From contig CALSOP010000003.1 of assembly GCA_943788005.1 (NCBI GenBank), positions 2,250 to 66,249 on the forward strand: 64,000 nucleotides of DNA. The letters run 5' to 3'. Origin of the DNA: an uncultured Gammaproteobacteria bacterium. Lineage in GTDB: Bacteria; Pseudomonadota; Gammaproteobacteria; Eutrophobiales; Eutrophobiaceae. The translations under genes and the position numbers were made by a program. The notes beneath the pieces were generated by a model. That model had not been told where the DNA came from. It searched no databases and saw only the letters and a list, made by a program, of their open reading frames with translations. Position 1 is the stretch's first letter. Every line of letters begins with the position of its first letter. This document shows, piece after piece, positions 1-64,000 of the stretch.

Positions 1-943
1 CTCTGCGTAACAACCAACCAAAAACAAGCGGCTTACAGATAAGCACAAGGACAGCCAGGATTGTGCCAGGTATAAATATTTCATTAACTACTGATAAATT
101 AAACCCTGCTCCTAAGGAAAAGAAAAAGATGATCAGAAAAAAATCACGCAACGGCTTCAAACGTTCAGTAATAAACAATGCAATTGGACTAGAGGCTAAC
201 GTTACGCCTGCGACAAACGCACCGATTTCATGCGACAAACCAACATAATGAGCCAATTCCGCTATGCCAAGGCACCAGGCTATCGCTAATAAAAATATGT
301 ATTCATGTATTTCATCAAAACGTTGTATCAACTTGATGAGTACAAACCTCTCTATTAAATAAACAATGCCCACCAGGATAGGCAAATAAATTAATTGCAT
401 CGCAATATCTACTACGAGGTTTCCGCCTTTACCATACCCTTGCAATAACAAGAGAATCACAATCGCGATTAAATCCTGTATCAATAGAATACTGATAATG
501 ATCTGACCGGTATGTTGATGGTGCAACGTTGTCGTTGGCAATAATTTCAAGCCAATAATCGTGCTGGAGAACATCATAACAGCACCTATCAGCATCGCTT
601 GTAATAATTCGTAGCCAAAGATGAAACCAATCATAAAGCCGATCAGACAAAATATTGCTGAACTAAGCAATGTCACTACTGTTGCTTCACGTAGCATTTG
701 CCATAATTGTTGTGGCAATAAATCAAGACCCAATAAATACAAGAGAAAGATAATCCCAATATTAGAAATATCACTGATTAATTCTGAATCAGTGATAAAG
801 CCCATCCCAAATGGGCCCAGAATTAAGCCAAGTGCGATTTAGGCAACGATCATTGCTTGCCTTGCATATAGGGCAAACGTGGCAAAGATTGCAGCTCCGG
901 TAAAGATCAAAAATATTGAAAATTGAATCGATTGTTCAGTCAT
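1..943 (-). pseudogene. CPA2/Kef-type cation:proton antiporter, N-terminal ~314 codons (gene runs off the left edge), interrupted by an in-frame TAA at 839-841
   Basis: Hand translation of the minus strand from ATG 943 gives one continuous frame down to base 1. It has Na/H-exchanger-like helices (IALGLILGPFGMGFITDSELISDISNIGIIFLLYLLGLDL; HEIGAFVAGVTLASS). Codon 35 is TAA. The ORF is absent from the track because it has no stop inside the window. Confidence 0.6.
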
Positions 944-960
944 TTATAGTAGTCCAATAT

Positions 961-3900
961 TTAATTTTCTATCTGACATCTTGCCCACGCCTTATCCATT
1001 CGTTTCAATGATACTGGCATTCTGGTTTTTAGTCCTTGCGCAAATAGCGATATGCGTAATTCTTCACACATCCAACGATATTCGTCAAATGCGGTTGTAT
1101 TCCCGTCTGTTTCATATGCATGGTCCACCAGTTTTTTTATTCTGTCCCAATGTGGGCGAATTTGCTTAGTAGACTGGCTATCTTTATCAACCCCATACTC
1201 AAGTCTTTCCATGCGTTTAATTATTGCTTCTAAATAACGCGGATACTGTTTTAAATATTCGGAGGCAATATCTTCGATAAAACCGTGAAAAATCATATAT
1301 TCCAACTGTTCTTCGATGTCTTTGACTGCGTGACTATATTTCAACATCTCTGCATCGGAAAGTGATGTCTGAACTTGCAAATTCATTTCCAGTATTTTTT
1401 CCAAGATCACACAAATTCTATCTGCATTTCCTGTTAATTCTGATCTACTCTGCTCCAAGGTAGCTAAAAAATCATCTTGCTTACGAATCATTTTCTTTTC
1501 ATATAAAAATGTTTCGTCCAATGCAAGGTTGATAATTGATTCAACCAACTCTTCTTTATTGCCAAAACGCGTATATAGCAACGCCAATTTATCAATGCCT
1601 CTCAAGTTTTTACGCAGATATTTAATTTCTTTGTATAACGATTTTTTCAATAATCCTCGCAAGCCAAACTTCAGGTAATACTCAGCAGCCCGAAGGTTGT
1701 CGAAGGCATAACGATAGACTTTACCATCTTCTTCTAATAGCGAGGGGTAACTTGTTATTGTATTTTTTTTAGATGACACTTTTTGTTCTACTGGCAAATC
1801 ACCAAAATCCCATGAGCTTATCTCTTGATTGCCAAATGCGTCCTGATATAAATCAGTAAAGGCATGTTCTATTTGTGTTGCCAGCTTGCTTTTCAGTTCG
1901 GCAATATCATCACCTTCGGCTATCAATTTATTTTCAGCACCTACAATTCGGTAATTTGTTCTAAGGTGCTCAGGCAGAACACCTTCTGTAAAATCATCGA
2001 TTCCGATATCAACTGCGCGCGTTTTGAATAAATATGAAACAAGATTTTGTTTTAATGAAATTGAATGGTTATTAATGTTGCTTACACATTCTGCAGCTGT
2101 TTCTGGGATAGGAACTAATTTTTTGCGAATAGGTTTAGGTAAAGATTTTAATAACAAGGTTATTTTTTCTTCTATCAATCCCGGCACTAGATAATCCATC
2201 TGGTTTTGATCGAATTGATTTAATACCTCCAGCGGTATATCAACACTAAGTCCATCTTCTATAGCGCCTGGAAGAAATTTATACTCCAGCGGCAACTGCA
2301 TACCATTGAATTCAACATTATCCGGATAAGTAAATTCAGTAATATCATCTGTCTCGCGATTTACTATCAACTCTTTAGTCAGACAAAGTCTTTGCTTTTC
2401 TTCGTTATTTAGTTTTTTCGACCATGCCGCAAATGATTGCCCATCATATACATGTGCTGGCAATGACTTATTATAAAACTCAAAGATGGCTTCTTCATTC
2501 AGAATATCTGGGCGACGTGATTTTACTTCAAGATGCCTGACTTCCTCGATTACATTATTATTTTGTTTAAAAAAACTTGCGCTTGATTCTAAATCACCTT
2601 CTATCAACCCATTTCTTATAAACAAGGTTTTAGATTCAACAGGATTGACAGCACCATAATTAATTCTTTTGCCAGCGACCAGAGTCATGCCATATAAACT
2701 GATTTTTTCTAAGGCAACGACACGTGAGCTCTTGCTATCCCAATGTGCATCAGAATAGCTATGTTTTAACAAATGTTTTGCGACATTAATCAGCCATGCG
2801 GAATCAATTCGCGCAACGTTTCGAGCATATAATCGAGAGGTCTCAACCAAGTCAGCCGCAACTACCCATTTTGGTTTTTTATGAAACTGCCCCGATGCTG
2901 GAAACAGATTTAATTTTATATCACGCGCACCGGTATATTCATGTTTATCGGATAAGAAAGCGACGTGACTCGCCATACCACTCAATATTGCACAATGTAT
3001 ATTTTCATAGCTGGCAGGCTCAGTGTTCAGCGTCAATTTCATCTCCGTACATACATGGCGTAACTGCCTGTGGATATCAATCCATTCTCGCATCTTCATA
3101 TAAGACAAGAAGTTCGTTTGGCAAAGTTTTCTAAGTTTATTTTGTGAAAGTTGCTTGATTTGCTTTTGGTAAAAGCTCCAAAGGTTTAGAAACCATAAAA
3201 AGTCTGAATCATCATCGCTAAACTGCTGATGCGACCCATCTGCCTTTTGCTGTTTATCAATTGGTCGTTCTCTTGGATCTTGAATGCTTAATGCACTGAC
3301 GATAATTAATATTTCATGTAAGCAATTAAAATCATGCGCTGCCAATAAAATTCTGGCATGCCGTGGGTCTAGGGGGAACCTCACCAACTTCCTGCCAACT
3401 GGTGTCAGCCCTTCTTCCTTATCGAGCGCATTGATCTCACGCAATAAGTGCATCCCATCATTGATAAATTTCTTGTCAGGGGGATTTATAAATGGATATT
3501 GCTCTATATCTCCAATTTTTAACGCCTTCATCTGTAAGATCACTGATGCAAGGTTGGTACGCAAGATTTCAGGCTCTGTATATTCTGCACGTGAAGAGAA
3601 GTCTTCTTCACTATACAAACGAATACATATTCCTTCGCTAGTCCTGCCGCAGCGCCCTTTGCGCTGATTAGCTGCTGCCATGGATACCCTTTCTATTGGC
3701 AGACGCTGAACCTTGCTGCGATAACTATAACGACTCATGCGTGCCATACCGGTATCAATTACATAGCGTATTCCCGGAATAGTTAGCGATGTTTCTGCAA
3801 TATTTGTTGCCAGCACAATATGTCGGCGTTTATGAGGAGCAAAGATCTTATTTTGTCTCGAGGAACTCAAACGTGCATAAAGCGGTAAAATATCCGTATC

Positions 3901-4836
3901 GCGCAAGTTTTGTTTACGAAGAAATTTATCTGTTTCATGGATTTCTCCTTCTCCTTCCATAAATATCAAGATATCGCCCATATCATATGAGGTGAGTTCT
4001 CGAATTGCTTGTAAGATGACCTCTTCTCGACTGACAGGATCTTCATCTTCAGCAGTTTCTTCAATTGGCCGATACAAGACATCAACAGGCCAGGTTCTAC
4101 CGGAGACTTCAATAATAGGCGCATTATTAAAATGTTCTGAAAAACGGGTGACGTCTATCGTGGCAGAAGTGATGACTACTTTCAGATCAGGTCTTTTCGG
4201 TAAGAGTTGCTTTATATAACCGAGAATAAAATCGATGTTCAGACTACGCTCGTGGGCTTCATCGATGATCAAGGTATCGTATTGATTTAAATATCTATCC
4301 TGTTGCAACTCAGCAAGCAAAATACCGTCAGTCATCAACTTGATATAGGAAAGCTTACTAGTCACATCCTGATGTCTAATCTTGAAGCCAACATCGCTTC
4401 CTAGATCGCTATCTAGCTCCTCGGCAATCCGTTTTGCGACGGTTCTTGCAGCCAATCGCCTCGGTTGCGTATGCCCTATTACCCCGCCGATCCCACGGCC
4501 TAATGTAAGGCAGAGTTTTGGTAGCTGGGTTGTTTTACCTGAACCCGTTTCACCACAAATAATTGTGACAGGATTGTTTAATATGGCTGCAGATATTTCA
4601 CCAACATGCTGATTTATAGGCAAATTATCATCAAAATTGCATTTTGGGAGACGGTTTATTCTATCGATTTTATTCTGAACTGATAATTCTATATCTCGTA
4701 TAAGAGCGTCCCACTCAGGATTTTTCTTAAGATTACGTTTTTTTAGACGATCAAAGTCACGTTTTAAACGAAATCGTTCTGATGAGCGCGTTTTAGCTAA
4801 GCGATCATAGATATTTTTTAATTCCAAAGATGTCAT
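961..4836 (-). CDS. hrpA: ATP-dependent RNA helicase HrpA (DEAH-box)
   Basis: 1291-aa ORF with GETGSGKTTQ Walker A, DEAHER, SAT and QRKGRCGR motifs. Length and the long C-terminal extension are typical of HrpA. Confidence 0.93.
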   Translation of the reverse strand: MTSLELKNIYDRLAKTRSSERFRLKRDFDRLKKRNLKKNPEWDALIRDIELSVQNKIDRINRLPKCNFDDNLPINQHVGEISAAILNNPVTIICGETGSGKTTQLPKLCLTLGRGIGGVIGHTQPRRLAARTVAKRIAEELDSDLGSDVGFKIRHQDVTSKLSYIKLMTDGILLAELQQDRYLNQYDTLIIDEAHERSLNIDFILGYIKQLLPKRPDLKVVITSATIDVTRFSEHFNNAPIIEVSGRTWPVDVLYRPIEETAEDEDPVSREEVILQAIRELTSYDMGDILIFMEGEGEIHETDKFLRKQNLRDTDILPLYARLSSSRQNKIFAPHKRRHIVLATNIAETSLTIPGIRYVIDTGMARMSRYSYRSKVQRLPIERVSMAAANQRKGRCGRTSEGICIRLYSEEDFSSRAEYTEPEILRTNLASVILQMKALKIGDIEQYPFINPPDKKFINDGMHLLREINALDKEEGLTPVGRKLVRFPLDPRHARILLAAHDFNCLHEILIIVSALSIQDPRERPIDKQQKADGSHQQFSDDDSDFLWFLNLWSFYQKQIKQLSQNKLRKLCQTNFLSYMKMREWIDIHRQLRHVCTEMKLTLNTEPASYENIHCAILSGMASHVAFLSDKHEYTGARDIKLNLFPASGQFHKKPKWVVAADLVETSRLYARNVARIDSAWLINVAKHLLKHSYSDAHWDSKSSRVVALEKISLYGMTLVAGKRINYGAVNPVESKTLFIRNGLIEGDLESSASFFKQNNNVIEEVRHLEVKSRRPDILNEEAIFEFYNKSLPAHVYDGQSFAAWSKKLNNEEKQRLCLTKELIVNRETDDITEFTYPDNVEFNGMQLPLEYKFLPGAIEDGLSVDIPLEVLNQFDQNQMDYLVPGLIEEKITLLLKSLPKPIRKKLVPIPETAAECVSNINNHSISLKQNLVSYLFKTRAVDIGIDDFTEGVLPEHLRTNYRIVGAENKLIAEGDDIAELKSKLATQIEHAFTDLYQDAFGNQEISSWDFGDLPVEQKVSSKKNTITSYPSLLEEDGKVYRYAFDNLRAAEYYLKFGLRGLLKKSLYKEIKYLRKNLRGIDKLALLYTRFGNKEELVESIINLALDETFLYEKKMIRKQDDFLATLEQSRSELTGNADRICVILEKILEMNLQVQTSLSDAEMLKYSHAVKDIEEQLEYMIFHGFIEDIASEYLKQYPRYLEAIIKRMERLEYGVDKDSQSTKQIRPHWDRIKKLVDHAYETDGNTTAFDEYRWMCEELRISLFAQGLKTRMPVSLKRMDKAWARCQIEN

Positions 4837-5071
4837 GCCATTCCTATTTTATGTCTTTTTACAGCAAAATTAAGACTCTGCATTAATATCGAGCTAATCC
4901 CAATTTATCGAATCGAATCAAGTATTTATTTGTAATTTATTGTTGGACTGGTAGGATATTCATCCATAAAATATTAAATTAATTCAGACAGTATTTTCTG
5001 CGTTAAGTACTACACATAATAAACAATAAAATTGATTATATTACTTTTCACGAATGGGGTTTTCTTAGCGT

Positions 5072-7032
5072 ATGGCACTTGAATTTGAATTAGCCGGATC
5101 ACAAATTGATGGCGCAAGAGACTATCAAGAAGATGCTTTCCTTATCACAAATTTAACCGATGCCAACGGTAAACCTAGCGCATTGGTTGTTATTGCTGAC
5201 GGCATGGGTGGACATGCTGCAGGCAACGTCGCAAGTAATATGGCTGTACAAGCCTTTAACAAACATGTTTCCGCAAATTATCCATCTGAAAATCCTTCTG
5301 AAATTCTCGAACAAGCCGTAATCAAGGCCAACAATTCAATCAAGGAAACCGTAGCAGAAACCCCGGCATTATCCGGTATGGGCTGCACCATGGTCGCTGC
5401 CATTCTTGAAGATGGGAAAATGTGGTGGGCCAGCGTTGGCGACAGCCATTGTTACTTGGTACGAGACAGAGAATTAACAAAAAGAATGCTGATCATAGTT
5501 ATGGTGGTTTTCTGGACAGAATGGAAGCCGATGGCACACCGGTAGAAGCAGAGCCAGGTCTATCTCGAAATATGCTGATGAGTGCCATCACCGGTGAAGA
5601 TATCAATGAAATAGATGTCCCTGCCAACCCTTTCGAACTTCAAGCCGGCGATCGCATTATTTTATGCAGCGACGGACTTGATACCTTGAGCGCCGGTAAG
5701 ATTATTCAATATTCTGAATGGTCTGAATCCACCAAGGAATGCGCTGATGCATTAATGACGGCAGTTGAAGAAGCCAATATGCCGCGTCAGGACAATACCA
5801 CTGCCGTTGTTGTAAACGTAAAAGACACTGCGGAAGCAGCGCCAGTAGTATCAGAAACAGTAACTGAAGATGTAGGTGAATCTACAGCAGAAATGTCTGT
5901 TGCCGAAGTCTCAACGGAAGAAATAGAGCCAGAATCAGAACCACAGCAACAAGTCGGACAACCGGTATTTGCTGAGCCTGAAGCAGATAGTATTGATGAG
6001 GAAGCAAAAAGTAAAACGGGCTTGATGATTGGTATTGCTGCCGCAGTTATTCTGGTTATTGGCGGTGTTGCCTTCACTATGATGGGCAAAAAACCAGTTC
6101 AGCAATCTGAACCAACGGTCGCAGAGCAAGAAATGGAAGCCGAATTCGAAGCTACTGACGAACAAGACATTGATGCACCCGTAGTTGATGAAGAAGATGA
6201 AATGCCTGTTGCCTTAGCAGAGCAAGAGGCTGTCACAGAAGAAACTGCAGAAACTACTACGCCAGTTGCAGAACCTGCCCCAGAAAAGGTGGCTGCCACT
6301 GTAGGCAAAACGATTCAAGATAGCTTGAAATCAGGTGGCAAGGGGCCATTGATGGTCGTGATACCCGCAGGAAAATTCGCCATGGGTAGTACTAGTTCCA
6401 AAAATTCAGATGAACGACCGCGGCATGATGTCACTGTGGAACAATTCGCTGTTAGTCAATATGAGATTACATTTGCGCAATATGATCTGTTTGCCAAAGC
6501 TAAAGGTAAAAAGACACCTGATTCACTCTATCTAGATAGAGAAACACATCCTGTTATTTTTGTCTCTTGGGATGATGCCTATTACTACACAAAATGGCTC
6601 TCAGAAGAAACCGGTCAAAAATATCGATTGGCAAATGAAGCAGAGTGGGAATATCTGGCTTCAACAGGTAAAAAAACCACATATTGGTGGGGCTATGACG
6701 AAGAGCCAAATCGCGCTCATTGCTTCGGCTGTGGCACCAACCTTGATCCACGAAAACCAACAAAGATTGGGAGCTTTGAGGCCAATGCATTTGGACTTTA
6801 TGACACATCCGGCAATGTGGCCGAATGGGTCCATGACTGCTGGCACGACAATTATAAAGGCGCTCCGGAATATGCGGATGTATGGGAAGGCGGCGATTGT
6901 TCTTATCGTGTCGTTAGAGGCGGCGCATACAGCACACCTCCACAATCAATACGTAATGCAAAACGGGATAAATTCAAATCTGATAAAGCCTACGACCATA
7001 TAGGCATCCGTGTTGTCAGAGAAATACGTTAA
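5072..7032 (+). pseudogene. PP2C Ser/Thr phosphatase - TM helix - FGE-sulfatase (SUMF1-like) domain fusion, split by a 1-nt frameshift in an A5 run (5479-5483)
   Basis: ORF fragments 5072-5545 and 5422-7032. PP2C motifs: RDYQEDAF, ADGMGGHAAG, SVGDSHCY, CSDGL. Acidic linkers flank one TM helix (GLMIGIAAAVILVIGGVAFTMMG). The C-terminus has FGE-sulfatase motifs (ERPRHDVTV, RLANEAEWEY, GNVAEWVHDCW, RVVRGGAY). The frames join as ..RELTK|KNADHSYGG.. if the run were A6. Confidence 0.75.
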
Positions 7033-7056
7033 TTCTATTATCCTGATTTAAAAGCG

Positions 7057-7344
7057 TTAATTGTCGCTATGCCCAAGCGACATATCTGGCTCAATTCTGT
7101 CACGAATTAATTGTTTTAACTCTTTAGATTCAGGGAACCTTGCTTCCTTTTTTCTGGAGAATACTTCGTCTCCATCCAACAAAACAGTAAAAACACCACC
7201 CGACGATGGCACTAGTGCAAGTTCACCTAGCTTTTCACCAAATGTCATTAACAGTTCCTGAGCTACCCAATTTGCTCTGAGAATAAAGCGGCATTGAGTG
7301 CAATAATGAATTTCTAGTCTGGGAGAGTTTATTTTTGCAACCAT
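7057..7344 (-). CDS. SelW/SelT/Rdx-family small thioredoxin-like protein (Cys form)
   Basis: 95 aa. A CxxC motif (YCTQCRF) is followed by the AQELL-TF...SGGVFTV..DG..VFSRK..RFPE.KELKQ.IRD pattern typical of the Rdx family. Confidence 0.75.
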   Translation of the reverse strand: MVAKINSPRLEIHYCTQCRFILRANWVAQELLMTFGEKLGELALVPSSGGVFTVLLDGDEVFSRKKEARFPESKELKQLIRDRIEPDMSLGHSDN

Positions 7345-7394
7345 TCCTATTTAAGTCCCTCTAATAGTTTAGATACCCGTAGTTGGAGGCTTAT

Positions 7395-7805
7395 ATGTCA
7401 ATACCCTATCGAACAATAATTAATTCTATAATTTTATTATTATTACCACTAAGTTCACAGGCAGAAATAAAAATATTTCTGGGTGTGCCTGGTTATAGCC
7501 ACTATAAACATAATTACAATCCACAGAAAAATTATCAGCGGCATAATAGCCGTTATAACAAATACAATAATTCCTATTCAAACCATCGATATAATAACCT
7601 TTCCGATCTATACCGTCGTCATGGTAATAAACATGCCTATGATCGTGCTACTTACTATCGTAACAAATATCAGAATAACCACTCCAATTCTCGGCACAAC
7701 AACTATCAGCGCAAGCAAGATTCCTATCAACAAGGTTTTAACAACGGTAGAAACTCAAAAAGACAAAATAGAAATAGAAACTATGGTTATCAACTAGGCA
7801 GATAA
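7395..7805 (+). CDS. Secreted low-complexity Asn/Tyr/Arg/His/Gln-rich protein, function unknown
   Basis: GGAGG sits 5 nt before ATG 7395. Signal peptide MSIPYRTIINSIILLLLPLSSQA. The rest is degenerate N/Y/R/H/Q repeats (HNSRYNKYNNSYSNHRYNN...). The ORF track starts at TTG 7383. Confidence 0.5.
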   Translation: MSIPYRTIINSIILLLLPLSSQAEIKIFLGVPGYSHYKHNYNPQKNYQRHNSRYNKYNNSYSNHRYNNLSDLYRRHGNKHAYDRATYYRNKYQNNHSNSRHNNYQRKQDSYQQGFNNGRNSKRQNRNRNYGYQLGR

Positions 7806-7941
7806 GTTAGATTCCGCAACATTTAATCAGCTATCTTTAATTTAAATAAACTAAGTATATAAACAAAACTCAATTTAAAGCTCCCCTTCAATGATATAAT
7901 CTGCTCCTTCTGACTATAATTAAGCGCTTAATCAATCTGTC

Positions 7942-9474
7942 ATGGGGAATTGGAAAAACAGTTTTCAGGCATTCTTGCACCCAAGAGTGGTTACCATGCT
8001 GTTCTTTGGTTTTTCTGCTGGCATTCCACTACTGCTAATATTTTCTTCTTTAGGTCTTTGGTTAAGAGAGGCAGGTATTGAAAGATCAGCAGTTACGTTC
8101 TTCAGTTGGGCTGCATTAGGTTATTCCTTCAAATTTGTCTGGGCTCCGATAGCTGACAAACTCCCTATTCCTTTTTTGACCCAATGGTTGGGAAGAAGAA
8201 GAGCCTGGATGCTGCTATCGCAAATTGCAATCATTGTTTCAATCTTATCAATGGCCTTTATTGATCCGTCTCATAGTGAGTCATATCTGAAAATAATGGC
8301 GCTGGCTTGTGTCATGTTGGGTTTTTCTGCCGCTACCCAGGACATTGTTATTGATGCTTACAGAATTGAATCCGCTTCCTCCGAATTTCAAGCATTGATG
8401 TCAGCAACCTATATAGCAGGTTATCGTATAGGCATGTTGGTCTCTGGTGCAGGCAGTTTATATATTGCCAGTTCCTTGGGTTCGGAAATGGGTTCATACG
8501 ATTATCGAGCATGGCAAGTCACATACAGTTGCATGGCTGTTGCAATGCTAATCGGTATTATTACGACATTTTGTATAAAAGAACCTGAAAGAAATCGAAT
8601 AACTGAATATAAATATTCTAATGTCACCTACATTAAGTTTCTTTTGGTGTTTATTCTCGCAGTTGTCGGCTTTGTAATATCATTTCACCTTAGTTCTGAA
8701 TTTGCTGCACCCTGGAAAAACAATCTGACAGAACTATTCAACAATAAAATACTCTCAAATTTTTGCGTGGAGTTCTTTCGTCTTTTTCTTGGAGTACTAA
8801 TATTTTTATCGATTGTATTCGCGCTCATAAAATTTAAATTTATTGAAAAGAAAATTGTAGTCGAAAGTTATGTAGCGCCTGTCCTGGAATTTTTTCAGCG
8901 TTACGGCATTAAACTCGCAATATTGCTACTGGTATTGATCGGTCTTTATCGAATATCTGACATTGTCCTCGGTGTGATCTCAAATATATTTTTTCAAGAT
9001 CTCGGATACAGTAAAAAAGAGATTGCCTCTGTAGTTAAGACATTTGGACTGTTTATGACTATCGCTGGAGGTTTTTTAGGCGGTATTTTATCAATCCGAT
9101 TCGGCGTGATGAAGGTCTTGTTTCTAGGTGCATTACTAACCGTTTTAACAAACTTGTTATTCATGCTTCTCGCTGTTAAAGGATACGATATCCAGTTACT
9201 TTATCTTGTTATCTCTGCAGACAATTTGTCCGCCGGAATTGCCAGCGCAGCTTTTGTCGCTTTTCTTTCTCGACTAACAAATATTTCCTTCACCGCTATG
9301 CAATACGCCATATTTAGTTCTCTAATGACACTATTCCCAAAAATTATTGGAGGTTATTCAGGTTCAATCGTAGAAAATATCGGTTATACAAACTTCTTCT
9401 TGTTTGCATCTTTACTGGGCTTACCTGTATTAGGCATAATTTATCTGGCTAATAAACACTTAAAATTCGAGTAA
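7942..9474 (+). CDS. ampG: AmpG-family muropeptide/MFS permease
   Basis: 510-aa polytopic protein. The N-terminal FGFSAGIPLLLIFSSLGLWLREAGI...FKFVWAPIADK resembles AmpG permeases. Confidence 0.8.
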   Translation: MGNWKNSFQAFLHPRVVTMLFFGFSAGIPLLLIFSSLGLWLREAGIERSAVTFFSWAALGYSFKFVWAPIADKLPIPFLTQWLGRRRAWMLLSQIAIIVSILSMAFIDPSHSESYLKIMALACVMLGFSAATQDIVIDAYRIESASSEFQALMSATYIAGYRIGMLVSGAGSLYIASSLGSEMGSYDYRAWQVTYSCMAVAMLIGIITTFCIKEPERNRITEYKYSNVTYIKFLLVFILAVVGFVISFHLSSEFAAPWKNNLTELFNNKILSNFCVEFFRLFLGVLIFLSIVFALIKFKFIEKKIVVESYVAPVLEFFQRYGIKLAILLLVLIGLYRISDIVLGVISNIFFQDLGYSKKEIASVVKTFGLFMTIAGGFLGGILSIRFGVMKVLFLGALLTVLTNLLFMLLAVKGYDIQLLYLVISADNLSAGIASAAFVAFLSRLTNISFTAMQYAIFSSLMTLFPKIIGGYSGSIVENIGYTNFFLFASLLGLPVLGIIYLANKHLKFE

Positions 9475-9486
9475 CACAACTTTACT

Positions 9487-9954
9487 ATGCCAATCGAAAT
9501 AGAACGTAAATTTCTTATCTCTAGTGATGAATGGCGTCATGATGCAGATGAAGGTATCCAAATAACTCAAGGATATATGGGCGGCAATGAAAAAAGCTCA
9601 GTCCGCATCCGTATTAATGGTGATACTGCCAACATCAATATAAAGAGTAAAACCCTTGGTGCCCAGCGCAGTGAATACGAGTACGCCATACCACTGAAAG
9701 AAGCGAATGAAATGCTCACAGCATTATGTGATAGTCCTTATATCGACAAAACACGCTATCACGTTAATCACCAAGGGCATGTATGGGAAGTTGATGTCTT
9801 TGCCGGAGAAAATGAAGGGTTAGTTGTCGCTGAGTTAGAATTGACAAGCATTGATGAGTCATTTGCCCTACCTAGTTGGCTAGGCGCAGAGGTCACAGAA
9901 GACCCTCGTTATTACAATATCTGTCTTGTTACCCACCCCTATAATAGCTGGTAA
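9487..9954 (+). CDS. CYTH-domain protein (triphosphate tunnel metalloenzyme)
   Basis: 155 aa beginning MPIEIERKFLI, the ExExK signature of CYTH enzymes. Confidence 0.8.
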   Translation: MPIEIERKFLISSDEWRHDADEGIQITQGYMGGNEKSSVRIRINGDTANINIKSKTLGAQRSEYEYAIPLKEANEMLTALCDSPYIDKTRYHVNHQGHVWEVDVFAGENEGLVVAELELTSIDESFALPSWLGAEVTEDPRYYNICLVTHPYNSW

Positions 9955-10120
9955 TTGATGCTATGTTGCATAATCCCACAGTATCTTAAATTATTCAGTT
10001 TCTACAAAGTAGTTCGCTGTTAATTAAATATGTTTCAACATTCGAGTAGGCTATAATTAGCCATAATTCCTTTTCATGAAGTAGAATTGATAAAATACAA
10101 TAATTGCTAAATTTGTAGAA

Positions 10121-11134
10121 ATGGACGTTAAAACCAATAATCAACAAGAAGTATTAATCGATAAATTTAATCGTGTTGTCGATTATGTACGTATCTCCGT
10201 GACTGACCGCTGTGACTTTCGCTGTGTCTATTGTATGGATGATGAAATGCAATTTGTGCCTCGCGCACAACTTTTAACGTTAGAAGAAATATCACAAATA
10301 GCACAAGCATTTACTGAACTCGGCGTCAAAAAAATTCGAATTACCGGTGGCGAACCTCTCATTCGTCGTAACGTCATTCAGTTATTTGAAGACATCGGCC
10401 AATTATCCGGTCTGGATGAATTAGTTTTAACTACAAATGGTTCTCAGCTTACAAAATTAGCTCAACCATTAAAAGACGCGGGCGTTAAACGCATAAACAT
10501 AAGTCTGGATTCGCTTGATGCAGAAAAATTCAACCGAATTACACGCGTCGGCGAATTAAATAAAGTAATCGCTGGAATTGATGCCGCGCTTGCTGTTGGA
10601 TTTGAAAAAATAAAACTAAATACCGTCATATTAAAAAATAGAAATGATGATGAAATCATTGATCTTGTCCGGTACGCAAGCGACCGAGATATGGATATCA
10701 GTTTTATTGAAGAAATGCCATTGGGTGTTATAGGAGATCATGACCGAGCTGAAGTTTTTTATTCCAGTGATGATATCAGAAATGATTTGGAAAAAGTTTT
10801 CACATTGATACCGACGACTGAGACGACGGGTGGCCCATCAAAGTATTATAAATTAACAGAGACGGGCACACGTGTTGGTTTTATTTCACCACATAGCCAT
10901 AATTTTTGTGAGCTATGTAACCGGGTGAGACTAACCTGTGAAGGGCGATTACTACTCTGTCTAGGTCAGGAGCATTCTGTAGATCTACGTAAAACGCTAC
11001 GCACCTACCCAGACGATATGGACAAACTCAAACAGGCTATTAGGGATTCCATGCTTATTAAGCCTAAAGGTCATGATTTTAATTTAACTGAAAAACCCAT
11101 CATATTCCGACATATGAATGTTACTGGAGGTTAG
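10121..11134 (+). CDS. moaA: GTP 3',8-cyclase MoaA (radical SAM)
   Basis: CDFRCVYC radical-SAM cluster motif, C-terminal [13 protein letters not shown] cluster motif, and a terminal GG. Confidence 0.93.
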
Positions 11135-11136
11135 TA

Positions 11137-11991
11137 ATGTCCAGTAAATATCGTCCGGAGCTAACTGACGCCGGACTCTCACCCACTCAAGCCGTACTTG
11201 CCATAGATGAATATCAGAATACGCGTGAGCTCCATGTTGCGGAAGAACGCGCGCTAACTATCTATATAGATAGTTATGAAATTGTCACATTAATGACCTT
11301 AGGTACTCAACCAGAAATGCTGGCATTGGGTTATCTAAAAAACCAGGGTCTAATAAAAAAACTGTCTGAAATAAAATCAATACAAGTTGACTGGGAGGTC
11401 AATGCTGTTGCAATCACAACATTTGAAAACCGTGACGATTGGAAAGATAAACTAGGTCCAAGGATCGTCACTACAGGTTGCGGTCAGGGTACTGTTTTCG
11501 GAGATATCATGGAGCATTTAGATGGGCTTGATATTCAAGGTATTAAAATTAAACAGTCCCGACTTTATGAGCTATTAAAAAATCTAAATGCCTATAACGA
11601 TGTCTATAAAAATGCCGGTGCCGTACACGGCTGTGCACTTTGCCATGATACCGAACCATTAATATTCATTGAAGATGTTGGTCGTCACAATGCCGTTGAT
11701 GCTATTGCAGGCAAGATGTGGTTAGAGGGCATTTCTGGCAACGACAAAATCTTTTATACCACTGGCAGATTAACCTCTGAAATGGTTATCAAGGTGGCAC
11801 AAATGGAGATCCCTGTATTATTGTCTCGCTCAGGCATCACTAAGATGGGTTTAAATCTGGCGCGTGACATGAATATCACATTACTCTCCAGAGCCAAGAG
11901 TAAACATTTTCTGATTTATAATGGAGCAGAAAATATTGAATTTAATGTCGAACTTCCTCCAAAACGAGAAGTCGCTAATATAATAAAGTAA
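11137..11991 (+). CDS. fdhD: Formate dehydrogenase accessory sulfurtransferase FdhD
   Basis: 284 aa with the TTGCGQGTVFG Cys loop, VGRHNAVDA and GRLTSEMV motifs. Starts 3 nt after the moaA stop. Confidence 0.85.
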   Translation: MSSKYRPELTDAGLSPTQAVLAIDEYQNTRELHVAEERALTIYIDSYEIVTLMTLGTQPEMLALGYLKNQGLIKKLSEIKSIQVDWEVNAVAITTFENRDDWKDKLGPRIVTTGCGQGTVFGDIMEHLDGLDIQGIKIKQSRLYELLKNLNAYNDVYKNAGAVHGCALCHDTEPLIFIEDVGRHNAVDAIAGKMWLEGISGNDKIFYTTGRLTSEMVIKVAQMEIPVLLSRSGITKMGLNLARDMNITLLSRAKSKHFLIYNGAENIEFNVELPPKREVANIIK

Positions 11992-12035
11992 GACTATTTT
12001 ATATTTCCGCAACATCATGCAAACAGATATTTTAA

Positions 12036-12647
12036 TTGAAAAGAATAATGAATATTAAATCAGATGTTACAGGCGTTATTCTCGCAGGCGGACAAGCTCG
12101 GCGTATGGGTGGACAAGATAAGGGACTTGTGATGCTTGATGATAAACCCATGGTTGAGATTATTATCGATGTACTTAAGCCGCAAACTGCCAAATTGCTT
12201 ATTAATGCAAACCGAAATCACGATAGCTATTCGCAATACGGTCTTGAATTAGTTGCGGATGAATTATCCGGTTATTGTGGTCCACTAGCAGGAATGGCAA
12301 GTGCGCTAAAAACAATAAACACTGACTACATGGTTACTGCTCCTTGCGACTCCCCTTTCATACCTCTTGATTTGGTACAACGATTAGCCGATGCGCTTGA
12401 TAACAAATCAACTGAAATTAGCGTTGCCCATGATGGCGAACGCATTCAACCTGTTTTCTGCATGCTAAAAAAGACACTGCTACAATCGCTAACAGATTAT
12501 TTAGCTGCAGGTGACAGAAAAATCGATCGCTGGTTTAAACAACATAATTTTGCCATTGCAGACTTTTCAGATAAGCCCGAAACATTTGATAACATCAACA
12601 CCCAAGAAGATGTTGAGAGTGCATTGTCAAAATTAAGAGACCATTGA
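12036..12647 (+). CDS. mobA: Molybdenum cofactor guanylyltransferase MobA
   Basis: GVILAGGQARRMGGQDKG N-terminal signature and ~200 aa length. The true start may be ATG 12048. Confidence 0.88.
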   Translation: MKRIMNIKSDVTGVILAGGQARRMGGQDKGLVMLDDKPMVEIIIDVLKPQTAKLLINANRNHDSYSQYGLELVADELSGYCGPLAGMASALKTINTDYMVTAPCDSPFIPLDLVQRLADALDNKSTEISVAHDGERIQPVFCMLKKTLLQSLTDYLAAGDRKIDRWFKQHNFAIADFSDKPETFDNINTQEDVESALSKLRDH

Positions 12648-13192
12648 ATATGAAAATAGAATCTGACGTGCCTGTATTAGGTTTTGCAGCATATAGTGGA
12701 ACGGGCAAAACGACCTTATTAGTAAACTTAATACCCTTGCTAAAACAACAGGGCATAGAGGTTGGTGTTATTAAACATGCTCATCACACCTTTGAGATCG
12801 ATCAAGCCAGCAAAGACAGTTATAAAATAAGAAAAGCAGGTGCAAGCCAGATGTTGATCGGCTCAAAAGAGCGTTGGGCACTAATGGTAGAACAAAGTGA
12901 AACCGATAAAATAATACGTTTACAAGAATATATTGCGCATTTGGATCAGGAAAAACTGGACCTCATTTTGGTTGAGGGATTCAAACCCGAGTCAATCCCT
13001 AAGATTGAATTATACCGTCCAAGCCTGGGCAACCCTTTGCTCTGTAGAGCAGATGAGAGTGTTATTGCGGTTGCGACAGATACTAAGATTACTGGAGAGT
13101 TAGACCTGCCGATTCTTGATTTAAATAATCATGCAGCGATCATACAATTCATAATTAAAACCTTCAGTTTAAAAACAGAATACAGTTATTAA
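12644..13192 (+). CDS. mobB: Molybdopterin-guanine dinucleotide biosynthesis adapter MobB
   Basis: P-loop YSGTGKTTL followed by VIKHAHH.F..D...KDS. Overlaps the mobA stop. Confidence 0.85.
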   Translation: MNMKIESDVPVLGFAAYSGTGKTTLLVNLIPLLKQQGIEVGVIKHAHHTFEIDQASKDSYKIRKAGASQMLIGSKERWALMVEQSETDKIIRLQEYIAHLDQEKLDLILVEGFKPESIPKIELYRPSLGNPLLCRADESVIAVATDTKITGELDLPILDLNNHAAIIQFIIKTFSLKTEYSY

Positions 13193-13210
13193 TAACTTAC
13201 AGGATTCATA

Positions 13211-14479
13211 ATGACAGAAAATGACATCAATAAAGATTACAGTTGCATGGACGATTATGACCCAAACTCTATCTTGCCTGATGAAGCACTGAGGAGAATA
13301 TTCGACACCATCTCTGCAATCACTGAAGCAGAGTCAGTACCCATCCGAGAAGCATTGAGTCGAGTACTTGCAAGTAATATTATTTCTGAAATCAACGTGC
13401 CCACCGGCTGTAATTCTGCAATGGATGGTTATGCTATTAATGCTGAAGACTTGCCCTCAGAAGGAAAAAAATCTTTAAAACTGATTGGCGCCAGTTTTGC
13501 CGGAAAACCTTTAAGTAAAATTTTAAAAAAGGGTGAGTGCGTACGCATAATGACTGGAGCAATTATGCCAGAAGGTTCTGATACTGTTGTTATGCAAGAG
13601 ATTGTTAATGTTCAGGGCGATCAAATTGAAATTGGCATTAATACAAAGCCCCGAAGTAATGTGCGTCAGGCAGGTGAAGACCTTGCTATTGGGGATCTTG
13701 TTCTTAAGAAAGGAATCAAGCTCACACCCGCAGATATTGGCTTGTTAGCTTCATTAGGCCTTGCTGAAGTTAACGTCACTCGCAAACTCAAGGTTGCATT
13801 CTTTTCTACCGGGGATGAATTACGTTCTGTTGGTGAGAAACTGGATAACGGCGCGATCTATGATAGTAATCGATACACTCTTTATGGAATGCTGACACGA
13901 CTTGGCGCCGATATCATCGACATGGGCGTCGTAAAAGATGACCGTGAATTAATGGACAAGGCTTTCCTGGAAGCAAGCAGCAATGCCGATGTTTTAATTA
14001 CATCCGGAGGCGTATCTGTTGGTGAAGCTGATTACGTAAAAGAAACATTATTAAAACGAGGTCAAGTAGCCTTCTGGAAGGTCGCTATGAAGCCTGGCCG
14101 CCCCCTCACCTTCGGAAAACTCGACTCAACTTACTTTTTTGGTTTACCTGGCAATCCGGTATCTGTCATGGTCACGTTTTATCAATTCGTACAACCAGCA
14201 TTGAAAAAAATGCTCGGTGAAAGTTCAACGATGCCAGTCATGATGAAAGTACCCTGCACATCAAAGTTAAAGAAACGCCCAGGTCGAGTTGAATATCAAC
14301 GCGGCATACTCGAACAAGACGAAACCGGTCGCATGACAGTTCGCAAAACGGGGGCCCAAGGTTCCGGTATACTTCGCTCAATGGGTGATGCGAACTGTTT
14401 TATTGTATTAACTTTGGAAAACAACGGTGTAAAACCCGGTGATCTGGTTGACGTACAACCTTTTCATGGGATTGTTTAG
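13211..14479 (+). CDS. moeA: Molybdopterin molybdenumtransferase MoeA
   Basis: 422 aa with SGGVSVGEADY, MKPGRPLTFG and GLPGNPVS motifs. Confidence 0.92.
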   Translation: MTENDINKDYSCMDDYDPNSILPDEALRRIFDTISAITEAESVPIREALSRVLASNIISEINVPTGCNSAMDGYAINAEDLPSEGKKSLKLIGASFAGKPLSKILKKGECVRIMTGAIMPEGSDTVVMQEIVNVQGDQIEIGINTKPRSNVRQAGEDLAIGDLVLKKGIKLTPADIGLLASLGLAEVNVTRKLKVAFFSTGDELRSVGEKLDNGAIYDSNRYTLYGMLTRLGADIIDMGVVKDDRELMDKAFLEASSNADVLITSGGVSVGEADYVKETLLKRGQVAFWKVAMKPGRPLTFGKLDSTYFFGLPGNPVSVMVTFYQFVQPALKKMLGESSTMPVMMKVPCTSKLKKRPGRVEYQRGILEQDETGRMTVRKTGAQGSGILRSMGDANCFIVLTLENNGVKPGDLVDVQPFHGIV

Positions 14480-14688
14480 CCGTCCCCCCAAGCACTATCT
14501 AATCGCCACCTACGTTCAGGCAAGACTACTGCGATGGCATAAAGAACGCTATGGTCGGCCCTTCCTTTTGAGTGACCAGAAACCTCTCAAACTTTGACTC
14601 TAAGCCAAGAATCACTTCAAGTAATTTATATTATATTTAAAATAATCCTTGTAAAACAATCATTTTCATTTGAAACTTAATATATCTG

Positions 14689-15456
14689 TTGAAGAAGGTC
14701 GATGGAGATATGAGAGTTATTAGTAATTCAGGCTATAGTATCAAGCGCATCACGGTACTAAATTCCAAGGGAGGAAGCGGAAAATCTATTTTAGCGACTA
14801 ATATCGCCAGCATATTTTCTGCTAATAACTTACGTACTACCCTGATAGATTATGATCCTCAAGGCACTGCCATTCGCTGGTTGAAACAACGCCCACAATC
14901 ATTTCCAGCCATCCATGGTATCGATGCTACGCAACAAAATCCTGGGATGACCAGAAGTTGGCAGATGCGTGTTCCAGCAGGCACGGACCGCTTAGTCATA
15001 GATACACCTGCGGGAATCAGAGGGCTCGAATTGAACGACTTCGTATCAAATAGCGATTACATCTTAATACCAGTCATCCCTTCAGATGGTGATATTCATG
15101 CTACTACACAACTCATCGCTAATTTATTACTTAGCGTAAAGATCAGAACGCTTGATGTAAAAGTTACTGTTATCGCGAATAGAGTGAAGAAGAACACAAA
15201 AATACTGGAACAACTGAATAAATTTTTACAACAAGTCGACTTTCCATTCATTAGTAACTTAAGAGATACACAGAACTATGTCAGTGCCGCCAAACAAGGT
15301 ATTGGCATTCATGAAATATACCCTCCTTCTCTAGTCAAGAAAGATGTTCATGATTGGGATCCTATCATGCAGTTTGTAGAAGATGGTGCAACACTGCATG
15401 ACCATAAAGAATTGCCTCAGCCTTTGATATCTGAGGATCAACAAAGTACTAATTAA
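14689..15456 (+). CDS. ParA/MinD-family P-loop ATPase (orphan; no ParB-like gene seen next to it)
   Basis: Deviant Walker A NSKGGSGKS, DYDPQG, ParA-like length. The true start may be the internal ATG at 14710 (MRVISN). Confidence 0.75.
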   Translation: MKKVDGDMRVISNSGYSIKRITVLNSKGGSGKSILATNIASIFSANNLRTTLIDYDPQGTAIRWLKQRPQSFPAIHGIDATQQNPGMTRSWQMRVPAGTDRLVIDTPAGIRGLELNDFVSNSDYILIPVIPSDGDIHATTQLIANLLLSVKIRTLDVKVTVIANRVKKNTKILEQLNKFLQQVDFPFISNLRDTQNYVSAAKQGIGIHEIYPPSLVKKDVHDWDPIMQFVEDGATLHDHKELPQPLISEDQQSTN

Positions 15457-16657
15457 GCTTCTCTCTTATTTTCGCTACCAAATATTCGCTGAATGGTAAC
15501 GCACAGGTAAATGCAGGCGAAACGGCATTCAATACATGAAATGATTTATCATCGCCTTCATACTTAAAATCCATTTCCAGTTGTTTCGTTTTTGTATTTA
15601 TTAATTGCGCTCGAATCCCTGGCGTGCCCCATTTAATAAAATCATTTTTCTCAATACTATTTAGTAGCGTTCCAGCTAATTGCACGAGTTTCTTTTTTGA
15701 ATATTTTTGCATTTCCTTAAATGCCAATTTTCTAAAACCAAAATTATTTGCTAAAAACAAACTGGCATCAATACCTATTATATCGACTAGTTCTTCCAAA
15801 TTAAATTTATCCCACCCCGTATAATTTTCTCTCCAAAAAGCAGGGATTGCTGTTGGTCCAATCTTTGTTTTGTTCTCTGCTGTTACCGTAAAATGAACAC
15901 CTAAAAATGGATTACGTAAATCAGGCACGGGATAAACATTAGTTTTCAACTTTAATCCATCATCCTTTGCATAAAGATACAAACCCTTGAAAGGCAATAT
16001 TTTATAGTCTTGTGAGAACCCATAATCCAAGGCAATCTTATCTGCATACAAACCCGCCGCATTAATTAGATATCCCGGTGAAAAATTTCCATTTGAAGTG
16101 ATAACTTCACGACCAGATCGTTTTAAATATGCTGTGTTATTGAGTATTGATATTCCTTTACTCTTAATCTTATTTTGGACTGAATCGACTATTTCTTTAG
16201 GGTTTACCGTTGCTGTGGTGGGCGACCAAAGTGCTCGTCCATAGGTGTAGGCTTGAGGTTCAATTTCAGCAGCGTCTGCGGCTGATATCATTTTTAATTC
16301 AACACTATTGACTTCTGCACGTCGCGCTAATTCGTCTAGGCCATTGAGTTCTTCTTCATTTCGAGCAACAACTAATTTGCCACATTGATTGAGTGTTAGA
16401 TTATTTTCTTCGCAATATTGTCGCCAGGAAAAATTACCATCTCGACATAATTTAGCTTTTAACGAATCTGCTGTGTAGTAAAAACCAGCATGCAACACCC
16501 CACTATTTCGTCCACTCGAATGTATGCCCGGTTGGTTTTCTTTTTCAATAATAGAAATTTTTGCGTCTGGGAACTGCTTGTTGATTTCCAGAGCTATTGT
16601 GAGCCCGACAATCCCTGCCCCAATAATTAGAAAATCAGGTTGTTTATTTGTTGTCAT
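15449..16657 (-). CDS. lhgO: FAD-dependent L-2-hydroxyglutarate oxidase/dehydrogenase (LhgO family)
   Basis: DFLIIGAGIVGL FAD fold, SGRNSGVLHAGFYY, PFKG.Y, FLGVHFT and NAVSPAFT blocks are colinear with LhgO/YgaF as I recall it. Confidence 0.75.
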   Translation of the reverse strand: MTTNKQPDFLIIGAGIVGLTIALEINKQFPDAKISIIEKENQPGIHSSGRNSGVLHAGFYYTADSLKAKLCRDGNFSWRQYCEENNLTLNQCGKLVVARNEEELNGLDELARRAEVNSVELKMISAADAAEIEPQAYTYGRALWSPTTATVNPKEIVDSVQNKIKSKGISILNNTAYLKRSGREVITSNGNFSPGYLINAAGLYADKIALDYGFSQDYKILPFKGLYLYAKDDGLKLKTNVYPVPDLRNPFLGVHFTVTAENKTKIGPTAIPAFWRENYTGWDKFNLEELVDIIGIDASLFLANNFGFRKLAFKEMQKYSKKKLVQLAGTLLNSIEKNDFIKWGTPGIRAQLINTKTKQLEMDFKYEGDDKSFHVLNAVSPAFTCALPFSEYLVAKIREKLN

Positions 16658-16663
16658 ATGAAT

Positions 16664-17102
16664 TTAATAACCGGGTGTGTTTTTTTCAACCCATTTTGCG
16701 CCTGAGTTTGTTTCTTCTTTTTTCCAGAATGGCGCACCGGATTTTAATTGTTCCATTATTGCACGACAGCTCTCAAAGGCATCCTTGCGATGCGCAGACC
16801 ATGTCGCGACTAAAACAATATCTTCACCTATTTTCACCTTACCGATTCGGTGCAATATTAAGACATCAAGCAGATTCCATTTTTCTATTGATTCTTTGCC
16901 TATAGTTTCGAGATGTTTTTCTGTCATACCCGGATAATGTTCCAGAGTCATGTGCGTTACTTTGTTTGTCTTCATTAAAATCACGCATTGAACCGACAAA
17001 GTTTGCCGTCGCACCGTACTTTCCAACTATATTTAGACTATCCAGGTAATATTGCATTTCCGCATAGGCATTAAACGGCTTTTTTCGTATCTCAATCAAC
17101 AT
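16664..17102 (-). pseudogene. moaE: Molybdopterin synthase catalytic subunit MoaE, split by a 1-nt insertion in an A-rich stretch (plus-strand 16961-16967)
   Basis: Fragment 16866-17102 gives ..GATANFVGSMRDFNEDKQ. Fragment 16664-17026 gives VTHMTLEHYPGMTEKHLE...HRIGKV..GE..V.V...SAHRKDAFE....M..LK..APFWKKE. Together these make a complete MoaE. Removing one A restores the frame. Confidence 0.8.
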
Positions 17103-17105
17103 AGA

Positions 17106-17342
17106 TCAGCCTCCAGTAACCGGTGGAAAAAAGGCCACCTCGTCCCCCGATTTAAGTTGATATTCTGATTTAACATATTCCAAATTTACTGCCATCATGA
17201 CGTTCTCAAACTCTATATTCTTTCTTTGAACGATCGTTTGCCACAGTGAACTAACTGATGTGCCCTCTTCAATATCAATGACAGAATTAGCTTCGCCTAT
17301 CACTTCTCGGAGGCTGGCAAAATATTTAACAGATACTTGCAT
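17106..17342 (-). CDS. moaD: Molybdopterin synthase sulfur carrier MoaD
   Basis: 78 aa, ubiquitin-like size, ends FFPPVTGG, and lies immediately upstream of moaE. Confidence 0.85.
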   Translation of the reverse strand: MQVSVKYFASLREVIGEANSVIDIEEGTSVSSLWQTIVQRKNIEFENVMMAVNLEYVKSEYQLKSGDEVAFFPPVTGG

Positions 17343-17405
17343 ATGATTGATTAAAGTCTTTTTTTGAGTAGTATTAATGGATTATATCAAAGAGATAATA
17401 ATGAT

Positions 17406-17879
17406 ATGTCTAAATTAACGCATTTTAACGATCATGGTGCAGCTCACATGGTTGATATTGGAGAAAAATCCGTCACACACCGCATTGCGATTGCGGTTGG
17501 TCTCATTTCTATGCAAAAAGAAACATTAGCATTAATCATAGAAGGCGGTCATAAAAAAGGTGATGTCCTAGGCATAGCAAGAACAGCGGGGATTATGGGA
17601 GCAAAAAAGACTTCTGAGCTGATACCGCTGTGCCATCCTCTTTCACTCACCCACATAAACATTGATTTAATCGTTGATGAAGAAAGTTCTTCTATTCTTT
17701 GCGAATGTCGTGCTGAAACAGAAGGCAAAACAGGGGTAGAGATGGAAGCGCTAACCGCCGTTCAAGTTACCCTTTTGACAATTTATGATATGTGCAAAGC
17801 AGTTGACCGAGGTATGACTATCTCCGATGTCCAATTATCTGAAAAATCGGGTGGCAAATCAGGGCATTGGAAACGATAA
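17406..17879 (+). CDS. moaC: Cyclic pyranopterin monophosphate synthase MoaC
   Basis: [21 protein letters not shown] matches the usual MoaC N-terminus, and LIPLCHPL is present. The track ORF starts upstream at TTG 17364. Confidence 0.9.
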
Positions 17880-18077
17880 AAAAATGTCATTTCCTCTGTG
17901 TTTAAATTTTGGCAATGAATATACACGCCTAAATCACAATAACATATTGTAATTGAAAGTTTTTTTCAAAAGCACGACAATACCTAACACCTTGAGTATA
18001 CTTACGCACAACTAATAGCTAGGTATTAACACTTGGCACTTATTTATGTTAGAAATTATGTATGGAGTAATTTAAAA

Positions 18078-18365
18078 ATGGGTACGTATAAAACCGATTC
18101 ACAAACCAATAGAAGTCACGGTATTCTCAAGTACCCTCGTACTGAAGTTGAATTTATTAATATATTGGATCACTTCGTTGGCAGACACATAGAAAAAGCA
18201 GTTGCACATTTCGGCGTGCCAGAAGACGAAGTAGACTTAACAGGCGGCGCTAAGGCTATAAAGTTCACTAAATCAGCAGTTACGTTTAACAGCAACTGCA
18301 CATTTATGATCAATAACGTAGGTGCTATCACAGAATACAATTTTGAGCGCGGTGAGATAGGGTAA
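18078..18365 (+). CDS. Hypothetical small protein
   Basis: Open frame only, with a GGAG ~12 nt upstream of ATG 18078. I recognise no family. Confidence 0.35.
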   Translation: MGTYKTDSQTNRSHGILKYPRTEVEFINILDHFVGRHIEKAVAHFGVPEDEVDLTGGAKAIKFTKSAVTFNSNCTFMINNVGAITEYNFERGEIG

Positions 18366-18387
18366 GAAATTTACTTTATTATCTTTG

Positions 18388-18420
18388 CGACTGATGGCCT
18401 AATTAATTAGACATCAGTCG
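18388..18420. terminator. Hairpin between convergent genes (9-bp perfect stem CGACTGATG/CATCAGTCG, 15-nt loop)
   Basis: Inverted repeat read directly. It overlaps the stop codon of the minus-strand gene and is followed by TATTT on the plus strand. Confidence 0.45.
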
Positions 18421-18803
18421 TATTTGATGTATTTAAACCTCGGATCTTCCGGCGTCCCATCTAACGCACCATCCTCTTCTTTACCTGGTTGCCATTGAAT
18501 TACTTCTTCGATCTTCAAGGCCAATTCAAAATCTTTGTCTGTGACACCTTTTGCCGCGTGATTCATTAGCTTTACCGTAACAAAGGCATATGAAACTGTT
18601 AAGTCCGGATGATGCCAAGCAGCCTCTGCTAGATGGCCTACCGTATTCACAACCATCAAAGTTGCTTTCCAGCCACTGGTTTTATATTTTCGCCGTATCC
18701 AACCACCTTCAAAATGCCATGCTGGTAATTCGTCCTTTAAACGTGCTTCTATTTCTTCTTCAGTGTATTTTTCGTCTTTTCCTTGTTTACGCCATTGAGC
18801 CAT
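18414..18803 (-). CDS. Pterin-4a-carbinolamine dehydratase-family protein (H4MPT-linked orf22 type)
   Basis: 129 aa. LPAWHFEGGWIRRKYKT..W......VN.VGHLAEAAWHHPDL.V.Y..V.V.L.NH is the PCD/DCoH signature. Confidence 0.8.
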   Translation of the reverse strand: MAQWRKQGKDEKYTEEEIEARLKDELPAWHFEGGWIRRKYKTSGWKATLMVVNTVGHLAEAAWHHPDLTVSYAFVTVKLMNHAAKGVTDKDFELALKIEEVIQWQPGKEEDGALDGTPEDPRFKYIKYD

Positions 18804-18827
18804 TGATTAACACCTCATCTCTATATT

Positions 18828-19529
18828 TTACATCACCATAAATGATGGCATTTTTTGTGTAATTGCTTTTCTTATCTTGGAAATATTCTTTGCCTCTATT
18901 GATTTAACTCTATCGTTTTCAGTACAAAGTGCACCACGAAAACCTAAATAATCTGCTTCAATATCTAGTAATGTATTTATGTCTTCATATCGCAATGAAC
19001 CAGCAAGCCCGGTCACTAAATCATGTGATCTTGCTAGTCGGATAAATTCATCTAGCTGTTGGCAGGTTAGCAAAGAAAGTAAATTATTATCTGATTTATT
19101 TTTCGTATCCAACATGACACCACTAATACTGCTTTTCATTAAAGCATCCAAAGAAGTTAAGCTAGAATAATTTTCTGCAAACAGAACAACAATTACTTTT
19201 ATTTTATGTTCTGACGCTCTGTTTAAAGCATCAAGAAAGAGTTCAGTAGCATTATCATCAAATAAACCTACTTTGACATAATCAACACCAGTTTTTGCCA
19301 TACTAACTATCAAGTCATATAGCGATGCATCATTTGGCTCAATATCACCAATGGTTGCACTGGTTATACTTGCTCCAGCTAAAGATTCAACAATGGCCGA
19401 AACAACATGCGTATTAAGTGCGCCTAACGCACCTTGCTCAGGATTTTTCAAATCAATAATGTCGACGCCACCATTTAACACAAGCTGCGCTTCCTTTACA
19501 GTAGTCACACTTGCAAGCATACCTGTCAT
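18828..19529 (-). CDS. (5-formylfuran-3-yl)methyl phosphate synthase-like protein (MfnB/DUF556 family; methanopterin/methanofuran-linked)
   Basis: 233-aa TIM-barrel-like protein starting MLASVTTVKEAQLVLNGGVDIIDLKNP..GALGA. Translationally coupled to both neighbours. Family assignment is from memory. Confidence 0.65.
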   Translation of the reverse strand: MTGMLASVTTVKEAQLVLNGGVDIIDLKNPEQGALGALNTHVVSAIVESLAGASITSATIGDIEPNDASLYDLIVSMAKTGVDYVKVGLFDDNATELFLDALNRASEHKIKVIVVLFAENYSSLTSLDALMKSSISGVMLDTKNKSDNNLLSLLTCQQLDEFIRLARSHDLVTGLAGSLRYEDINTLLDIEADYLGFRGALCTENDRVKSIEAKNISKIRKAITQKMPSFMVM

Positions 19530-20101
19530 ACTATTTGTTCCTTTGTAGATTCTTCTCTATATGACTCAATTCTTTCCATTAACCAAGCCCATGCAATTCT
19601 CTCATTTTCTCCAGCAGTCTTGTCGATAGCAATCATTAAGTATTCTATTTCCTGCTCTATTTTGTCTTTCGTCAACATATGTAAGCGGCTAACTAATATT
19701 GCCGCTTCTAATACCGCAGACTGAGCACGATTAAACCCCTGGAATGGCTTATGACTCACTTCAACTATCTGTTTACAATAAAACCGAGGCCTTAATTCGT
19801 CATCTTCAAATCTCTCTAGACTCAGTTCTACATGGCTCAACGCCACCTCTAAGCGATGTTCCTTTATTTTCTCGGTCGGAGTTAATGGCCAATTTTTTCT
19901 GCCTGTCAGGCATCCTGCGAAAACACGAACATCATCAACCCGATTGATTACGGCCGATTTATTACGCTGTATGTTTTCTAAGGTTGCTGAAGGTTTAAAT
20001 GGCGCTATAACAATCAGGCTAGACTCCTCTCTAATACCCATTGGCGCAATATGGGTAGATCCATCTTCATTAGTCGTGGTAACTATAATTTCTTGAATCA
20101 T
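19526..20101 (-). CDS. DUF447-family protein (H4MPT biosynthesis-associated, orf20 type)
   Basis: 191 aa with 4-nt overlaps to both neighbours. Its position between the DHPS-like and MfnB-like genes matches the methylotroph orf19-22 block. Assigned from memory and context. Confidence 0.5.
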   Translation of the reverse strand: MIQEIIVTTTNEDGSTHIAPMGIREESSLIVIAPFKPSATLENIQRNKSAVINRVDDVRVFAGCLTGRKNWPLTPTEKIKEHRLEVALSHVELSLERFEDDELRPRFYCKQIVEVSHKPFQGFNRAQSAVLEAAILVSRLHMLTKDKIEQEIEYLMIAIDKTAGENERIAWAWLMERIESYREESTKEQIV

Positions 20102-21576
20102 TTTTTTTCTTTATTTTTCTTGCGGCTGGCTTTCAATGTACTTCCTTCTTTTTTATATCCTGTTGCCTCGTTGCGCAACTCTTTCATAGAATGTGCAGCA
20201 CGCGAATCATCATCTTTTTGTTGCTCTGTTTTTTTATCAACAGAAACACCCCAATCAAGCTCTTCATCCTGCATATAATTTTTGCCTAATTGCCAGGCGA
20301 CTTGAGCTTTGCCTAACTCTACACCCATGTAGAAGGCATGTGGTGCATCGTCCTGTAATAAATCCAGTTTTGGAAACAACTCAAAAGGATTTTCATCTAT
20401 ATTAATACCATCTCGATTATATACATGTATACCGGCTTCACTCACCTGAATACGATAGCTTGGATCTTTCACGTCTTGTGATATCTCTTTGATTTCTTGA
20501 GCATTATACGGAAAGGGCTTACGCGCATGCATGCCTAATAATGAACTATCCAAACCTTTGGGCAAACTACTATCTCGCCTAGCAGCGTACATCATACGGC
20601 GTGCCATATCTGCCTCTCGGACAGCTGAGCGACAATGCGGACTAACCTCCGTCGCTAATACAGCATCCAGCTGCATTTCAGAAATCAAACCAAATAATAT
20701 TGCATTGATGCCAGTCGTATCGGCTTCCGTTAACTCTGTAAGATTACCGACACCCATCATGATTTTAATATCAGGACAATTCTGACGTAATTCATGATAG
20801 CGAATAATGGATTCAGTAAAACCAAAATGGATGGGATCTAAAATCGCATCGGCGTAAAAAAGCCTGCCATTCTCGGAAAACTTTTCAATAGCACGGTATA
20901 AGGAAGCCATGTCACCATGCGTTTCTGGTATTAATATAGGGACTGACTCTACCTTATCAGCTATCCATAGGGTACTTTCTTTTAGACTGAGTAAATAGTC
21001 TGCCCCTGCCCGCCCACCACGTAATAAATCATCCTCTTCAAGCGAATCGACACTCACTTTAAAACCAGCATCATGTAAACTTTGTACCGTTTCTTCCAAA
21101 TGAGGAAACGGTGTATCGGGTAAGCAGCCTACATCAATGACGTTTGCACCATCTCGCCGATATTTTTCTGCCCGTTTAAGGATATCCTCGATTGTTACCA
21201 TCGGTGCATCAACAATCTCAGCAAATATCTCAACATCATACTGGCTGAGATCAATTGGCTTACAATCGCGTCCAAAAAAGACCGGAAGGTCTTTTAAATC
21301 TATTGGTCCTCGTACACACTCAACGCTTAGTGACTCTGAAGTAACAGATAAATCCCCACGGCATAGGCCCGGTACAATAATACGATTTACTCCATCCAAA
21401 TCGGTCAGACGCCGAGTGAGCATTTGTGCCGTCATTAATGCAGCAACGCTGACACCAATATTCCTAATCTCATATGTGAATTCAGTAGGGCCCATTTCCT
21501 CGAGGATTCGTTGCAGACGCTTTTGTGCAAGTTTGCCAGTGAGAAACAGGATATGTTCTTGATTAGATTCATGCAT
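20098..21576 (-). CDS. Dihydropteroate synthase-like pterin-binding protein (H4MPT biosynthesis, orf19 type)
   Basis: 492 aa. The central region has DHPS-fold-like blocks (GANVIDVGC, KVSVDS, GADYLLS). It differs from the canonical folP at 25185-26006 and has a lysine-rich tail. Confidence 0.7.
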   Translation of the reverse strand: MHESNQEHILFLTGKLAQKRLQRILEEMGPTEFTYEIRNIGVSVAALMTAQMLTRRLTDLDGVNRIIVPGLCRGDLSVTSESLSVECVRGPIDLKDLPVFFGRDCKPIDLSQYDVEIFAEIVDAPMVTIEDILKRAEKYRRDGANVIDVGCLPDTPFPHLEETVQSLHDAGFKVSVDSLEEDDLLRGGRAGADYLLSLKESTLWIADKVESVPILIPETHGDMASLYRAIEKFSENGRLFYADAILDPIHFGFTESIIRYHELRQNCPDIKIMMGVGNLTELTEADTTGINAILFGLISEMQLDAVLATEVSPHCRSAVREADMARRMMYAARRDSSLPKGLDSSLLGMHARKPFPYNAQEIKEISQDVKDPSYRIQVSEAGIHVYNRDGINIDENPFELFPKLDLLQDDAPHAFYMGVELGKAQVAWQLGKNYMQDEELDWGVSVDKKTEQQKDDDSRAAHSMKELRNEATGYKKEGSTLKASRKKNKEKK

Positions 21577-21782
21577 TGCGATGCATTATAAGCAGCTGTG
21601 GCTTGATTTGAGAGTACTATTTTTATTTAAAAATATGGTTATTATGAACCATAACAAACGAATAAAAACATCCACTCATGCATAAGAAACAAGTTTAATC
21701 TTTCTATATTTTACTTTAAATATTTATTTTATCTATCTGTTTTTATTCAATTTATTTTTACTTATTAATGCTTAGTCTATTC

Positions 21783-21797
21783 TGGCACGAATATAGC
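21783..21797 (+). promoter_or_regulatory. Candidate sigma-54 (-24/-12) promoter upstream of pqqA: TGGCAC-GAATA-TAGC
   Basis: GG and GC elements have the correct 10-nt spacing, 44 nt upstream of the pqqA ATG. The -12 box is TAGC rather than TTGC. Confidence 0.35.
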
Positions 21798-21840
21798 TCT
21801 AGTTAATATATTAAAACTTAAATTCTTTAGGAGAACTACA

Positions 21841-21915
21841 ATGAAATGGTCTACACCTGAATATAACGATATCCGTTTTGGCTTCGAAGTGACAATGTAT
21901 ATTAATAACAAATAA
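21841..21915 (+). CDS. pqqA: PQQ precursor peptide PqqA (24 aa)
   Basis: MKWSTPEYNDIRFGFEVTMYINNK carries the conserved E-x-x-x-Y (EVTMY). AGGAG lies 7 nt upstream and the gene lies directly upstream of pqqB. It is below the ORF-track size cutoff. Confidence 0.9.
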   Translation: MKWSTPEYNDIRFGFEVTMYINNK

Positions 21916-22084
21916 ACTTGGTCAAAATTAAATTTCTGAAATATTCGTTATATAAGCACCTTTAGATATTGGCAAACTAGTATCTTTTATCATGTTATAT
22001 TTGCGCGGCTTTAATACTTGCGCTGATTAACCAACGCGCTTATCACCCCCAATACATTTATAAAATAAAAATTATTTAAAGACT

Positions 22085-22999
22085 ATGCACATACATTTAT
22101 TAGGCACTGGCGCTGGTGGCGGTTTTCCTCAATGGAACTGCAATTGCGACAATTGCAAACGATTACGATCAGGCACAATAAAAAGCTCGGCAAGAACGCA
22201 ATCATCCATTACTGTTAGTGGCAATGGTGAAGATTGGGTGTTATTTAATGCCTCACCTGATATTCGAGCACAGATTGAATCTTTTCCACCATTACAACCA
22301 GCTCGAAAAGTTCGTGATACCGGCATTTGTTCGATAATTCTTTGTGATGGTCAAATTGATCACTCAACTGGATTAATCATCCTTCGCGAACATGACAAGC
22401 CTTGGGACGTCTACTGTACAGAAAGTGTTTATGAAGATATGACTACAGGTTATCCAATATTTAATATTCTTGGTCATTTTCGCGGTGTCAATTGGCATGA
22501 AGTCAGCACCGAACAAGACTCGTTTACTATTCCTAAGGCCGACAATCTCGTTTTTACTGCAGTGCCATTAAAAAGTGAGGCACCGCCCTATTCTCCACAC
22601 CGACATAACACTGTTCCTGGCGATAACGTCGGTTATAAAGTCGAAGATACATCCACCGGCAAGAACCTTTTCTATGCACCCGGCCTAGGTGTTATTGAAG
22701 ACCATGTTTATGACTACATGGCAAACGCCGATGTCGTCTTGGTTGATGGCACGGTTTGGACAAATGATGAAATGTCACGACATGGTATCAGCGACAAATT
22801 AGCCAGCGAGATGGGGCACCTGGACCAATCCAGTAAAGGCGGTATTAAAGATACTTTAAGCAGCCTAGAAAAACCTCGCAAGATATTGATCCATATCAAT
22901 AATACTAATCCAATATTAGATGAAGATTCACCGGAGCGAAAACAACTCGATGATGCTGGGATAGAAGTTTCGTTCGATGGAATGGACATTCATATATAA
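22085..22999 (+). CDS. pqqB: PQQ biosynthesis protein PqqB (MBL fold)
   Basis: MHIHLLGTGAGGGFPQWNCNC..C starts as PqqB proteins typically do. 304 aa, in the pqq operon. Confidence 0.93.
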   Translation: MHIHLLGTGAGGGFPQWNCNCDNCKRLRSGTIKSSARTQSSITVSGNGEDWVLFNASPDIRAQIESFPPLQPARKVRDTGICSIILCDGQIDHSTGLIILREHDKPWDVYCTESVYEDMTTGYPIFNILGHFRGVNWHEVSTEQDSFTIPKADNLVFTAVPLKSEAPPYSPHRHNTVPGDNVGYKVEDTSTGKNLFYAPGLGVIEDHVYDYMANADVVLVDGTVWTNDEMSRHGISDKLASEMGHLDQSSKGGIKDTLSSLEKPRKILIHINNTNPILDEDSPERKQLDDAGIEVSFDGMDIHI

Positions 23000-23017
23000 A
23001 ATTTGGGGATATAATAA

Positions 23018-23740
23018 ATGGCAGAAGAAAGAACTCCTTGGACGCATGAAGAATTTGAGGCACAGCTCCGTGCAAAGGAAAAGTATTATCATATTAATCA
23101 CGAATTTCATCATCTGATGAATGAAGGTGGTCTTGACAAAGAAGCCGTACAGGGTTGGGTTGCTAATCGTTTTTATTATCAAACAACAATTCCTATTAAA
23201 GATGCTGCCATCATGGCTAATTGTCCGGAGCGTGATGTACGTAGACAATGGGTTCAGCGAATTATCGATCACGATGGCGTTGAGGGAGAAGAAGGAGGCA
23301 TAGAAGCCTGGTTACAACTTGCTGAAGCAGTTGGCTTGAGTCGCGAAGAAACAACGTCTTATCAACATGTGCTCCCCGGTGTTCGTTTTGCAATCGATGC
23401 CTATTTAAACTTTGCTCGACGCGCTACTTGGCAAGAGGCCGCTTGTTCTTCATTGACCGAGCTATTTGCACCGAAGATTCATCAGAAGAGGCTCGATAAC
23501 TGGCCAGAAATATATCCTTGGATTGATGCAAACGGCTATATCTATTTTAGGAAACGACTTAGTGAAGCACGCCGTGATGTTGAACATGGTTTGCATATTA
23601 CATTAGATTATTTCAAGACTCGTGAAGAGCAAGAACGTGCTCTTGAAATTCTACAATTAAAACTGGATATTTTATGGACTATGCTCGATTGCATGTGGAT
23701 GGCCTACATAGAAAAAAAACCACCCTTTCATAATTGTTAA
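23018..23740 (+). CDS. pqqC: Pyrroloquinoline-quinone synthase PqqC
   Basis: 240 aa. Blocks YY..HEFH..M, WV.NRFYYQ and RF are typical of PqqC, and the operon position fits. Confidence 0.93.
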
Positions 23741-23750
23741 GGCTGTTGAT

Positions 23751-24026
23751 ATGACCATAGATAGAGTTGATATACCGGAAGTCGCACCAACATTCCGTTT
23801 CCAGTGGGAAGAAGTACAAGATTGTTATGTTGTCCTCTACCCGGAAGGCATGGTTAAACTTAGTGGAAGTGCCGGAGAGATCATGAAACGTATAGATGGC
23901 AAACAATCCATTGATACAATAATTAAAGATTTAGAAACCACATTTTCAGAGAACAATCTGGAAGATGACGTCATAAAATTCCTGGAGGTCGCCTATGACA
24001 CCGGCTGGATCAGAAACAAAAAGTGA
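23751..24026 (+). CDS. pqqD: PqqA-binding chaperone PqqD
   Basis: 91 aa with [30 protein letters not shown], located between pqqC and pqqE. Confidence 0.9.
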
Positions 24027-25167
24027 TGTGAAACCGCCTTTATGGCTGCTCGCGGAGCTAACCTATCGCTGCCCACTGCAATGCCCATACTGTTCAAACC
24101 CACTTGAGATAGCGAAGTATCAAAACGAACTCTCAACTGAAGAATGGGTTCGTGTAATGCAACAAGCGCGCAAGATGGGCGCTGCCCAAATTGGTTTTTC
24201 AGGTGGTGAACCGCTAGTACGTCCCGATCTTGAAGAACTTGTTCAGGAAGCGAGACACTTAGGCTATTACACTAATTTGATCACATCAGGCGTTGGCATG
24301 GATGAAGCACGTGTTAAGCGCTTAAAGGATGCTGGTCTGGATCATATTCAAATCAGCTTCCAAGCCAGTGATGAAGAATTAAATAACTTCCTCGGCGGCA
24401 CCAAGACCTTTCAACATAAAAAAGAAATGGCGCGTATGGTCAAAGCATACGAATACCCTATGGTTCTAAACATTGTTATTCATCGTAAAAATATCGATCA
24501 GATCCGCGATATCCTTGAAATGACTGTTGAGCTTGAGGCCGATTATGTTGAATTAGCCAGTACTCAGTATTATGGCTGGTCACGAATCAATGTCGATCAA
24601 CTCCTACCTACTCGAGAACAATTAGCTAAAGCTGAGATCGTCGCTAAAGAATATCAGGAACGAATGAAAGGTAAGTCTAGGATCATCTATGTAATTCCTG
24701 ATTATTTTGAAAATCGTCCTAAGCCTTGTATGAATGGGTGGGGGGCTATCTTTTTAACTATTGCACCCGATGGTACTGCACTTCCCTGTCATGAGGCAGG
24801 TCAATTACCAATCGATTTTCCAAACGTAAAAGATGTCAGTGTCGAAGAAGCCTGGAAAGATTCACCCGGCTTTAATCATTTTCGTGGTTTTGAATGGATG
24901 AAAGAACCTTGCCGCTCATGCGATGAAAAAGAAAAGGATTTTGGAGGATGCCGTTGTCAGGCATTTATGATGACTGGTGATGCAGCGAATACCGATCCAG
25001 TTTGTGATAAATCACCAAATCATCAGGCGTTACTCGATGATGTTGAACGTATAGGTAAACTAGCGAAAGAAGAGTCGACGAAAACAACTGAAGAAAAACC
25101 ACTTGTATTCAGAAACATGAAAAACTCTAAGAAGTTTGGAGCGAAAGAAACTGAGCCGACAACTTAG
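23995..25167 (+). CDS. pqqE: PqqA peptide cyclase PqqE (radical SAM/SPASM)
   Basis: [24 protein letters not shown] radical-SAM motif and a Cys-rich SPASM region (CRSC...GGCRCQ). The start may be GTG 24028, just after the pqqD stop. Confidence 0.93.
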
Positions 25168-25184
25168 AATTAGCTTACCTTATT

Positions 25185-26006
25185 TTAACTATTCAAAATC
25201 GACCAGGCAACATCGGCTGCTTGCCTGTTCGGTTTTACATCATGAACACGAAATAGCTTAACGCCGACTTGAACACCCAATGCTGTTGTTGCAGCTGTCG
25301 CGCCTATCAACTCATCGGCTGTATTGACTGAGCAAATACTACCCATAAAGCGTTTTCTACTAGTTCCTAGTAAAACTGGACAACCAGTATCTACAAATGA
25401 TTTTAAATTTTTTAACAATATTAAATTGTGTTCACGTGTCTTGCCAAAACCAATACCTGGATCGATAACAATATTATTTTTATCAATGCCTGCTTTCACA
25501 CAATCTTCAATTCTATTTTCTAAAAATCTTTTTATTTCTTCAACAACATTGTCATAGACTGGAGCAGATTGCATGGTTTCTGGCGAACCTAACATATGCA
25601 TAATGATGTAGGGACTTTTCTTATCTGCACAAAGATCAATAATATCAGGGTCGTCATTACCACCTGAAACATCATTAACAATAGTAGCACCTGAGCTAAG
25701 TGCTGCTTCTGCTACTTTAGCTCGCGTAGTATCGATACTAATCTCGACATGATCAGGCAGTGTCTCGCTAATCGCATTTATAATAGGCACTACTCTTTGG
25801 AGCTGATCTTTTACACTAACACGCTGAGACCCAGGCCTCGTAGATTCACCACCTATATCGATAATATCAGCACCTTCATCAATCATCTTTTTACCATGAT
25901 TAATTGCAGCTTCAATATTGTTGAACTGCCCTCCATCAGAAAAGCTATCCGGAGTAGCATTAAGAATACCCATGATTAAAGGCCCGTCACGATGCAGAAT
26001 ACTCAT
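25185..26006 (-). CDS. folP: Dihydropteroate synthase FolP
   Basis: 273 aa with IMGILNATPDSFSDGG, GADIIDIGGESTRPG, ISIDT, IVNDVSG and DPGIGFGK motifs. Confidence 0.9.
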   Translation of the reverse strand: MSILHRDGPLIMGILNATPDSFSDGGQFNNIEAAINHGKKMIDEGADIIDIGGESTRPGSQRVSVKDQLQRVVPIINAISETLPDHVEISIDTTRAKVAEAALSSGATIVNDVSGGNDDPDIIDLCADKKSPYIIMHMLGSPETMQSAPVYDNVVEEIKRFLENRIEDCVKAGIDKNNIVIDPGIGFGKTREHNLILLKNLKSFVDTGCPVLLGTSRKRFMGSICSVNTADELIGATAATTALGVQVGVKLFRVHDVKPNRQAADVAWSILNS

Positions 26007-26953
26007 TCAATATCACCAATCATATAATCTGTTGCTGTTATTAGCGCATCTATCATTGCAGGCTCACCTGCTAGATGACCCGCATCAGAGACAATAACCA
26101 GGCTTGAACCTGCTAATGCTCGATGTATAAGCCAAGATGATTCTGGAAGACAGGTTAAATCCTTACGTCCATGAATTATGCTGATTGGGACATCGGGTAC
26201 CTGCGAGATATTATCTATAATTTCATTCTCGCTAATAAAATATTTATTTTTAGCGTAATGCATTTCAATCCTGGCTTCGTTAATCAACTTATTTACATCT
26301 TCTGCATCAAGTACGTAATCGTTAACAAAACCATGGGTAACAACCCTTCCCGCCCATAAAGCCCATGCCTTCGCGGCTTCTTGTTGTATTTCTTGATTAT
26401 CTGAAAAAACACGTTGGTACAAAGCATCTAATAAGTTTTTCTTTTCATTCTCATCAAAGAGTGTCACAAATTCCTGCCAATGATCTGGAAATATTTTATT
26501 TACACCCGATTTCGCAAACCAGTCAAAATCACACTGTCTTGCCAGAAATGTGCCTCGCAATATAACTCCAGTTACATGCTGTGGGTATTGCTCCGCATAA
26601 AGCAAAGCCAAAGTTGCACCCCATGAACCACCGAACACAATCCATTTATCAATGCCCAATGTTTTTCGTATGGAGTCAACATCATTAAGAATATCTTGTG
26701 TTGTATTATTTTCAACACAACCATTTGGAGTCGACCGATTACTGCCACGTTGATCGAATAAAATAATTCTGTATTTATCTGGATCAAAATAACGGCGATG
26801 GTTCTCATTACAACCAGATCCAGGGCCACCATGCAGAAAAACCACAGCGGGCGCATTTACATTGCCGACCTGCTCATAATAGATCCGGTGGGATGAATTT
26901 GATGTTAGATAGCCTGAATCAAACGGCCTTATTTCTGGATAAAGTGTTTTCAA
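26003..26953 (-). CDS. pip: Prolyl aminopeptidase (proline iminopeptidase)
   Basis: 316-aa alpha/beta hydrolase with the HGGPG oxyanion motif and the GGSWG nucleophile elbow. The N-terminus is typical of Pip. Confidence 0.85.
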   Translation of the reverse strand: MKTLYPEIRPFDSGYLTSNSSHRIYYEQVGNVNAPAVVFLHGGPGSGCNENHRRYFDPDKYRIILFDQRGSNRSTPNGCVENNTTQDILNDVDSIRKTLGIDKWIVFGGSWGATLALLYAEQYPQHVTGVILRGTFLARQCDFDWFAKSGVNKIFPDHWQEFVTLFDENEKKNLLDALYQRVFSDNQEIQQEAAKAWALWAGRVVTHGFVNDYVLDAEDVNKLINEARIEMHYAKNKYFISENEIIDNISQVPDVPISIIHGRKDLTCLPESSWLIHRALAGSSLVIVSDAGHLAGEPAMIDALITATDYMIGDIE

Positions 26954-26979
26954 CTCAATCAGAATGAATAATTAAACGC

Positions 26980-27927
26980 TTAAATATCATTAAGAATTTC
27001 TTTTCTTTTCACAGTGTATTCTTCTTGGGATATTAATTCTTTCTCAAGCAACTTATCTAAAGTGGTCATTCGCTCTTCGATGCTTTTAGCAGAGGAGGTG
27101 TTATTATTGCGTTGTTCCATATCTTTTCTCATGCGCGCCATCTCCGCTCGCATTTCACGTCTTTGCCGAGCCATCTTTGCAGCTTCAACCTGTAAGGCAC
27201 GATCTTGATATAATTGTGGACTCTCTTTTTCTTGCTTTTTAGCTAGATATGCTTCGGCGGCAATCTTGATATCTATTTCAAACCAGTCTTGTCGCGTTTT
27301 CCCTTTAATATCTTTTTGAACCACACCTGAAATACTGTTAATGTTTTCCTCGAAATTTTTAGACTTACTTGTCCTGCTGCCAAAACTGAAGTTATATGCA
27401 ATTTCTCCAGTATCTCCAGGATCTAGCACAGCTTCGAATGCCTGGTTTCTAGCAAAATCAAACTCACCGATAATGATATTTAATTTATTGTCCTTGTAAA
27501 ATGCCCGGCCAGTGAGAAAGGTTTTTGTTTTCAAAACAATTAATTTTGATTTCTTACCACCGATAACAAAAATAATATCTTGATCGGGTGTTGCCTTAGA
27601 CAATCCTTTAGATAAATATTCGGCAAGAAGACGTACTTGTGAATAGGAAAAAACTGAGACAACTGACTCTACATTTAAAACATTCGTCTCTGTGTACTCT
27701 AACGCCGTTAATGCATCAATGATTTCTTTTTCTTCAAGCGCAACTGGGTGCTCATTTTTGCCATACTTGGAACTATCTTGCTCATCATACTTAAAGTAAT
27801 TATTAGCCGCCCCCTGCCAAATAATGTCTTCATCATCGTCAAAAAAACTAACGGCAAATACCGTATTTGTAATAATAAGCAGATGTAGAAAGCATAATGT
27901 AATTAATCGATTTTTAATGATTTTCAT
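26980..27927 (-). CDS. Secreted hypothetical protein with coiled-coil and C-terminal SHOCT-like motif
   Basis: Signal/anchor sequence LITLCFLHLLIITNTVFA, an Arg/Met-rich coiled coil, and a C-terminal LLEKELISQEEYTVKRKEIL that resembles SHOCT. Confidence 0.45.
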   Translation of the reverse strand: MKIIKNRLITLCFLHLLIITNTVFAVSFFDDDEDIIWQGAANNYFKYDEQDSSKYGKNEHPVALEEKEIIDALTALEYTETNVLNVESVVSVFSYSQVRLLAEYLSKGLSKATPDQDIIFVIGGKKSKLIVLKTKTFLTGRAFYKDNKLNIIIGEFDFARNQAFEAVLDPGDTGEIAYNFSFGSRTSKSKNFEENINSISGVVQKDIKGKTRQDWFEIDIKIAAEAYLAKKQEKESPQLYQDRALQVEAAKMARQRREMRAEMARMRKDMEQRNNNTSSAKSIEERMTTLDKLLEKELISQEEYTVKRKEILNDI

Positions 27928-28271
27928 ATTCGGATGTGATAATTGCCTGAGTTGCTAGTTTTAGAGTTTCAAATAGGCGGGAAGTTTACAACAAACAGCC
28001 AATTAATGAAAAAGTATTAATTGATCGCATAGCCGCTTGTATCCGTCCTCGACTTTAGCAGGAAAATATATTCATGACACCGATGAAACGCACACTGTTG
28101 GTGTCACCCGAACAGGTCATAAATTAGCCCTGTGCCACTCCCGATCTCCGTTCCAGTCTCGACTCTATCGCTTAACATCCATATCATCGTAGCTATTGCA
28201 CACATCTCAAGCGGAGATACCTAAAGGTTCATGCAATCGTCCACAAAACGCACATAATTAAATCTATAAAT

Positions 28272-28298
28272 AAAAAAAGGCCTCCGAGGAGGCCTTTT
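28272..28298 (-). terminator. Rho-independent terminator downstream of the porin gene (potentially bidirectional)
   Basis: AAAAAAAGGCCTCCGAGGAGGCCTTTT is a GC stem flanked by an A-run and a T-run, 50 nt after the porin stop. Confidence 0.75.
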
Positions 28299-28347
28299 CT
28301 ATATTACTTAAAAGCTTAACGCTTAATCTTCTTAATACACTACAGTT

Positions 28348-29589
28348 TTAGAAGAAGTACGTTGCGCCTAGTGCAAACATGTCTAGCTCGTCTGCACCAC
28401 CGTAGTTGGTTGTACAAGTCGTTGCTTGAGCTGCTGTACCACCACAATCAACGTCTAGATCAAGCTGTTCCCAAGTACCGTAGATTTGAAAACCAGCACC
28501 AAAGTATTGCGTGATAGATACGCCAATACGTTCAACTTCAGAACCAGTCAAGCCCACATCACCAGCACCCATACCGTCATTATATGAACCATAGATCATG
28601 GATATTGCTGTAGGCCCTAAAGAATTGAAGTCACGCTTAACACCAACTTTGATGAAGTATGAATCGATATCATCACCAGTAACACCGCCAGTACCAGTTG
28701 TACCTGTACCGCCATCACCTTGGTCGTTCATGTAAGCAACCGAACCAAAGATACCTGTACCAGGATCCATCAAACCAGCTTGAACCTGGAAGACTTCAGT
28801 TTCGTTTGTACCGTCAGCAAGATTAGAACCGCCACCGCCTTGGTTGATTGCATAACCCATACCGATAACGGTATTCAAACCAGCAATTGAGCCAGAGTGA
28901 TTCAAAGAGATATCATAGATGTCGTCGTTAGCATAACCAACGGCAACCTTAATACCCATGAACGCTGGAAGGTCATAACGAAGACCAGTACGGTAGACAC
29001 CGTTACAGTCAAAACCAATACCTAAGCCAGGTGTGGTTACACACTGTAAGTTAGAAGCCCAAGTTGTATTGGCTGCACCCGCACCCAAACCTTGAATGGT
29101 CAAGCCGTTACCACGGAACACTGGTGATACGCTAGCCCATAGGGTTAGTGAAGGATCTGATAATACGCCGATGTTATCAGTAGGCATTGACTGAGTACCT
29201 AAGGTCACTTTACCGAAACCACCAGAAAGATTGATGCTGCTGGAAAGTAAGTTAACTGAAGTAAATGCCGTGTTATTGTCGCCACCATTTGCCTGAGTAA
29301 TAGACAAGAGAGGTGTAAGACCACCTGGCTCAACTGAGAATTCGAAACCAGCAGTTAAACCGCTGTTAGGCAACTCTTGCGTACCAGCGAACTGAAGACG
29401 CGTTCCAAGAGTAATACCATTAGCTTCAGCAGCAATTATGTCGCTACTGTTGCCATCGTCATAGGCAAACATTTCTTCGTTGACCCAACCTGAGATATTA
29501 ACTTCTCCTGCTGTAGCAACTTGTGAAAAAGGCAGCATTGCTGTCATGGCAACAAAACTGGCTCTTTTTAATAGTTTAGTTTTATTCAC
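28348..29589 (-). CDS. Outer-membrane porin (general/trimeric porin-like beta-barrel)
   Basis: AAGGAGG lies 9 nt before GTG 29589. Signal peptide ..AMLPFSQVATA, a Gly/Thr/Asn-rich sequence with alternating hydrophobic residues, and a C-terminal ..GATYFF. Codon usage looks highly expressed. Confidence 0.75.
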   Translation of the reverse strand: MNKTKLLKRASFVAMTAMLPFSQVATAGEVNISGWVNEEMFAYDDGNSSDIIAAEANGITLGTRLQFAGTQELPNSGLTAGFEFSVEPGGLTPLLSITQANGGDNNTAFTSVNLLSSSINLSGGFGKVTLGTQSMPTDNIGVLSDPSLTLWASVSPVFRGNGLTIQGLGAGAANTTWASNLQCVTTPGLGIGFDCNGVYRTGLRYDLPAFMGIKVAVGYANDDIYDISLNHSGSIAGLNTVIGMGYAINQGGGGSNLADGTNETEVFQVQAGLMDPGTGIFGSVAYMNDQGDGGTGTTGTGGVTGDDIDSYFIKVGVKRDFNSLGPTAISMIYGSYNDGMGAGDVGLTGSEVERIGVSITQYFGAGFQIYGTWEQLDLDVDCGGTAAQATTCTTNYGGADELDMFALGATYFF

Positions 29590-30194
29590 TTTGTATTCCT
29601 CCTTAAGAAAATACAATTTATTTTATTTACATCTCTAGAGATAAAAATTGGCCTCCCCAGCCTCGTTTCCCCTAATTCTTAGTTCAACAAGTCTTTTGAA
29701 GCTACGTCTTAGATACAGCTGGAAAGCCATTAATAAGACATGTGAGAAAATACTACAGAATTCCATGCGTTGCAAACATTTATTGATATAAAAACAACAA
29801 ATACCTATAACCACAAAATAACGTTGTTTTATAACAACAATCATCTTAAAGAGCTTATTTTAATTAGCTTGGAGCTTTATTTAATCGTCCTAAATTTTTC
29901 AACAACTATATTTATGACCGACTTTTGTTGCATAATAGCAACATTTTATATATTGCGTTATATTTCAATAATATATAGGCTTTTTTGAATATGATTTAGA
30001 GTATTTTAGTGGCACTTATTAACAGCAATTTATGCGGGTTTATGTAGCCGAAATATATCGGCGAAAAGTTACGGTGGGGAATTTTCAGAAAGAATGGATG
30101 GAATTTACGAATTTTTAATGCCACATATTATATATCGAATAAATTTCTAACAACTCTGAATCACTTTGGGATAACAATCCTGATTTATTAACAT

Positions 30195-31145
30195 TCACTC
30201 AAAGTAAGCTTGTTCCATACTTGGGTAGAGTTGCAGCACCCCACGTTTATACTCTTCATGAAGAATATCCAAAGCTTGGAATCTTTTGGGCAATTCCAAT
30301 TCTAATGCCTCGCTGATGTCTAAACCCTTGTCCAAAGCAGATTGTAAGGTCTCGTGTAACCAGGAAAGATAATCATGCGTCTGAATCATCGCATGTTGAT
30401 CAGTCGTCACCGGTCCATGGCCCGCTATCAAATATGTGTAATCCAATTCTTGTAACTGGCGGATACTGTTTAGCCAGTTTTGAATATTGGCATTTGCGAC
30501 TGCTGGGGTTCTATCATGAAAGATTAAATCCCCCGCGAACAATACACCTGTAGTGTGATCGTAAATCGCCATATCGGAATCAGTGTGACCATCGAGTGCA
30601 ATTATTTCTATATCATGGCCACCAATGGTGATCTTTCCAGGCGTAACAACTTCAGTTGGTGAATAGGCAACGGTTTCTTTCATCCAATCACCGACTAAAG
30701 CATATAGGTTGGTATTAAGCGCCTCCCCTTGTGAATCTATAGCATTTACTATTCCTTGCAAGCTGGCAATCGAAACGTCTTTGAACGCCTGATTACCCAG
30801 AAAGTGATCGGGGTGATGGTGCGTATTAAATACTTTAATGATAGAGAGGCCGGTGGTGGACTCGATGTATTTGCGCATCTGTTTGCCATACTGATACGAT
30901 GACCCAGTATCAATGACTATTACACCACTGTTAGTAACGACATAAGCAGCATTAGCTATATTTCCGCCATTCTTTTTTGAAAAGTACTTGGTCGAACCGA
31001 TAAAGACATAAGTGCCCTTTCCTACTGGTTCAGCTACCAATTTATAATCAAGTTCACTCGCATTGATTAATTGTAAATTAAATAAACTCAGCACTAGCAC
31101 AAGTAGGCTTGTTTTAAATAGTCGTCTTATATAATAAATATGCAT
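30195..31145 (-). CDS. Secreted SoxH-like MBL-fold zinc metallohydrolase (quinoprotein-relay-system type)
   Basis: HHHPDH metal-binding motif (NTHHHPDHF), a later GH and DLIFH, and a signal-like N-terminus (MHIYYIRRLFKTSLLVLVLSLFNLQLINA). Lies 16 nt downstream of the SoxYZ-like gene. The track ORF extends to TTG 31223. Confidence 0.7.
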   Translation of the reverse strand: MHIYYIRRLFKTSLLVLVLSLFNLQLINASELDYKLVAEPVGKGTYVFIGSTKYFSKKNGGNIANAAYVVTNSGVIVIDTGSSYQYGKQMRKYIESTTGLSIIKVFNTHHHPDHFLGNQAFKDVSIASLQGIVNAIDSQGEALNTNLYALVGDWMKETVAYSPTEVVTPGKITIGGHDIEIIALDGHTDSDMAIYDHTTGVLFAGDLIFHDRTPAVANANIQNWLNSIRQLQELDYTYLIAGHGPVTTDQHAMIQTHDYLSWLHETLQSALDKGLDISEALELELPKRFQALDILHEEYKRGVLQLYPSMEQAYFE

Positions 31146-31239
31146 TTGTCTGTACGAAGAAAGATTACTTGAAATATTCATTTTGTTGTAGCTCGAATAG
31201 TATTGCGCGGTAATGCTTAACAATCTAAAAAAATCAGAA

Positions 31240-32058
31240 TTATTGTAATACTTGATTTATCAGGTTGCCGTTATTATCACGACCAGACAGAACAATCCCT
31301 TGGAATAGCTTGCTATCAAGATCTACACTGAAAAACGGATTTTCACTTACTGGTTGATAGGATTCAATATGTGCTATCAATTCACCATGCTTATCTTTTA
31401 ATTCCAGCGTTTCGATATAAAACTCCGGAATACCCGGTGCGAGTCCGGTATCCATAGGATGCATAATTCGAAAACGCAGCCTGTCGGGGCGATCTGCTCT
31501 AGACCAAAGACGTGATTTAACATCACCTAAGGTATCTACCCAATTGTCTAAAGCACGACCAAGGCTGGGTGCGGTACAACCGCCGCCAGTAGCATCTAAC
31601 CAACTCCCGCCGACATGCCATACACCATCTTTTGTTCTCGCTGCTGCACGAACTGGGGTTGAGTTTTGAACTTTAAACCGAAAAGCTATGAACGGCTCTA
31701 TTTTGCCAGGATGAAAGTTCAAGATTTCCTTGATAGGGTTCAGATCAGCAAACAATCTGATCTCTTCAATTTCACCAATACCATCAACATTAACTGAAAC
31801 AGGCACATTCATCGGGTCTTCAGCCATATCTGGGACGACGACCTTGACCCTGTCATCAAATATAACGGTTTCATTAGATAAAATAAGTTTATGCACAAGA
31901 TTCCAACTGGGGGAATCAAGTGGATCCACTAAAGGTTGGCTATATGTAAGATGAGCCATTGTTAAGAGCCAGAGGCTAAGAATAAATTTAATACCGGTCT
32001 TTAATGACATAATTTGTTTAATCATCGAATGTTTCTTTAATAGTGTTGAGTTCGCCAT
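31240..32058 (-). CDS. Quinoprotein dehydrogenase-associated SoxY/SoxZ-like fused carrier protein
   Basis: 272 aa with a signal peptide. An internal Gly-Gly-Gly-Cys (DATGGGCTAPS, Cys161, codon at 31576-31578) resembles the SoxY GGCGG carrier loop, and the C-terminal half is SoxZ-like and beta-rich. Family name is from memory of TIGRFAM descriptions. Confidence 0.6.
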   Translation of the reverse strand: MANSTLLKKHSMIKQIMSLKTGIKFILSLWLLTMAHLTYSQPLVDPLDSPSWNLVHKLILSNETVIFDDRVKVVVPDMAEDPMNVPVSVNVDGIGEIEEIRLFADLNPIKEILNFHPGKIEPFIAFRFKVQNSTPVRAAARTKDGVWHVGGSWLDATGGGCTAPSLGRALDNWVDTLGDVKSRLWSRADRPDRLRFRIMHPMDTGLAPGIPEFYIETLELKDKHGELIAHIESYQPVSENPFFSVDLDSKLFQGIVLSGRDNNGNLINQVLQ

Positions 32059-32201
32059 TCTGTGTTAGTAAACCAATATTGTTAAGAGTTTCATATTATA
32101 ACTAGGAGTTGAAAACTAGATGATATGCGCGCTACAAAGACTAAGCTTCTTGTCATTATTGATGAACAATAAAAGATAGGGTTTGTGTTATCGATCAACC
32201 T

Positions 32202-34202
32202 CTAACTTTGAACAACTTTTGAGTTTCTATCTAGCCCATGTTTTTTTAGCTTTAAGTACAAAGTGCTCTTTGCCATTCCTAGGTGATTAGCAGTCTTTGT
32301 AAGATTTCCGTTATTAGACTTTATTGCAGAGCTAATGATAAGCCGCTCCGCATCTTCAAGAGAAATATTGCTGTCATTCAAAATCACATCCTTTAGAGAA
32401 GCGTTACTACCATTCTCTATCGGTTGATCTTGAAATTCACCGGGTAAATCTTCAAGTGTCACTGTATCTGTTTGGCACATTAAGACTGAACACTCTACAA
32501 TATTGCGTAACTCTCGAATATTACCTGGCCATTCATAACTTTTTAGTGTTTTGATAAAATCCGAGGCAAACTGTTTTTCTTCCACACCATCCCGCTTCGC
32601 TATTTCCTTAGCAAAGGAATGTATTAACATTTCAATGTCATTCTCACGCTCACGAAGGCTAGGAATAGAAAGCGTTATTACTGAGATACGATAAAATAAA
32701 TCCATACGGAAAAGCCCTTCTTTCACATCAAGATTTAAATCACGATTTGTTGCCACAAGCACACGGAAATTTACCTTACGCTGCTGATGATCTCCAAGAC
32801 GGCAGATCTCACCTTCTTGTAGTACGCGCAAAAAATTAGCCTGAATATCTAATGGTAATTCGCCAATCTCGTCCAGGAAAAGCGTGCCTCCGTCTGCTGC
32901 TTCTATCTTTCCCTTCTTCCCACCTCGTACAGCGCCGGTAAAAGCACCCTCGACATAACCAAATAACTCACTGGTAATTAAATCTCGAGACAATCCACCA
33001 CAGTTCAGAGTTATCAGTGGTCCTTTACTATTAGGTCCTGCAGCATGGATAGCTTTGGCAAACATTTCCTTACCAACACCAGTTTCTCCCTGAATTAATA
33101 TTGGCACTGGGAGAGTAGCGAGGCGTTGAGCTTTGTGTATTGTTTTTTTCAGTGCACTACTAGAACCGACAATATCCTCAAAATATTTTCTATCATCATT
33201 CAATGATGGTTTGCTACTAATTGTATTTTTTGATGACCCCACAAATACCGTATGTGGCGAGGGAATTATTAGCATGCTACCTAGTTGATCCTGCCCTTCC
33301 ATAACAGGTTCAATCCATTCATTTCGCAGCCATTCTGCTTCAAGCATTTTAGACTCGCTGTTATTAATATCATGAATAAAATTCTTCCCGTTATTCTTTA
33401 AGTCAACGCCGCGCGATGCTAGATTTGAAGCAACATTCTCGTTGGCTTTAACCAAATAACCGTAATTATCCAGTAGCATCAAAGCATCATTTGTCGGTGA
33501 AGAAAAAATCGAGACTGCCGCATTTAACAAACGATTTTTTTCCTCTAATTTTATACCTACAAGTCTACTTTCTATCCTACCGGCAGCTTCGACAACCAAT
33601 GCTTGAGTATGGTAACTAAAATCGCTTGTTAACCCTGACAGATCCAAGGCACCTATTATTTCTTGGCTTCCAGGATCTCTGATCACCATTGCAGTGCAAG
33701 TCCAGGACTTTATTCCTTCGCAAAAGTGCTCTGAGGTATTAATTTGTATTGGCATTCCAACGGATAGAACAGTGCCTATTGCATTTGTGCCGGCGGCACG
33801 TTCGCTCCAGTTTGCTCTGACAGCCAATCGAATATCATGACCATCTTCAACCGTTTTTCGATCACCCTCAACATGTAGACATATGCCATTTCTATCGGCC
33901 AAAATCATCATAGATCCGGAACCTGCGAGTAAGTCACGCGCATGTTCCATTACCGGTTTAGCCGCTTCCACCAATTGTGCATTGTCTTTAAGAAGTGTTT
34001 GGTAGGTCTTGTCGTTAACGCTTAAACGAGTTTTACTGCTTGAGGGATCTACACCATCTTCCAGACACCTTGCCCATGAATCACTTATAATTTTACGAAT
34101 CGAATTTTTGGGGAGTTCGCCGCAATTAACATATCTATCCCAGGCCAAATCTACTTTTCCTGGGTTGATGTTAAATGGCGTCGCTTTATAAAAATTCTTC
34201 AT
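32202..34202 (-). CDS. Sigma-54-dependent transcriptional activator, AcoR/AcxR type (GAF-like sensor + AAA+ + Fis HTH)
   Basis: 666 aa with Walker A GETGVGKE, the GAFTGA motif (EGAFTGAV), DEIGELP Walker B and a C-terminal HTH (NLTKTANHLGMAKSTLYLKLKKHGL). The N-terminus is AcoR-like. Confidence 0.9.
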   Translation of the reverse strand: MKNFYKATPFNINPGKVDLAWDRYVNCGELPKNSIRKIISDSWARCLEDGVDPSSSKTRLSVNDKTYQTLLKDNAQLVEAAKPVMEHARDLLAGSGSMMILADRNGICLHVEGDRKTVEDGHDIRLAVRANWSERAAGTNAIGTVLSVGMPIQINTSEHFCEGIKSWTCTAMVIRDPGSQEIIGALDLSGLTSDFSYHTQALVVEAAGRIESRLVGIKLEEKNRLLNAAVSIFSSPTNDALMLLDNYGYLVKANENVASNLASRGVDLKNNGKNFIHDINNSESKMLEAEWLRNEWIEPVMEGQDQLGSMLIIPSPHTVFVGSSKNTISSKPSLNDDRKYFEDIVGSSSALKKTIHKAQRLATLPVPILIQGETGVGKEMFAKAIHAAGPNSKGPLITLNCGGLSRDLITSELFGYVEGAFTGAVRGGKKGKIEAADGGTLFLDEIGELPLDIQANFLRVLQEGEICRLGDHQQRKVNFRVLVATNRDLNLDVKEGLFRMDLFYRISVITLSIPSLRERENDIEMLIHSFAKEIAKRDGVEEKQFASDFIKTLKSYEWPGNIRELRNIVECSVLMCQTDTVTLEDLPGEFQDQPIENGSNASLKDVILNDSNISLEDAERLIISSAIKSNNGNLTKTANHLGMAKSTLYLKLKKHGLDRNSKVVQS

Positions 34203-34619
34203 GAGTAATTCGCCTTAATTTACTAATATATTGCACGCGTTTAAACCATGTTAATTTGATGACAAGTTAGTTAGATTCCTGAAACACTGATTATGCTTAT
34301 ACATGCAGATCTTTGTCTGCTCAACTAAAGTGTCAAAACGTACGATAATCGTACTCCTTGAAACTACCTTAATCAAGCACATCACAGCCTGCATTGAAAT
34401 CTAGACAAAGGGAAAGGACTATATATTTTAAAACTATGCCTTTGTTAATGATAGCCCGGTTGGGCTTTCACTGGAAGGACTTAAATTACTGAGGCAGCTA
34501 CTTCTAATCTTCCATATGAGTTCGCTTAAATGCAGTAACACATTCCTATTATTAATGTAAAACAAGCTTTTTTCTGTTTCTACAGACCGTCAGTAAACAC
34601 CACCCATAGTCTAGCAACA

Positions 34620-35495
34620 CTATTCCTGTGGGTAATTTATTTTTGCTGCTGGAATGTGATAACTAGCATTATATTTATTGAATATATTCTTAATCGTTCC
34701 ATCATTGATTAAACTAGTCATGGCATCCTGTAGTGATTTAGACAAAGCTTGATTACTTGCTTTAACAGCTAACCCCTGATCCCAAGAAGCCTTCGCGATA
34801 CCAGGCATCTGCATTAGACCAATTTGATATTTATTTTTTGAATCGTCCAGTGCTGATTCTATTTCAGTACGCATACCCATCACCGCTGTTACATCCTTCT
34901 TTAATAGGGCCTGAATTGCCTCGGGAATTGAGTGGTAATGAAGTACATTATTTCTAATTTGCCCTCTATACGCGCCTAATAAATAACCATCTGCCATTGT
35001 GACGCGTTCAACACCAATTTTATTGGAGAAAAAAGCGGTTATTTGTGGATTGCTACCAAGTTGTTCCGGGTCGGCGGCAACCACCACCTGATCTTCAAAA
35101 TAAGGTGCAATGAAACTAATTTTATCTTCCCTTTTCATAAGATTTTCATCGTATGGAATATGCAACATAACATCAGCTGGTGGACCAGTGACATGATGCC
35201 CTTTCCAAACATAGACTCTTAAATCATCTTCCAATGATTCATCTGCAAAAACTAAACGAATATTCGCTTTAAGTCCCAACTTTTCGGCTAATGCTCTGGC
35301 GATATCAACATCAATACCTTCGGCTTTGCCATTTGCGGCTTGATATGAATAAGGTGGGAAATTATCGTATGCAGCAAACTTCAGAATGCCACTGGTAATT
35401 CCTGCTTCAGTCTCAGCATGAACTTGCCCAGTGAATAAGCATGCACAATAAATTATAAATACAGATAAGCGGACCAATTTTATTTTAAACATCAT
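34620..35495 (-). CDS. Quinoprotein dehydrogenase-associated periplasmic binding protein (MoxJ/XoxJ-like, PBP family 3)
   Basis: 291 aa with a signal peptide and a family-3 solute-binding-like sequence. Starts 3 nt after the cytochrome c gene in the ADH operon. Confidence 0.75.
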   Translation of the reverse strand: MMFKIKLVRLSVFIIYCACLFTGQVHAETEAGITSGILKFAAYDNFPPYSYQAANGKAEGIDVDIARALAEKLGLKANIRLVFADESLEDDLRVYVWKGHHVTGPPADVMLHIPYDENLMKREDKISFIAPYFEDQVVVAADPEQLGSNPQITAFFSNKIGVERVTMADGYLLGAYRGQIRNNVLHYHSIPEAIQALLKKDVTAVMGMRTEIESALDDSKNKYQIGLMQMPGIAKASWDQGLAVKASNQALSKSLQDAMTSLINDGTIKNIFNKYNASYHIPAAKINYPQE

Positions 35496-35497
35496 TA

Positions 35498-35941
35498 TTA
35501 CTTCTTAATTGCAATTGTTTCTATCCATGCCCAAATAGCCCAGAGTGCTTCTTGGCTAAACGGTCCGCCATCGGTTTCTGCAAACACAGGCATATAGGTG
35601 ATACCATTTCTAACAGCGCCTTTACGAACTCGCATAACAAACCAAGCATCATCTTCAGCGTCATGCTTCATCTTTCTCAGATCAGGATTTATACCACCTG
35701 ATATACCGCCAAGGCCATGGCATCGTGCGCAATTCTGACCATAGGCAGCTTCACCTACTTTTATAGCCGTTTCATTACCAGAGTATGGGTTTCTTTCTAG
35801 CCATTCGTCACCGAGATCTTCTAATCCGTCAATATTTATAGGCTGAGGAGCTACATCCCCGTGAGCAAATACCTGTATTGAAAAGAATGACATTAAACAG
35901 GCAAGCAGCACTGTAATGGATAAATATTTTCTATTTTTCAT
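35498..35941 (-). CDS. Periplasmic mono-haem c-type cytochrome, likely electron acceptor of the PQQ-ADH (ExaB/PedF/XoxG-like)
   Basis: 147 aa with a signal peptide, one CARCH haem-binding motif and a downstream Met (YMPVF). Confidence 0.8.
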   Translation of the reverse strand: MKNRKYLSITVLLACLMSFFSIQVFAHGDVAPQPINIDGLEDLGDEWLERNPYSGNETAIKVGEAAYGQNCARCHGLGGISGGINPDLRKMKHDAEDDAWFVMRVRKGAVRNGITYMPVFAETDGGPFSQEALWAIWAWIETIAIKK

Positions 35942-36094
35942 TGACTAACACCCTTAACAGTTTTCATAAGTTATTACTTTTCGACCTTACATGTCGTAAT
36001 AGAGTTCATTAATTTGTTCCGCTAAAGAACAACAATTGAACACGACATCTCTAGATAAAATCAAAGAATAACAAAATTTATAATGATTATAAGT

Positions 36095-36123
36095 AACAAG
36101 GCCAACATTACGTTGACCTTGTT
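36095..36123 (-). promoter_or_regulatory. Intercistronic stem-loop between the ADH and cytochrome c genes
   Basis: AACAAGGCCAAC-ATTAC-GTTGACCTTGTT pairs 11 of 12 bp. No adjacent U-run, so it may stabilise or attenuate the transcript rather than act as a full terminator. Confidence 0.3.
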
Positions 36124-36182
36124 ATAGTTAAACTTATTAGGCGACTACTTACACTACCCAATAATATTAAACTTAAAAGTTA

Positions 36183-37934
36183 TTAATAGAGCTTGAATAC
36201 AACTAAGCTTGCGCCCTGATTAATACCTTCTATTTGCTTAGCAACTTCACCACCCCATAGCGGTACGGCTGCACCCCAACCAGATGGAACAGCTACGAAC
36301 TGCTCGCCGCCTTGCTCCCAAGTAATTGGTGAACCTACAATACCTGAACCGGTATTATATGACCAAAGCTCTTTACCTGTTTTAGAATGGATAGCTTTAA
36401 AATGACCTTCTGGTGTTCCGTAGAATACAAGATTACCAGCTGTAGCCATTACACCACCCCAGAGAGGACCTTTGTTCTTAACTTCGAAAGCCTTCTTGCC
36501 GGTCATAGGATCATAAGCGCGCAAAACACCGATATAATCATCGAACAATGGTTTGATACTGAAGCCAGCACCCATGTACGCAGCACCCTTCTTATAAGTA
36601 ACTGGTTCATTCCAAAGATCCATGCCCATTTCGTTAGCCGGGATGTAGAACAAACCAGTGTTTTGGCCATACGCCATACCCATCCAGTTTGTACCACCTA
36701 GGAAAGAAGGAGAAACAGTAATAACCGAACCTTTCTTGCCATCGGCACTTTCAGCAGGATTGCCAGGACGTTTGCCCGCTTCGATAGGACGACCCGTCTT
36801 CAAATCGATTGATGTAGCCCAACTGTGACCTTCAACAAATGGAAATGCATTTACCAACTTACCATTCGTTCTATCAAGCGTGTAGAAGAAGCCATTTCTG
36901 TCAGCATGTGATGCCAGTTTTTTATCACCCTTGTTGAATGCGACAGTGTGGTTAGTACCATCATAGTCCCATGCTTCATTAGGCGTGTATTGAAAATGCC
37001 ATTTAATCTTACCGGTATCTGGGTCAACTGCGATTGTTGAAATAGCATACAGATTGTCACCAGGACGCATGTGTGAATTCCAAGGCGCTGGATTACCCGT
37101 GCCCCACATGATCGTTTTAGTTTCATGATCGTAGGTACCTGAATTCCATGGTGCACCACCACCTACTTTCCAAAGATCGCCAGGCCATGTTGCATTCAGT
37201 TTACCCGTCATACCGTTTGGCTTACCGTTTAATGTACCTATATGACCTTCAATTGTTGGTCGTTCCCAAACCAGCTTACCGGTTTTAGCATCAAATCCCC
37301 TCAACATACCAACGATACCGAATTCACCACCAGCAACACCGATGATGACCTTATCTTCAGCAATGATAGGTGCTGCAGTTGATGAATGGCCCGCTTTGAA
37401 GTCACCTAGAGACTGCTTCCAAACAATTTCACCAGTCGCAGTATCTAATGCAACAAGTTGTGCATCTAAAGTACCAAAGATGAATAGATTGTCGAATAAC
37501 GCACCACCACGATTAACAACGTCACAGCATGGCAGAATGCCTTCTGGTAAACGATGTTCGTACTTCCAGATTTGCATGCCTGTTTCAGCATTGATAGCGA
37601 AAACACGGTTGTAAGAAGCTGTTGTGTAGATTACGCCATTATGTACTAATGGTTGAGCTTCTTGACCACGCATTTTTTCTCCACCAAAGGAGAAGGTATA
37701 TGCGGGTGCTAATGAACTAATGTTTTTGTCATTAATTTTAGCTAGTGGGCTCCAGCGTTGACCTTGTGTACCCATACCATAAGATACAACGTCACCTGTT
37801 GTCGTAGCGTCATTAATAATGTCTTCAGCAGTAACACCAGCAGCAGAGCTACTCATAGGCAACGCGATTAATGCGCCAGCTATTGTTATAGATTTAAGAA
37901 AGCCTGAATCACAGGCACCTGAGATATACTTCAT
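36183..37934 (-). CDS. PQQ-dependent alcohol (ethanol-type) dehydrogenase, ExaA/PedE/PedH clade, with lanthanide-type Asp signature
   Basis: 583 aa with a signal peptide. It is colinear with ExaA as I recall it (EDIINDATTTGDVVSYGMGTQGQRWSPL; vicinal CC in LPCCDVVNRG; WGG...FKLY end). The WDYDG motif has Asp where Ca-type enzymes have Ser or Ala. Confidence 0.92.
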   Translation of the reverse strand: MKYISGACDSGFLKSITIAGALIALPMSSSAAGVTAEDIINDATTTGDVVSYGMGTQGQRWSPLAKINDKNISSLAPAYTFSFGGEKMRGQEAQPLVHNGVIYTTASYNRVFAINAETGMQIWKYEHRLPEGILPCCDVVNRGGALFDNLFIFGTLDAQLVALDTATGEIVWKQSLGDFKAGHSSTAAPIIAEDKVIIGVAGGEFGIVGMLRGFDAKTGKLVWERPTIEGHIGTLNGKPNGMTGKLNATWPGDLWKVGGGAPWNSGTYDHETKTIMWGTGNPAPWNSHMRPGDNLYAISTIAVDPDTGKIKWHFQYTPNEAWDYDGTNHTVAFNKGDKKLASHADRNGFFYTLDRTNGKLVNAFPFVEGHSWATSIDLKTGRPIEAGKRPGNPAESADGKKGSVITVSPSFLGGTNWMGMAYGQNTGLFYIPANEMGMDLWNEPVTYKKGAAYMGAGFSIKPLFDDYIGVLRAYDPMTGKKAFEVKNKGPLWGGVMATAGNLVFYGTPEGHFKAIHSKTGKELWSYNTGSGIVGSPITWEQGGEQFVAVPSGWGAAVPLWGGEVAKQIEGINQGASLVVFKLY

Positions 37935-38068
37935 ATTTACACCCCTCTTTGTGTTGTTATGAACTGGCTGTTATCCGCAGCCATGGGTAAAACATTAAAA
38001 CGATTAAGTTTAGTAATAATCTAAAGTTTAATCTCTTAATCTCTAGACTATAAACCAATTTGCTTACA

Positions 38069-38085
38069 TGCAATGCATGCGCCAT
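38069..38085 (-). promoter_or_regulatory. Sigma-54 promoter for the PQQ-ADH operon: TGGCGC-ATGCA-TTGCA (minus strand)
   Basis: Reverse complement of plus-strand 38070-38084 (gcaatgcatgcgcca). It matches TGGCAC-N5-TTGC at 9 of 10 positions, ~135 nt upstream of ATG 37934. Confidence 0.65.
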
Positions 38086-38315
38086 CAGAGTAATTGCTTA
38101 GATAACTAACTCTATTATCTCTGATTACAGTCAGTTATAGACATTTATTAATGTTATTTATAAATATTTATAACCGTTCGAATTTAAGCCGTCTCATCAA
38201 AATCGGACGGTTTATTTTAGAACTACTGATAACTAGCAAAATTAACACTTATTTGGAGTTCTAACAATATAAAAGAATTGTTAAATCACAGTAAATTTAT
38301 TGTTTAAGATTAAGA

Positions 38316-38332
38316 TGTTGCAAAATGCAACA
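38316..38332. promoter_or_regulatory. Perfect palindrome TGTTGCA-AAA-TGCAACA (candidate activator-binding site)
   Basis: 7-bp perfect inverted arms, ~240 bp upstream of the ADH sigma-54 promoter. A near-identical copy lies at 51224-51240. Confidence 0.5.
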
Positions 38333-38427
38333 GATAAAAAACCGTAACAATAAACTTCATGACTGCCGCAGGTTTATAAGACATGGAAGGATCAAATTTA
38401 AAGTCTTAACGGCACGAGTAATAGAGA

Positions 38428-38466
38428 TAAAAAAAGCCACCTGTTATTTCTAACAGGTGGCTTTTA
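38428..38466 (-). terminator. Rho-independent terminator after acxC
   Basis: Minus strand has AGCCACCTGTTA-GAAA-TAACAGGTGGCT (12-bp stem) followed by TTTTTTT, ~30 nt after the acxC stop. Confidence 0.8.
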
Positions 38467-38493
38467 CTTTACAAAGTGCTTAAGTTTACTAAA

Positions 38494-39000
38494 TTAAGCA
38501 GCTATTCCCTTAGGTACTTTTAATCCTACCCATTTGTAGAATTCTGCAATATCAGGTTCAAAATCATGGATTACTGGATACCAAGGTACTGGCGCTTCAA
38601 CATCATGTTGACACGCACACTCTGGGCAATAGTACTCACGATAAACCTGCCATTCCGCATCAGGAGACATCAATTTAGGATAAACCTGGTTAAATTTTTC
38701 GACACTATCACGAACATAGATAAGTGCATTTAACTTCCAGTTTTCCGTATAAGGACCGAAGACATAGCCACAGTCACATTTATTAACGATATCACCGTTT
38801 TTATCTTCGACGATGTACAAGTGTGGCGCTAATGGTAGGACAATTTTATCTTCCCATTTTGCTCTTTCTTGTAGAACCTCTATGTACATAGAGAATCGCA
38901 ATGGATCCTTCGGCATGAATAACATACGTCGGACCGTTTCCCAATCAAGTACACCGTCGATTAATTCGGCAACCTGCTTTTTTGTATATGTTGTAGACAT
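38494..39000 (-). CDS. acxC: Acetone carboxylase gamma subunit
   Basis: 168 aa. ..PKDP.RF..Y.E.LQER..W.DKI.LPL.P.L..., NWKL, YCPECACQHDVEAPVPWYPVIHDFEPDI closely parallels AcxC of Xanthobacter as I recall it. Confidence 0.88.
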   Translation of the reverse strand: MSTTYTKKQVAELIDGVLDWETVRRMLFMPKDPLRFSMYIEVLQERAKWEDKIVLPLAPHLYIVEDKNGDIVNKCDCGYVFGPYTENWKLNALIYVRDSVEKFNQVYPKLMSPDAEWQVYREYYCPECACQHDVEAPVPWYPVIHDFEPDIAEFYKWVGLKVPKGIAA

Positions 39001-39068
39001 TTTAAAACCTCTAATAATTTATTGTTCAAGCATGTGGGCGTATCAAACGCCCACAAACGCAGAATGTT

Positions 39069-41402
39069 TTATTCCTCGACCAAGACAACCGTCTTAACGT
39101 CTGGCATTTGACTTAAGTCCATATGATGCTTAGCACCAAATGCAGGAACACCCAATTCTTTCTCTGTTACTAACCAATCACTTGGCAGGCTCCAGAATGC
39201 TCGGAACTTATCCAGAAAAGGCTGTGACAACTCAAAAGATGACGCAAACATTTGTTGAACTTGAACTGATGCTTTCTTATCAAGGATGTTTTGGCGTTCG
39301 CCTTTCATCCATTCTTTGACAGGAGTACCACGAGAAAGACGCTCTTTGCGCATTTCTGCTTGGCGAGCTCTAGTCGCATCAGCATCAACAGTGTAATAAC
39401 CTTCAGCATCCTTCGTGAACTTAGCACCATAGATTTTGATTGCGTATTCTTCTAGAAGAACAACATCATTCAAATCTTTCTCAATATTTTCTATGGTACG
39501 GTCTAATGGATCACCAAAACCTGGGCCACCACGGAGGTAGTTCAAGTAAAGATCGCCGTTCTCGAAAATTGCTTCAGTCGTAATACATTGACTATCACGT
39601 TTAACGATTGCACCTGGCTCCAGATGATTCTCATAATCTGGTTCGTCAGGATTCCAATCATGGCCCATTGGCAATGATTTACCTTCAGCAATACGCTTAT
39701 GTAAGCCAGTATTGTGAGCTTCAAAACGATAACCGGTTGCTGATGGATAACCACCATGTAGACCCCAGTCACTGTTCATGTAGCCGTTACCCATGAAGAA
39801 CATACACCAGTCAGCAGAGTTATGTACCATACGCAGGGTTTCAAAACCCATACCGCCACGATACTTACCATAGCCACCCGTGTTAGATTTGATTGCACGA
39901 CCCATATACAGTAATGGTTCTGCTAATTCCCAAATCTCACAGTCACCCATGTCGCCTTCTGGATTCCAGATAGCAGCTGCATGGTTAAGACCATCTTTCA
40001 TAGCACAAGCGCCGGTACCACAAGCTGCAGTTTCGAAGCTATTCACAGCGTGAATTTCTTCTTCCTGGTTGAAACCACCACCCTGCATCCAGTTACATGG
40101 ATTAGAGTTACCAGCGTTCACTTCTTCTAGATAACCGCGTGAGAAATAACCACGGCTAACTGCTCTCCATAAAGAGCTCCAAGAAGATACCAAGAAATGC
40201 CAAGCATCAGCATGTGCAGTTCGTCGATCGTTTGGATTAGTCCAGGTACCTTTAGGTAGACGGAATTCAGAAGCGAAGAGTGAGCCATCATTAATACGTT
40301 CTGTTGGTACAACAGTCTGCGTCATCATCACCCAGATACCACTAGTAAATGCGGTTGGGTTTGCGTTATACGTATGCCAACCCCAACGACTACAGCCTTC
40401 AAAATCAAGACGCCATGTCGCTTCAGGTTTAACAGTAATGGTACAAGGTGCGTGCATGATGGTGTCGACCTTTGCAAATGGAGATGGCACATGTACATCT
40501 TCATGCATGTAAGGTACGTCAACAAACGCAACGGTATTGTACTTACCAGGGATAAGAATATCGTTGATACGTTTAACGAGACCACGACGACCATCTTCGA
40601 TGATTTCAGAGGTGAACTGTAAGAAGGTTTCAACACCCACATCAGCAATCACTTCTTCGACGATATCACGAATCATATGGTCACCAGCAATACGAGTTCT
40701 TTCATCAAGAATCCAGTATTTTGGAGTACGTACATTTCGCTGTACTTCATGCTGCCAGTCACGCATAGGCTTATCATTGATACCCGTTTTACGACAGGTG
40801 ATTTGAACACCATCACCAAAACGTTGTACTTGACCGTTTGACATAGAGCCTGGGCCAGCAGCACCGGTATCGATTACGTGAGTCACACCACCAACCCAAG
40901 CTACCAATTTACCTTCATGGAAGATAGGTACGATAGTCGCGATATCACAAGGGTGTACGTTACCGATTTGGCAATCGTTGTTGGTGAACATATCACCAGG
41001 GTTGACTGTAGGATCTTCTTCCCAGTTATTTTCAATCATGTACTTGATGCACATTCCCATCGTGCCCACGTGAATGATGATACCTGTAGAAGTACAGACA
41101 CAATCACCAGCGGTGTTGTACAGAGTGAAACAAAGCTCACCTTCTTGCTCAACGATAGGCGATGCAGCGATCTTTTTAGCCGTTTCACGTGCGTTTACAA
41201 CACCTGCACGTAATTTAGAAAATATCTTCTCGAAAGTAATCGGGTCTGATTTCTTCAGTTTAAGCTCTTTCAAACCGTCATAATGCCCGGTTTCTTTTGA
41301 TGTGTTGTACATATCAGCACGATTCTGCGCAAGGGTCTTACCGTTATATAAGATAGACTTTCTTGTTGTAGAACCACCTGATATTGATTCTGGTTTATTC
41401 AT
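39069..41402 (-). CDS. acxB: Acetone carboxylase alpha subunit (hydantoinase B family)
   Basis: 777 aa, the size of a hydantoinase_B/oxoprolinase-family protein. Sits between the 712-aa hydantoinase-A-type gene and the gamma subunit gene. Confidence 0.85.
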   Translation of the reverse strand: MNKPESISGGSTTRKSILYNGKTLAQNRADMYNTSKETGHYDGLKELKLKKSDPITFEKIFSKLRAGVVNARETAKKIAASPIVEQEGELCFTLYNTAGDCVCTSTGIIIHVGTMGMCIKYMIENNWEEDPTVNPGDMFTNNDCQIGNVHPCDIATIVPIFHEGKLVAWVGGVTHVIDTGAAGPGSMSNGQVQRFGDGVQITCRKTGINDKPMRDWQHEVQRNVRTPKYWILDERTRIAGDHMIRDIVEEVIADVGVETFLQFTSEIIEDGRRGLVKRINDILIPGKYNTVAFVDVPYMHEDVHVPSPFAKVDTIMHAPCTITVKPEATWRLDFEGCSRWGWHTYNANPTAFTSGIWVMMTQTVVPTERINDGSLFASEFRLPKGTWTNPNDRRTAHADAWHFLVSSWSSLWRAVSRGYFSRGYLEEVNAGNSNPCNWMQGGGFNQEEEIHAVNSFETAACGTGACAMKDGLNHAAAIWNPEGDMGDCEIWELAEPLLYMGRAIKSNTGGYGKYRGGMGFETLRMVHNSADWCMFFMGNGYMNSDWGLHGGYPSATGYRFEAHNTGLHKRIAEGKSLPMGHDWNPDEPDYENHLEPGAIVKRDSQCITTEAIFENGDLYLNYLRGGPGFGDPLDRTIENIEKDLNDVVLLEEYAIKIYGAKFTKDAEGYYTVDADATRARQAEMRKERLSRGTPVKEWMKGERQNILDKKASVQVQQMFASSFELSQPFLDKFRAFWSLPSDWLVTEKELGVPAFGAKHHMDLSQMPDVKTVVLVEE

Positions 41403-41449
41403 ATTTTATTCCTCTTTCTTAAATCAATGTTAAGTATTAAAACTTGAAC

Positions 41450-43588
41450 CTATACTTCGATCAGATGGAAAAGTCTGTGCTCATCCATAAATGTTTCGAA
41501 ACCAGGCGGTACCACAAAGGTTGTAGCATCGGACTCAATAACACAGGGTCCAGGCATTTTATTTCCAGGCATAATTGCTTCCATCAGAAACAAATCAGCT
41601 TCATGCCATTCTTTCTTGAAATAGAACTTACGTTTACCCAAGTTAGCTTCAGCAGAAGGTGTAGGTCCTGCATCAGGCTGAGAAGGAATAGCCGGTTTCA
41701 TAACTTCAACCGTGCCATGCATGATCGCAGTCGTAACACCGTAGCCTAACTCAGGTGATTGTGCCGCTGTTGCATACACACGACCAAAGGTTTCTTCGAA
41801 AGCATCCGTTAGAGAAGGCCAATCTTTAGCTCCACTGACTTTTTTCTGTGGTGATACAATTTCAAGGTCGTTCAACTGCCCCATGTATTGCATACTAAAA
41901 CCAGGAACAAGCGTTACTTGATCTGCGCCATAGCCATTAATCTTAAATTCTTCAAGAACCTTAACTGACAATTCGTCCCAAGCCGCCTGTAAAGTATTAC
42001 AAGCTTCATCTTTCGCAGCGTCTTCACTATCTGGTGGCATTGCAATATCGACACTCATGTCATAACGATATTCAAATTCTGCAGCCGCACAACCAAATGC
42101 TGAGAAACCAGCTGCCCATGCAGGTACGATTGTTTCTTGGAAGCCTAAACCTTGTGTATAACCATAAGCGTGTACTGGACCAGCACCACCGTAGGAGAAA
42201 CAAACAAAGTCAGTCGGGGTATAACCTTTACTTGAGATCATATCACCAAGATGTTGTTTTAGAGAGGCATCAAGCAACTCGATAACACCAGCAGAGGCGT
42301 CTTCAACAGTCATGCCTAATTTATCTGCAATTTGGTCTTTAATACACTGACGTGCTTTATCAACATTAAGTTCTAATGCACCGCCCAAGAAATTGTCAGG
42401 GTTTAAATAACCCAGCATAAGGTGACAATCGGTTACAGAAACCGTTTCAACACCACCCTCTTCCCAACAAGTACCTACGCGGTAACCAGCACTGTCTGGT
42501 CCAAGCTTAATAGCGTCTGAGTATGGGTCAATACGGACATAACTACCTGCGCCTGCACCAACGGTATCCATGCCTACTAGTGGCAATGATAATACCAAAC
42601 GGGCCATATCTTTATCTCGGCCAATTGCAAAGGCACCCTTTACAATTAATGCCATATCGAAGCTTGTTCCACCGATATCTGAACAAGCAATGTTTTCATA
42701 ACCAAGTTGCTTACCAAGATAAGCTGAACCGATTACACCACCGATTGGGCCAGAAACTAGCGTACGAGCCAATTCTTTTGCTTTCCAGCTGATAGTACCA
42801 CCGTGACTCGCCATTACGCGGACATCAAATTTACCACCTAGACCTGCCATTTTGTCGCTTAGGTTCTTCAACGTGATACGTGAAGGCTCAGCAGCATAGG
42901 CTTCGAGGATTGTGGTGTTGGTACGATGGCTTTCTTTACGACTTGGATAATAGTCACAAGATGCAAATACAGGAATGTCTTTACCTGAGGCTTTAACTTC
43001 TGCAATGACAGCATCTCTAACAGCTTCTTCATGTGAGTGATTAGCATGTGAGTTTAAGAAGCTGATTACAATAGCTTTAATATCTGTTGCTAGTAATTCT
43101 TGTGCCGCTATAACTGCTTCTTCAACACGTACTGGAATCACGACAGTGCCTTGGCAATCGATACGCTCGGTAACACCACGAGTATCTTGAATAGCAACCA
43201 ATGGATCATCATAGCGATGCGAATTCAAATGAAGACGATCTTCGAACGCGTATCCAAGATAACATTGTAGAGCACGGCCCATACGATGGTTATCTTCAAA
43301 ACCTCTACTACAAATCAATGCGGTACGGATACCTGTACGTGAGACCACTCTGTTCAGCATAGCTGTACCAGAATATACACATGTGGACATTTGTCCGTAG
43401 ACTTCTTCAAGACCACGACCTGACCCTTCAAGGGCGTCCTTACTTGAATCAACAACGGCTGTAGCTTCATCAATACTACTTTGCGCCTTGCCTACAATGA
43501 ATTGGCCATCGGCCGCGACGAAAAAAGTATCTGTCATGGTGCCGCCGGCATCAATTCCCAGTACTTCTATAGGATTATCTGAACTCAA
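41450..43588 (-). CDS. acxA: Acetone carboxylase beta subunit (hydantoinase A family, ATP-binding)
   Basis: 712 aa with an N-terminal GIDAGGTMTDTF actin-fold ATPase motif. First gene of the acxABC-ordered operon. Confidence 0.85.
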   Translation of the reverse strand: MSSDNPIEVLGIDAGGTMTDTFFVAADGQFIVGKAQSSIDEATAVVDSSKDALEGSGRGLEEVYGQMSTCVYSGTAMLNRVVSRTGIRTALICSRGFEDNHRMGRALQCYLGYAFEDRLHLNSHRYDDPLVAIQDTRGVTERIDCQGTVVIPVRVEEAVIAAQELLATDIKAIVISFLNSHANHSHEEAVRDAVIAEVKASGKDIPVFASCDYYPSRKESHRTNTTILEAYAAEPSRITLKNLSDKMAGLGGKFDVRVMASHGGTISWKAKELARTLVSGPIGGVIGSAYLGKQLGYENIACSDIGGTSFDMALIVKGAFAIGRDKDMARLVLSLPLVGMDTVGAGAGSYVRIDPYSDAIKLGPDSAGYRVGTCWEEGGVETVSVTDCHLMLGYLNPDNFLGGALELNVDKARQCIKDQIADKLGMTVEDASAGVIELLDASLKQHLGDMISSKGYTPTDFVCFSYGGAGPVHAYGYTQGLGFQETIVPAWAAGFSAFGCAAAEFEYRYDMSVDIAMPPDSEDAAKDEACNTLQAAWDELSVKVLEEFKINGYGADQVTLVPGFSMQYMGQLNDLEIVSPQKKVSGAKDWPSLTDAFEETFGRVYATAAQSPELGYGVTTAIMHGTVEVMKPAIPSQPDAGPTPSAEANLGKRKFYFKKEWHEADLFLMEAIMPGNKMPGPCVIESDATTFVVPPGFETFMDEHRLFHLIEV

Positions 43589-43669
43589 AATTTCTTCCTC
43601 CTAGAAATTGGTTTGTAAGCCGCCTTGGCAAACAAACCAGATTATTTATTATGTTTCCGCGCTTATATG

Positions 43670-43687
43670 AGCAAGAGTTGTGCCTAA
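43670..43687 (-). promoter_or_regulatory. Sigma-54 promoter for acxABC: AGGCAC-AACTC-TTGCT (minus strand)
   Basis: Reverse complement of plus-strand 43671-43686 (gcaagagttgtgccta). GG and GC elements are correctly spaced, ~85 nt upstream of ATG 43588. Confidence 0.65.
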
Positions 43688-44102
43688 ATTATAAAACACC
43701 ATCACCACAGCTTATGTGATTGTATTTTATAGCAATATTTAGAACGTTTGCTTGTCATAGCGAAGTAAATAAGCGTATGATTTTCGTCCGTTCGGTCGAA
43801 CAACGGTCAAATATTAGCCTAAAGAACAATAATTTTTATGAACTTGATTTCGTAAAACTTGAGATAGGCTACTCTGCGCTATTTTGCAGGTAAAATAGAT
43901 GACAAATCTAGTATTCATCATACGAAAAGAAGTTATGATGCAATGGTTCAAATCAAACTCTACCGATTGGAATAAAAAAGGCATTGAAATAATATTATCT
44001 AGTCTTTATTGTTATCTTGAATACCTATTCAATAATGATTTTCAATAATAATTATAAAAGTACGAGTCTTCACTACAATTACCAAGGTCACCTGAATCAG
44101 CC

Positions 44103-44801
44103 ATGCTCACAAAAACCTATAAATCTCGATTAATATTACAATGGACTATCTATGCTGGCGTTATGATATTTCTACTTTGGTTCAGTTGGCAGCTTCACAT
44201 CCTGATCCAAATATTTATCAATGACCCAACAAAAATCACATTTCTGATCGCTTTATTTTTTATAGGCGGGACCATTCATTGCGGAATACGGGCAAATTAT
44301 TTATCCAACCAACTCAACGCTATTGCAGATATAGAAGGCAAAATAATATCCTGGGAAAGCGATGATTCACTGCCCTCTCAATTCTTAAAAACAATTACGA
44401 AGAGTCTGGAAGGGCAAACATTGAATGGCGAACAGTCTGCTGATAACGCTTTACTCGCGGATGTATTTGCAGATCAAGCGCACGCTCAGCACGAGATAGG
44501 TTGGTTTTTTACCAGTTTGTTGGTGAAGTTGGGTTTATTAGGTACTGTGATTGGTTTTGTACTCATGCTCGGTCCGCTATCTACACTAAAATCTTTTGAT
44601 ATTGCCGATGTTCAAGGCATTCTCACTTCTATGACTGCAGGTATGGGGGTAGCCCTCAATACAACTTTGGTTGGCTTATTGGGAAGTATGTTACTCAGTT
44701 TTCAATATTTACTATTAGATCGAGGCGCTGACGAAGTCGTAGCGAGAACTGTGCATTACATGGAGACTGAACTAATACCCGAGCAACACAAAAAGGCTTA
44801 A
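44103..44801 (+). CDS. MotA/TolQ/ExbB-family proton-channel protein (orphan type)
   Basis: 232 aa with 3 TM helices. LGLLGTVIGF ... GMGVALNTTLVGLLGSMLLSF matches the TM2/TM3 signature seen in the two ExbB-family proteins at 57529-59383. Confidence 0.75.
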   Translation: MLTKTYKSRLILQWTIYAGVMIFLLWFSWQLHILIQIFINDPTKITFLIALFFIGGTIHCGIRANYLSNQLNAIADIEGKIISWESDDSLPSQFLKTITKSLEGQTLNGEQSADNALLADVFADQAHAQHEIGWFFTSLLVKLGLLGTVIGFVLMLGPLSTLKSFDIADVQGILTSMTAGMGVALNTTLVGLLGSMLLSFQYLLLDRGADEVVARTVHYMETELIPEQHKKA

Positions 44802-44804
44802 TTA

Positions 44805-45413
44805 ATGGGTATTAGACGTTCAACTCGACAATTCGAGCAAGATCCGTTTACTGATCTGTTATTTAATTCATTATTAGCATTCACCTTGCTATTTTTGATC
44901 ACGATCTTATTTTTAAACCCACCGGCTAAGAAGGGTATTATTGATCCCAAAGCTGAGTTTATTGTTACAATCAAATGGGACGACAGTAGTCCAGATGATG
45001 TGGATACTTGGGTCAAAGGCCCCAAAGGTGGCGTAGTTTGGTTTCGAAATTCTGAGGTTGGATTAATCCATCTCGACCGTGATGATCGTGGTATTGCTAA
45101 AGATAGTATTATAGTTAATGGCGTTGAAATTATTAATCCTCTAAATCAGGAAGTAGTTACCATCCGCGGCAATGTACCAGGAGAATATATATTTAATGTC
45201 CATTACTACAACAGTAAGTCGTTAAGACAAGCAAATGTTGAGGTCCGTGCCGTAAAAGTAAACCCACAGTTAGAAGTGGTTTATTACGGAACACTAATAT
45301 TAGAAAATAAAGGCGATGAAAAAACAGCAGTGCGTTTCACCATTGATGCAGATGGAAACGTTACTAATGTTAATACATTATTTAAATCCATTGTTGAGGT
45401 TAACAAATTATGA
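44805..45413 (+). CDS. Bitopic membrane protein with ExbD/TolR-like N-terminal anchor and a novel ~150-aa periplasmic domain
   Basis: 202 aa. DPFTDLLFNSLLAFTLLFLITILFL resembles the ExbD anchor (NLTPLIDMVFILLIFFLV at 59386-59790), including the Asp. The remainder is beta-rich and I do not recognise it. Starts 3 nt after the upstream stop. Confidence 0.55.
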   Translation: MGIRRSTRQFEQDPFTDLLFNSLLAFTLLFLITILFLNPPAKKGIIDPKAEFIVTIKWDDSSPDDVDTWVKGPKGGVVWFRNSEVGLIHLDRDDRGIAKDSIIVNGVEIINPLNQEVVTIRGNVPGEYIFNVHYYNSKSLRQANVEVRAVKVNPQLEVVYYGTLILENKGDEKTAVRFTIDADGNVTNVNTLFKSIVEVNKL

Positions 45414-45925
45414 ATCAGGCTGTATTAGGGCTCACACTAACATATGTCGCATTAGCGGCTTTAGTGTTAGCAATATTTTTACTTACGCGTTTACCTGTAT
45501 GGATAAAGTTTGCCTTTATACTTGCTGTCAGTGGATTTTACTACCTCACCTTCTATAGCCTTCAGGGTATGCTCGGTTGGCCTACACAACAAACCCTACC
45601 TGAACAATTTCAATTAATGGCTTCATCTATAACGGAACCCGATGAAGAAGAAGGTACACCCGGTCGCATTCATATATGGGCAACGGCATTTGTTGATAAT
45701 GCTCCGGCTGCCGAGCCACGTGCCTATGAACTGCCATACGATCTTGACTTACACTCAGCGCTAGATGCCGCTTTAAAAGAACAACGACGAGGTAATATAC
45801 AACTAGGCAAAAAAGTAGAAGGCGAAACAACAGATGAGATTGCAAAGGACTTATCAAAATATGGTGAGACACGTGAAGAGATTGAATTTTTTGACCTGCC
45901 TGATCCTGAAGTCCCTGAAAAGTAA
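45410..45925 (+). CDS. Hypothetical membrane protein (2 TM helices, acidic C-terminal tail)
   Basis: 171 aa. ATGA overlap with the upstream gene, two N-terminal hydrophobic helices, and an Asp/Glu-rich tail ending DLPDPEVPEK. Confidence 0.5.
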   Translation: MNQAVLGLTLTYVALAALVLAIFLLTRLPVWIKFAFILAVSGFYYLTFYSLQGMLGWPTQQTLPEQFQLMASSITEPDEEEGTPGRIHIWATAFVDNAPAAEPRAYELPYDLDLHSALDAALKEQRRGNIQLGKKVEGETTDEIAKDLSKYGETREEIEFFDLPDPEVPEK

Positions 45926-45953
45926 CCTCATATAAACACAAGACGTTTTAAAC

Positions 45954-46688
45954 ATGAAAAAAATTAATTGCATACTACTAACCTTGTTACTGGTTTTTTC
46001 GCTAGTCAGTTGTTCTGATAAACCGGTAGGTAGTGAATATTTTCCACTCAATAAAGGCTGGAGTTGGACATACAAATCAACTACAGATTACGACGGTGAA
46101 CTTGAAACTATTAAAACAGAATTAACCATTACTAATTTAGGCATCAAGAAATCAGGTAAAAAATCATTCTTTGTCCGACGAACAAGCTCTAACATTGATT
46201 ATTATCATAACCATGATGAATCAGGTGTTTACCGTGAAGCCTTACGTACTGTGGTTGAATCAAAACCGCGTATGGATAGGGATAAGCGTTACGTGTTAAA
46301 ACTACCTTTAGAGGTTGGTACAGGTTGGCGTGAGATAAGTCGACCATTAATCTTGCTGCGAGTTTACCCTTACCGCGTTCGCGTTGGTAAAGATGCACAG
46401 GTTCCAATAAATTACCAGATAGAATCAATGACTGAAACAGTCACAGTTCCAGCAGGCACATTTGAAAACTGCATTAAAGTTGCCGGAGAAGGTTCTTTTA
46501 CAACCTATACCGATTCAGTAACCGGAGAAAAAGAAATACCCATGTATGTTGAGGAATGGTATGCACCAGGCGTAGGCTTAATCAAACAAATACGTCGTGA
46601 ACTTGATGGTGACATGATTGATATTTTTAATACGCCAATCTTTATAGGCGGAAATACAGTTCTAGAACTGAAATCTTTCAAAAACTAG
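45954..46688 (+). CDS. Hypothetical lipoprotein
   Basis: 244 aa with the lipobox LLVFSLVSC|S and a beta-rich mature region. Last gene of the 4-gene module. Confidence 0.55.
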   Translation: MKKINCILLTLLLVFSLVSCSDKPVGSEYFPLNKGWSWTYKSTTDYDGELETIKTELTITNLGIKKSGKKSFFVRRTSSNIDYYHNHDESGVYREALRTVVESKPRMDRDKRYVLKLPLEVGTGWREISRPLILLRVYPYRVRVGKDAQVPINYQIESMTETVTVPAGTFENCIKVAGEGSFTTYTDSVTGEKEIPMYVEEWYAPGVGLIKQIRRELDGDMIDIFNTPIFIGGNTVLELKSFKN

Positions 46689-46736
46689 ATACTGAGTTTA
46701 TTCTTATTTTTTTATTGCGGGCATAACATTCATAAC

Positions 46737-47048
46737 TCAACCACCGCCCTTCTGGAAAGTTATATCAAACTTTTGTATATACGTTTGCATTTCAATCTTG
46801 CTTAGGTTCATGAACTTGAAGTTCATCGGCGTATGATCAATCTTCATTGAAGCTATCTGTCTAACTTTTTGTTCTTCTAAAGAAATACTTATTTCGCCTT
46901 TTGAGAACGGAAAACTAACTGATGAATTAACTTTATCAAAATTTAAAAGATCACTATTACTTATTGTTTTAGTAATTAATCGATAAAACTCATTATGAGT
47001 CACCGCCATATCTCGTTTCAATTCAATCAAATCCGACATTGCATTCAT
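46737..47048 (-). CDS. Hypothetical small protein ending in Gly-Gly-Gly
   Basis: 103-aa ORF downstream of the MoaD-like gene in the AOR operon, with C-terminus ..TFQKGGG. I recognise no family. Confidence 0.4.
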   Translation of the reverse strand: MNAMSDLIELKRDMAVTHNEFYRLITKTISNSDLLNFDKVNSSVSFPFSKGEISISLEEQKVRQIASMKIDHTPMNFKFMNLSKIEMQTYIQKFDITFQKGGG

Positions 47049-47116
47049 ACCTTACCATTATGGTTTAATGAATCTCATATCTATAATGATAAAACGAGAA
47101 ACAGTTTAGATTTACT

Positions 47117-47368
47117 TTAACCGCCTGCTACAGGGGGCCATACGGCGAGCGTGTCACCGTCGCTAAATGTAGAATTTTCTCTCTCATTAGGGTCAAGATA
47201 AACACCGTTTAGTAACACTAGATGTGCCGACTCTTTAGGAACGTTAAATTTCTCAAGAATTGAATAAGCCGTTTCTGAAGCAGGAACATCTAGTTTTGTA
47301 GCATGTTTTACTGCGTTTTCAGGCAAATACTGACTTAGACCCGCATATAACTTTAATGTGATTTCCAT
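47117..47368 (-). CDS. MoaD/ThiS-family sulfur-carrier-like protein (AorD-like)
   Basis: 83 aa ending WPPVAGG. Starts 8 nt after the upstream oxidoreductase gene. Confidence 0.75.
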   Translation of the reverse strand: MEITLKLYAGLSQYLPENAVKHATKLDVPASETAYSILEKFNVPKESAHLVLLNGVYLDPNERENSTFSDGDTLAVWPPVAGG

Positions 47369-47375
47369 TAACGAG

Positions 47376-48641
47376 TTAAATGACCCCAGCGTTATGACCT
47401 ATTGCTTGAGTATTTGCCAGATAGGCTTCCATTATTCGTGTCGGATCTTTTATTAAATGGTCCTTCCACTTACCTAAATTCAGCTTGGTTTGTATCAACC
47501 CTCTTAGTACGCCTACATGTTGGGTCAATCCAACAGCTTGTGCTCCAACCATGACATCGTCCTCAAAAGAAAGGCTCAAATAGCGATAGCGATCGTTATC
47601 ACATAGTTTTGCGGATTCACCGCCGTCAATACCCATCCATAAACCATAAGAACTTGATATCAGGCCCATCGTATCCAACACATTCATATTTACACATCCC
47701 TGATGAACGGTATCTTTACCAGCCATATTCATGGCAGCAATACGTCCATGATCTGCGGCGGTAGGCTGTATAGCCTGTACACTATACTCACCCGTAGAAA
47801 AATCTTTGCCTTGGCAAACATCGCCTGCAGCATATATATCAGCAATATTTGATTGCAGACGGTCATTAACTAACACGCCTTCATCTGTTTCCAGCCCACT
47901 CCCGTCTAAGAATTGAATATTAGCGGCAACACCTGTTGCAGAAATAACCAAATCAGCATCAAGAACTTCACCATTATCAAGTTTAACTTTAAGTGAATCG
48001 CCACTACCCTTCTCGATTGCATCAACGCGCGTTGAAGTATGTACGGAGACACCCTTATCCTGACACCAACTCTTGATCATATTGCCAGCAGTTTGGTCCA
48101 TCATCCTGGGAACCATTCTGTCACCCATTTCAATTACAGTTAGATTTACTTTTCGAAGCGCTAAGGATTCCAAAATAATACAACCAATAAAACCGGCTCC
48201 CATTAAAACGACATTAGAACCAGGCTTGGCTTTATTGACGATATTTCTGCCATCCTCAAGCGTCCAGCAAGAATGAATACCGGGTAAGTCCATACCTTCG
48301 ATAGGTGGTGTAATTGGGTGTGAGCCAGTAGCAATTAACAGCTTGTCGTAATTGATCACATCATGGTGTTCAAGATTCAATGATTTATTTTTTGGATCGA
48401 TAGTACTTACTCTGTCTCTAATAATATCGATATCTTTATTACCAAAATGTGATGACGATTTTCTGAGATAGGTACCTTCTTCTTTAATCTTATCGATTAA
48501 ATAATATGGCAACGCCATCCGAGAATATGGTGGTTCAGGTTCATCCCCAATCAAAATTATGCTTGATGTTGGGTCAACTTTACGTAATGTCTCTGCTGCT
48601 ATAACACCTGATGGACCTGCGCCTACAATCACATGCTTCAT
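47376..48641 (-). CDS. aorC: FAD-dependent pyridine nucleotide-disulfide-family oxidoreductase (AorC-like NAD(P)-linked subunit)
   Basis: 421 aa with two Rossmann motifs (VIVGAGPSG; VLMGAGFIG) and AAGD. Operon position follows the AOR gene. Confidence 0.75.
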   Translation of the reverse strand: MKHVIVGAGPSGVIAAETLRKVDPTSSIILIGDEPEPPYSRMALPYYLIDKIKEEGTYLRKSSSHFGNKDIDIIRDRVSTIDPKNKSLNLEHHDVINYDKLLIATGSHPITPPIEGMDLPGIHSCWTLEDGRNIVNKAKPGSNVVLMGAGFIGCIILESLALRKVNLTVIEMGDRMVPRMMDQTAGNMIKSWCQDKGVSVHTSTRVDAIEKGSGDSLKVKLDNGEVLDADLVISATGVAANIQFLDGSGLETDEGVLVNDRLQSNIADIYAAGDVCQGKDFSTGEYSVQAIQPTAADHGRIAAMNMAGKDTVHQGCVNMNVLDTMGLISSSYGLWMGIDGGESAKLCDNDRYRYLSLSFEDDVMVGAQAVGLTQHVGVLRGLIQTKLNLGKWKDHLIKDPTRIMEAYLANTQAIGHNAGVI

Positions 48642-48696
48642 GTCTTTACCCCTCTAATGTTTTAACCGACTATAAACCAGAATCTACAGTTCTAAA

Positions 48697-50547
48697 CTAC
48701 AGACCCAGGCGAGAACGGGTTTCATCTGTCGGCACACCATCAAGTGTCCAACCTCGTACCTCATAGTATTCTGGTAACATTTTATGTAAATCATTAGCTC
48801 TGCCTTCTGCAGGACCTGTTTTTGCAGCGTCTTTGAGGAGCCGCTTAGGTAATGTATCGTCCTTTCCTGTAATACCAGCCGCTAAATTATAATCACGTTC
48901 CATCGTCCAAATACGTTCACCAACGACCAAACATCGCTCTGCGCTCCAATCGCCTTCGCAGGCTGCATCTATTTGCGGTGCAATATCTTCAAGTGTCCAG
49001 GCAAATGTTGTAAACGCACAGATCCCGGCAGAATCTACAACCGCTGTTGCATCTTGAAAGGCCTTGACCAACCCTGCTTTACCATCTGTAGCCAGTGGAT
49101 CAGTCTTCTCAGGAATACCTAATATTTCTGATGCAACAGTATATCCTCGAAGATGACACGCGCCGCGGTTAGAAGTAGCGTAAGCCAAACCAATACCTTG
49201 TATGCCACGTGGGTCATAAGCAGGAAATTCCTGACCTTTTACAGTCATAGATAGCTCAGGACGACCGTATTTTTCACACAGTCTTTTAGAACCCTGCCCA
49301 AGCTCTTTACCAAAACCCTCGCCTCTCACAGTGACCTCTGTTGCCCAGAGTAACGCTTCGGCAGAACCAAACTTCAGTTCCATGCCACCGGTGTCTTTTA
49401 CTGTAATAGCTCCTTCTTCAAACAACTCCATAGCCGCGGCTATCGTCGCACCCAGTGATATCGGGTCAACGGCGTCCTCATTACATAAGAAATTCGCAGC
49501 CGTAATTGCATCAAGGTCATCAACCCCGCAATCAGACCCCAAAGACCATGCATTCTCAAACTCAAGTCCCCCAGAATTACCATGATATTGAGGCTTGTCT
49601 TTTACTGAAAAATGGTCTTTGTCTACGGTAGAAATACGCTGACAGGCAATGGTACAACCAAAGCATGCACCGTTTGTCGTCAGATTAGCCTTACCGTCAC
49701 TTTCACGAACTTCCAGCATGGCTTCACCTGAGATTTTACTCGCACCTTCAAACTGCACCTCTCGATGATTACGTGTCGGCAATGCGCCGACCTCGTTAAT
49801 TACATTCATCAACACCTGTGTTCCGAGTGCTGGTAAGCCTTCACCGGTAACCGCATTTTCCGCCAATACTTTCTTACCATCCTCAGACGCTTTGAAGAAT
49901 TTTGTCGGGTCACTGATATTTCCAACACCCCGGGTTCCACGAATAGCAACTGCCTTGAGGTTCTTTGACGCCATGACGGTACCCACACCAGAACGTCCCG
50001 CTGCTCTATGCAGATCGTTGACGATGGCAGAAAACAAACAACCTTTTTCAGCTGCACGTCCAACTACTGCGATGCGCACTAGTGGGTCCTGATGTTTGGC
50101 ATGAATCTGTTCGTCTGTTTCCCAAGCTGACTTACCCCAAAGATCATCTGCAGGGAGTAACTCAGCTTTATCATTTTCTATATATAAATAAACAGGTTTT
50201 GGCGACTTGCCTTCCAAAATAACCATGTCCCAACCTGCATTTTTCATCTCGTTACCGAAATAGCCGCCTGAGTTAGAACAAGCAATACAACCTGTTAACG
50301 GACTCTTGGTTACTACTGAATATCGTCCTGCAGTCGACACCATGGTTCCGGTCAATGGACCTGTGGTCATGATCATCTTGTTATCAGGACTCAAGGCATC
50401 ACAGGTTGGGTCTGTCTCTTCAACCAAATATTTTGTTGCTAAGCCACGCTGACCTAAATAATCGTTAGCCCATTGCATATTAAGTGGTTCGGTCGTAATC
50501 GAACCGTTTGTTAAATTCACACGTAGTACATTTCTAGTCCAAGCCAT
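48697..50547 (-). CDS. aorB: Tungsten/molybdopterin-type aldehyde:ferredoxin oxidoreductase (AOR family, AorB-like)
   Basis: 616 aa. LRVNLTNG.I........A..YLG.RGLA..L...E.DP..D.LSP.NK......GPLTGT....GRY.VVTKSPLTG....SN.GG.FG.E.K.AG.D is colinear with Pyrococcus AOR as I recall it. Confidence 0.88.
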   Translation of the reverse strand: MAWTRNVLRVNLTNGSITTEPLNMQWANDYLGQRGLATKYLVEETDPTCDALSPDNKMIMTTGPLTGTMVSTAGRYSVVTKSPLTGCIACSNSGGYFGNEMKNAGWDMVILEGKSPKPVYLYIENDKAELLPADDLWGKSAWETDEQIHAKHQDPLVRIAVVGRAAEKGCLFSAIVNDLHRAAGRSGVGTVMASKNLKAVAIRGTRGVGNISDPTKFFKASEDGKKVLAENAVTGEGLPALGTQVLMNVINEVGALPTRNHREVQFEGASKISGEAMLEVRESDGKANLTTNGACFGCTIACQRISTVDKDHFSVKDKPQYHGNSGGLEFENAWSLGSDCGVDDLDAITAANFLCNEDAVDPISLGATIAAAMELFEEGAITVKDTGGMELKFGSAEALLWATEVTVRGEGFGKELGQGSKRLCEKYGRPELSMTVKGQEFPAYDPRGIQGIGLAYATSNRGACHLRGYTVASEILGIPEKTDPLATDGKAGLVKAFQDATAVVDSAGICAFTTFAWTLEDIAPQIDAACEGDWSAERCLVVGERIWTMERDYNLAAGITGKDDTLPKRLLKDAAKTGPAEGRANDLHKMLPEYYEVRGWTLDGVPTDETRSRLGL

Positions 50548-50564
50548 TTCGTATTCTCCTACGT

Positions 50565-51038
50565 CTATGCGTTATCTTGTGGAAGATTTTGTGCTGCATG
50601 AGCACGCATTCTTTCCAAACCACTATGATCGGAATCTACATAGGTTATCGCCTGTGTAGGACAAGCCTTTGCACATTCAGGGTCACCGCCACATAAATCA
50701 CATTTTTGAACTACAGCCGTCTCTTGGTTGTAGTTGACAGTACCAAATGGGCAGGCAATGGTGCAGACCTTACAACCAACGCAGATGTCATCAATGACTT
50801 CTTTTGCCCCGGTAGCTTCATTTATAACAATGGCTTCAACAGGACAGGCATGCAGACACCAAGCTTCTGTACATTGCGTGCACGTATAAGGGACAAAGCG
50901 TCCTTCATCATGGAAAGTAAATATTTTTATACGCGATTTTGAAGGATTAAAAACTCCTTCAGCTTGATAGGAACAAGCCATTTCGCATTGTAGACAACCA
51001 GTGCATTTTTCTGGTTCGATCTGCAAAGATCTGAGCAT
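50565..51038 (-). CDS. aorA: Poly-[4Fe-4S] ferredoxin-like electron-transfer subunit (AorA-like)
   Basis: 157 aa with four Cys clusters (CTGCLQCEMAC; CTQC..AWC..AC; CVGCKVCTIAC; CDLCGG...CAKAC). Confidence 0.85.
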   Translation of the reverse strand: MLRSLQIEPEKCTGCLQCEMACSYQAEGVFNPSKSRIKIFTFHDEGRFVPYTCTQCTEAWCLHACPVEAIVINEATGAKEVIDDICVGCKVCTIACPFGTVNYNQETAVVQKCDLCGGDPECAKACPTQAITYVDSDHSGLERMRAHAAQNLPQDNA

Positions 51039-51223
51039 TTTGTATACCCCTCGTTGATGTTATTTCTTGATTTGAATTCTTAAAGATCCAATATCTAGAT
51101 AACTTTATGTGATTATAAATAACAATTAATACTGTTTTACACCAAAGAATTATAACCACTATTTCTAGTGATAGCACCCCTATAGAAAGCTCGGAATAAG
51201 ATATTTATCTATATAAATTAATC

Positions 51224-51240
51224 TGTTGCAAAATGCGACA
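51224..51240. promoter_or_regulatory. Near-palindrome TGTTGCA-AAA-TGCGACA in the aorA/regulator divergent intergenic region
   Basis: 16 of 17 positions are identical to the palindrome at 38316-38332. It lies 186 nt from the aorA ATG and 172 nt from the regulator ATG. Confidence 0.5.
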
Positions 51241-51411
51241 ACTTTCAAATTTTTGCTAAATCACTAGATTCTAAAAGAACCGAATTTAATATATATGCGA
51301 TAGAAGTTTGCCGCACTTCACACACATATATATACAAAGCTGAATTTACGTTATATTTAGATAATAATTCACAAACTTAATGACGATGTAGCTAACCGCA
51401 AACTAAATACA

Positions 51412-52569
51412 ATGTCTCAAGTAGAAACAATTAAAGCAGCAATCCCGCTAAATGCTAGCGCTTCACAGTATGAAGTGAGAAATGCATGGGAAAAGTTTGT
51501 TAGTACTGGTGAGTTAAACCATAAACGACTTCGCCCTGTCATTGCAGACAGCTGGCTTCGTTGTCATGAATTAGGTATTGACCCTCTCGGTAGTCGGGCA
51601 CGTTCTGTAATATCCAAAGAAGAAATCGAAGCCAAACTCCATACTGAAAACTTTGGGATTTCCGGAGTGAATGTATTTAATAGGATGTCTAATACAGTTG
51701 AAGACACGGGACATACTCTTGTTCTAGCGGATAATACAGGATGTATTTTATATTCAGTTTTTCATAAACATATACAGGATCACCTGGAAAGAGTTAATTT
51801 TAGACCCGGTGGGGAATGGCATACAGACGCAGTCGGTCCTAATGGCATAGGCACAACATTATCAGTTGGCAAACCAGAAGTTGTTATGGGAACGGAACAT
51901 TACTGCCAGGGTTGGAAACCTTGGGTATGCTATGGCGCACCGATTCATAATCCAAGCGATCATTCTGTGCTGGGTGTAGTTGATATCACTGGGCCTGCGA
52001 ACAAAATCTGTGTCGAAGCTATGGCATTAGCTATATCGATTGCTCATTCAATTGAGTCTGATTTATCTGTTTTACAACTAACCAAGCGTGAAAAGTTACG
52101 CCAAGCCTATAGAAGGTTGCAAATGAAATGGCCAAATGACGCCAGTATTTCTGTTGATGAATACGGTTTTGTCATTGATATGAACTCACATGCCGATACC
52201 ATACTAAACACTCCATCTTGTATGATAAATCAGTCTATTCATTTATATTTACCCAGCCTGACATACTATATCAATGCGTGTATTACTAATGGCGTTGAAA
52301 TGGAATGTGAAATTGAGTTGGAAAAAACGTTGAATAATAGCGCTCGTTTTCGATTTACACCGATTATTGAAAATGGTGAACGCTTAGGTTGTTTTATTAT
52401 GATTATAGACGGGAAGAAAATACATCATGACTCAACTAGCCTGCGTTCAAACGAGGATGAATTAATCAGAAAAACACTCGAACAAACAAGTGGTAATATC
52501 AGCAAGGCCGCCAGAATTCTAAACATAGACCGCGCGACGATCTATCGCCGACGTAAAAATTGGCAATGA
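51412..52569 (+). CDS. AcoR-like sensor domain + Fis-type HTH regulator lacking the sigma-54 AAA+ module
   Basis: 385 aa. The N-terminal ~200 aa are paralogous to the 666-aa activator (WEKFVSTGEL...DSWLRCHELGIDP; GPNGIGTTLSVGKP....TEHYC.GWKPWVC; VVDITG). The C-terminal HTH is ISKAARILNIDRATIYRRRKNW. No GxxGxGKE or GAFTGA motif. Confidence 0.8.
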   Translation: MSQVETIKAAIPLNASASQYEVRNAWEKFVSTGELNHKRLRPVIADSWLRCHELGIDPLGSRARSVISKEEIEAKLHTENFGISGVNVFNRMSNTVEDTGHTLVLADNTGCILYSVFHKHIQDHLERVNFRPGGEWHTDAVGPNGIGTTLSVGKPEVVMGTEHYCQGWKPWVCYGAPIHNPSDHSVLGVVDITGPANKICVEAMALAISIAHSIESDLSVLQLTKREKLRQAYRRLQMKWPNDASISVDEYGFVIDMNSHADTILNTPSCMINQSIHLYLPSLTYYINACITNGVEMECEIELEKTLNNSARFRFTPIIENGERLGCFIMIIDGKKIHHDSTSLRSNEDELIRKTLEQTSGNISKAARILNIDRATIYRRRKNWQ

Positions 52570-52740
52570 CAAATACAGTCTTACAAAAAGTCATACTGAA
52601 AAATCTTTAACATTCAGGCAATTTTCCTATCTATTTTGAATGGAATTTATCCTATATTGTATTGTCGAACTATTCAGTTACTTCAGCTATTTACATATGG
52701 CAAAATATAAACACTAACCTCTCATTACAGGCAACTTTTC

Positions 52741-53556
52741 ATGTTGAAAAATTACATCGTAATTATAAAATCAAGCTTTATTGCAATACTATTAGCTTCT
52801 AATATTGCTCTTGCGGAAAACGTCCAAGTAAAATTCGCTTACATAGGGCAAAAAGATCATTCTGCATTGCTTGGTGCACAACAAGGTCTTAGCGAAGCTA
52901 ACCTACAAGGCCAATTTCTCAATCAAATATACGAATTAGATCTAATATCTGCAGAGGATGCAAATACACACGACTTTTCTAATTACATCGCAGTCCTTAC
53001 AGCAGTCGATACTGATTCCTATACAAAGCTTGCTGATACTCTGCCAAATATAGCTGTCTTTAACTTATCTATTAAGGATGACCAACTAAGATCAACTTGC
53101 ATAAAGAATACGCTACATGTAATTCCAAGTAACGCTATGGAGACAGATGCCAAGAATCAATGGCAAAAGAAGAAACCCGATTCTACTGTGAATGCTCAAG
53201 CTTGGCATCCGGACTTTGTAAAATTCGCTGCACGCGATCTCAATAAACGTTTTAAAAAGAATCAGAAAAAATTAATGGATGATAATTCATGGGCTGGTTG
53301 GGCAGCAGTTAAGATGACATCTGATGCCGTTGCAAGAACAAAAATAAATGACCCGGCAAAGATGCTAAATTATCTTAAAACAGATCTTGCTTTCGATGGG
53401 CAAAAAGGAAGCGTTATGAGTTTCAGAGAAACGGGGCAATTACGACAACCTATTTTATTGGTTGAAAACAATAAAATTGTTGCAGAAGCACCGGTACGAG
53501 GCATTGCCAAACCACCAACATTAGACAGCTTAGGGATATTAAGCTGTGAAAAGTAG
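52741..53556 (+). CDS. Periplasmic binding protein of the PQQ-alcohol-dehydrogenase-system type (PedA1-like)
   Basis: 271 aa with a signal peptide and type-1 PBP-like composition. Paired with a YVTN beta-propeller gene as in ped/lut clusters. Family assignment comes from context and memory. Confidence 0.55.
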   Translation: MLKNYIVIIKSSFIAILLASNIALAENVQVKFAYIGQKDHSALLGAQQGLSEANLQGQFLNQIYELDLISAEDANTHDFSNYIAVLTAVDTDSYTKLADTLPNIAVFNLSIKDDQLRSTCIKNTLHVIPSNAMETDAKNQWQKKKPDSTVNAQAWHPDFVKFAARDLNKRFKKNQKKLMDDNSWAGWAAVKMTSDAVARTKINDPAKMLNYLKTDLAFDGQKGSVMSFRETGQLRQPILLVENNKIVAEAPVRGIAKPPTLDSLGILSCEK

Positions 53557-53598
53557 TCTACCTATCATATGAAATTAACACTAGTCAGGAGTTTTTAA

Positions 53599-54552
53599 AT
53601 GAAAATGTATTTGGCACCAATAATATTTTTCGCCTTTGTTTGTAATTCAGTTAGTGCTGCACCGACTGGGCGTATCTTTATCACAAATGAGCGAGGCGAC
53701 TCTGTTTCTGTTATTAACGGCAGCACATTAGATGTCGAAGCAACTATTGATGTAGGGGAGCGTCCTCGTGGAATTGGCCTCTCTCCAGATGGGAATGAAC
53801 TTTATGTTGCAGTAAGTGAAGAAAATAAAATAAAAGTCATTGACCCTGTCTCACTCAAAATTCTAAGAGAATTCGAAGCTGGATCTGATCCAGAAACATT
53901 CGCTGTTCACCCTAATGGCAACATCTATATTTCAAACGAAGATGATGCAAAAGCAAGTGTGTTTGACCCAAAAACGGGAGCGCAAGTAGCGGAAATCAAT
54001 GTCGGTCTAGAACCAGAAGGCGTTGCTATTTCACCTGATGGTAAACGCGTTATCGTAACCAGTGAATCGACTAATATGCTGCATGTTATTAAAGCGTCTG
54101 ACAATACAATTGAGAAGAATATTCTTGTCGGTTCACGTCCACGAGCTGCTACGTTTACTCAGTCAGGTGACATTGCCTATGCAACAGCCGAGATTAGTGG
54201 CGAAGTTGTTAAAGTCGACATGAATACAGGAGAGATTCTGAAAAGAGGTAGCGCTGGTGATAGTAAATCGAAACCTAAAGATGTTGTCTTAAGTAAGGAT
54301 GAGTCCGTCATCTATGTCGCTGGTGGAAGAGCGAATAAAGTTGTCGTCATGGATGCTAAAACCCTAGAAATAATTACTGGCATTCCAGTAGGAAAACGCG
54401 TTTGGGGTCTGGCTATCAGTAAAAATGGTGAACAGGTATTTTCGACTGACGGTGTAAGCGGCACTGTCTCGGTCATTGATACCCGCAATAACGAAGTCAT
54501 TAAAACTGTCGAAGTTGGTGAGTTTCCTTGGGGTGTCGTTATCAACGACTAG
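53599..54552 (+). CDS. YVTN-family beta-propeller repeat protein (PQQ-dependent catabolism-associated, PedA2/LutB-like)
   Basis: 317 aa with a signal peptide. Repeated ~40-aa units carry G..P.G.A.SPDG...YV......V.VID patterns. Confidence 0.8.
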   Translation: MKMYLAPIIFFAFVCNSVSAAPTGRIFITNERGDSVSVINGSTLDVEATIDVGERPRGIGLSPDGNELYVAVSEENKIKVIDPVSLKILREFEAGSDPETFAVHPNGNIYISNEDDAKASVFDPKTGAQVAEINVGLEPEGVAISPDGKRVIVTSESTNMLHVIKASDNTIEKNILVGSRPRAATFTQSGDIAYATAEISGEVVKVDMNTGEILKRGSAGDSKSKPKDVVLSKDESVIYVAGGRANKVVVMDAKTLEIITGIPVGKRVWGLAISKNGEQVFSTDGVSGTVSVIDTRNNEVIKTVEVGEFPWGVVIND

Positions 54553-54564
54553 ATGAATAATAAT

Positions 54565-54586
54565 GGGGTGGCATTTTAGCTGCCCC
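54565..54586. terminator. Hairpin between convergent genes (GGGGTGGC-ATTTTA-GCTGCCCC)
   Basis: 8-bp stem including two G-U pairs, located between stop 54552 (+) and stop 54592 (-). Confidence 0.45.
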
Positions 54587-54591
54587 AAATT

Positions 54592-55233
54592 TCACGCTTG
54601 TATGATGTTATATCTGATTGCAAGCCGTGCAATATCTGCAATGGTTGAAACGTTAAGCTTACTTTTTATTTGGGTACTATAATTCGCGACTGTTTTATAA
54701 CTTAGACACAGTCGTTTCGCAATTTCACTGGTATTAGAACCTTCCGCCAACATACAGAAAATCTCAAATTCACGCGTAGACAGATCAGAAAGCAAGGAGT
54801 CTTGTCCTCTAGATTTCTCATAAGCTAATCTTTGTGCTAGCTCTGCATCTATGTACTTCTCACCTTTTGAAAGTCGTATTATTGCGTCAACAAGTAATTG
54901 TGGATCGGTGCTTTTAGTGATGTAACCACTGGCGCCTGCTTGTAATGCTTGCTCTACAAAGATAACTTCTTCATGCATGCTAAACACAAGAATTGTTGCC
55001 TTATTGTCGCGAGAACAAATACGCTTTATCGCCTCTATACCGCCTATGCCTGGTAAAGATAGATCCATAACAACCACATCTGGCATATGTGCACTATACA
55101 ATTGATAAGCTTCCTCCCCGCTGCTTGCTTCTGCTACAACCGTTATCTCAGATGCGTTTTTTAATAACATATTATAGCCAGCGCGAACCACTGCATGATC
55201 ATCAACTAACATTACATTTATTGTACTACTCAT
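54592..55233 (-). CDS. LuxR/NarL-family response regulator (ExaE/PedR-like)
   Basis: 213 aa. REC domain (VMLVDDH; DVVVMDLSLPG) plus a C-terminal LuxR HTH (LSTREFEIFCMLAEGSNTSEIAKRLCLSYKTVANY). Confidence 0.88.
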   Translation of the reverse strand: MSSTINVMLVDDHAVVRAGYNMLLKNASEITVVAEASSGEEAYQLYSAHMPDVVVMDLSLPGIGGIEAIKRICSRDNKATILVFSMHEEVIFVEQALQAGASGYITKSTDPQLLVDAIIRLSKGEKYIDAELAQRLAYEKSRGQDSLLSDLSTREFEIFCMLAEGSNTSEIAKRLCLSYKTVANYSTQIKSKLNVSTIADIARLAIRYNIIQA

Positions 55234-55243
55234 AAAACATCTC

Positions 55244-56581
55244 TTATGATTTGATTGGAATACTTATTTTGATCGATAAGCCATTATTAGGTTCACTAAT
55301 CAGGTCGAATGTCCCATGGTTCATTTCGACTCTTTCTTTCATCCCGGGCAAGCCTAAACCCGTCATTAGTTTATCTTTATTTAAACCGACACCATCATCC
55401 TGAATATTCAGGATGATGTATTCTGAGTTAGAAGAAACAACTTTATTCATGGTTATTAGTATTTTGCTAGCAGACGAATGTTTTAAAGCATTGGTCAAAC
55501 TCTCCTGAACAATTCTAAAGAGACTAATATTCAATAACTCTGTTAAATCATTTGGGATATCTGAAAACGAAAAATGACAAAAGATATCATCTTGTCGGCT
55601 ATTCCAATCATCAATCATCGATTGCAATGCCTTTACTAACCCAAATTCATCTAAAACCGATGGCCGTAATCGATGCATCATGTTTTTTGCAACTTGATAA
55701 ATATGATCTGAATATTCGATTATTGTTTTCACACTTGAATTGATGTGGTTCTTATCAGGATTCTTATCATTCATGATAGCCGCTGCAACAGCTTTGATAG
55801 CCGCAATGGTCTGGCCTAGTTCATCGTGTAGTTCCTGTGCGAGATGCCGACGTTCTTCTTCCTGAATTTCAAGTGAACGCTGAGTCAATGACTGGTTTTT
55901 CGCCTTACTCTCCAATAAAACTTTGGCCATATGATTAAATTGTTGAGAAATCCGATCTAGTTCAGGCAGGCGAAAACGTGGCAATTCTAATTGATAATTT
56001 CCTTTTTCAATATCGGATAAACCTGACAGTATTATGTCAATAGGAGCCAGATATTTCCCAATAGCCAGATATAATAAAATATTAGCCAAAACAATAAATG
56101 CTAATAAAAATATTAATATACTCCGAACTTCAGTCCAGTTTTCATCAATTTCATCAGCGGGATCCGCGCGAATGATTATTCCTTTGGGTTGTTCAACCGG
56201 ATTATATAACCAATGTCTAATTTCGGTTGGAGGTGGCTCGACAAGGTTAACAAACCAATTTGGCGCTTTAATATCCTTCAAGACAGCAAATTCTTCAGCA
56301 GGAGTCAGGACATCATTTGGATTGTATATATCAATATGAAGATGCCGTGTTAGATCTAGCTCGGAAAGCTTGCGTAACACTTGTATTTGCTTTTGTTCGT
56401 TCGCCTCCAAAGATGTCGAAGTAAATGCGACCTGAATCAATTGCAGAGCAAGATTTGCAGTCGATTCAACTTCATGTTGAACGGCAATACGCGCATTTGT
56501 AATAATATAAAAACTACTACAAATGAATAGGCTGATAAATAACAGGGTTATCAGCAAATTAAGCCTGATTCTAAGGCTCAT
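55244..56581 (-). CDS. Sensor histidine kinase, NarX/HisKA_3 type (ExaD/PedS-like)
   Basis: 445 aa with two TM helices flanking a periplasmic domain, a HAMP-like linker, the H-box LAQELHDELGQ, and an ATPase domain (QDDGVG; GLGLPGMKER). Confidence 0.88.
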   Translation of the reverse strand: MSLRIRLNLLITLLFISLFICSSFYIITNARIAVQHEVESTANLALQLIQVAFTSTSLEANEQKQIQVLRKLSELDLTRHLHIDIYNPNDVLTPAEEFAVLKDIKAPNWFVNLVEPPPTEIRHWLYNPVEQPKGIIIRADPADEIDENWTEVRSILIFLLAFIVLANILLYLAIGKYLAPIDIILSGLSDIEKGNYQLELPRFRLPELDRISQQFNHMAKVLLESKAKNQSLTQRSLEIQEEERRHLAQELHDELGQTIAAIKAVAAAIMNDKNPDKNHINSSVKTIIEYSDHIYQVAKNMMHRLRPSVLDEFGLVKALQSMIDDWNSRQDDIFCHFSFSDIPNDLTELLNISLFRIVQESLTNALKHSSASKILITMNKVVSSNSEYIILNIQDDGVGLNKDKLMTGLGLPGMKERVEMNHGTFDLISEPNNGLSIKISIPIKS

Positions 56582-56755
56582 TGAAATTCAACCTCTTGAT
56601 TAAAGATTTTAGAAATAAAGCCGATCTAACTGATAGTCATATATATTCTAATTGAACTAACTATATTAAAAGTTATATTCTTAGGGTAAATTGTCAATTT
56701 ACAATACAGCTATTAACTATTCAGTAACTATTTAATGAATTAGGAAAAATTCCTG

Positions 56756-57529
56756 ATGGACATGCACATCAAATTATTTATTTTACCCCTTATCTTGGGG
56801 CTTACGCTTTCAAATGTTGCCAGTGCGGAAACTACCACTCTGGATTCAGCAGTAGATACTAAGCTGCAGGCTCAAAAAGATGTCGTAAAATCACAGAACA
56901 AAGTGGACACTCTGGTAACTCAGACCAAAGACTTGGTTCAGGAATACCGTGATGCAATACGTAAGACTGACAGCCTTGGTACATATAATGGTCAATTATC
57001 AAAATTAATTAAGCAACAAAAAGTTTCCTTGAATGCTATTAAACGTCAACTTGACAATGTCGAAGAAACTCAGCGAAACATTGTGCCTTTGATGATTAAG
57101 ATGATCGATACATTAGAAAAATTCGTTGAGCTTGATCTTCCCTTCTTAACTCAAGAACGTCAACAGCGCGTAGCCGACTTGAAAAGCATTATGGATCGAC
57201 CTGATGTAACCCTGCCAGATAAATATCGCCGCATTATGGAAGCCTATCAAATAGAAATGGAATATGGCCGCACAATAGAAACTTATTCTGACACTGTGAA
57301 AATAGATTCCCAGGAGTTTACAGTTGATGTCTTACGAGTTGGTCGCTTGTTGATTAGCTTCCAAACACTGGACGGTAAAATGAGTGGCATGTGGAACAAG
57401 GAAACAAAGTCTTGGGAAAAAGTTTCCTCTGAATATGACCGTTCCATTAAGCAGGGTATACAAATTGCAAAAAAACAGGCACCACCTGAATTGGTTAAAC
57501 TGCCGATCAATTTGGCAGGGAAAGAATAA
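56756..57529 (+). CDS. DUF3450-family periplasmic coiled-coil protein (TtpB-like, TonB2 system)
   Basis: 257 aa with a signal peptide and coiled-coil composition. First gene of the TonB2-type cluster. Confidence 0.7.
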   Translation: MDMHIKLFILPLILGLTLSNVASAETTTLDSAVDTKLQAQKDVVKSQNKVDTLVTQTKDLVQEYRDAIRKTDSLGTYNGQLSKLIKQQKVSLNAIKRQLDNVEETQRNIVPLMIKMIDTLEKFVELDLPFLTQERQQRVADLKSIMDRPDVTLPDKYRRIMEAYQIEMEYGRTIETYSDTVKIDSQEFTVDVLRVGRLLISFQTLDGKMSGMWNKETKSWEKVSSEYDRSIKQGIQIAKKQAPPELVKLPINLAGKE

Positions 57530-58875
57530 TGAACAGATTATTGTTTTTAAGCTTATTCATCTTCCTGGCACCTGTTTCTGCTGAAGAACCCAATGATTTA
57601 CAATCATTATTAGAACAGGTGAAAAAAGAGCGCTCTCAGGAAAAAGAGGTGCTTGCTAAAAGAGAATCGAAATTCAAAAGTGCTCACAGCAAGCAAAAAG
57701 GATTATTAGATTTAGCGCTAAAAACACTGGCGAAAGAAGAAGCTCGCAGCGCAACACTAAGAAACAATTATGATACTTATGACCTTGAGATTACCCGTCA
57801 AAATGCAGTCTTAAAAGAGAAAATGGGCGCTCTCGGTGAACTTGATGGCATCGTCAAGCAAATAGCGGGAGATTTAGATGTAATTATCGATACATCTCTC
57901 GTATCTGCACAAAAACCCAACCGCGATGAGATACTTGATGTCTTAGCTAATCGTAAAGAATTACCTTCTTTAGAGGAACTGGAAGAGCTCTGGATATTGG
58001 CTATGGATGAAATGGTCGAATCTGGAAAAATTGTGACCTTCCCTGGAAAGATTGTCACCGCAGCAGGCAATGAAATAGAACAAAATGTAACCCGTATTGG
58101 TGTTTTTAATGCTGTATCCGCCGGTCGATTTTTAAGAAATTTGCCTGACACAGGAAAATTAATAGAACCTGGTAGACAACCAGGTCAACGCTTTTTAGAT
58201 ATGGCACAAAATCTCGAAACTGCTAGTTCAGGGATTCATGCATTCCCCATCGATCCAACTCGTGGCGCCATGCTCGCGCTTCTGGTCCAAGTACCCGATC
58301 TTAAAAATCGAATTGAACAAGGTGGTCTTGTTGGTTACGTCATTATATTCATTGGCCTGATAGGTGTTTTAATATCTTTAGAACGTTTAATACTATTAGT
58401 AACAACTAGTCGTAAGGTTAAAAAACAACTCAAGAGTAAAAAAGCTGGTGATAATCCTTTAGGACGTATTATGAAGGTCTATGAAAAGAACCCTGATATT
58501 GATACAGAAACACTGGGACTGAAGCTAGACGAAGCTATATTAAAAGAAATGCCCAGGATTCAACGTGGTCTGGGAGCTCTTGCATTACTTGCGGCAGTAT
58601 CTCCCCTGCTCGGTTTACTTGGAACGGTGACGGGTATCATTGAAACATTTCAATCTATAACACTCTATGGGACTGGCGATCCGCGTGTAATGTCTGGTGG
58701 TATTTCACAAGCCTTAGTAACTACTGTTATGGGTCTGCTGGTTGCTATCCCCTTGTTGTTATCTCACAGTTTTCTATCTTCTAAAAGTAATGCTTTAATT
58801 CAAATTTTAGATGAGAAGAGTACAGCTTTCGTTGCACTACTTGCTGAGATAAATCGTATCAAAAAAAATGTTTGA
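57529..58875 (+). CDS. ttpC: Large MotA/TolQ/ExbB-family protein (TtpC-like)
   Basis: 448 aa with a long periplasmic N-domain and a C-terminal ExbB core (LLGLLGTVTGIIETF; ISQALVTTVMGLLVAIP). Confidence 0.8.
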   Translation: MNRLLFLSLFIFLAPVSAEEPNDLQSLLEQVKKERSQEKEVLAKRESKFKSAHSKQKGLLDLALKTLAKEEARSATLRNNYDTYDLEITRQNAVLKEKMGALGELDGIVKQIAGDLDVIIDTSLVSAQKPNRDEILDVLANRKELPSLEELEELWILAMDEMVESGKIVTFPGKIVTAAGNEIEQNVTRIGVFNAVSAGRFLRNLPDTGKLIEPGRQPGQRFLDMAQNLETASSGIHAFPIDPTRGAMLALLVQVPDLKNRIEQGGLVGYVIIFIGLIGVLISLERLILLVTTSRKVKKQLKSKKAGDNPLGRIMKVYEKNPDIDTETLGLKLDEAILKEMPRIQRGLGALALLAAVSPLLGLLGTVTGIIETFQSITLYGTGDPRVMSGGISQALVTTVMGLLVAIPLLLSHSFLSSKSNALIQILDEKSTAFVALLAEINRIKKNV

Positions 58876-59383
58876 CCAGATAGATATCATGAGGGACTTC
58901 TTCGCTAAAGGCGGCCCCGTCTTTACTGGCGTTTTTGTTTTGTCTATATTTCTCTGGGCATTAATCATTGAGCGGTATTATTTTTTATATAAAGTTTACC
59001 CAGTACGGCTTGAAGCTATTGTTCAACAATGGCAAAGACGACGTGAAAGGTCTTCATGGTTTGCACTTAAAATAAGAGATGGTTTATTAAGCGAAATTTC
59101 AATCGAATTAAAACATAATCTGATCCCCATACAGGCTTTGACAGGAATATTACCGCTACTTGGTCTACTGGGTACTGTCACCGGTATGATCGCCATATTC
59201 GAAGTCTTAAACGTCTTTGGCAATGGCAATGCACGAGGTATGGCAGAAGGAATATCCAGAGCACTGTTACCGACAACAGCAGGATTGGTGACTTCTATCA
59301 TCGGCATATACTTTAGCGCCGATCTCTACAAGCGGACTAAAACTAAAGAACTAATGGCTAAAGAGTTACTAACACACAACTAA
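58868..59383 (+). CDS. exbB: ExbB/TolQ-family proton channel
   Basis: 171 aa with LLGLLGTVTGMIAIF and ISRALLPTTAGLVTSIIG. Overlaps the upstream gene. Confidence 0.85.
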   Translation: MFDQIDIMRDFFAKGGPVFTGVFVLSIFLWALIIERYYFLYKVYPVRLEAIVQQWQRRRERSSWFALKIRDGLLSEISIELKHNLIPIQALTGILPLLGLLGTVTGMIAIFEVLNVFGNGNARGMAEGISRALLPTTAGLVTSIIGIYFSADLYKRTKTKELMAKELLTHN

Positions 59384-59385
59384 TT

Positions 59386-59790
59386 ATGAGACATACTCAC
59401 ACTAAGCAAGAATCTGCTGCCGAAAGCGTCAACCTAACACCGCTTATCGACATGGTGTTTATCTTGTTGATATTTTTTCTGGTTACTGCATCTTTCACTA
59501 AAGAATCAGGTATTGATGTTGATCGACCAACAGCACAAACTGCTGTCAGAGAAGAACAAGGCAGTATGATCATTGGCGTCAGTAAAGACGGAGAAATCTG
59601 GATTGACAGTCAAAAGGTTGATATGCGTGCAGTTCGTGCCCATGTGGAACACCTCCATGCTCAAAATCCAGAAGGAACTGTTATCATTCTTGCCGATCAA
59701 AATGCGCGCACAGGGACCACGGTTGAAGTACTTGATCAAGTTCGTCTGGCTGGCGTGTCCAATGTGTCTATCGCAGCATCAAATGAGTAA
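59386..59790 (+). CDS. exbD: ExbD/TolR-family protein
   Basis: 134 aa with the VNLTPLIDMVFILLIFFLV anchor and an ExbD periplasmic domain. Confidence 0.88.
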   Translation: MRHTHTKQESAAESVNLTPLIDMVFILLIFFLVTASFTKESGIDVDRPTAQTAVREEQGSMIIGVSKDGEIWIDSQKVDMRAVRAHVEHLHAQNPEGTVIILADQNARTGTTVEVLDQVRLAGVSNVSIAASNE

Positions 59791-59814
59791 TTAATACTTA
59801 TCATTGTGTGAATC

Positions 59815-60507
59815 ATGCAATTCTCAAAACTGAATATTCTGGATACCGTGAAGATCCCATCAGTAATTATTATTGCAATCGTTTTAAACATAGCGATTTT
59901 CATCTTGATTCAGCAACTGGTAAGCAACGAACATGCACTTGAGTTAAACTTGTCTGATATCAACCTTGTTGAATTCATACGTCTAGAACAAAAACCTGAA
60001 CCACCTAAACCAAAAAAAGAAATTGAAGAGATAGAACCACCGCCACCGGAAGAAGAACCTCCTCCTCCAGAAATGGTTGAGCCCCAAATTGAAAAACCTC
60101 AAACCATGCAAACGGAATTATCTCCGCCTGATATAAACATGCCTTTATCGCTATCTGGCACTCCTTATCTTGGTGACTTTGCGAAAAGCACAATAAAACC
60201 GAAGCCTCGCAGTAAGCCATCAAGACCTAAAATTGATACCAATGTAGTGCCCACTTTAAGAGTCCCACCTGTTTATCCCCTGCGTGCTTTGCGTAGTGGT
60301 ATTCAAGGTGTTGTTACTGTCGAATTCACAATCGCTATTGATGGCTCAGTTAAAAATGCTGTAATTGTAAAAGCTAAACCACCTAAAATTTTTGACAGCG
60401 CTGTTTTAAAAGCAATATCTAAATGGAAATACAACCCGGATATCGTTGATGGTAAGCCTACAGAAAAACGTGCACGTCAAGACGTCAAATTTAAATTAAA
60501 ACGATGA
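59815..60507 (+). CDS. tonB: TonB energy transducer
   Basis: 230 aa with an N-terminal anchor, a Pro/Glu/Lys-rich spacer (EPPPPEEEPPPPEMVEP; KPKPRSKPSRPK) and a C-terminal TonB domain (YP..A...G.QG.V.V.F.I...G.V). Confidence 0.88.
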   Translation: MQFSKLNILDTVKIPSVIIIAIVLNIAIFILIQQLVSNEHALELNLSDINLVEFIRLEQKPEPPKPKKEIEEIEPPPPEEEPPPPEMVEPQIEKPQTMQTELSPPDINMPLSLSGTPYLGDFAKSTIKPKPRSKPSRPKIDTNVVPTLRVPPVYPLRALRSGIQGVVTVEFTIAIDGSVKNAVIVKAKPPKIFDSAVLKAISKWKYNPDIVDGKPTEKRARQDVKFKLKR

Positions 60508-61742
60508 TAATACTTCCACAAAGACCATTATCAAAAAGCATTTTATTCGTTATGCTCGTGCTCTTTTGCGCTTCTCTCCTTGCTGAAGAAAAGAAAAAGA
60601 CTTATCAATTAGAACCTAATGTGCATGCTGAACTAATAGGAATCCATAAACAAATCGATGAAGGACAAAATGGCAAGGCTATTGAAAGACTAAAAAAATT
60701 AATCTCATCAAACAATCTTAAAGCTTATGATTCAGCCGTTGCCTATCAAACCATGGGCTTTGCCAAAAGTAATATTGGCGAGTTCAGTGATGCTGCAAAA
60801 CATTTTATCAAAGCATTATCTCTTGATGCTTTACCGGCAGATGTTACCCATGGCTTAAACTACTCTACCGCGCAGTTACTAATTCATATAGATAAGACAA
60901 AAGAGGGTTTAAAATACTTATCGAAATGGTTTGCTAATGAACCCAAAGCAACTGGAGACGCACATATATTAGCTGCAACGGCTTATTATTATCTGAAAGA
61001 CTATAAACAACTAATTATTCATGTGGAGAAGGCTCTAGCTCTATCCAACAAGCCGCCACTAAGCTGGTATGAGCTATTGTTAGCTGGTTATTATGAGATA
61101 AAAGAATATAAAAAATCTGCCGCACTACTTGAAACAATCATCAATAAGCACCCCAAGAAAACTAATTATTGGTTACAACTAGCCGAGATCTACCAACGCC
61201 TGAAACAGGATAAGAAAGCATTAGCTATATATGAACTGGCCTATGCGAAAGGCTTACTGAAAAAAGATGACATCAACCGATTAATCAGCAACTACCTATA
61301 TTTGGAAATGCCATACAAGGCCGCTACCATCCTTGAAAAGGAAATGGCAATCGGTGATATCAACCCAGACATTAAAATGTTGACGCTACTCGCTGACAGT
61401 TGGCTACTTGCTCAGGAAAATCAGAAAGCTGAACCTGTATTTAAAGAAATCATCAAAAAGTTTAATGATGACCATACTCGGCTTCGTTTAGGCCAACTCT
61501 ATATTGAAGCAGAAGAATGGAAAAAGGTAATCGATGTACTTGATGTTGAGTTCGCACCTGAAAACAAGGTTTTATTATCCAAAGTTAATCTTCTCCTAGG
61601 TATTGCACAATACCATTCTAAAAACATGGATAAAGCAACACGCGCTTTTACCCATGCATTATCTGACAAATCAACAGAAGAGCAAGCTAGTTGGTGGCTG
61701 AAGCACTTGAAGAATAAAACAACAAAAACACAGGACAGTTAA
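60504..61742 (+). CDS. TPR-repeat protein (TtpD-like, TonB2 system)
   Basis: 412 aa with a signal peptide and multiple TPR-like A..Y..LG motifs. Overlaps the tonB stop. Confidence 0.7.
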   Translation: MIILPQRPLSKSILFVMLVLFCASLLAEEKKKTYQLEPNVHAELIGIHKQIDEGQNGKAIERLKKLISSNNLKAYDSAVAYQTMGFAKSNIGEFSDAAKHFIKALSLDALPADVTHGLNYSTAQLLIHIDKTKEGLKYLSKWFANEPKATGDAHILAATAYYYLKDYKQLIIHVEKALALSNKPPLSWYELLLAGYYEIKEYKKSAALLETIINKHPKKTNYWLQLAEIYQRLKQDKKALAIYELAYAKGLLKKDDINRLISNYLYLEMPYKAATILEKEMAIGDINPDIKMLTLLADSWLLAQENQKAEPVFKEIIKKFNDDHTRLRLGQLYIEAEEWKKVIDVLDVEFAPENKVLLSKVNLLLGIAQYHSKNMDKATRAFTHALSDKSTEEQASWWLKHLKNKTTKTQDS

Positions 61743-61751
61743 GTAACTGTC

Positions 61752-63035
61752 TTATTGAAACGCTTCCAATAACTTAATTAATTCGTTCGCGGTTTGAATT
61801 CGATTACCCGGTTTCTTTGCTAATAGAGAATCGATAATGTCCTGATATTGTTTCAACTTGCTTGGAAGTCTTGGAATGGGGGCATGAATGTGCTGGTAGA
61901 TTAGCGAAGCAGCGGTTGCTGCGGTAAAAGGCTTATCTCCCGTAAGTAACTCATATAATATCACGCCGACACTGTACATGTCTGAGCGTGTATCAATATC
62001 ACCACCCTCGCCTTGTTCAGGACTCATATAATGGGGAGTGCCTAATATCTGCCCCATTGTCGTAATGTCATTCACCTCATCTATCTTTTTTGAAATACCA
62101 AAATCTGCTAGCGCAAGACTGTCATCGCCACGAAACATAATATTGGCCGGTTTAAGATCTCTATGCACAACATTGATAGCATGGATCTGTGCAAGTCCAT
62201 AAGTAATATGAGTGGCATAGATAATAGCTATTTCATGATTTAGACCTAACTCGGAGCGTTGTTTTAAATCACCACGAGAAAAGAATTCCATTGCGATATA
62301 GCCGTACTCTTCAGTTATTCCATGCTCATGAATCTTAACGACGAAGGGTGAGTTTAAACTGGCTATTAAATTTGCTTCCTGAATAAAGCGCTTCACTAGC
62401 TTAGGTTCATGTACTCGCGTCAAATCAAGCACTTTTAAAACAACCGTCATTTTGTCTGTCACACGTTCTGCCAAATAAACTTTTGACATAGCCCCTTCAC
62501 CAATCATACGGACAAATTTATAACCAATATCTAAGCCGGTATCCGGAACCGCATCTTTCTTATGTGCCTTTCTGATAATCTGAGTGGCGTCATTTATCTC
62601 ATTTTCTTGATCTGTATTTGACCGTTTTGAAAATTCAGTAGCTTCATCAACCATTTCAGCAATGCGCTTAGGCTTGATATCAACCTTATTGATATAATCC
62701 GCTGCGCCTAATTTTATCGCTTTAACAGCGATATATTCATCACCTTCAGCAGTAAGGACAATCGTCGGAGGAAAACCGGGCTTATTTCTAAACTCTTTAA
62801 GCCACTTTAAACCATCTTCAACTGGGCCCAGTTTATAGTCCAAAAATAATACATCGTATTGGAACCACTGAAAGTTGTCGGGGGGTTTGCCCAGATTATC
62901 AAAATCATATTCGATGATTTCTACATCTTTCAGCTCTTTATTCAGATATAGCCTGAGTAAGGCCCTGAAATCACTGGAATCATCGATTATTAAAATTTTC
63001 ATATGATTTTTTAGTCTTTGAAAAGCATGTGCCAT
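61752..63035 (-). CDS. Response-regulator receiver domain fused to a Hanks-type Ser/Thr protein kinase
   Basis: N-terminal REC (MKILIIDDS...DVLFLDYKLG). C-terminal kinase with GEGAMSKVY, VLKV, HRDLKPANIM, ADFGISK and HYMSPEQ. The true start may be ATG 63002. Confidence 0.85.
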   Translation of the reverse strand: MAHAFQRLKNHMKILIIDDSSDFRALLRLYLNKELKDVEIIEYDFDNLGKPPDNFQWFQYDVLFLDYKLGPVEDGLKWLKEFRNKPGFPPTIVLTAEGDEYIAVKAIKLGAADYINKVDIKPKRIAEMVDEATEFSKRSNTDQENEINDATQIIRKAHKKDAVPDTGLDIGYKFVRMIGEGAMSKVYLAERVTDKMTVVLKVLDLTRVHEPKLVKRFIQEANLIASLNSPFVVKIHEHGITEEYGYIAMEFFSRGDLKQRSELGLNHEIAIIYATHITYGLAQIHAINVVHRDLKPANIMFRGDDSLALADFGISKKIDEVNDITTMGQILGTPHYMSPEQGEGGDIDTRSDMYSVGVILYELLTGDKPFTAATAASLIYQHIHAPIPRLPSKLKQYQDIIDSLLAKKPGNRIQTANELIKLLEAFQ

Positions 63036-63245
63036 TTATGACAAAAATGATTTTATTTAAAAAACAGTTTTAATTCAATCAATTATCGAATTTTAGTCAT
63101 CCTGTTTATTAAAAAGAAAATACAGAAAACCTTATTTTTGAGCAACAATTGTTAATTTTCTGTTTAAGCAACTATCTATCCGCCCATCTAGAGATTATCG
63201 TCATCTGTCGATAATTCTTTGATTTAAATCAGATATCAGAATTTA

Positions 63246-64000
63246 TTATTTACTAAATCTGCCAAATTTCAGCATGATGGCCGGCATGATAAGCAGATTA
63301 AGTATAGTTGATGATGCCAAGCCGCCAATAATGATTGCTGCCATCGGCCCCATGATTTCGCGACCAGGATTATCGCTATTAATGGCTATGGGTAACATTG
63401 CCAATGCCGTTACTAATGCCGTCATCAAGATGGAAGGCAACCTTTCCTTTGCCCCTTGTATTGCCACATCAAGATTCCAGGGCAACCCTTCTTCCTGTAC
63501 CAAGTACTGATAATGAGAAACCAGCATGATTGAATTTCTAATGGTGATTCCAAAGAGCGTAACAAACCCCACAAGAGAACCAACAGAAAGCCCACCACCG
63601 GTAATCAATACCGCTATTACACCGCCTACTAGTGCAAAGGGTAGATTGATTAACATCAATAACACATGCCTAAAACTACCAATGGCGATGTAAATTAACA
63701 TCATCACGATTGCCAACACTAAACTCGATAGTACAATCAGTTCCTCTTTTGCCTTAGCTTGTTCAATTGCAGCGCCGGTAAATTCTGGATAAATTTCAGC
63801 GCTGAATTCAACCTGTGCAAATACGGTCTCTTCAAGATCATTCATAAAGCTAACAATGTCTCGATTAACAACATTGCTAGTTACGCTTTGTAGTCGTTGC
63901 CCATCCTGATGCAAAATATTGTATCGACCACTCTGTTGTCGAATATCCGCAAATTCTGCCAGGGGCAACAACAATCCTCCGGCAGTTTTTATGGGCAAAT
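63246..64000 (-). CDS. RND-family efflux permease, C-terminal ~250 codons (partial; continues beyond the right edge)
   Basis: Polytopic C-terminal half with typical RND TM7-12 composition (LINLPFALVGGV..; MTALVTALAMLPIA; GPMAAIIIGGLASSTILNLLIMP). The frame is open to the window edge. Confidence 0.75.
   Translation of the reverse strand, partial: LPIKTAGGLLLPLAEFADIRQQSGRYNILHQDGQRLQSVTSNVVNRDIVSFMNDLEETVFAQVEFSAEIYPEFTGAAIEQAKAKEELIVLSSLVLAIVMMLIYIAIGSFRHVLLMLINLPFALVGGVIAVLITGGGLSVGSLVGFVTLFGITIRNSIMLVSHYQYLVQEEGLPWNLDVAIQGAKERLPSILMTALVTALAMLPIAINSDNPGREIMGPMAAIIIGGLASSTILNLLIMPAIMLKFGRFSK

Follow-up and report, generated by a model that had tools for sequence, protein, structure and literature searches.

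Positions 44103-46688 of a 64,000-nucleotide stretch of DNA from an uncultured gammaproteobacterium (contig CALSOP010000003.1; the whole stretch is referred to as the window) carry four genes led by a proton channel of the MotA/ExbB type, for which an earlier note on this DNA saw no TonB, TolA or MotB-type partner. The locus raises the question of whether these genes encode a new machine driven by the proton motive force, and what work such a machine would do. The outputs of 5:2 motors known to us are few: flagellar rotation, TonB-dependent uptake, Tol-Pal, gliding and type IX secretion, and Zorya defence. No paper describing this module was found in the literature. The four same-strand ORFs and the region upstream of them are as follows.

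43589..44102, + strand: upstream intergenic region, 514 nt, presumed promoter region of the module
44103..44801, + strand: ORF1, 232 aa, diverged channel subunit of the MotA/TolQ/ExbB superfamily, presumed pentameric ring
44805..45413, + strand: ORF2, 202 aa, N-terminal transpore-type helix and periplasmic beta-sandwich, presumed dimeric axle
45410..45925, + strand: ORF3, 171 aa, TM hairpin, alpha/beta domain of about 110 aa (predicted periplasmic) and acidic C-terminal tail
45954..46688, + strand: ORF4, 244 aa, DUF3108-like lipoprotein, variable fourth component

The ORFs, their coordinates and junctions, and the motifs quoted in the earlier note for ORF1, for ORF2, for the comparison with ExbB and ExbD, and for the lipobox were all verified. 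A 3-nt gap (TAA TTA ATG) separates ORF1 from ORF2, the stop codon of ORF2 is overlapped by the start codon of ORF3 (ATGA), and ORF3 and ORF4 are 28 nt apart; translational coupling of module genes was found in the window and also in locus L064. Since ORF2 has thousands of homologs (53-97% identity) and about 100 independent loci show the same gene order, these are real genes and not chance ORFs. In the 514 nt upstream of ORF1 there was no ORF conserved elsewhere, sigma-70-like matches were no more frequent than in shuffled sequence, and no sigma-54 site (GG-N10-GC) scored 8/11 or higher. As previously recognised, the module lies between an acetone carboxylase operon (38494-43588; its gamma subunit matches PF08882) and an AOR cluster (47117-51038). 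The module itself encodes neither a TonB-dependent receptor nor TolB or Pal. A complete canonical Ton system is located elsewhere in the window (56756-61742), with two ExbB-family proteins (57529-58875 and 58868-59383) and an ExbD (59386-59790).

The channel subunit and its Asp-bearing partner

The assignment of ORF1 to the MotA/ExbB type was borne out by a match to PF01618 (MotA_ExbB) of 34.2 bits, against a gathering cut-off of 22.9, which covers residues 142-214 only; LGLLGTVIGF is found at residue 143 and ALNTTLVGLLGS at residue 184. Hydrophobic windows at about residues 10-39, 44-63, 132-163 and 187-205 predict four TM segments, whereas ExbB and TolQ have three. Residues W14, D41, W134, K142, G144, G147, G151, F152, G180, A184, L185, T187, T188, L192 and Q201 are invariant. 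In the alignment, T148 (LGLLGT) and T188 (ALNTT) correspond to the threonines of the GLFGT and ALIAT motifs of TolQ, whose pore threonines are essential. When a profile of ORF1 homologs was compared with PDB sequences, ZorA (8vvn) was matched at E=0.0056, TolQ at about 0.24 (0.2-0.3) and MotA at about 0.37; ZorA models also matched ORF1 weakly, in the TM region that is covered by the PF01618 match. ORF1 is a diverged family member in which the pore residues are retained, and it forms a deep, separate clade within the MotA/ExbB family. T148 is replaced by Lys, unusual at this position for the superfamily, in one large clade (24 of 89 loci).

ORF2 had been described as carrying an anchor in the style of ExbD and TolR. 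It does resemble them in having one TM helix, at the N-terminus, with a conserved Asp close to the cytoplasmic end: DPFTDLLFNSLLAFTLLFLI is found at residue 13, D13, P14 and D17 (DPFTDLLFN) are invariant among 36 sequences of 58-87% identity, and D17 sits in helix 14-37 with P14 three residues earlier, the same arrangement as in TPLID of ExbD. Kinship at the profile level, however, was not found. PF02472 (ExbD/TolR) gave no match to ORF2 at E up to 1, hhalign of ORF2 with the ExbD of the window paired DPFTD with TPLID at a probability of 0.8%, and a PDB sequence-profile search with ORF2 retrieved neither ExbD nor TolR. The ExbD-likeness of ORF2 is thus one of motif and topology only, and is statistically undetectable. 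ORF1 residue 148 covaries with ORF2 residues 16 and 18, beside Asp17, with zero exceptions: T148 pairs with DPF[T/S]DLL in 65 loci, and K148 with DPFYDML in 24. This covariation, the one indirect sign of a 5:2 assembly, may reflect one clade split, in which case it amounts to a lone evolutionary event.

The periplasmic domain of ORF2 was modelled by AF2 (pLDDT 82; helix 14-37, strands spread over 52-190) as an all-beta sandwich of about 140 residues. It is therefore beta-rich, as the earlier note had stated, but not beyond placement as had been thought. No match to ORF2 above threshold was found in Pfam, NCBIfam or PADLOC, no PDB structure matched its model at E <0.03, and the domain gave no vWA match. 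Comparison by hhalign with E. coli YfaP (DUF2135), an alpha-2-macroglobulin operon protein, gave E=3e-4 and a probability of 40%; PF09906 (DUF2135) had sub-threshold matches in 20 of 36 ORF2 homologs (best E=0.0029) and none in the window ORF2; and the Azospirillum branch of the family carries the UniRef label DUF2135. ORF2 and YfaP have in common the motifs W-D...D-x-D-x-W/H-V..P-x-G and G-x-Y-x-V-x-x-x-Y-Y. The domain is best read, on these sequence comparisons, as a remote DUF2135/YfaP relative, with an insertion of about 17 residues that sets it apart from YfaP, which is moreover not fused to an Asp-bearing helix beside a MotA-like gene. DUF2135 itself has no known function, so that the relationship names the fold of ORF2 and not its job. 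Invariant in ORF2 are the motifs HLDRDDRG (89-96) and NPLNQE (111-116) and a cluster of acidic and amide residues (D65, D67, D91, D93, D94, D100, N111, N114, Q115 and E116). The family search gave 3,859 matches of 53-97% identity, and the family spans 2,122 clusters at 50% identity, all of which are annotated as "hypothetical".

ORF3, ORF4 and the three-gene core

The AF2 model of ORF3, of moderate confidence (pLDDT 71), contains the two TM helices previously assigned to it (3-25 and 30-54), a further helix (112-126) and strands 66-75, 86-95, 104-109, 131-136 and 157-162. The acidic tail, likewise noticed before, is conserved (D162-x-P164...P169-x-K171), and the invariant residues include GWP 56-58, K33, P103/R104, Y110, H115 and the C-terminal K171. 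The best fold match of the model in the PDB had E=0.22 and a TonB/TolA C-terminal domain was absent; the two TM helices have no conserved His or SHLS-type motif, and a Pro-rich stretch is absent too. ORF4 matched PF21347 (DUF3108_like) with 33.7 bits against a cut-off of 27 over residues 160-212 only, and its ortholog in locus L104 is likewise annotated PF21347. Its lipobox is LVSC, whose Cys20 is kept by 90% or more of the homologs, and FPL30-32, W38, Y40 and EWY201-203 are also conserved. The weak sequence matches of ORF4 to 4fvs (E=1.6e-4) and 3fzx (E=0.007) are to structural-genomics proteins without known function. ORF2, ORF3 and ORF4 had no above-threshold match to ExbD/TolR, TonB/TolA, MotB/OmpA or Pal models, in agreement with the earlier view that the module has no TonB/TolA-like protein and no OmpA/MotB domain; PF03544 (TonB_C) matched none of the three, and no OmpA-family match was found in any of ORF1-ORF4.

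About 100 loci, drawn from alpha-, beta-, gamma- and "delta"-proteobacteria, keep the order ORF1-ORF2-ORF3. Among the 60 loci in which all four genes would fit, ORF1 was detected in 57, ORF3 downstream of ORF2 in 55 and ORF4 in 45. The four genes had been expected to co-occur in other genomes, and this holds for ORF1-ORF2-ORF3, an obligate, ordered trio across Proteobacteria that forms a widespread three-gene core, and less strictly for ORF4, which is variable: a vWA-TM-FHA protein is found instead in group A, and the Rhodospirillales, a distant branch that keeps the trio at about 30% ORF2 identity, lack it. ORF2 is conserved at 53% identity or more, against about 30-45% for ORF1 and ORF3.

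Association with PQQ genes

The operons around the module had been taken as unrelated to it. This was overturned by the genomic tie of the module to PQQ biosynthesis and to PQQ-dependent alcohol dehydrogenase (PQQ-ADH) systems. The window itself is an island of PQQ genes and the module, and includes the following features.

21841..25167, + strand: pqqABCDE (Pfam and motif)
30195..37934, - strand: PQQ alcohol dehydrogenase cluster (Pfam and NCBIfam matches)
53599..54552, + strand: PQQ-dependent catabolism-associated beta-propeller protein (TIGR03866, 325 bits against a cut-off of 287)

In pqqABCDE, PqqA has 24 aa with E-x-x-x-Y, pqqB matches PF12706 and pqqC PF03070, pqqD is a 91-aa ORF, and pqqE has Radical_SAM and SPASM domains. 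The dehydrogenase cluster encodes a relay metallohydrolase, a SoxYZ-like carrier, a sigma-54 activator, an XoxJ-like binding protein, a cytochrome c and the PQQ-ADH, with matches above cut-off to TIGR04558 (375 bits), TIGR04557 (205 bits) and TIGR03075 (728 bits).

Across about half of the sampled window-clade lineages, the neighbours of the module are pqqBCDE, an ExaA-like PQQ-ADH with the "quinoprotein relay", or a PedABC-type set. The pqq genes are fused to the module or directly flank it in L064, L074 and L084 (pqqBCDE-ORF1234 with 4-nt overlaps), in L017 (pqqBCD-ORF1234-pqqE) and in L102, where the module lies between pqqABCDE and the dehydrogenase cluster. Orthologs of the dehydrogenase cluster adjoin the module or share an operon with it in L014, L063, L087, L089 and L102, the arrangement in L087 being xoxF-like-cytc-xoxJ-soxYZ-MBL-ORF1234; PQQ-DH-ORF1234 is found in L015. 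The TIGR03866 family and a PedABC-type transporter flank the module in L101, L103, L063, L089 and L065, and in L101 and L103 the adjoining PedABC-type genes exceed the NCBIfam cut-offs. In the window clade, pqq genes and one ExaA-like PQQ-ADH system have repeatedly become fused with the trio and ORF4. A strong PQQ marker was present in the flank for 15 of 31 ORF2 clusters at 85% identity and for 8 of 17 at 70%, an enrichment that was judged and not computed.

The module shares these conserved neighbourhoods with the PQQ-ADH and "quinoprotein relay" sets of Haft (TIGR03861, 03863, 03864, 03866, 04557 and 04558), several markers of which score above cut-off in the window. It also occurs without the Haft sets, and no NCBIfam model covers ORF1-ORF4, which places it outside them. 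No PQQ genes were found within 8-10 kb in about half of the window-clade lineages or in all three Rhodospirillales genera sampled. The context is tilS/accA/dnaE with cytochrome b561, YkuD and DUF302 in group A, apt/ubiB/ispB/mrdAB in group B, lactate genes in L104, and opp/hemerythrin/yajQ/M23 peptidase in Rhodospirillales. Because the core is without PQQ genes nearby in many lineages, the motor is not intrinsically a PQQ device. Asp at one position of such dehydrogenases marks lanthanide enzymes; the adjacent dehydrogenases all have Asn there, and lanthanide uptake, listed earlier among the phenotypes to look for, was unsupported.

Proposed mechanism and alternative explanations

On balance we favour the reading that the four genes are an undescribed variant of the 5:2 motors driven by the proton motive force, recruited in the window clade to periplasmic PQQ-dependent alcohol oxidation. 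That ORF1 and ORF2 form a 5:2-type motor is probable; whether the module is functionally tied to the PQQ-ADH system of the window clade is an even call, and the role of ORF3 as a transducer is put forward tentatively. From the stoichiometry and helix position that we infer, a pentamer of ORF1 would surround two ORF2 helices, and the gain and loss of a proton at ORF2 Asp17 would drive rotation. Through the very conserved sandwich of ORF2, the axle would be fixed to a periplasmic partner that does not vary, possibly the cell wall. The TM hairpin of ORF3 would ride on the ring, as TonB and TolA helices do, and its periplasmic domain and tail may relay force to a variable outer partner, here the lipoprotein ORF4. 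In the window clade the work of the motor would support periplasmic PQQ-dependent alcohol oxidation.

There is a published precedent: from genomes and models, Williams-Jones et al. (2025, Mol Biol Evol; PMC12204202) predicted TolQ-like motors with 'TPH-vWA' partners, in whose rings a transpore helix that bears an Asp and is joined to a domain other than TolR serves as the axle. In these motors, as in the module, a TolQ/ExbB-superfamily gene has no adjoining tolR or exbD, and the N-terminal transpore helix of the partner carries a conserved Asp and is fused to a periplasmic domain other than that of TolR (PMC12204202). The module differs in that the ORF2 domain is a DUF2135-like beta-sandwich and not vWA, that it has one partner gene and not a heterologous pair, and that it has an obligate third gene, ORF3, and many members fused to PQQ operons. 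The vWA protein that follows the core in group A is also unlike TPH-vWA, having a central TM helix and an FHA domain.

With ExbB-ExbD-TonB and TolQ-TolR-TolA-TolB-Pal the module has in common a MotA/ExbB-family ring in the inner membrane, a partner that crosses the membrane once by a P-x-x-D helix, another inner-membrane protein that extends a domain into the periplasm, tight operon coupling and, as in Tol-Pal, an operon-encoded lipoprotein of the outer membrane. It might be a plain Ton or Tol paralog in which the counterparts of ExbD and TonB have diverged past recognition, as the P-x-x-D motif common to ORF2 and the window ExbD would suggest, together with sub-threshold matches of ORF2 to the TonB C-terminal model TIGR01352 (residues 175-195, E=0.035, 14.4 bits against a cut-off of 27.1) and to the AgmX/PglI model (residues 152-191, E=0.094). 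We regard this as very improbable, given that PF02472, PF03544 and OmpA had no match at E up to 1 and that the hhalign probability was so low, that the ORF2 sandwich is not the alpha/beta domain of ExbD/TolR, and that ORF3 is a TM hairpin with an unrelated fold and has no SHLS-type motif, Pro-rich linker or TonB-like fold match. The module also has no ExbD, TonB_C, TolB or OmpA/Pal domain and no TonB-dependent receptor, and the canonical Ton system is encoded separately. A Zorya-like anti-phage defence module is more improbable still. Outside Pfam, ORF1 is matched best by models of ZorA and by its structure, whose sequence, among solved ones, lies nearest to the ORF1 profile over the TM core and periplasmic loop, but the matches cover only the shared TM core, and the models scored 12-22 bits against cut-offs of 100-700 (best 21.6 against 100). 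ORF1, with 232 aa, lacks the long cytoplasmic tail of ZorA; ZorC/D/E and a ZorB-type peptidoglycan-binding partner are absent, ORF2-4 had no PADLOC match, and the module holds a syntenic position in metabolic and housekeeping loci, not in a variable defence island.

A general envelope-maintenance motor with Tol-Pal-like logic, whose PQQ surroundings reflect co-regulation or shared gene-island inheritance in one clade, is unlikely but deserves more weight. It agrees with the housekeeping or unrelated contexts of the core in many lineages (groups A and B, L104 and Rhodospirillales), and the far higher conservation of ORF2 than of ORF1 and ORF3 fits a universal ligand such as peptidoglycan. A single inherited island is, however, hard to reconcile with at least four distinct pqq/dehydrogenase fusion arrangements with overlapping stop and start codons, and the PQQ association covers beta-, gamma- and 'delta'-proteobacterial members. 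Rather less likely is a cofactor-trafficking machine, in which the motor would power the export, release or loading of PQQ, or the delivery of Ca2+, to periplasmic apo-quinoproteins; we give the same low standing to the variant in which a proton-driven rotary motor, through its DUF2135-like axle domain and with ORF3 and ORF4, would take PQQ, or PQQ together with Ca2+, from synthesis by the adjoining pqq genes to the apo-dehydrogenase that is likewise encoded alongside. The position of the module inside pqq operons (L017, L064, L074 and L084) speaks for such a machine, and the acidic patch of ORF2, with its clustered invariant acidic and amide residues, would be the candidate ligand site. To our knowledge, however, no 5:2 motor carries a small molecule across the inner membrane and classical PQQ producers mostly have pqq operons that lack the module; the core is also found with no PQQ gene within 8-10 kb. 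Also in favour of trafficking, the literature found does not yet assign a route by which PQQ reaches the periplasm (PMC7391723).

The module would add to the 5:2 motors a large, well-delimited family of thousands of sequences, in which the axle domain and the accessory protein are both new. The change of the pore Thr to Lys in one clade, matched beside the axle Asp, is a natural experiment on ion coupling, and the repeated fusion to pqq and PQQ-ADH operons offers a concrete, testable phenotype. The module bears on how periplasmic quinoproteins get their cofactor; if cofactor trafficking proved true, it would be the first 5:2 motor in that role.

The four-gene module and its proteins

The module consists of four ORFs located between the acetone carboxylase genes and the aldehyde:ferredoxin oxidoreductase (AOR) cluster:

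44103-44801, + strand: ORF1, 232 aa
44805-45413, + strand: ORF2, 202 aa
45410-45925, + strand: ORF3, 171 aa
45954-46688, + strand: ORF4, 244 aa

The positions and junctions described in the earlier note (a 3-nt gap between ORF1 and ORF2, an ATGA overlap between ORF2 and ORF3, and a 28-nt gap between ORF3 and ORF4) were borne out, as was the placement between the acetone carboxylase and AOR operons. All of the motifs that it quoted were found in ORF1 and ORF2 and, within the window's separate Ton system, in ExbD and both ExbB-family proteins. The four ORFs are genuine genes. No sigma-54 promoter was found upstream of ORF1, and sigma-70 and terminator scans gave matches not above chance. The G + C content of the module is 0.37-0.41, falling to 0.33 just past ORF4 (window 44000-47000), and is higher (0.43-0.48) in the acetone carboxylase and AOR genes on either side. 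The AOR cluster (47117-51038) includes ThiS/MoaD-like, FAD oxidoreductase and ferredoxin genes; molybdopterin/tungsten cofactor biosynthesis genes (moaA-like, fdhD and moeA) are located at 10121-14479. A 103-aa ORF (46737-47048, - strand), convergent with ORF4 and matching no family, was present only in the closest relatives, loci L001-L007.

With 34.2 bits, ORF1 clears the Pfam MotA_ExbB threshold of 22.9, in agreement with its earlier assignment as a MotA/ExbB-type protein; the match spans the last two TM helices only, and hydropathy suggests four TM segments. Searched as a single sequence, ORF1 matched no solved motor, and a profile of 19 diverse homologs searched against solved structures gave ZorA (8vvn) with E = 0.0056, and TolQ and MotA with E of about 0.24 and 0.37, respectively. 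ORF1 thus forms its own deep clade inside the MotA/ExbB superfamily. Invariant residues include K142, G144, G147, G151 and F152 in TM3 and A184, L185, T187 and T188 in TM4; in alignment, T148 pairs with the Thr of the TolQ GLFGT motif and T188 with that of ALIAT.

ORF2 had no match in Pfam, NCBIfam or PADLOC. In its AlphaFold2 (AF2) model (pLDDT 82) a single TM helix (14-37) leads into a beta-sandwich of about 140 residues, and no PDB structure matched the model at E < 0.03. D13, P14 and D17 of DPFTDLLFN, HLDRDDRG (89-96) and NPLNQE (111-116) are unchanged across 36 sequences with identities as low as 58%, and nearly all of 3,859 database relatives are about 202 aa long. Of the ExbD/TolR-style anchor proposed for ORF2, the motif (DPFTDLLF against TPLIDMVF of the window ExbD) and the topology were borne out; hhalign aligned the two segments at just 0.8% probability, so that the likeness is one of motif and topology, and ORF2 was rejected as a true ExbD homolog. 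The sandwich was aligned by hhalign with E. coli YfaP (DUF2135) at E = 3e-4, with the hallmark motifs aligned. PF09906 matches, all sub-threshold, were obtained for 20 of the 36 family members, and UniRef names the Azospirillum ORF2 branch DUF2135. The sandwich is thus probably a remote DUF2135 relative.

As previously read, ORF3 has two TM helices and an acidic tail: the AF2 model and alignment give a TM hairpin, a small alpha/beta domain and a conserved acidic tail ending in an invariant Lys. The C-terminal domain should be periplasmic by the positive-inside rule, because R27 and K33 lie in the inter-helix loop. A hidden TonB/TolA C-terminal domain, suspected from a beta-beta-alpha-beta pattern, was rejected as AF2 and Foldseek gave no such match (best E = 0.22). 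ORF4, claimed to be a lipoprotein, does carry a canonical lipobox with a conserved Cys20; it matches PF21347 DUF3108_like (33.7 bits, threshold 27), and its PDB relatives by sequence are structural-genomics proteins only.

Conservation of the module and covariation of ORF1 with ORF2

Of the 107 loci gathered, 13 were taken from species genomes, 80 from metagenomes and the remainder from contig look-ups and annotated records; the contig search of genomes used a single-protein query and reached close relatives only. With the window proteins as queries, the 60 loci with room for four genes had ORF1 upstream of ORF2 in 57, ORF3 downstream in 55 and ORF4 in 45. The expected co-occurrence outside this genome in the same order therefore held for ORF1 and ORF3, and less so for ORF4. 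ORF1, ORF2 and ORF3 are obligately linked and translationally coupled. Among the named carriers are Thiothrix, Thiolinea, Ca. Thiodiazotropha, Salinisphaera, Spectribacter, Legionellales MAGs, Piscinibacter and other Burkholderiaceae, Polynucleobacter, Rhodospirillaceae and one Deltaproteobacteria MAG, and every family member is annotated as "hypothetical protein". A profile search with ORF2 against 1.84 billion representatives yielded 2,122 clusters at 50% identity, 1,492 of them with E <= 1e-10, of uniform length (about 200-230 aa).

A distant branch (about 30% ORF2 identity; 4,443 matches) in Azospirillum, Skermanella, Roseomonas and Arenibaculum has ORF1-like, ORF2-like and ORF3-like genes in order, without ORF4. 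In one marine and Legionellales group the place of ORF4 is taken by a protein of about 500 aa with vWA at its N-terminus, FHA at its C-terminus and a central TM helix between these two domains (locus L100, 11322-12851; likewise L023, L029, L030, L032 and L037, cluster c13). Because ORF4 is absent in the former and replaced in the latter, the universal unit is three genes, with a variable fourth position. Upstream in the vWA-TM-FHA group are genes for cytochrome b561, a YkuD-type L,D-transpeptidase and a DUF302 lipoprotein, and a sigma-54 two-component pair.

Both motifs were readable in 89 loci, in which T148 of ORF1 was paired with DPF[T/S]DLL of ORF2 (65/89) and K148 with DPFYDML (24/89), with zero exceptions; TM4 of ORF1 shifts in parallel (AL[N/Y]TT versus ALLTT). 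An ORF2 helix lodged at the Thr ring of ORF1's pore would be expected to give such covariation, which is taken as no more than suggestive because it possibly reflects one ancient clade split. The K148 clade (L071, L077, L083, L088, L092 and about 20 other loci) includes Burkholderiaceae, Polynucleobacter and soil metagenomes; its TM3 reads KLGLLGK, with Lys for the pore Thr, its TM4 ALLTT and its ORF2 DPFYDMLFN. For the superfamily it is unusual that the ring carries a positive charge beside the axle Asp.

Repeated fusion of the module to PQQ systems

The window itself is, by its gene content, a PQQ island, a link overlooked by the earlier note. The features concerned are:

18414-21576: H4MPT-pathway genes
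21841-25167: complete pqqABCDE operon
30195-37934: PQQ-ADH cluster, with a dehydrogenase of the PQQ methanol/ethanol family (TIGR03075, 728 bits), its cytochrome c, XoxJ-like protein, SoxYZ-like carrier (TIGR04557) and relay metallohydrolase (TIGR04558)
53599-54552: PQQ-catabolism-associated beta-propeller (TIGR03866)
55244-56581: MoxY-like sensor kinase

TIGR04557 and TIGR04558 are Haft's 'quinoprotein relay' genes. PqqA, of 24 aa (MKWSTPEYNDIRFGFEVTMYINNK), is missed by standard ORF lists. Genes for 4-HFC-P synthase, DUF447, DUF6513, pterin-4a dehydratase and a pterin-binding enzyme were found at 18414-21576 and 25185-26006; such H4MPT/methanofuran-linked C1 genes show that this marine gammaproteobacterium has a formaldehyde oxidation module of the methylotrophy type.

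Fusions of the module to PQQ systems recur, in several different arrangements. In locus L064 the order is pqqB-C-(D)-E-ORF1-2-3-4 with 4-nt overlaps, and L074 and L084 are arranged likewise, while in L017 the module is located inside the pqq operon (pqqBCD-ORF1234-pqqE). L087 (Thiothrix/Thiolinea) carries dehydrogenase-cytc-xoxJ-soxYZ-MBL-ORF1234 on a single strand, L015 has the dehydrogenase immediately upstream, and in L102 (Thiodiazotropha) the module lies between divergent pqqABCDE and the dehydrogenase cluster. In L101 and L103 it adjoins a PedABC-type transporter set, all above NCBIfam cut-offs. Among dereplicated ORF2 clusters with at least 8 kb of flank, a strong PQQ-system marker was found near the module in 15 of 31 when clustered at 85% identity, and in 8 of 17 when clustered at 70%. 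By judgement rather than against a computed background rate, this is far above chance, because PQQ-related genes are so few per genome. Not every lineage shows the link: housekeeping or unrelated contexts surround the module in two marine groups, Polynucleobacter, L104 and all of the Rhodospirillales branch. AOR-associated genes, as in the window, adjoin the pqq-plus-module operon of L017.

The module-associated dehydrogenases form a single ortholog group (45-72% identity over the aligned active-site segment). Lanthanide-dependent enzymes are reported to carry Asp two residues past the catalytic Asp. All 11 readable module-adjacent dehydrogenases, and the window's own, read ADRNGFF, which has Asn at this place and thus suggests Ca-type, ExaA/PedE-like enzymes rather than the lanthanide XoxF type; the lanthanide role raised earlier for the module is therefore not supported. 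The window dehydrogenase (36183-37934) has vicinal Cys136-Cys137 and Asn, not Asp, after the catalytic Asp.

For a 271-aa protein (52741-53556), the match to TIGR03863, the model of PedB-type binding proteins, is confined to the C-terminal third of the model and reaches 144 bits where the cut-off is 414, and the neighbouring 385-aa protein (51412-52569) has an HTH_8 domain only; both may be remnants. No PedA or PedC transporter genes were found among the window ORFs scanned.

Relation to known motors and proposed mechanism

The claim that the module lacks Ton/Tol-type partners was upheld: ExbD, TonB_C, TolB and Pal features were all looked for in the module and not found, so a Ton or Tol paralog was rejected. 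A Zorya or other defence system was likewise rejected; PADLOC matches fell on the shared TM core only, and the module has no long tail, ZorB or effectors and lies outside a defence island. Closest among published concepts is the TPH-vWA family (Williams-Jones et al. 2025), in which TolQ-like genes without tolR have partners whose transpore helix bears an Asp and is joined to a foreign domain. The module follows the same logic, but differs in its DUF2135-like domain, its extra obligate gene ORF3 and its genomic association. Such non-flagellar relatives have been described as heterogeneous "generic ion transporters" (Puente-Lelievre et al. 2025). A literature search on MotA, ExbB or TolQ together with xoxF, lanthanides or pqq found no description of the module and no such motor tied to PQQ.

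In M. alcaliphilum, MEALZ_3990 and MEALZ_3991 ("MotA/TolQ/ExbB") are La-repressed together with the mxa genes (PMC6277846). No link between them and the module's family was found; two adjacent MotA/ExbB genes better fit a TonB2-type pair such as that at window 57529-59383, which belongs to the following system:

56756-61742: complete TonB2-type system (DUF3450 protein, 448-aa ExbB, 171-aa ExbB, ExbD, TonB and TPR protein)

The reported La-repressed pair MEALZ_3990/3991 may correspond to its two-ExbB layout (PMC6277846). The system directly adjoins the MoxY-like sensor kinase and a LuxR-type response regulator (54592-55233). At 61752-63035 (- strand), a 427-aa protein joins a receiver domain of the response-regulator kind to a Ser/Thr protein kinase domain of eukaryote type.

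We infer that the module is a variant of the 5:2 proton-driven motors. The ORF1 pentamer would turn around the ORF2 dimer while protons pass via Asp17. As ORF2 keeps at least 53% identity where ORF1 and ORF3 drop to about 30-45%, its highly conserved sandwich would fasten the axle to an invariant periplasmic partner, plausibly peptidoglycan if MotB and TolR are taken as a guide. The ORF3 hairpin would sit on the ring, as TonB/TolA helices do, its domain and tail reaching a variable outer partner, here ORF4. The route of PQQ into the periplasm is given as unassigned in one paper (PMC7391723). In the window's clade, the work done would support periplasmic PQQ-dependent alcohol oxidation, with cofactor delivery, enzyme or carrier handling and local envelope maintenance as candidate steps. 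The family is large, conserved, wholly unannotated and mechanistically distinctive, and offers a testable physiological handle.
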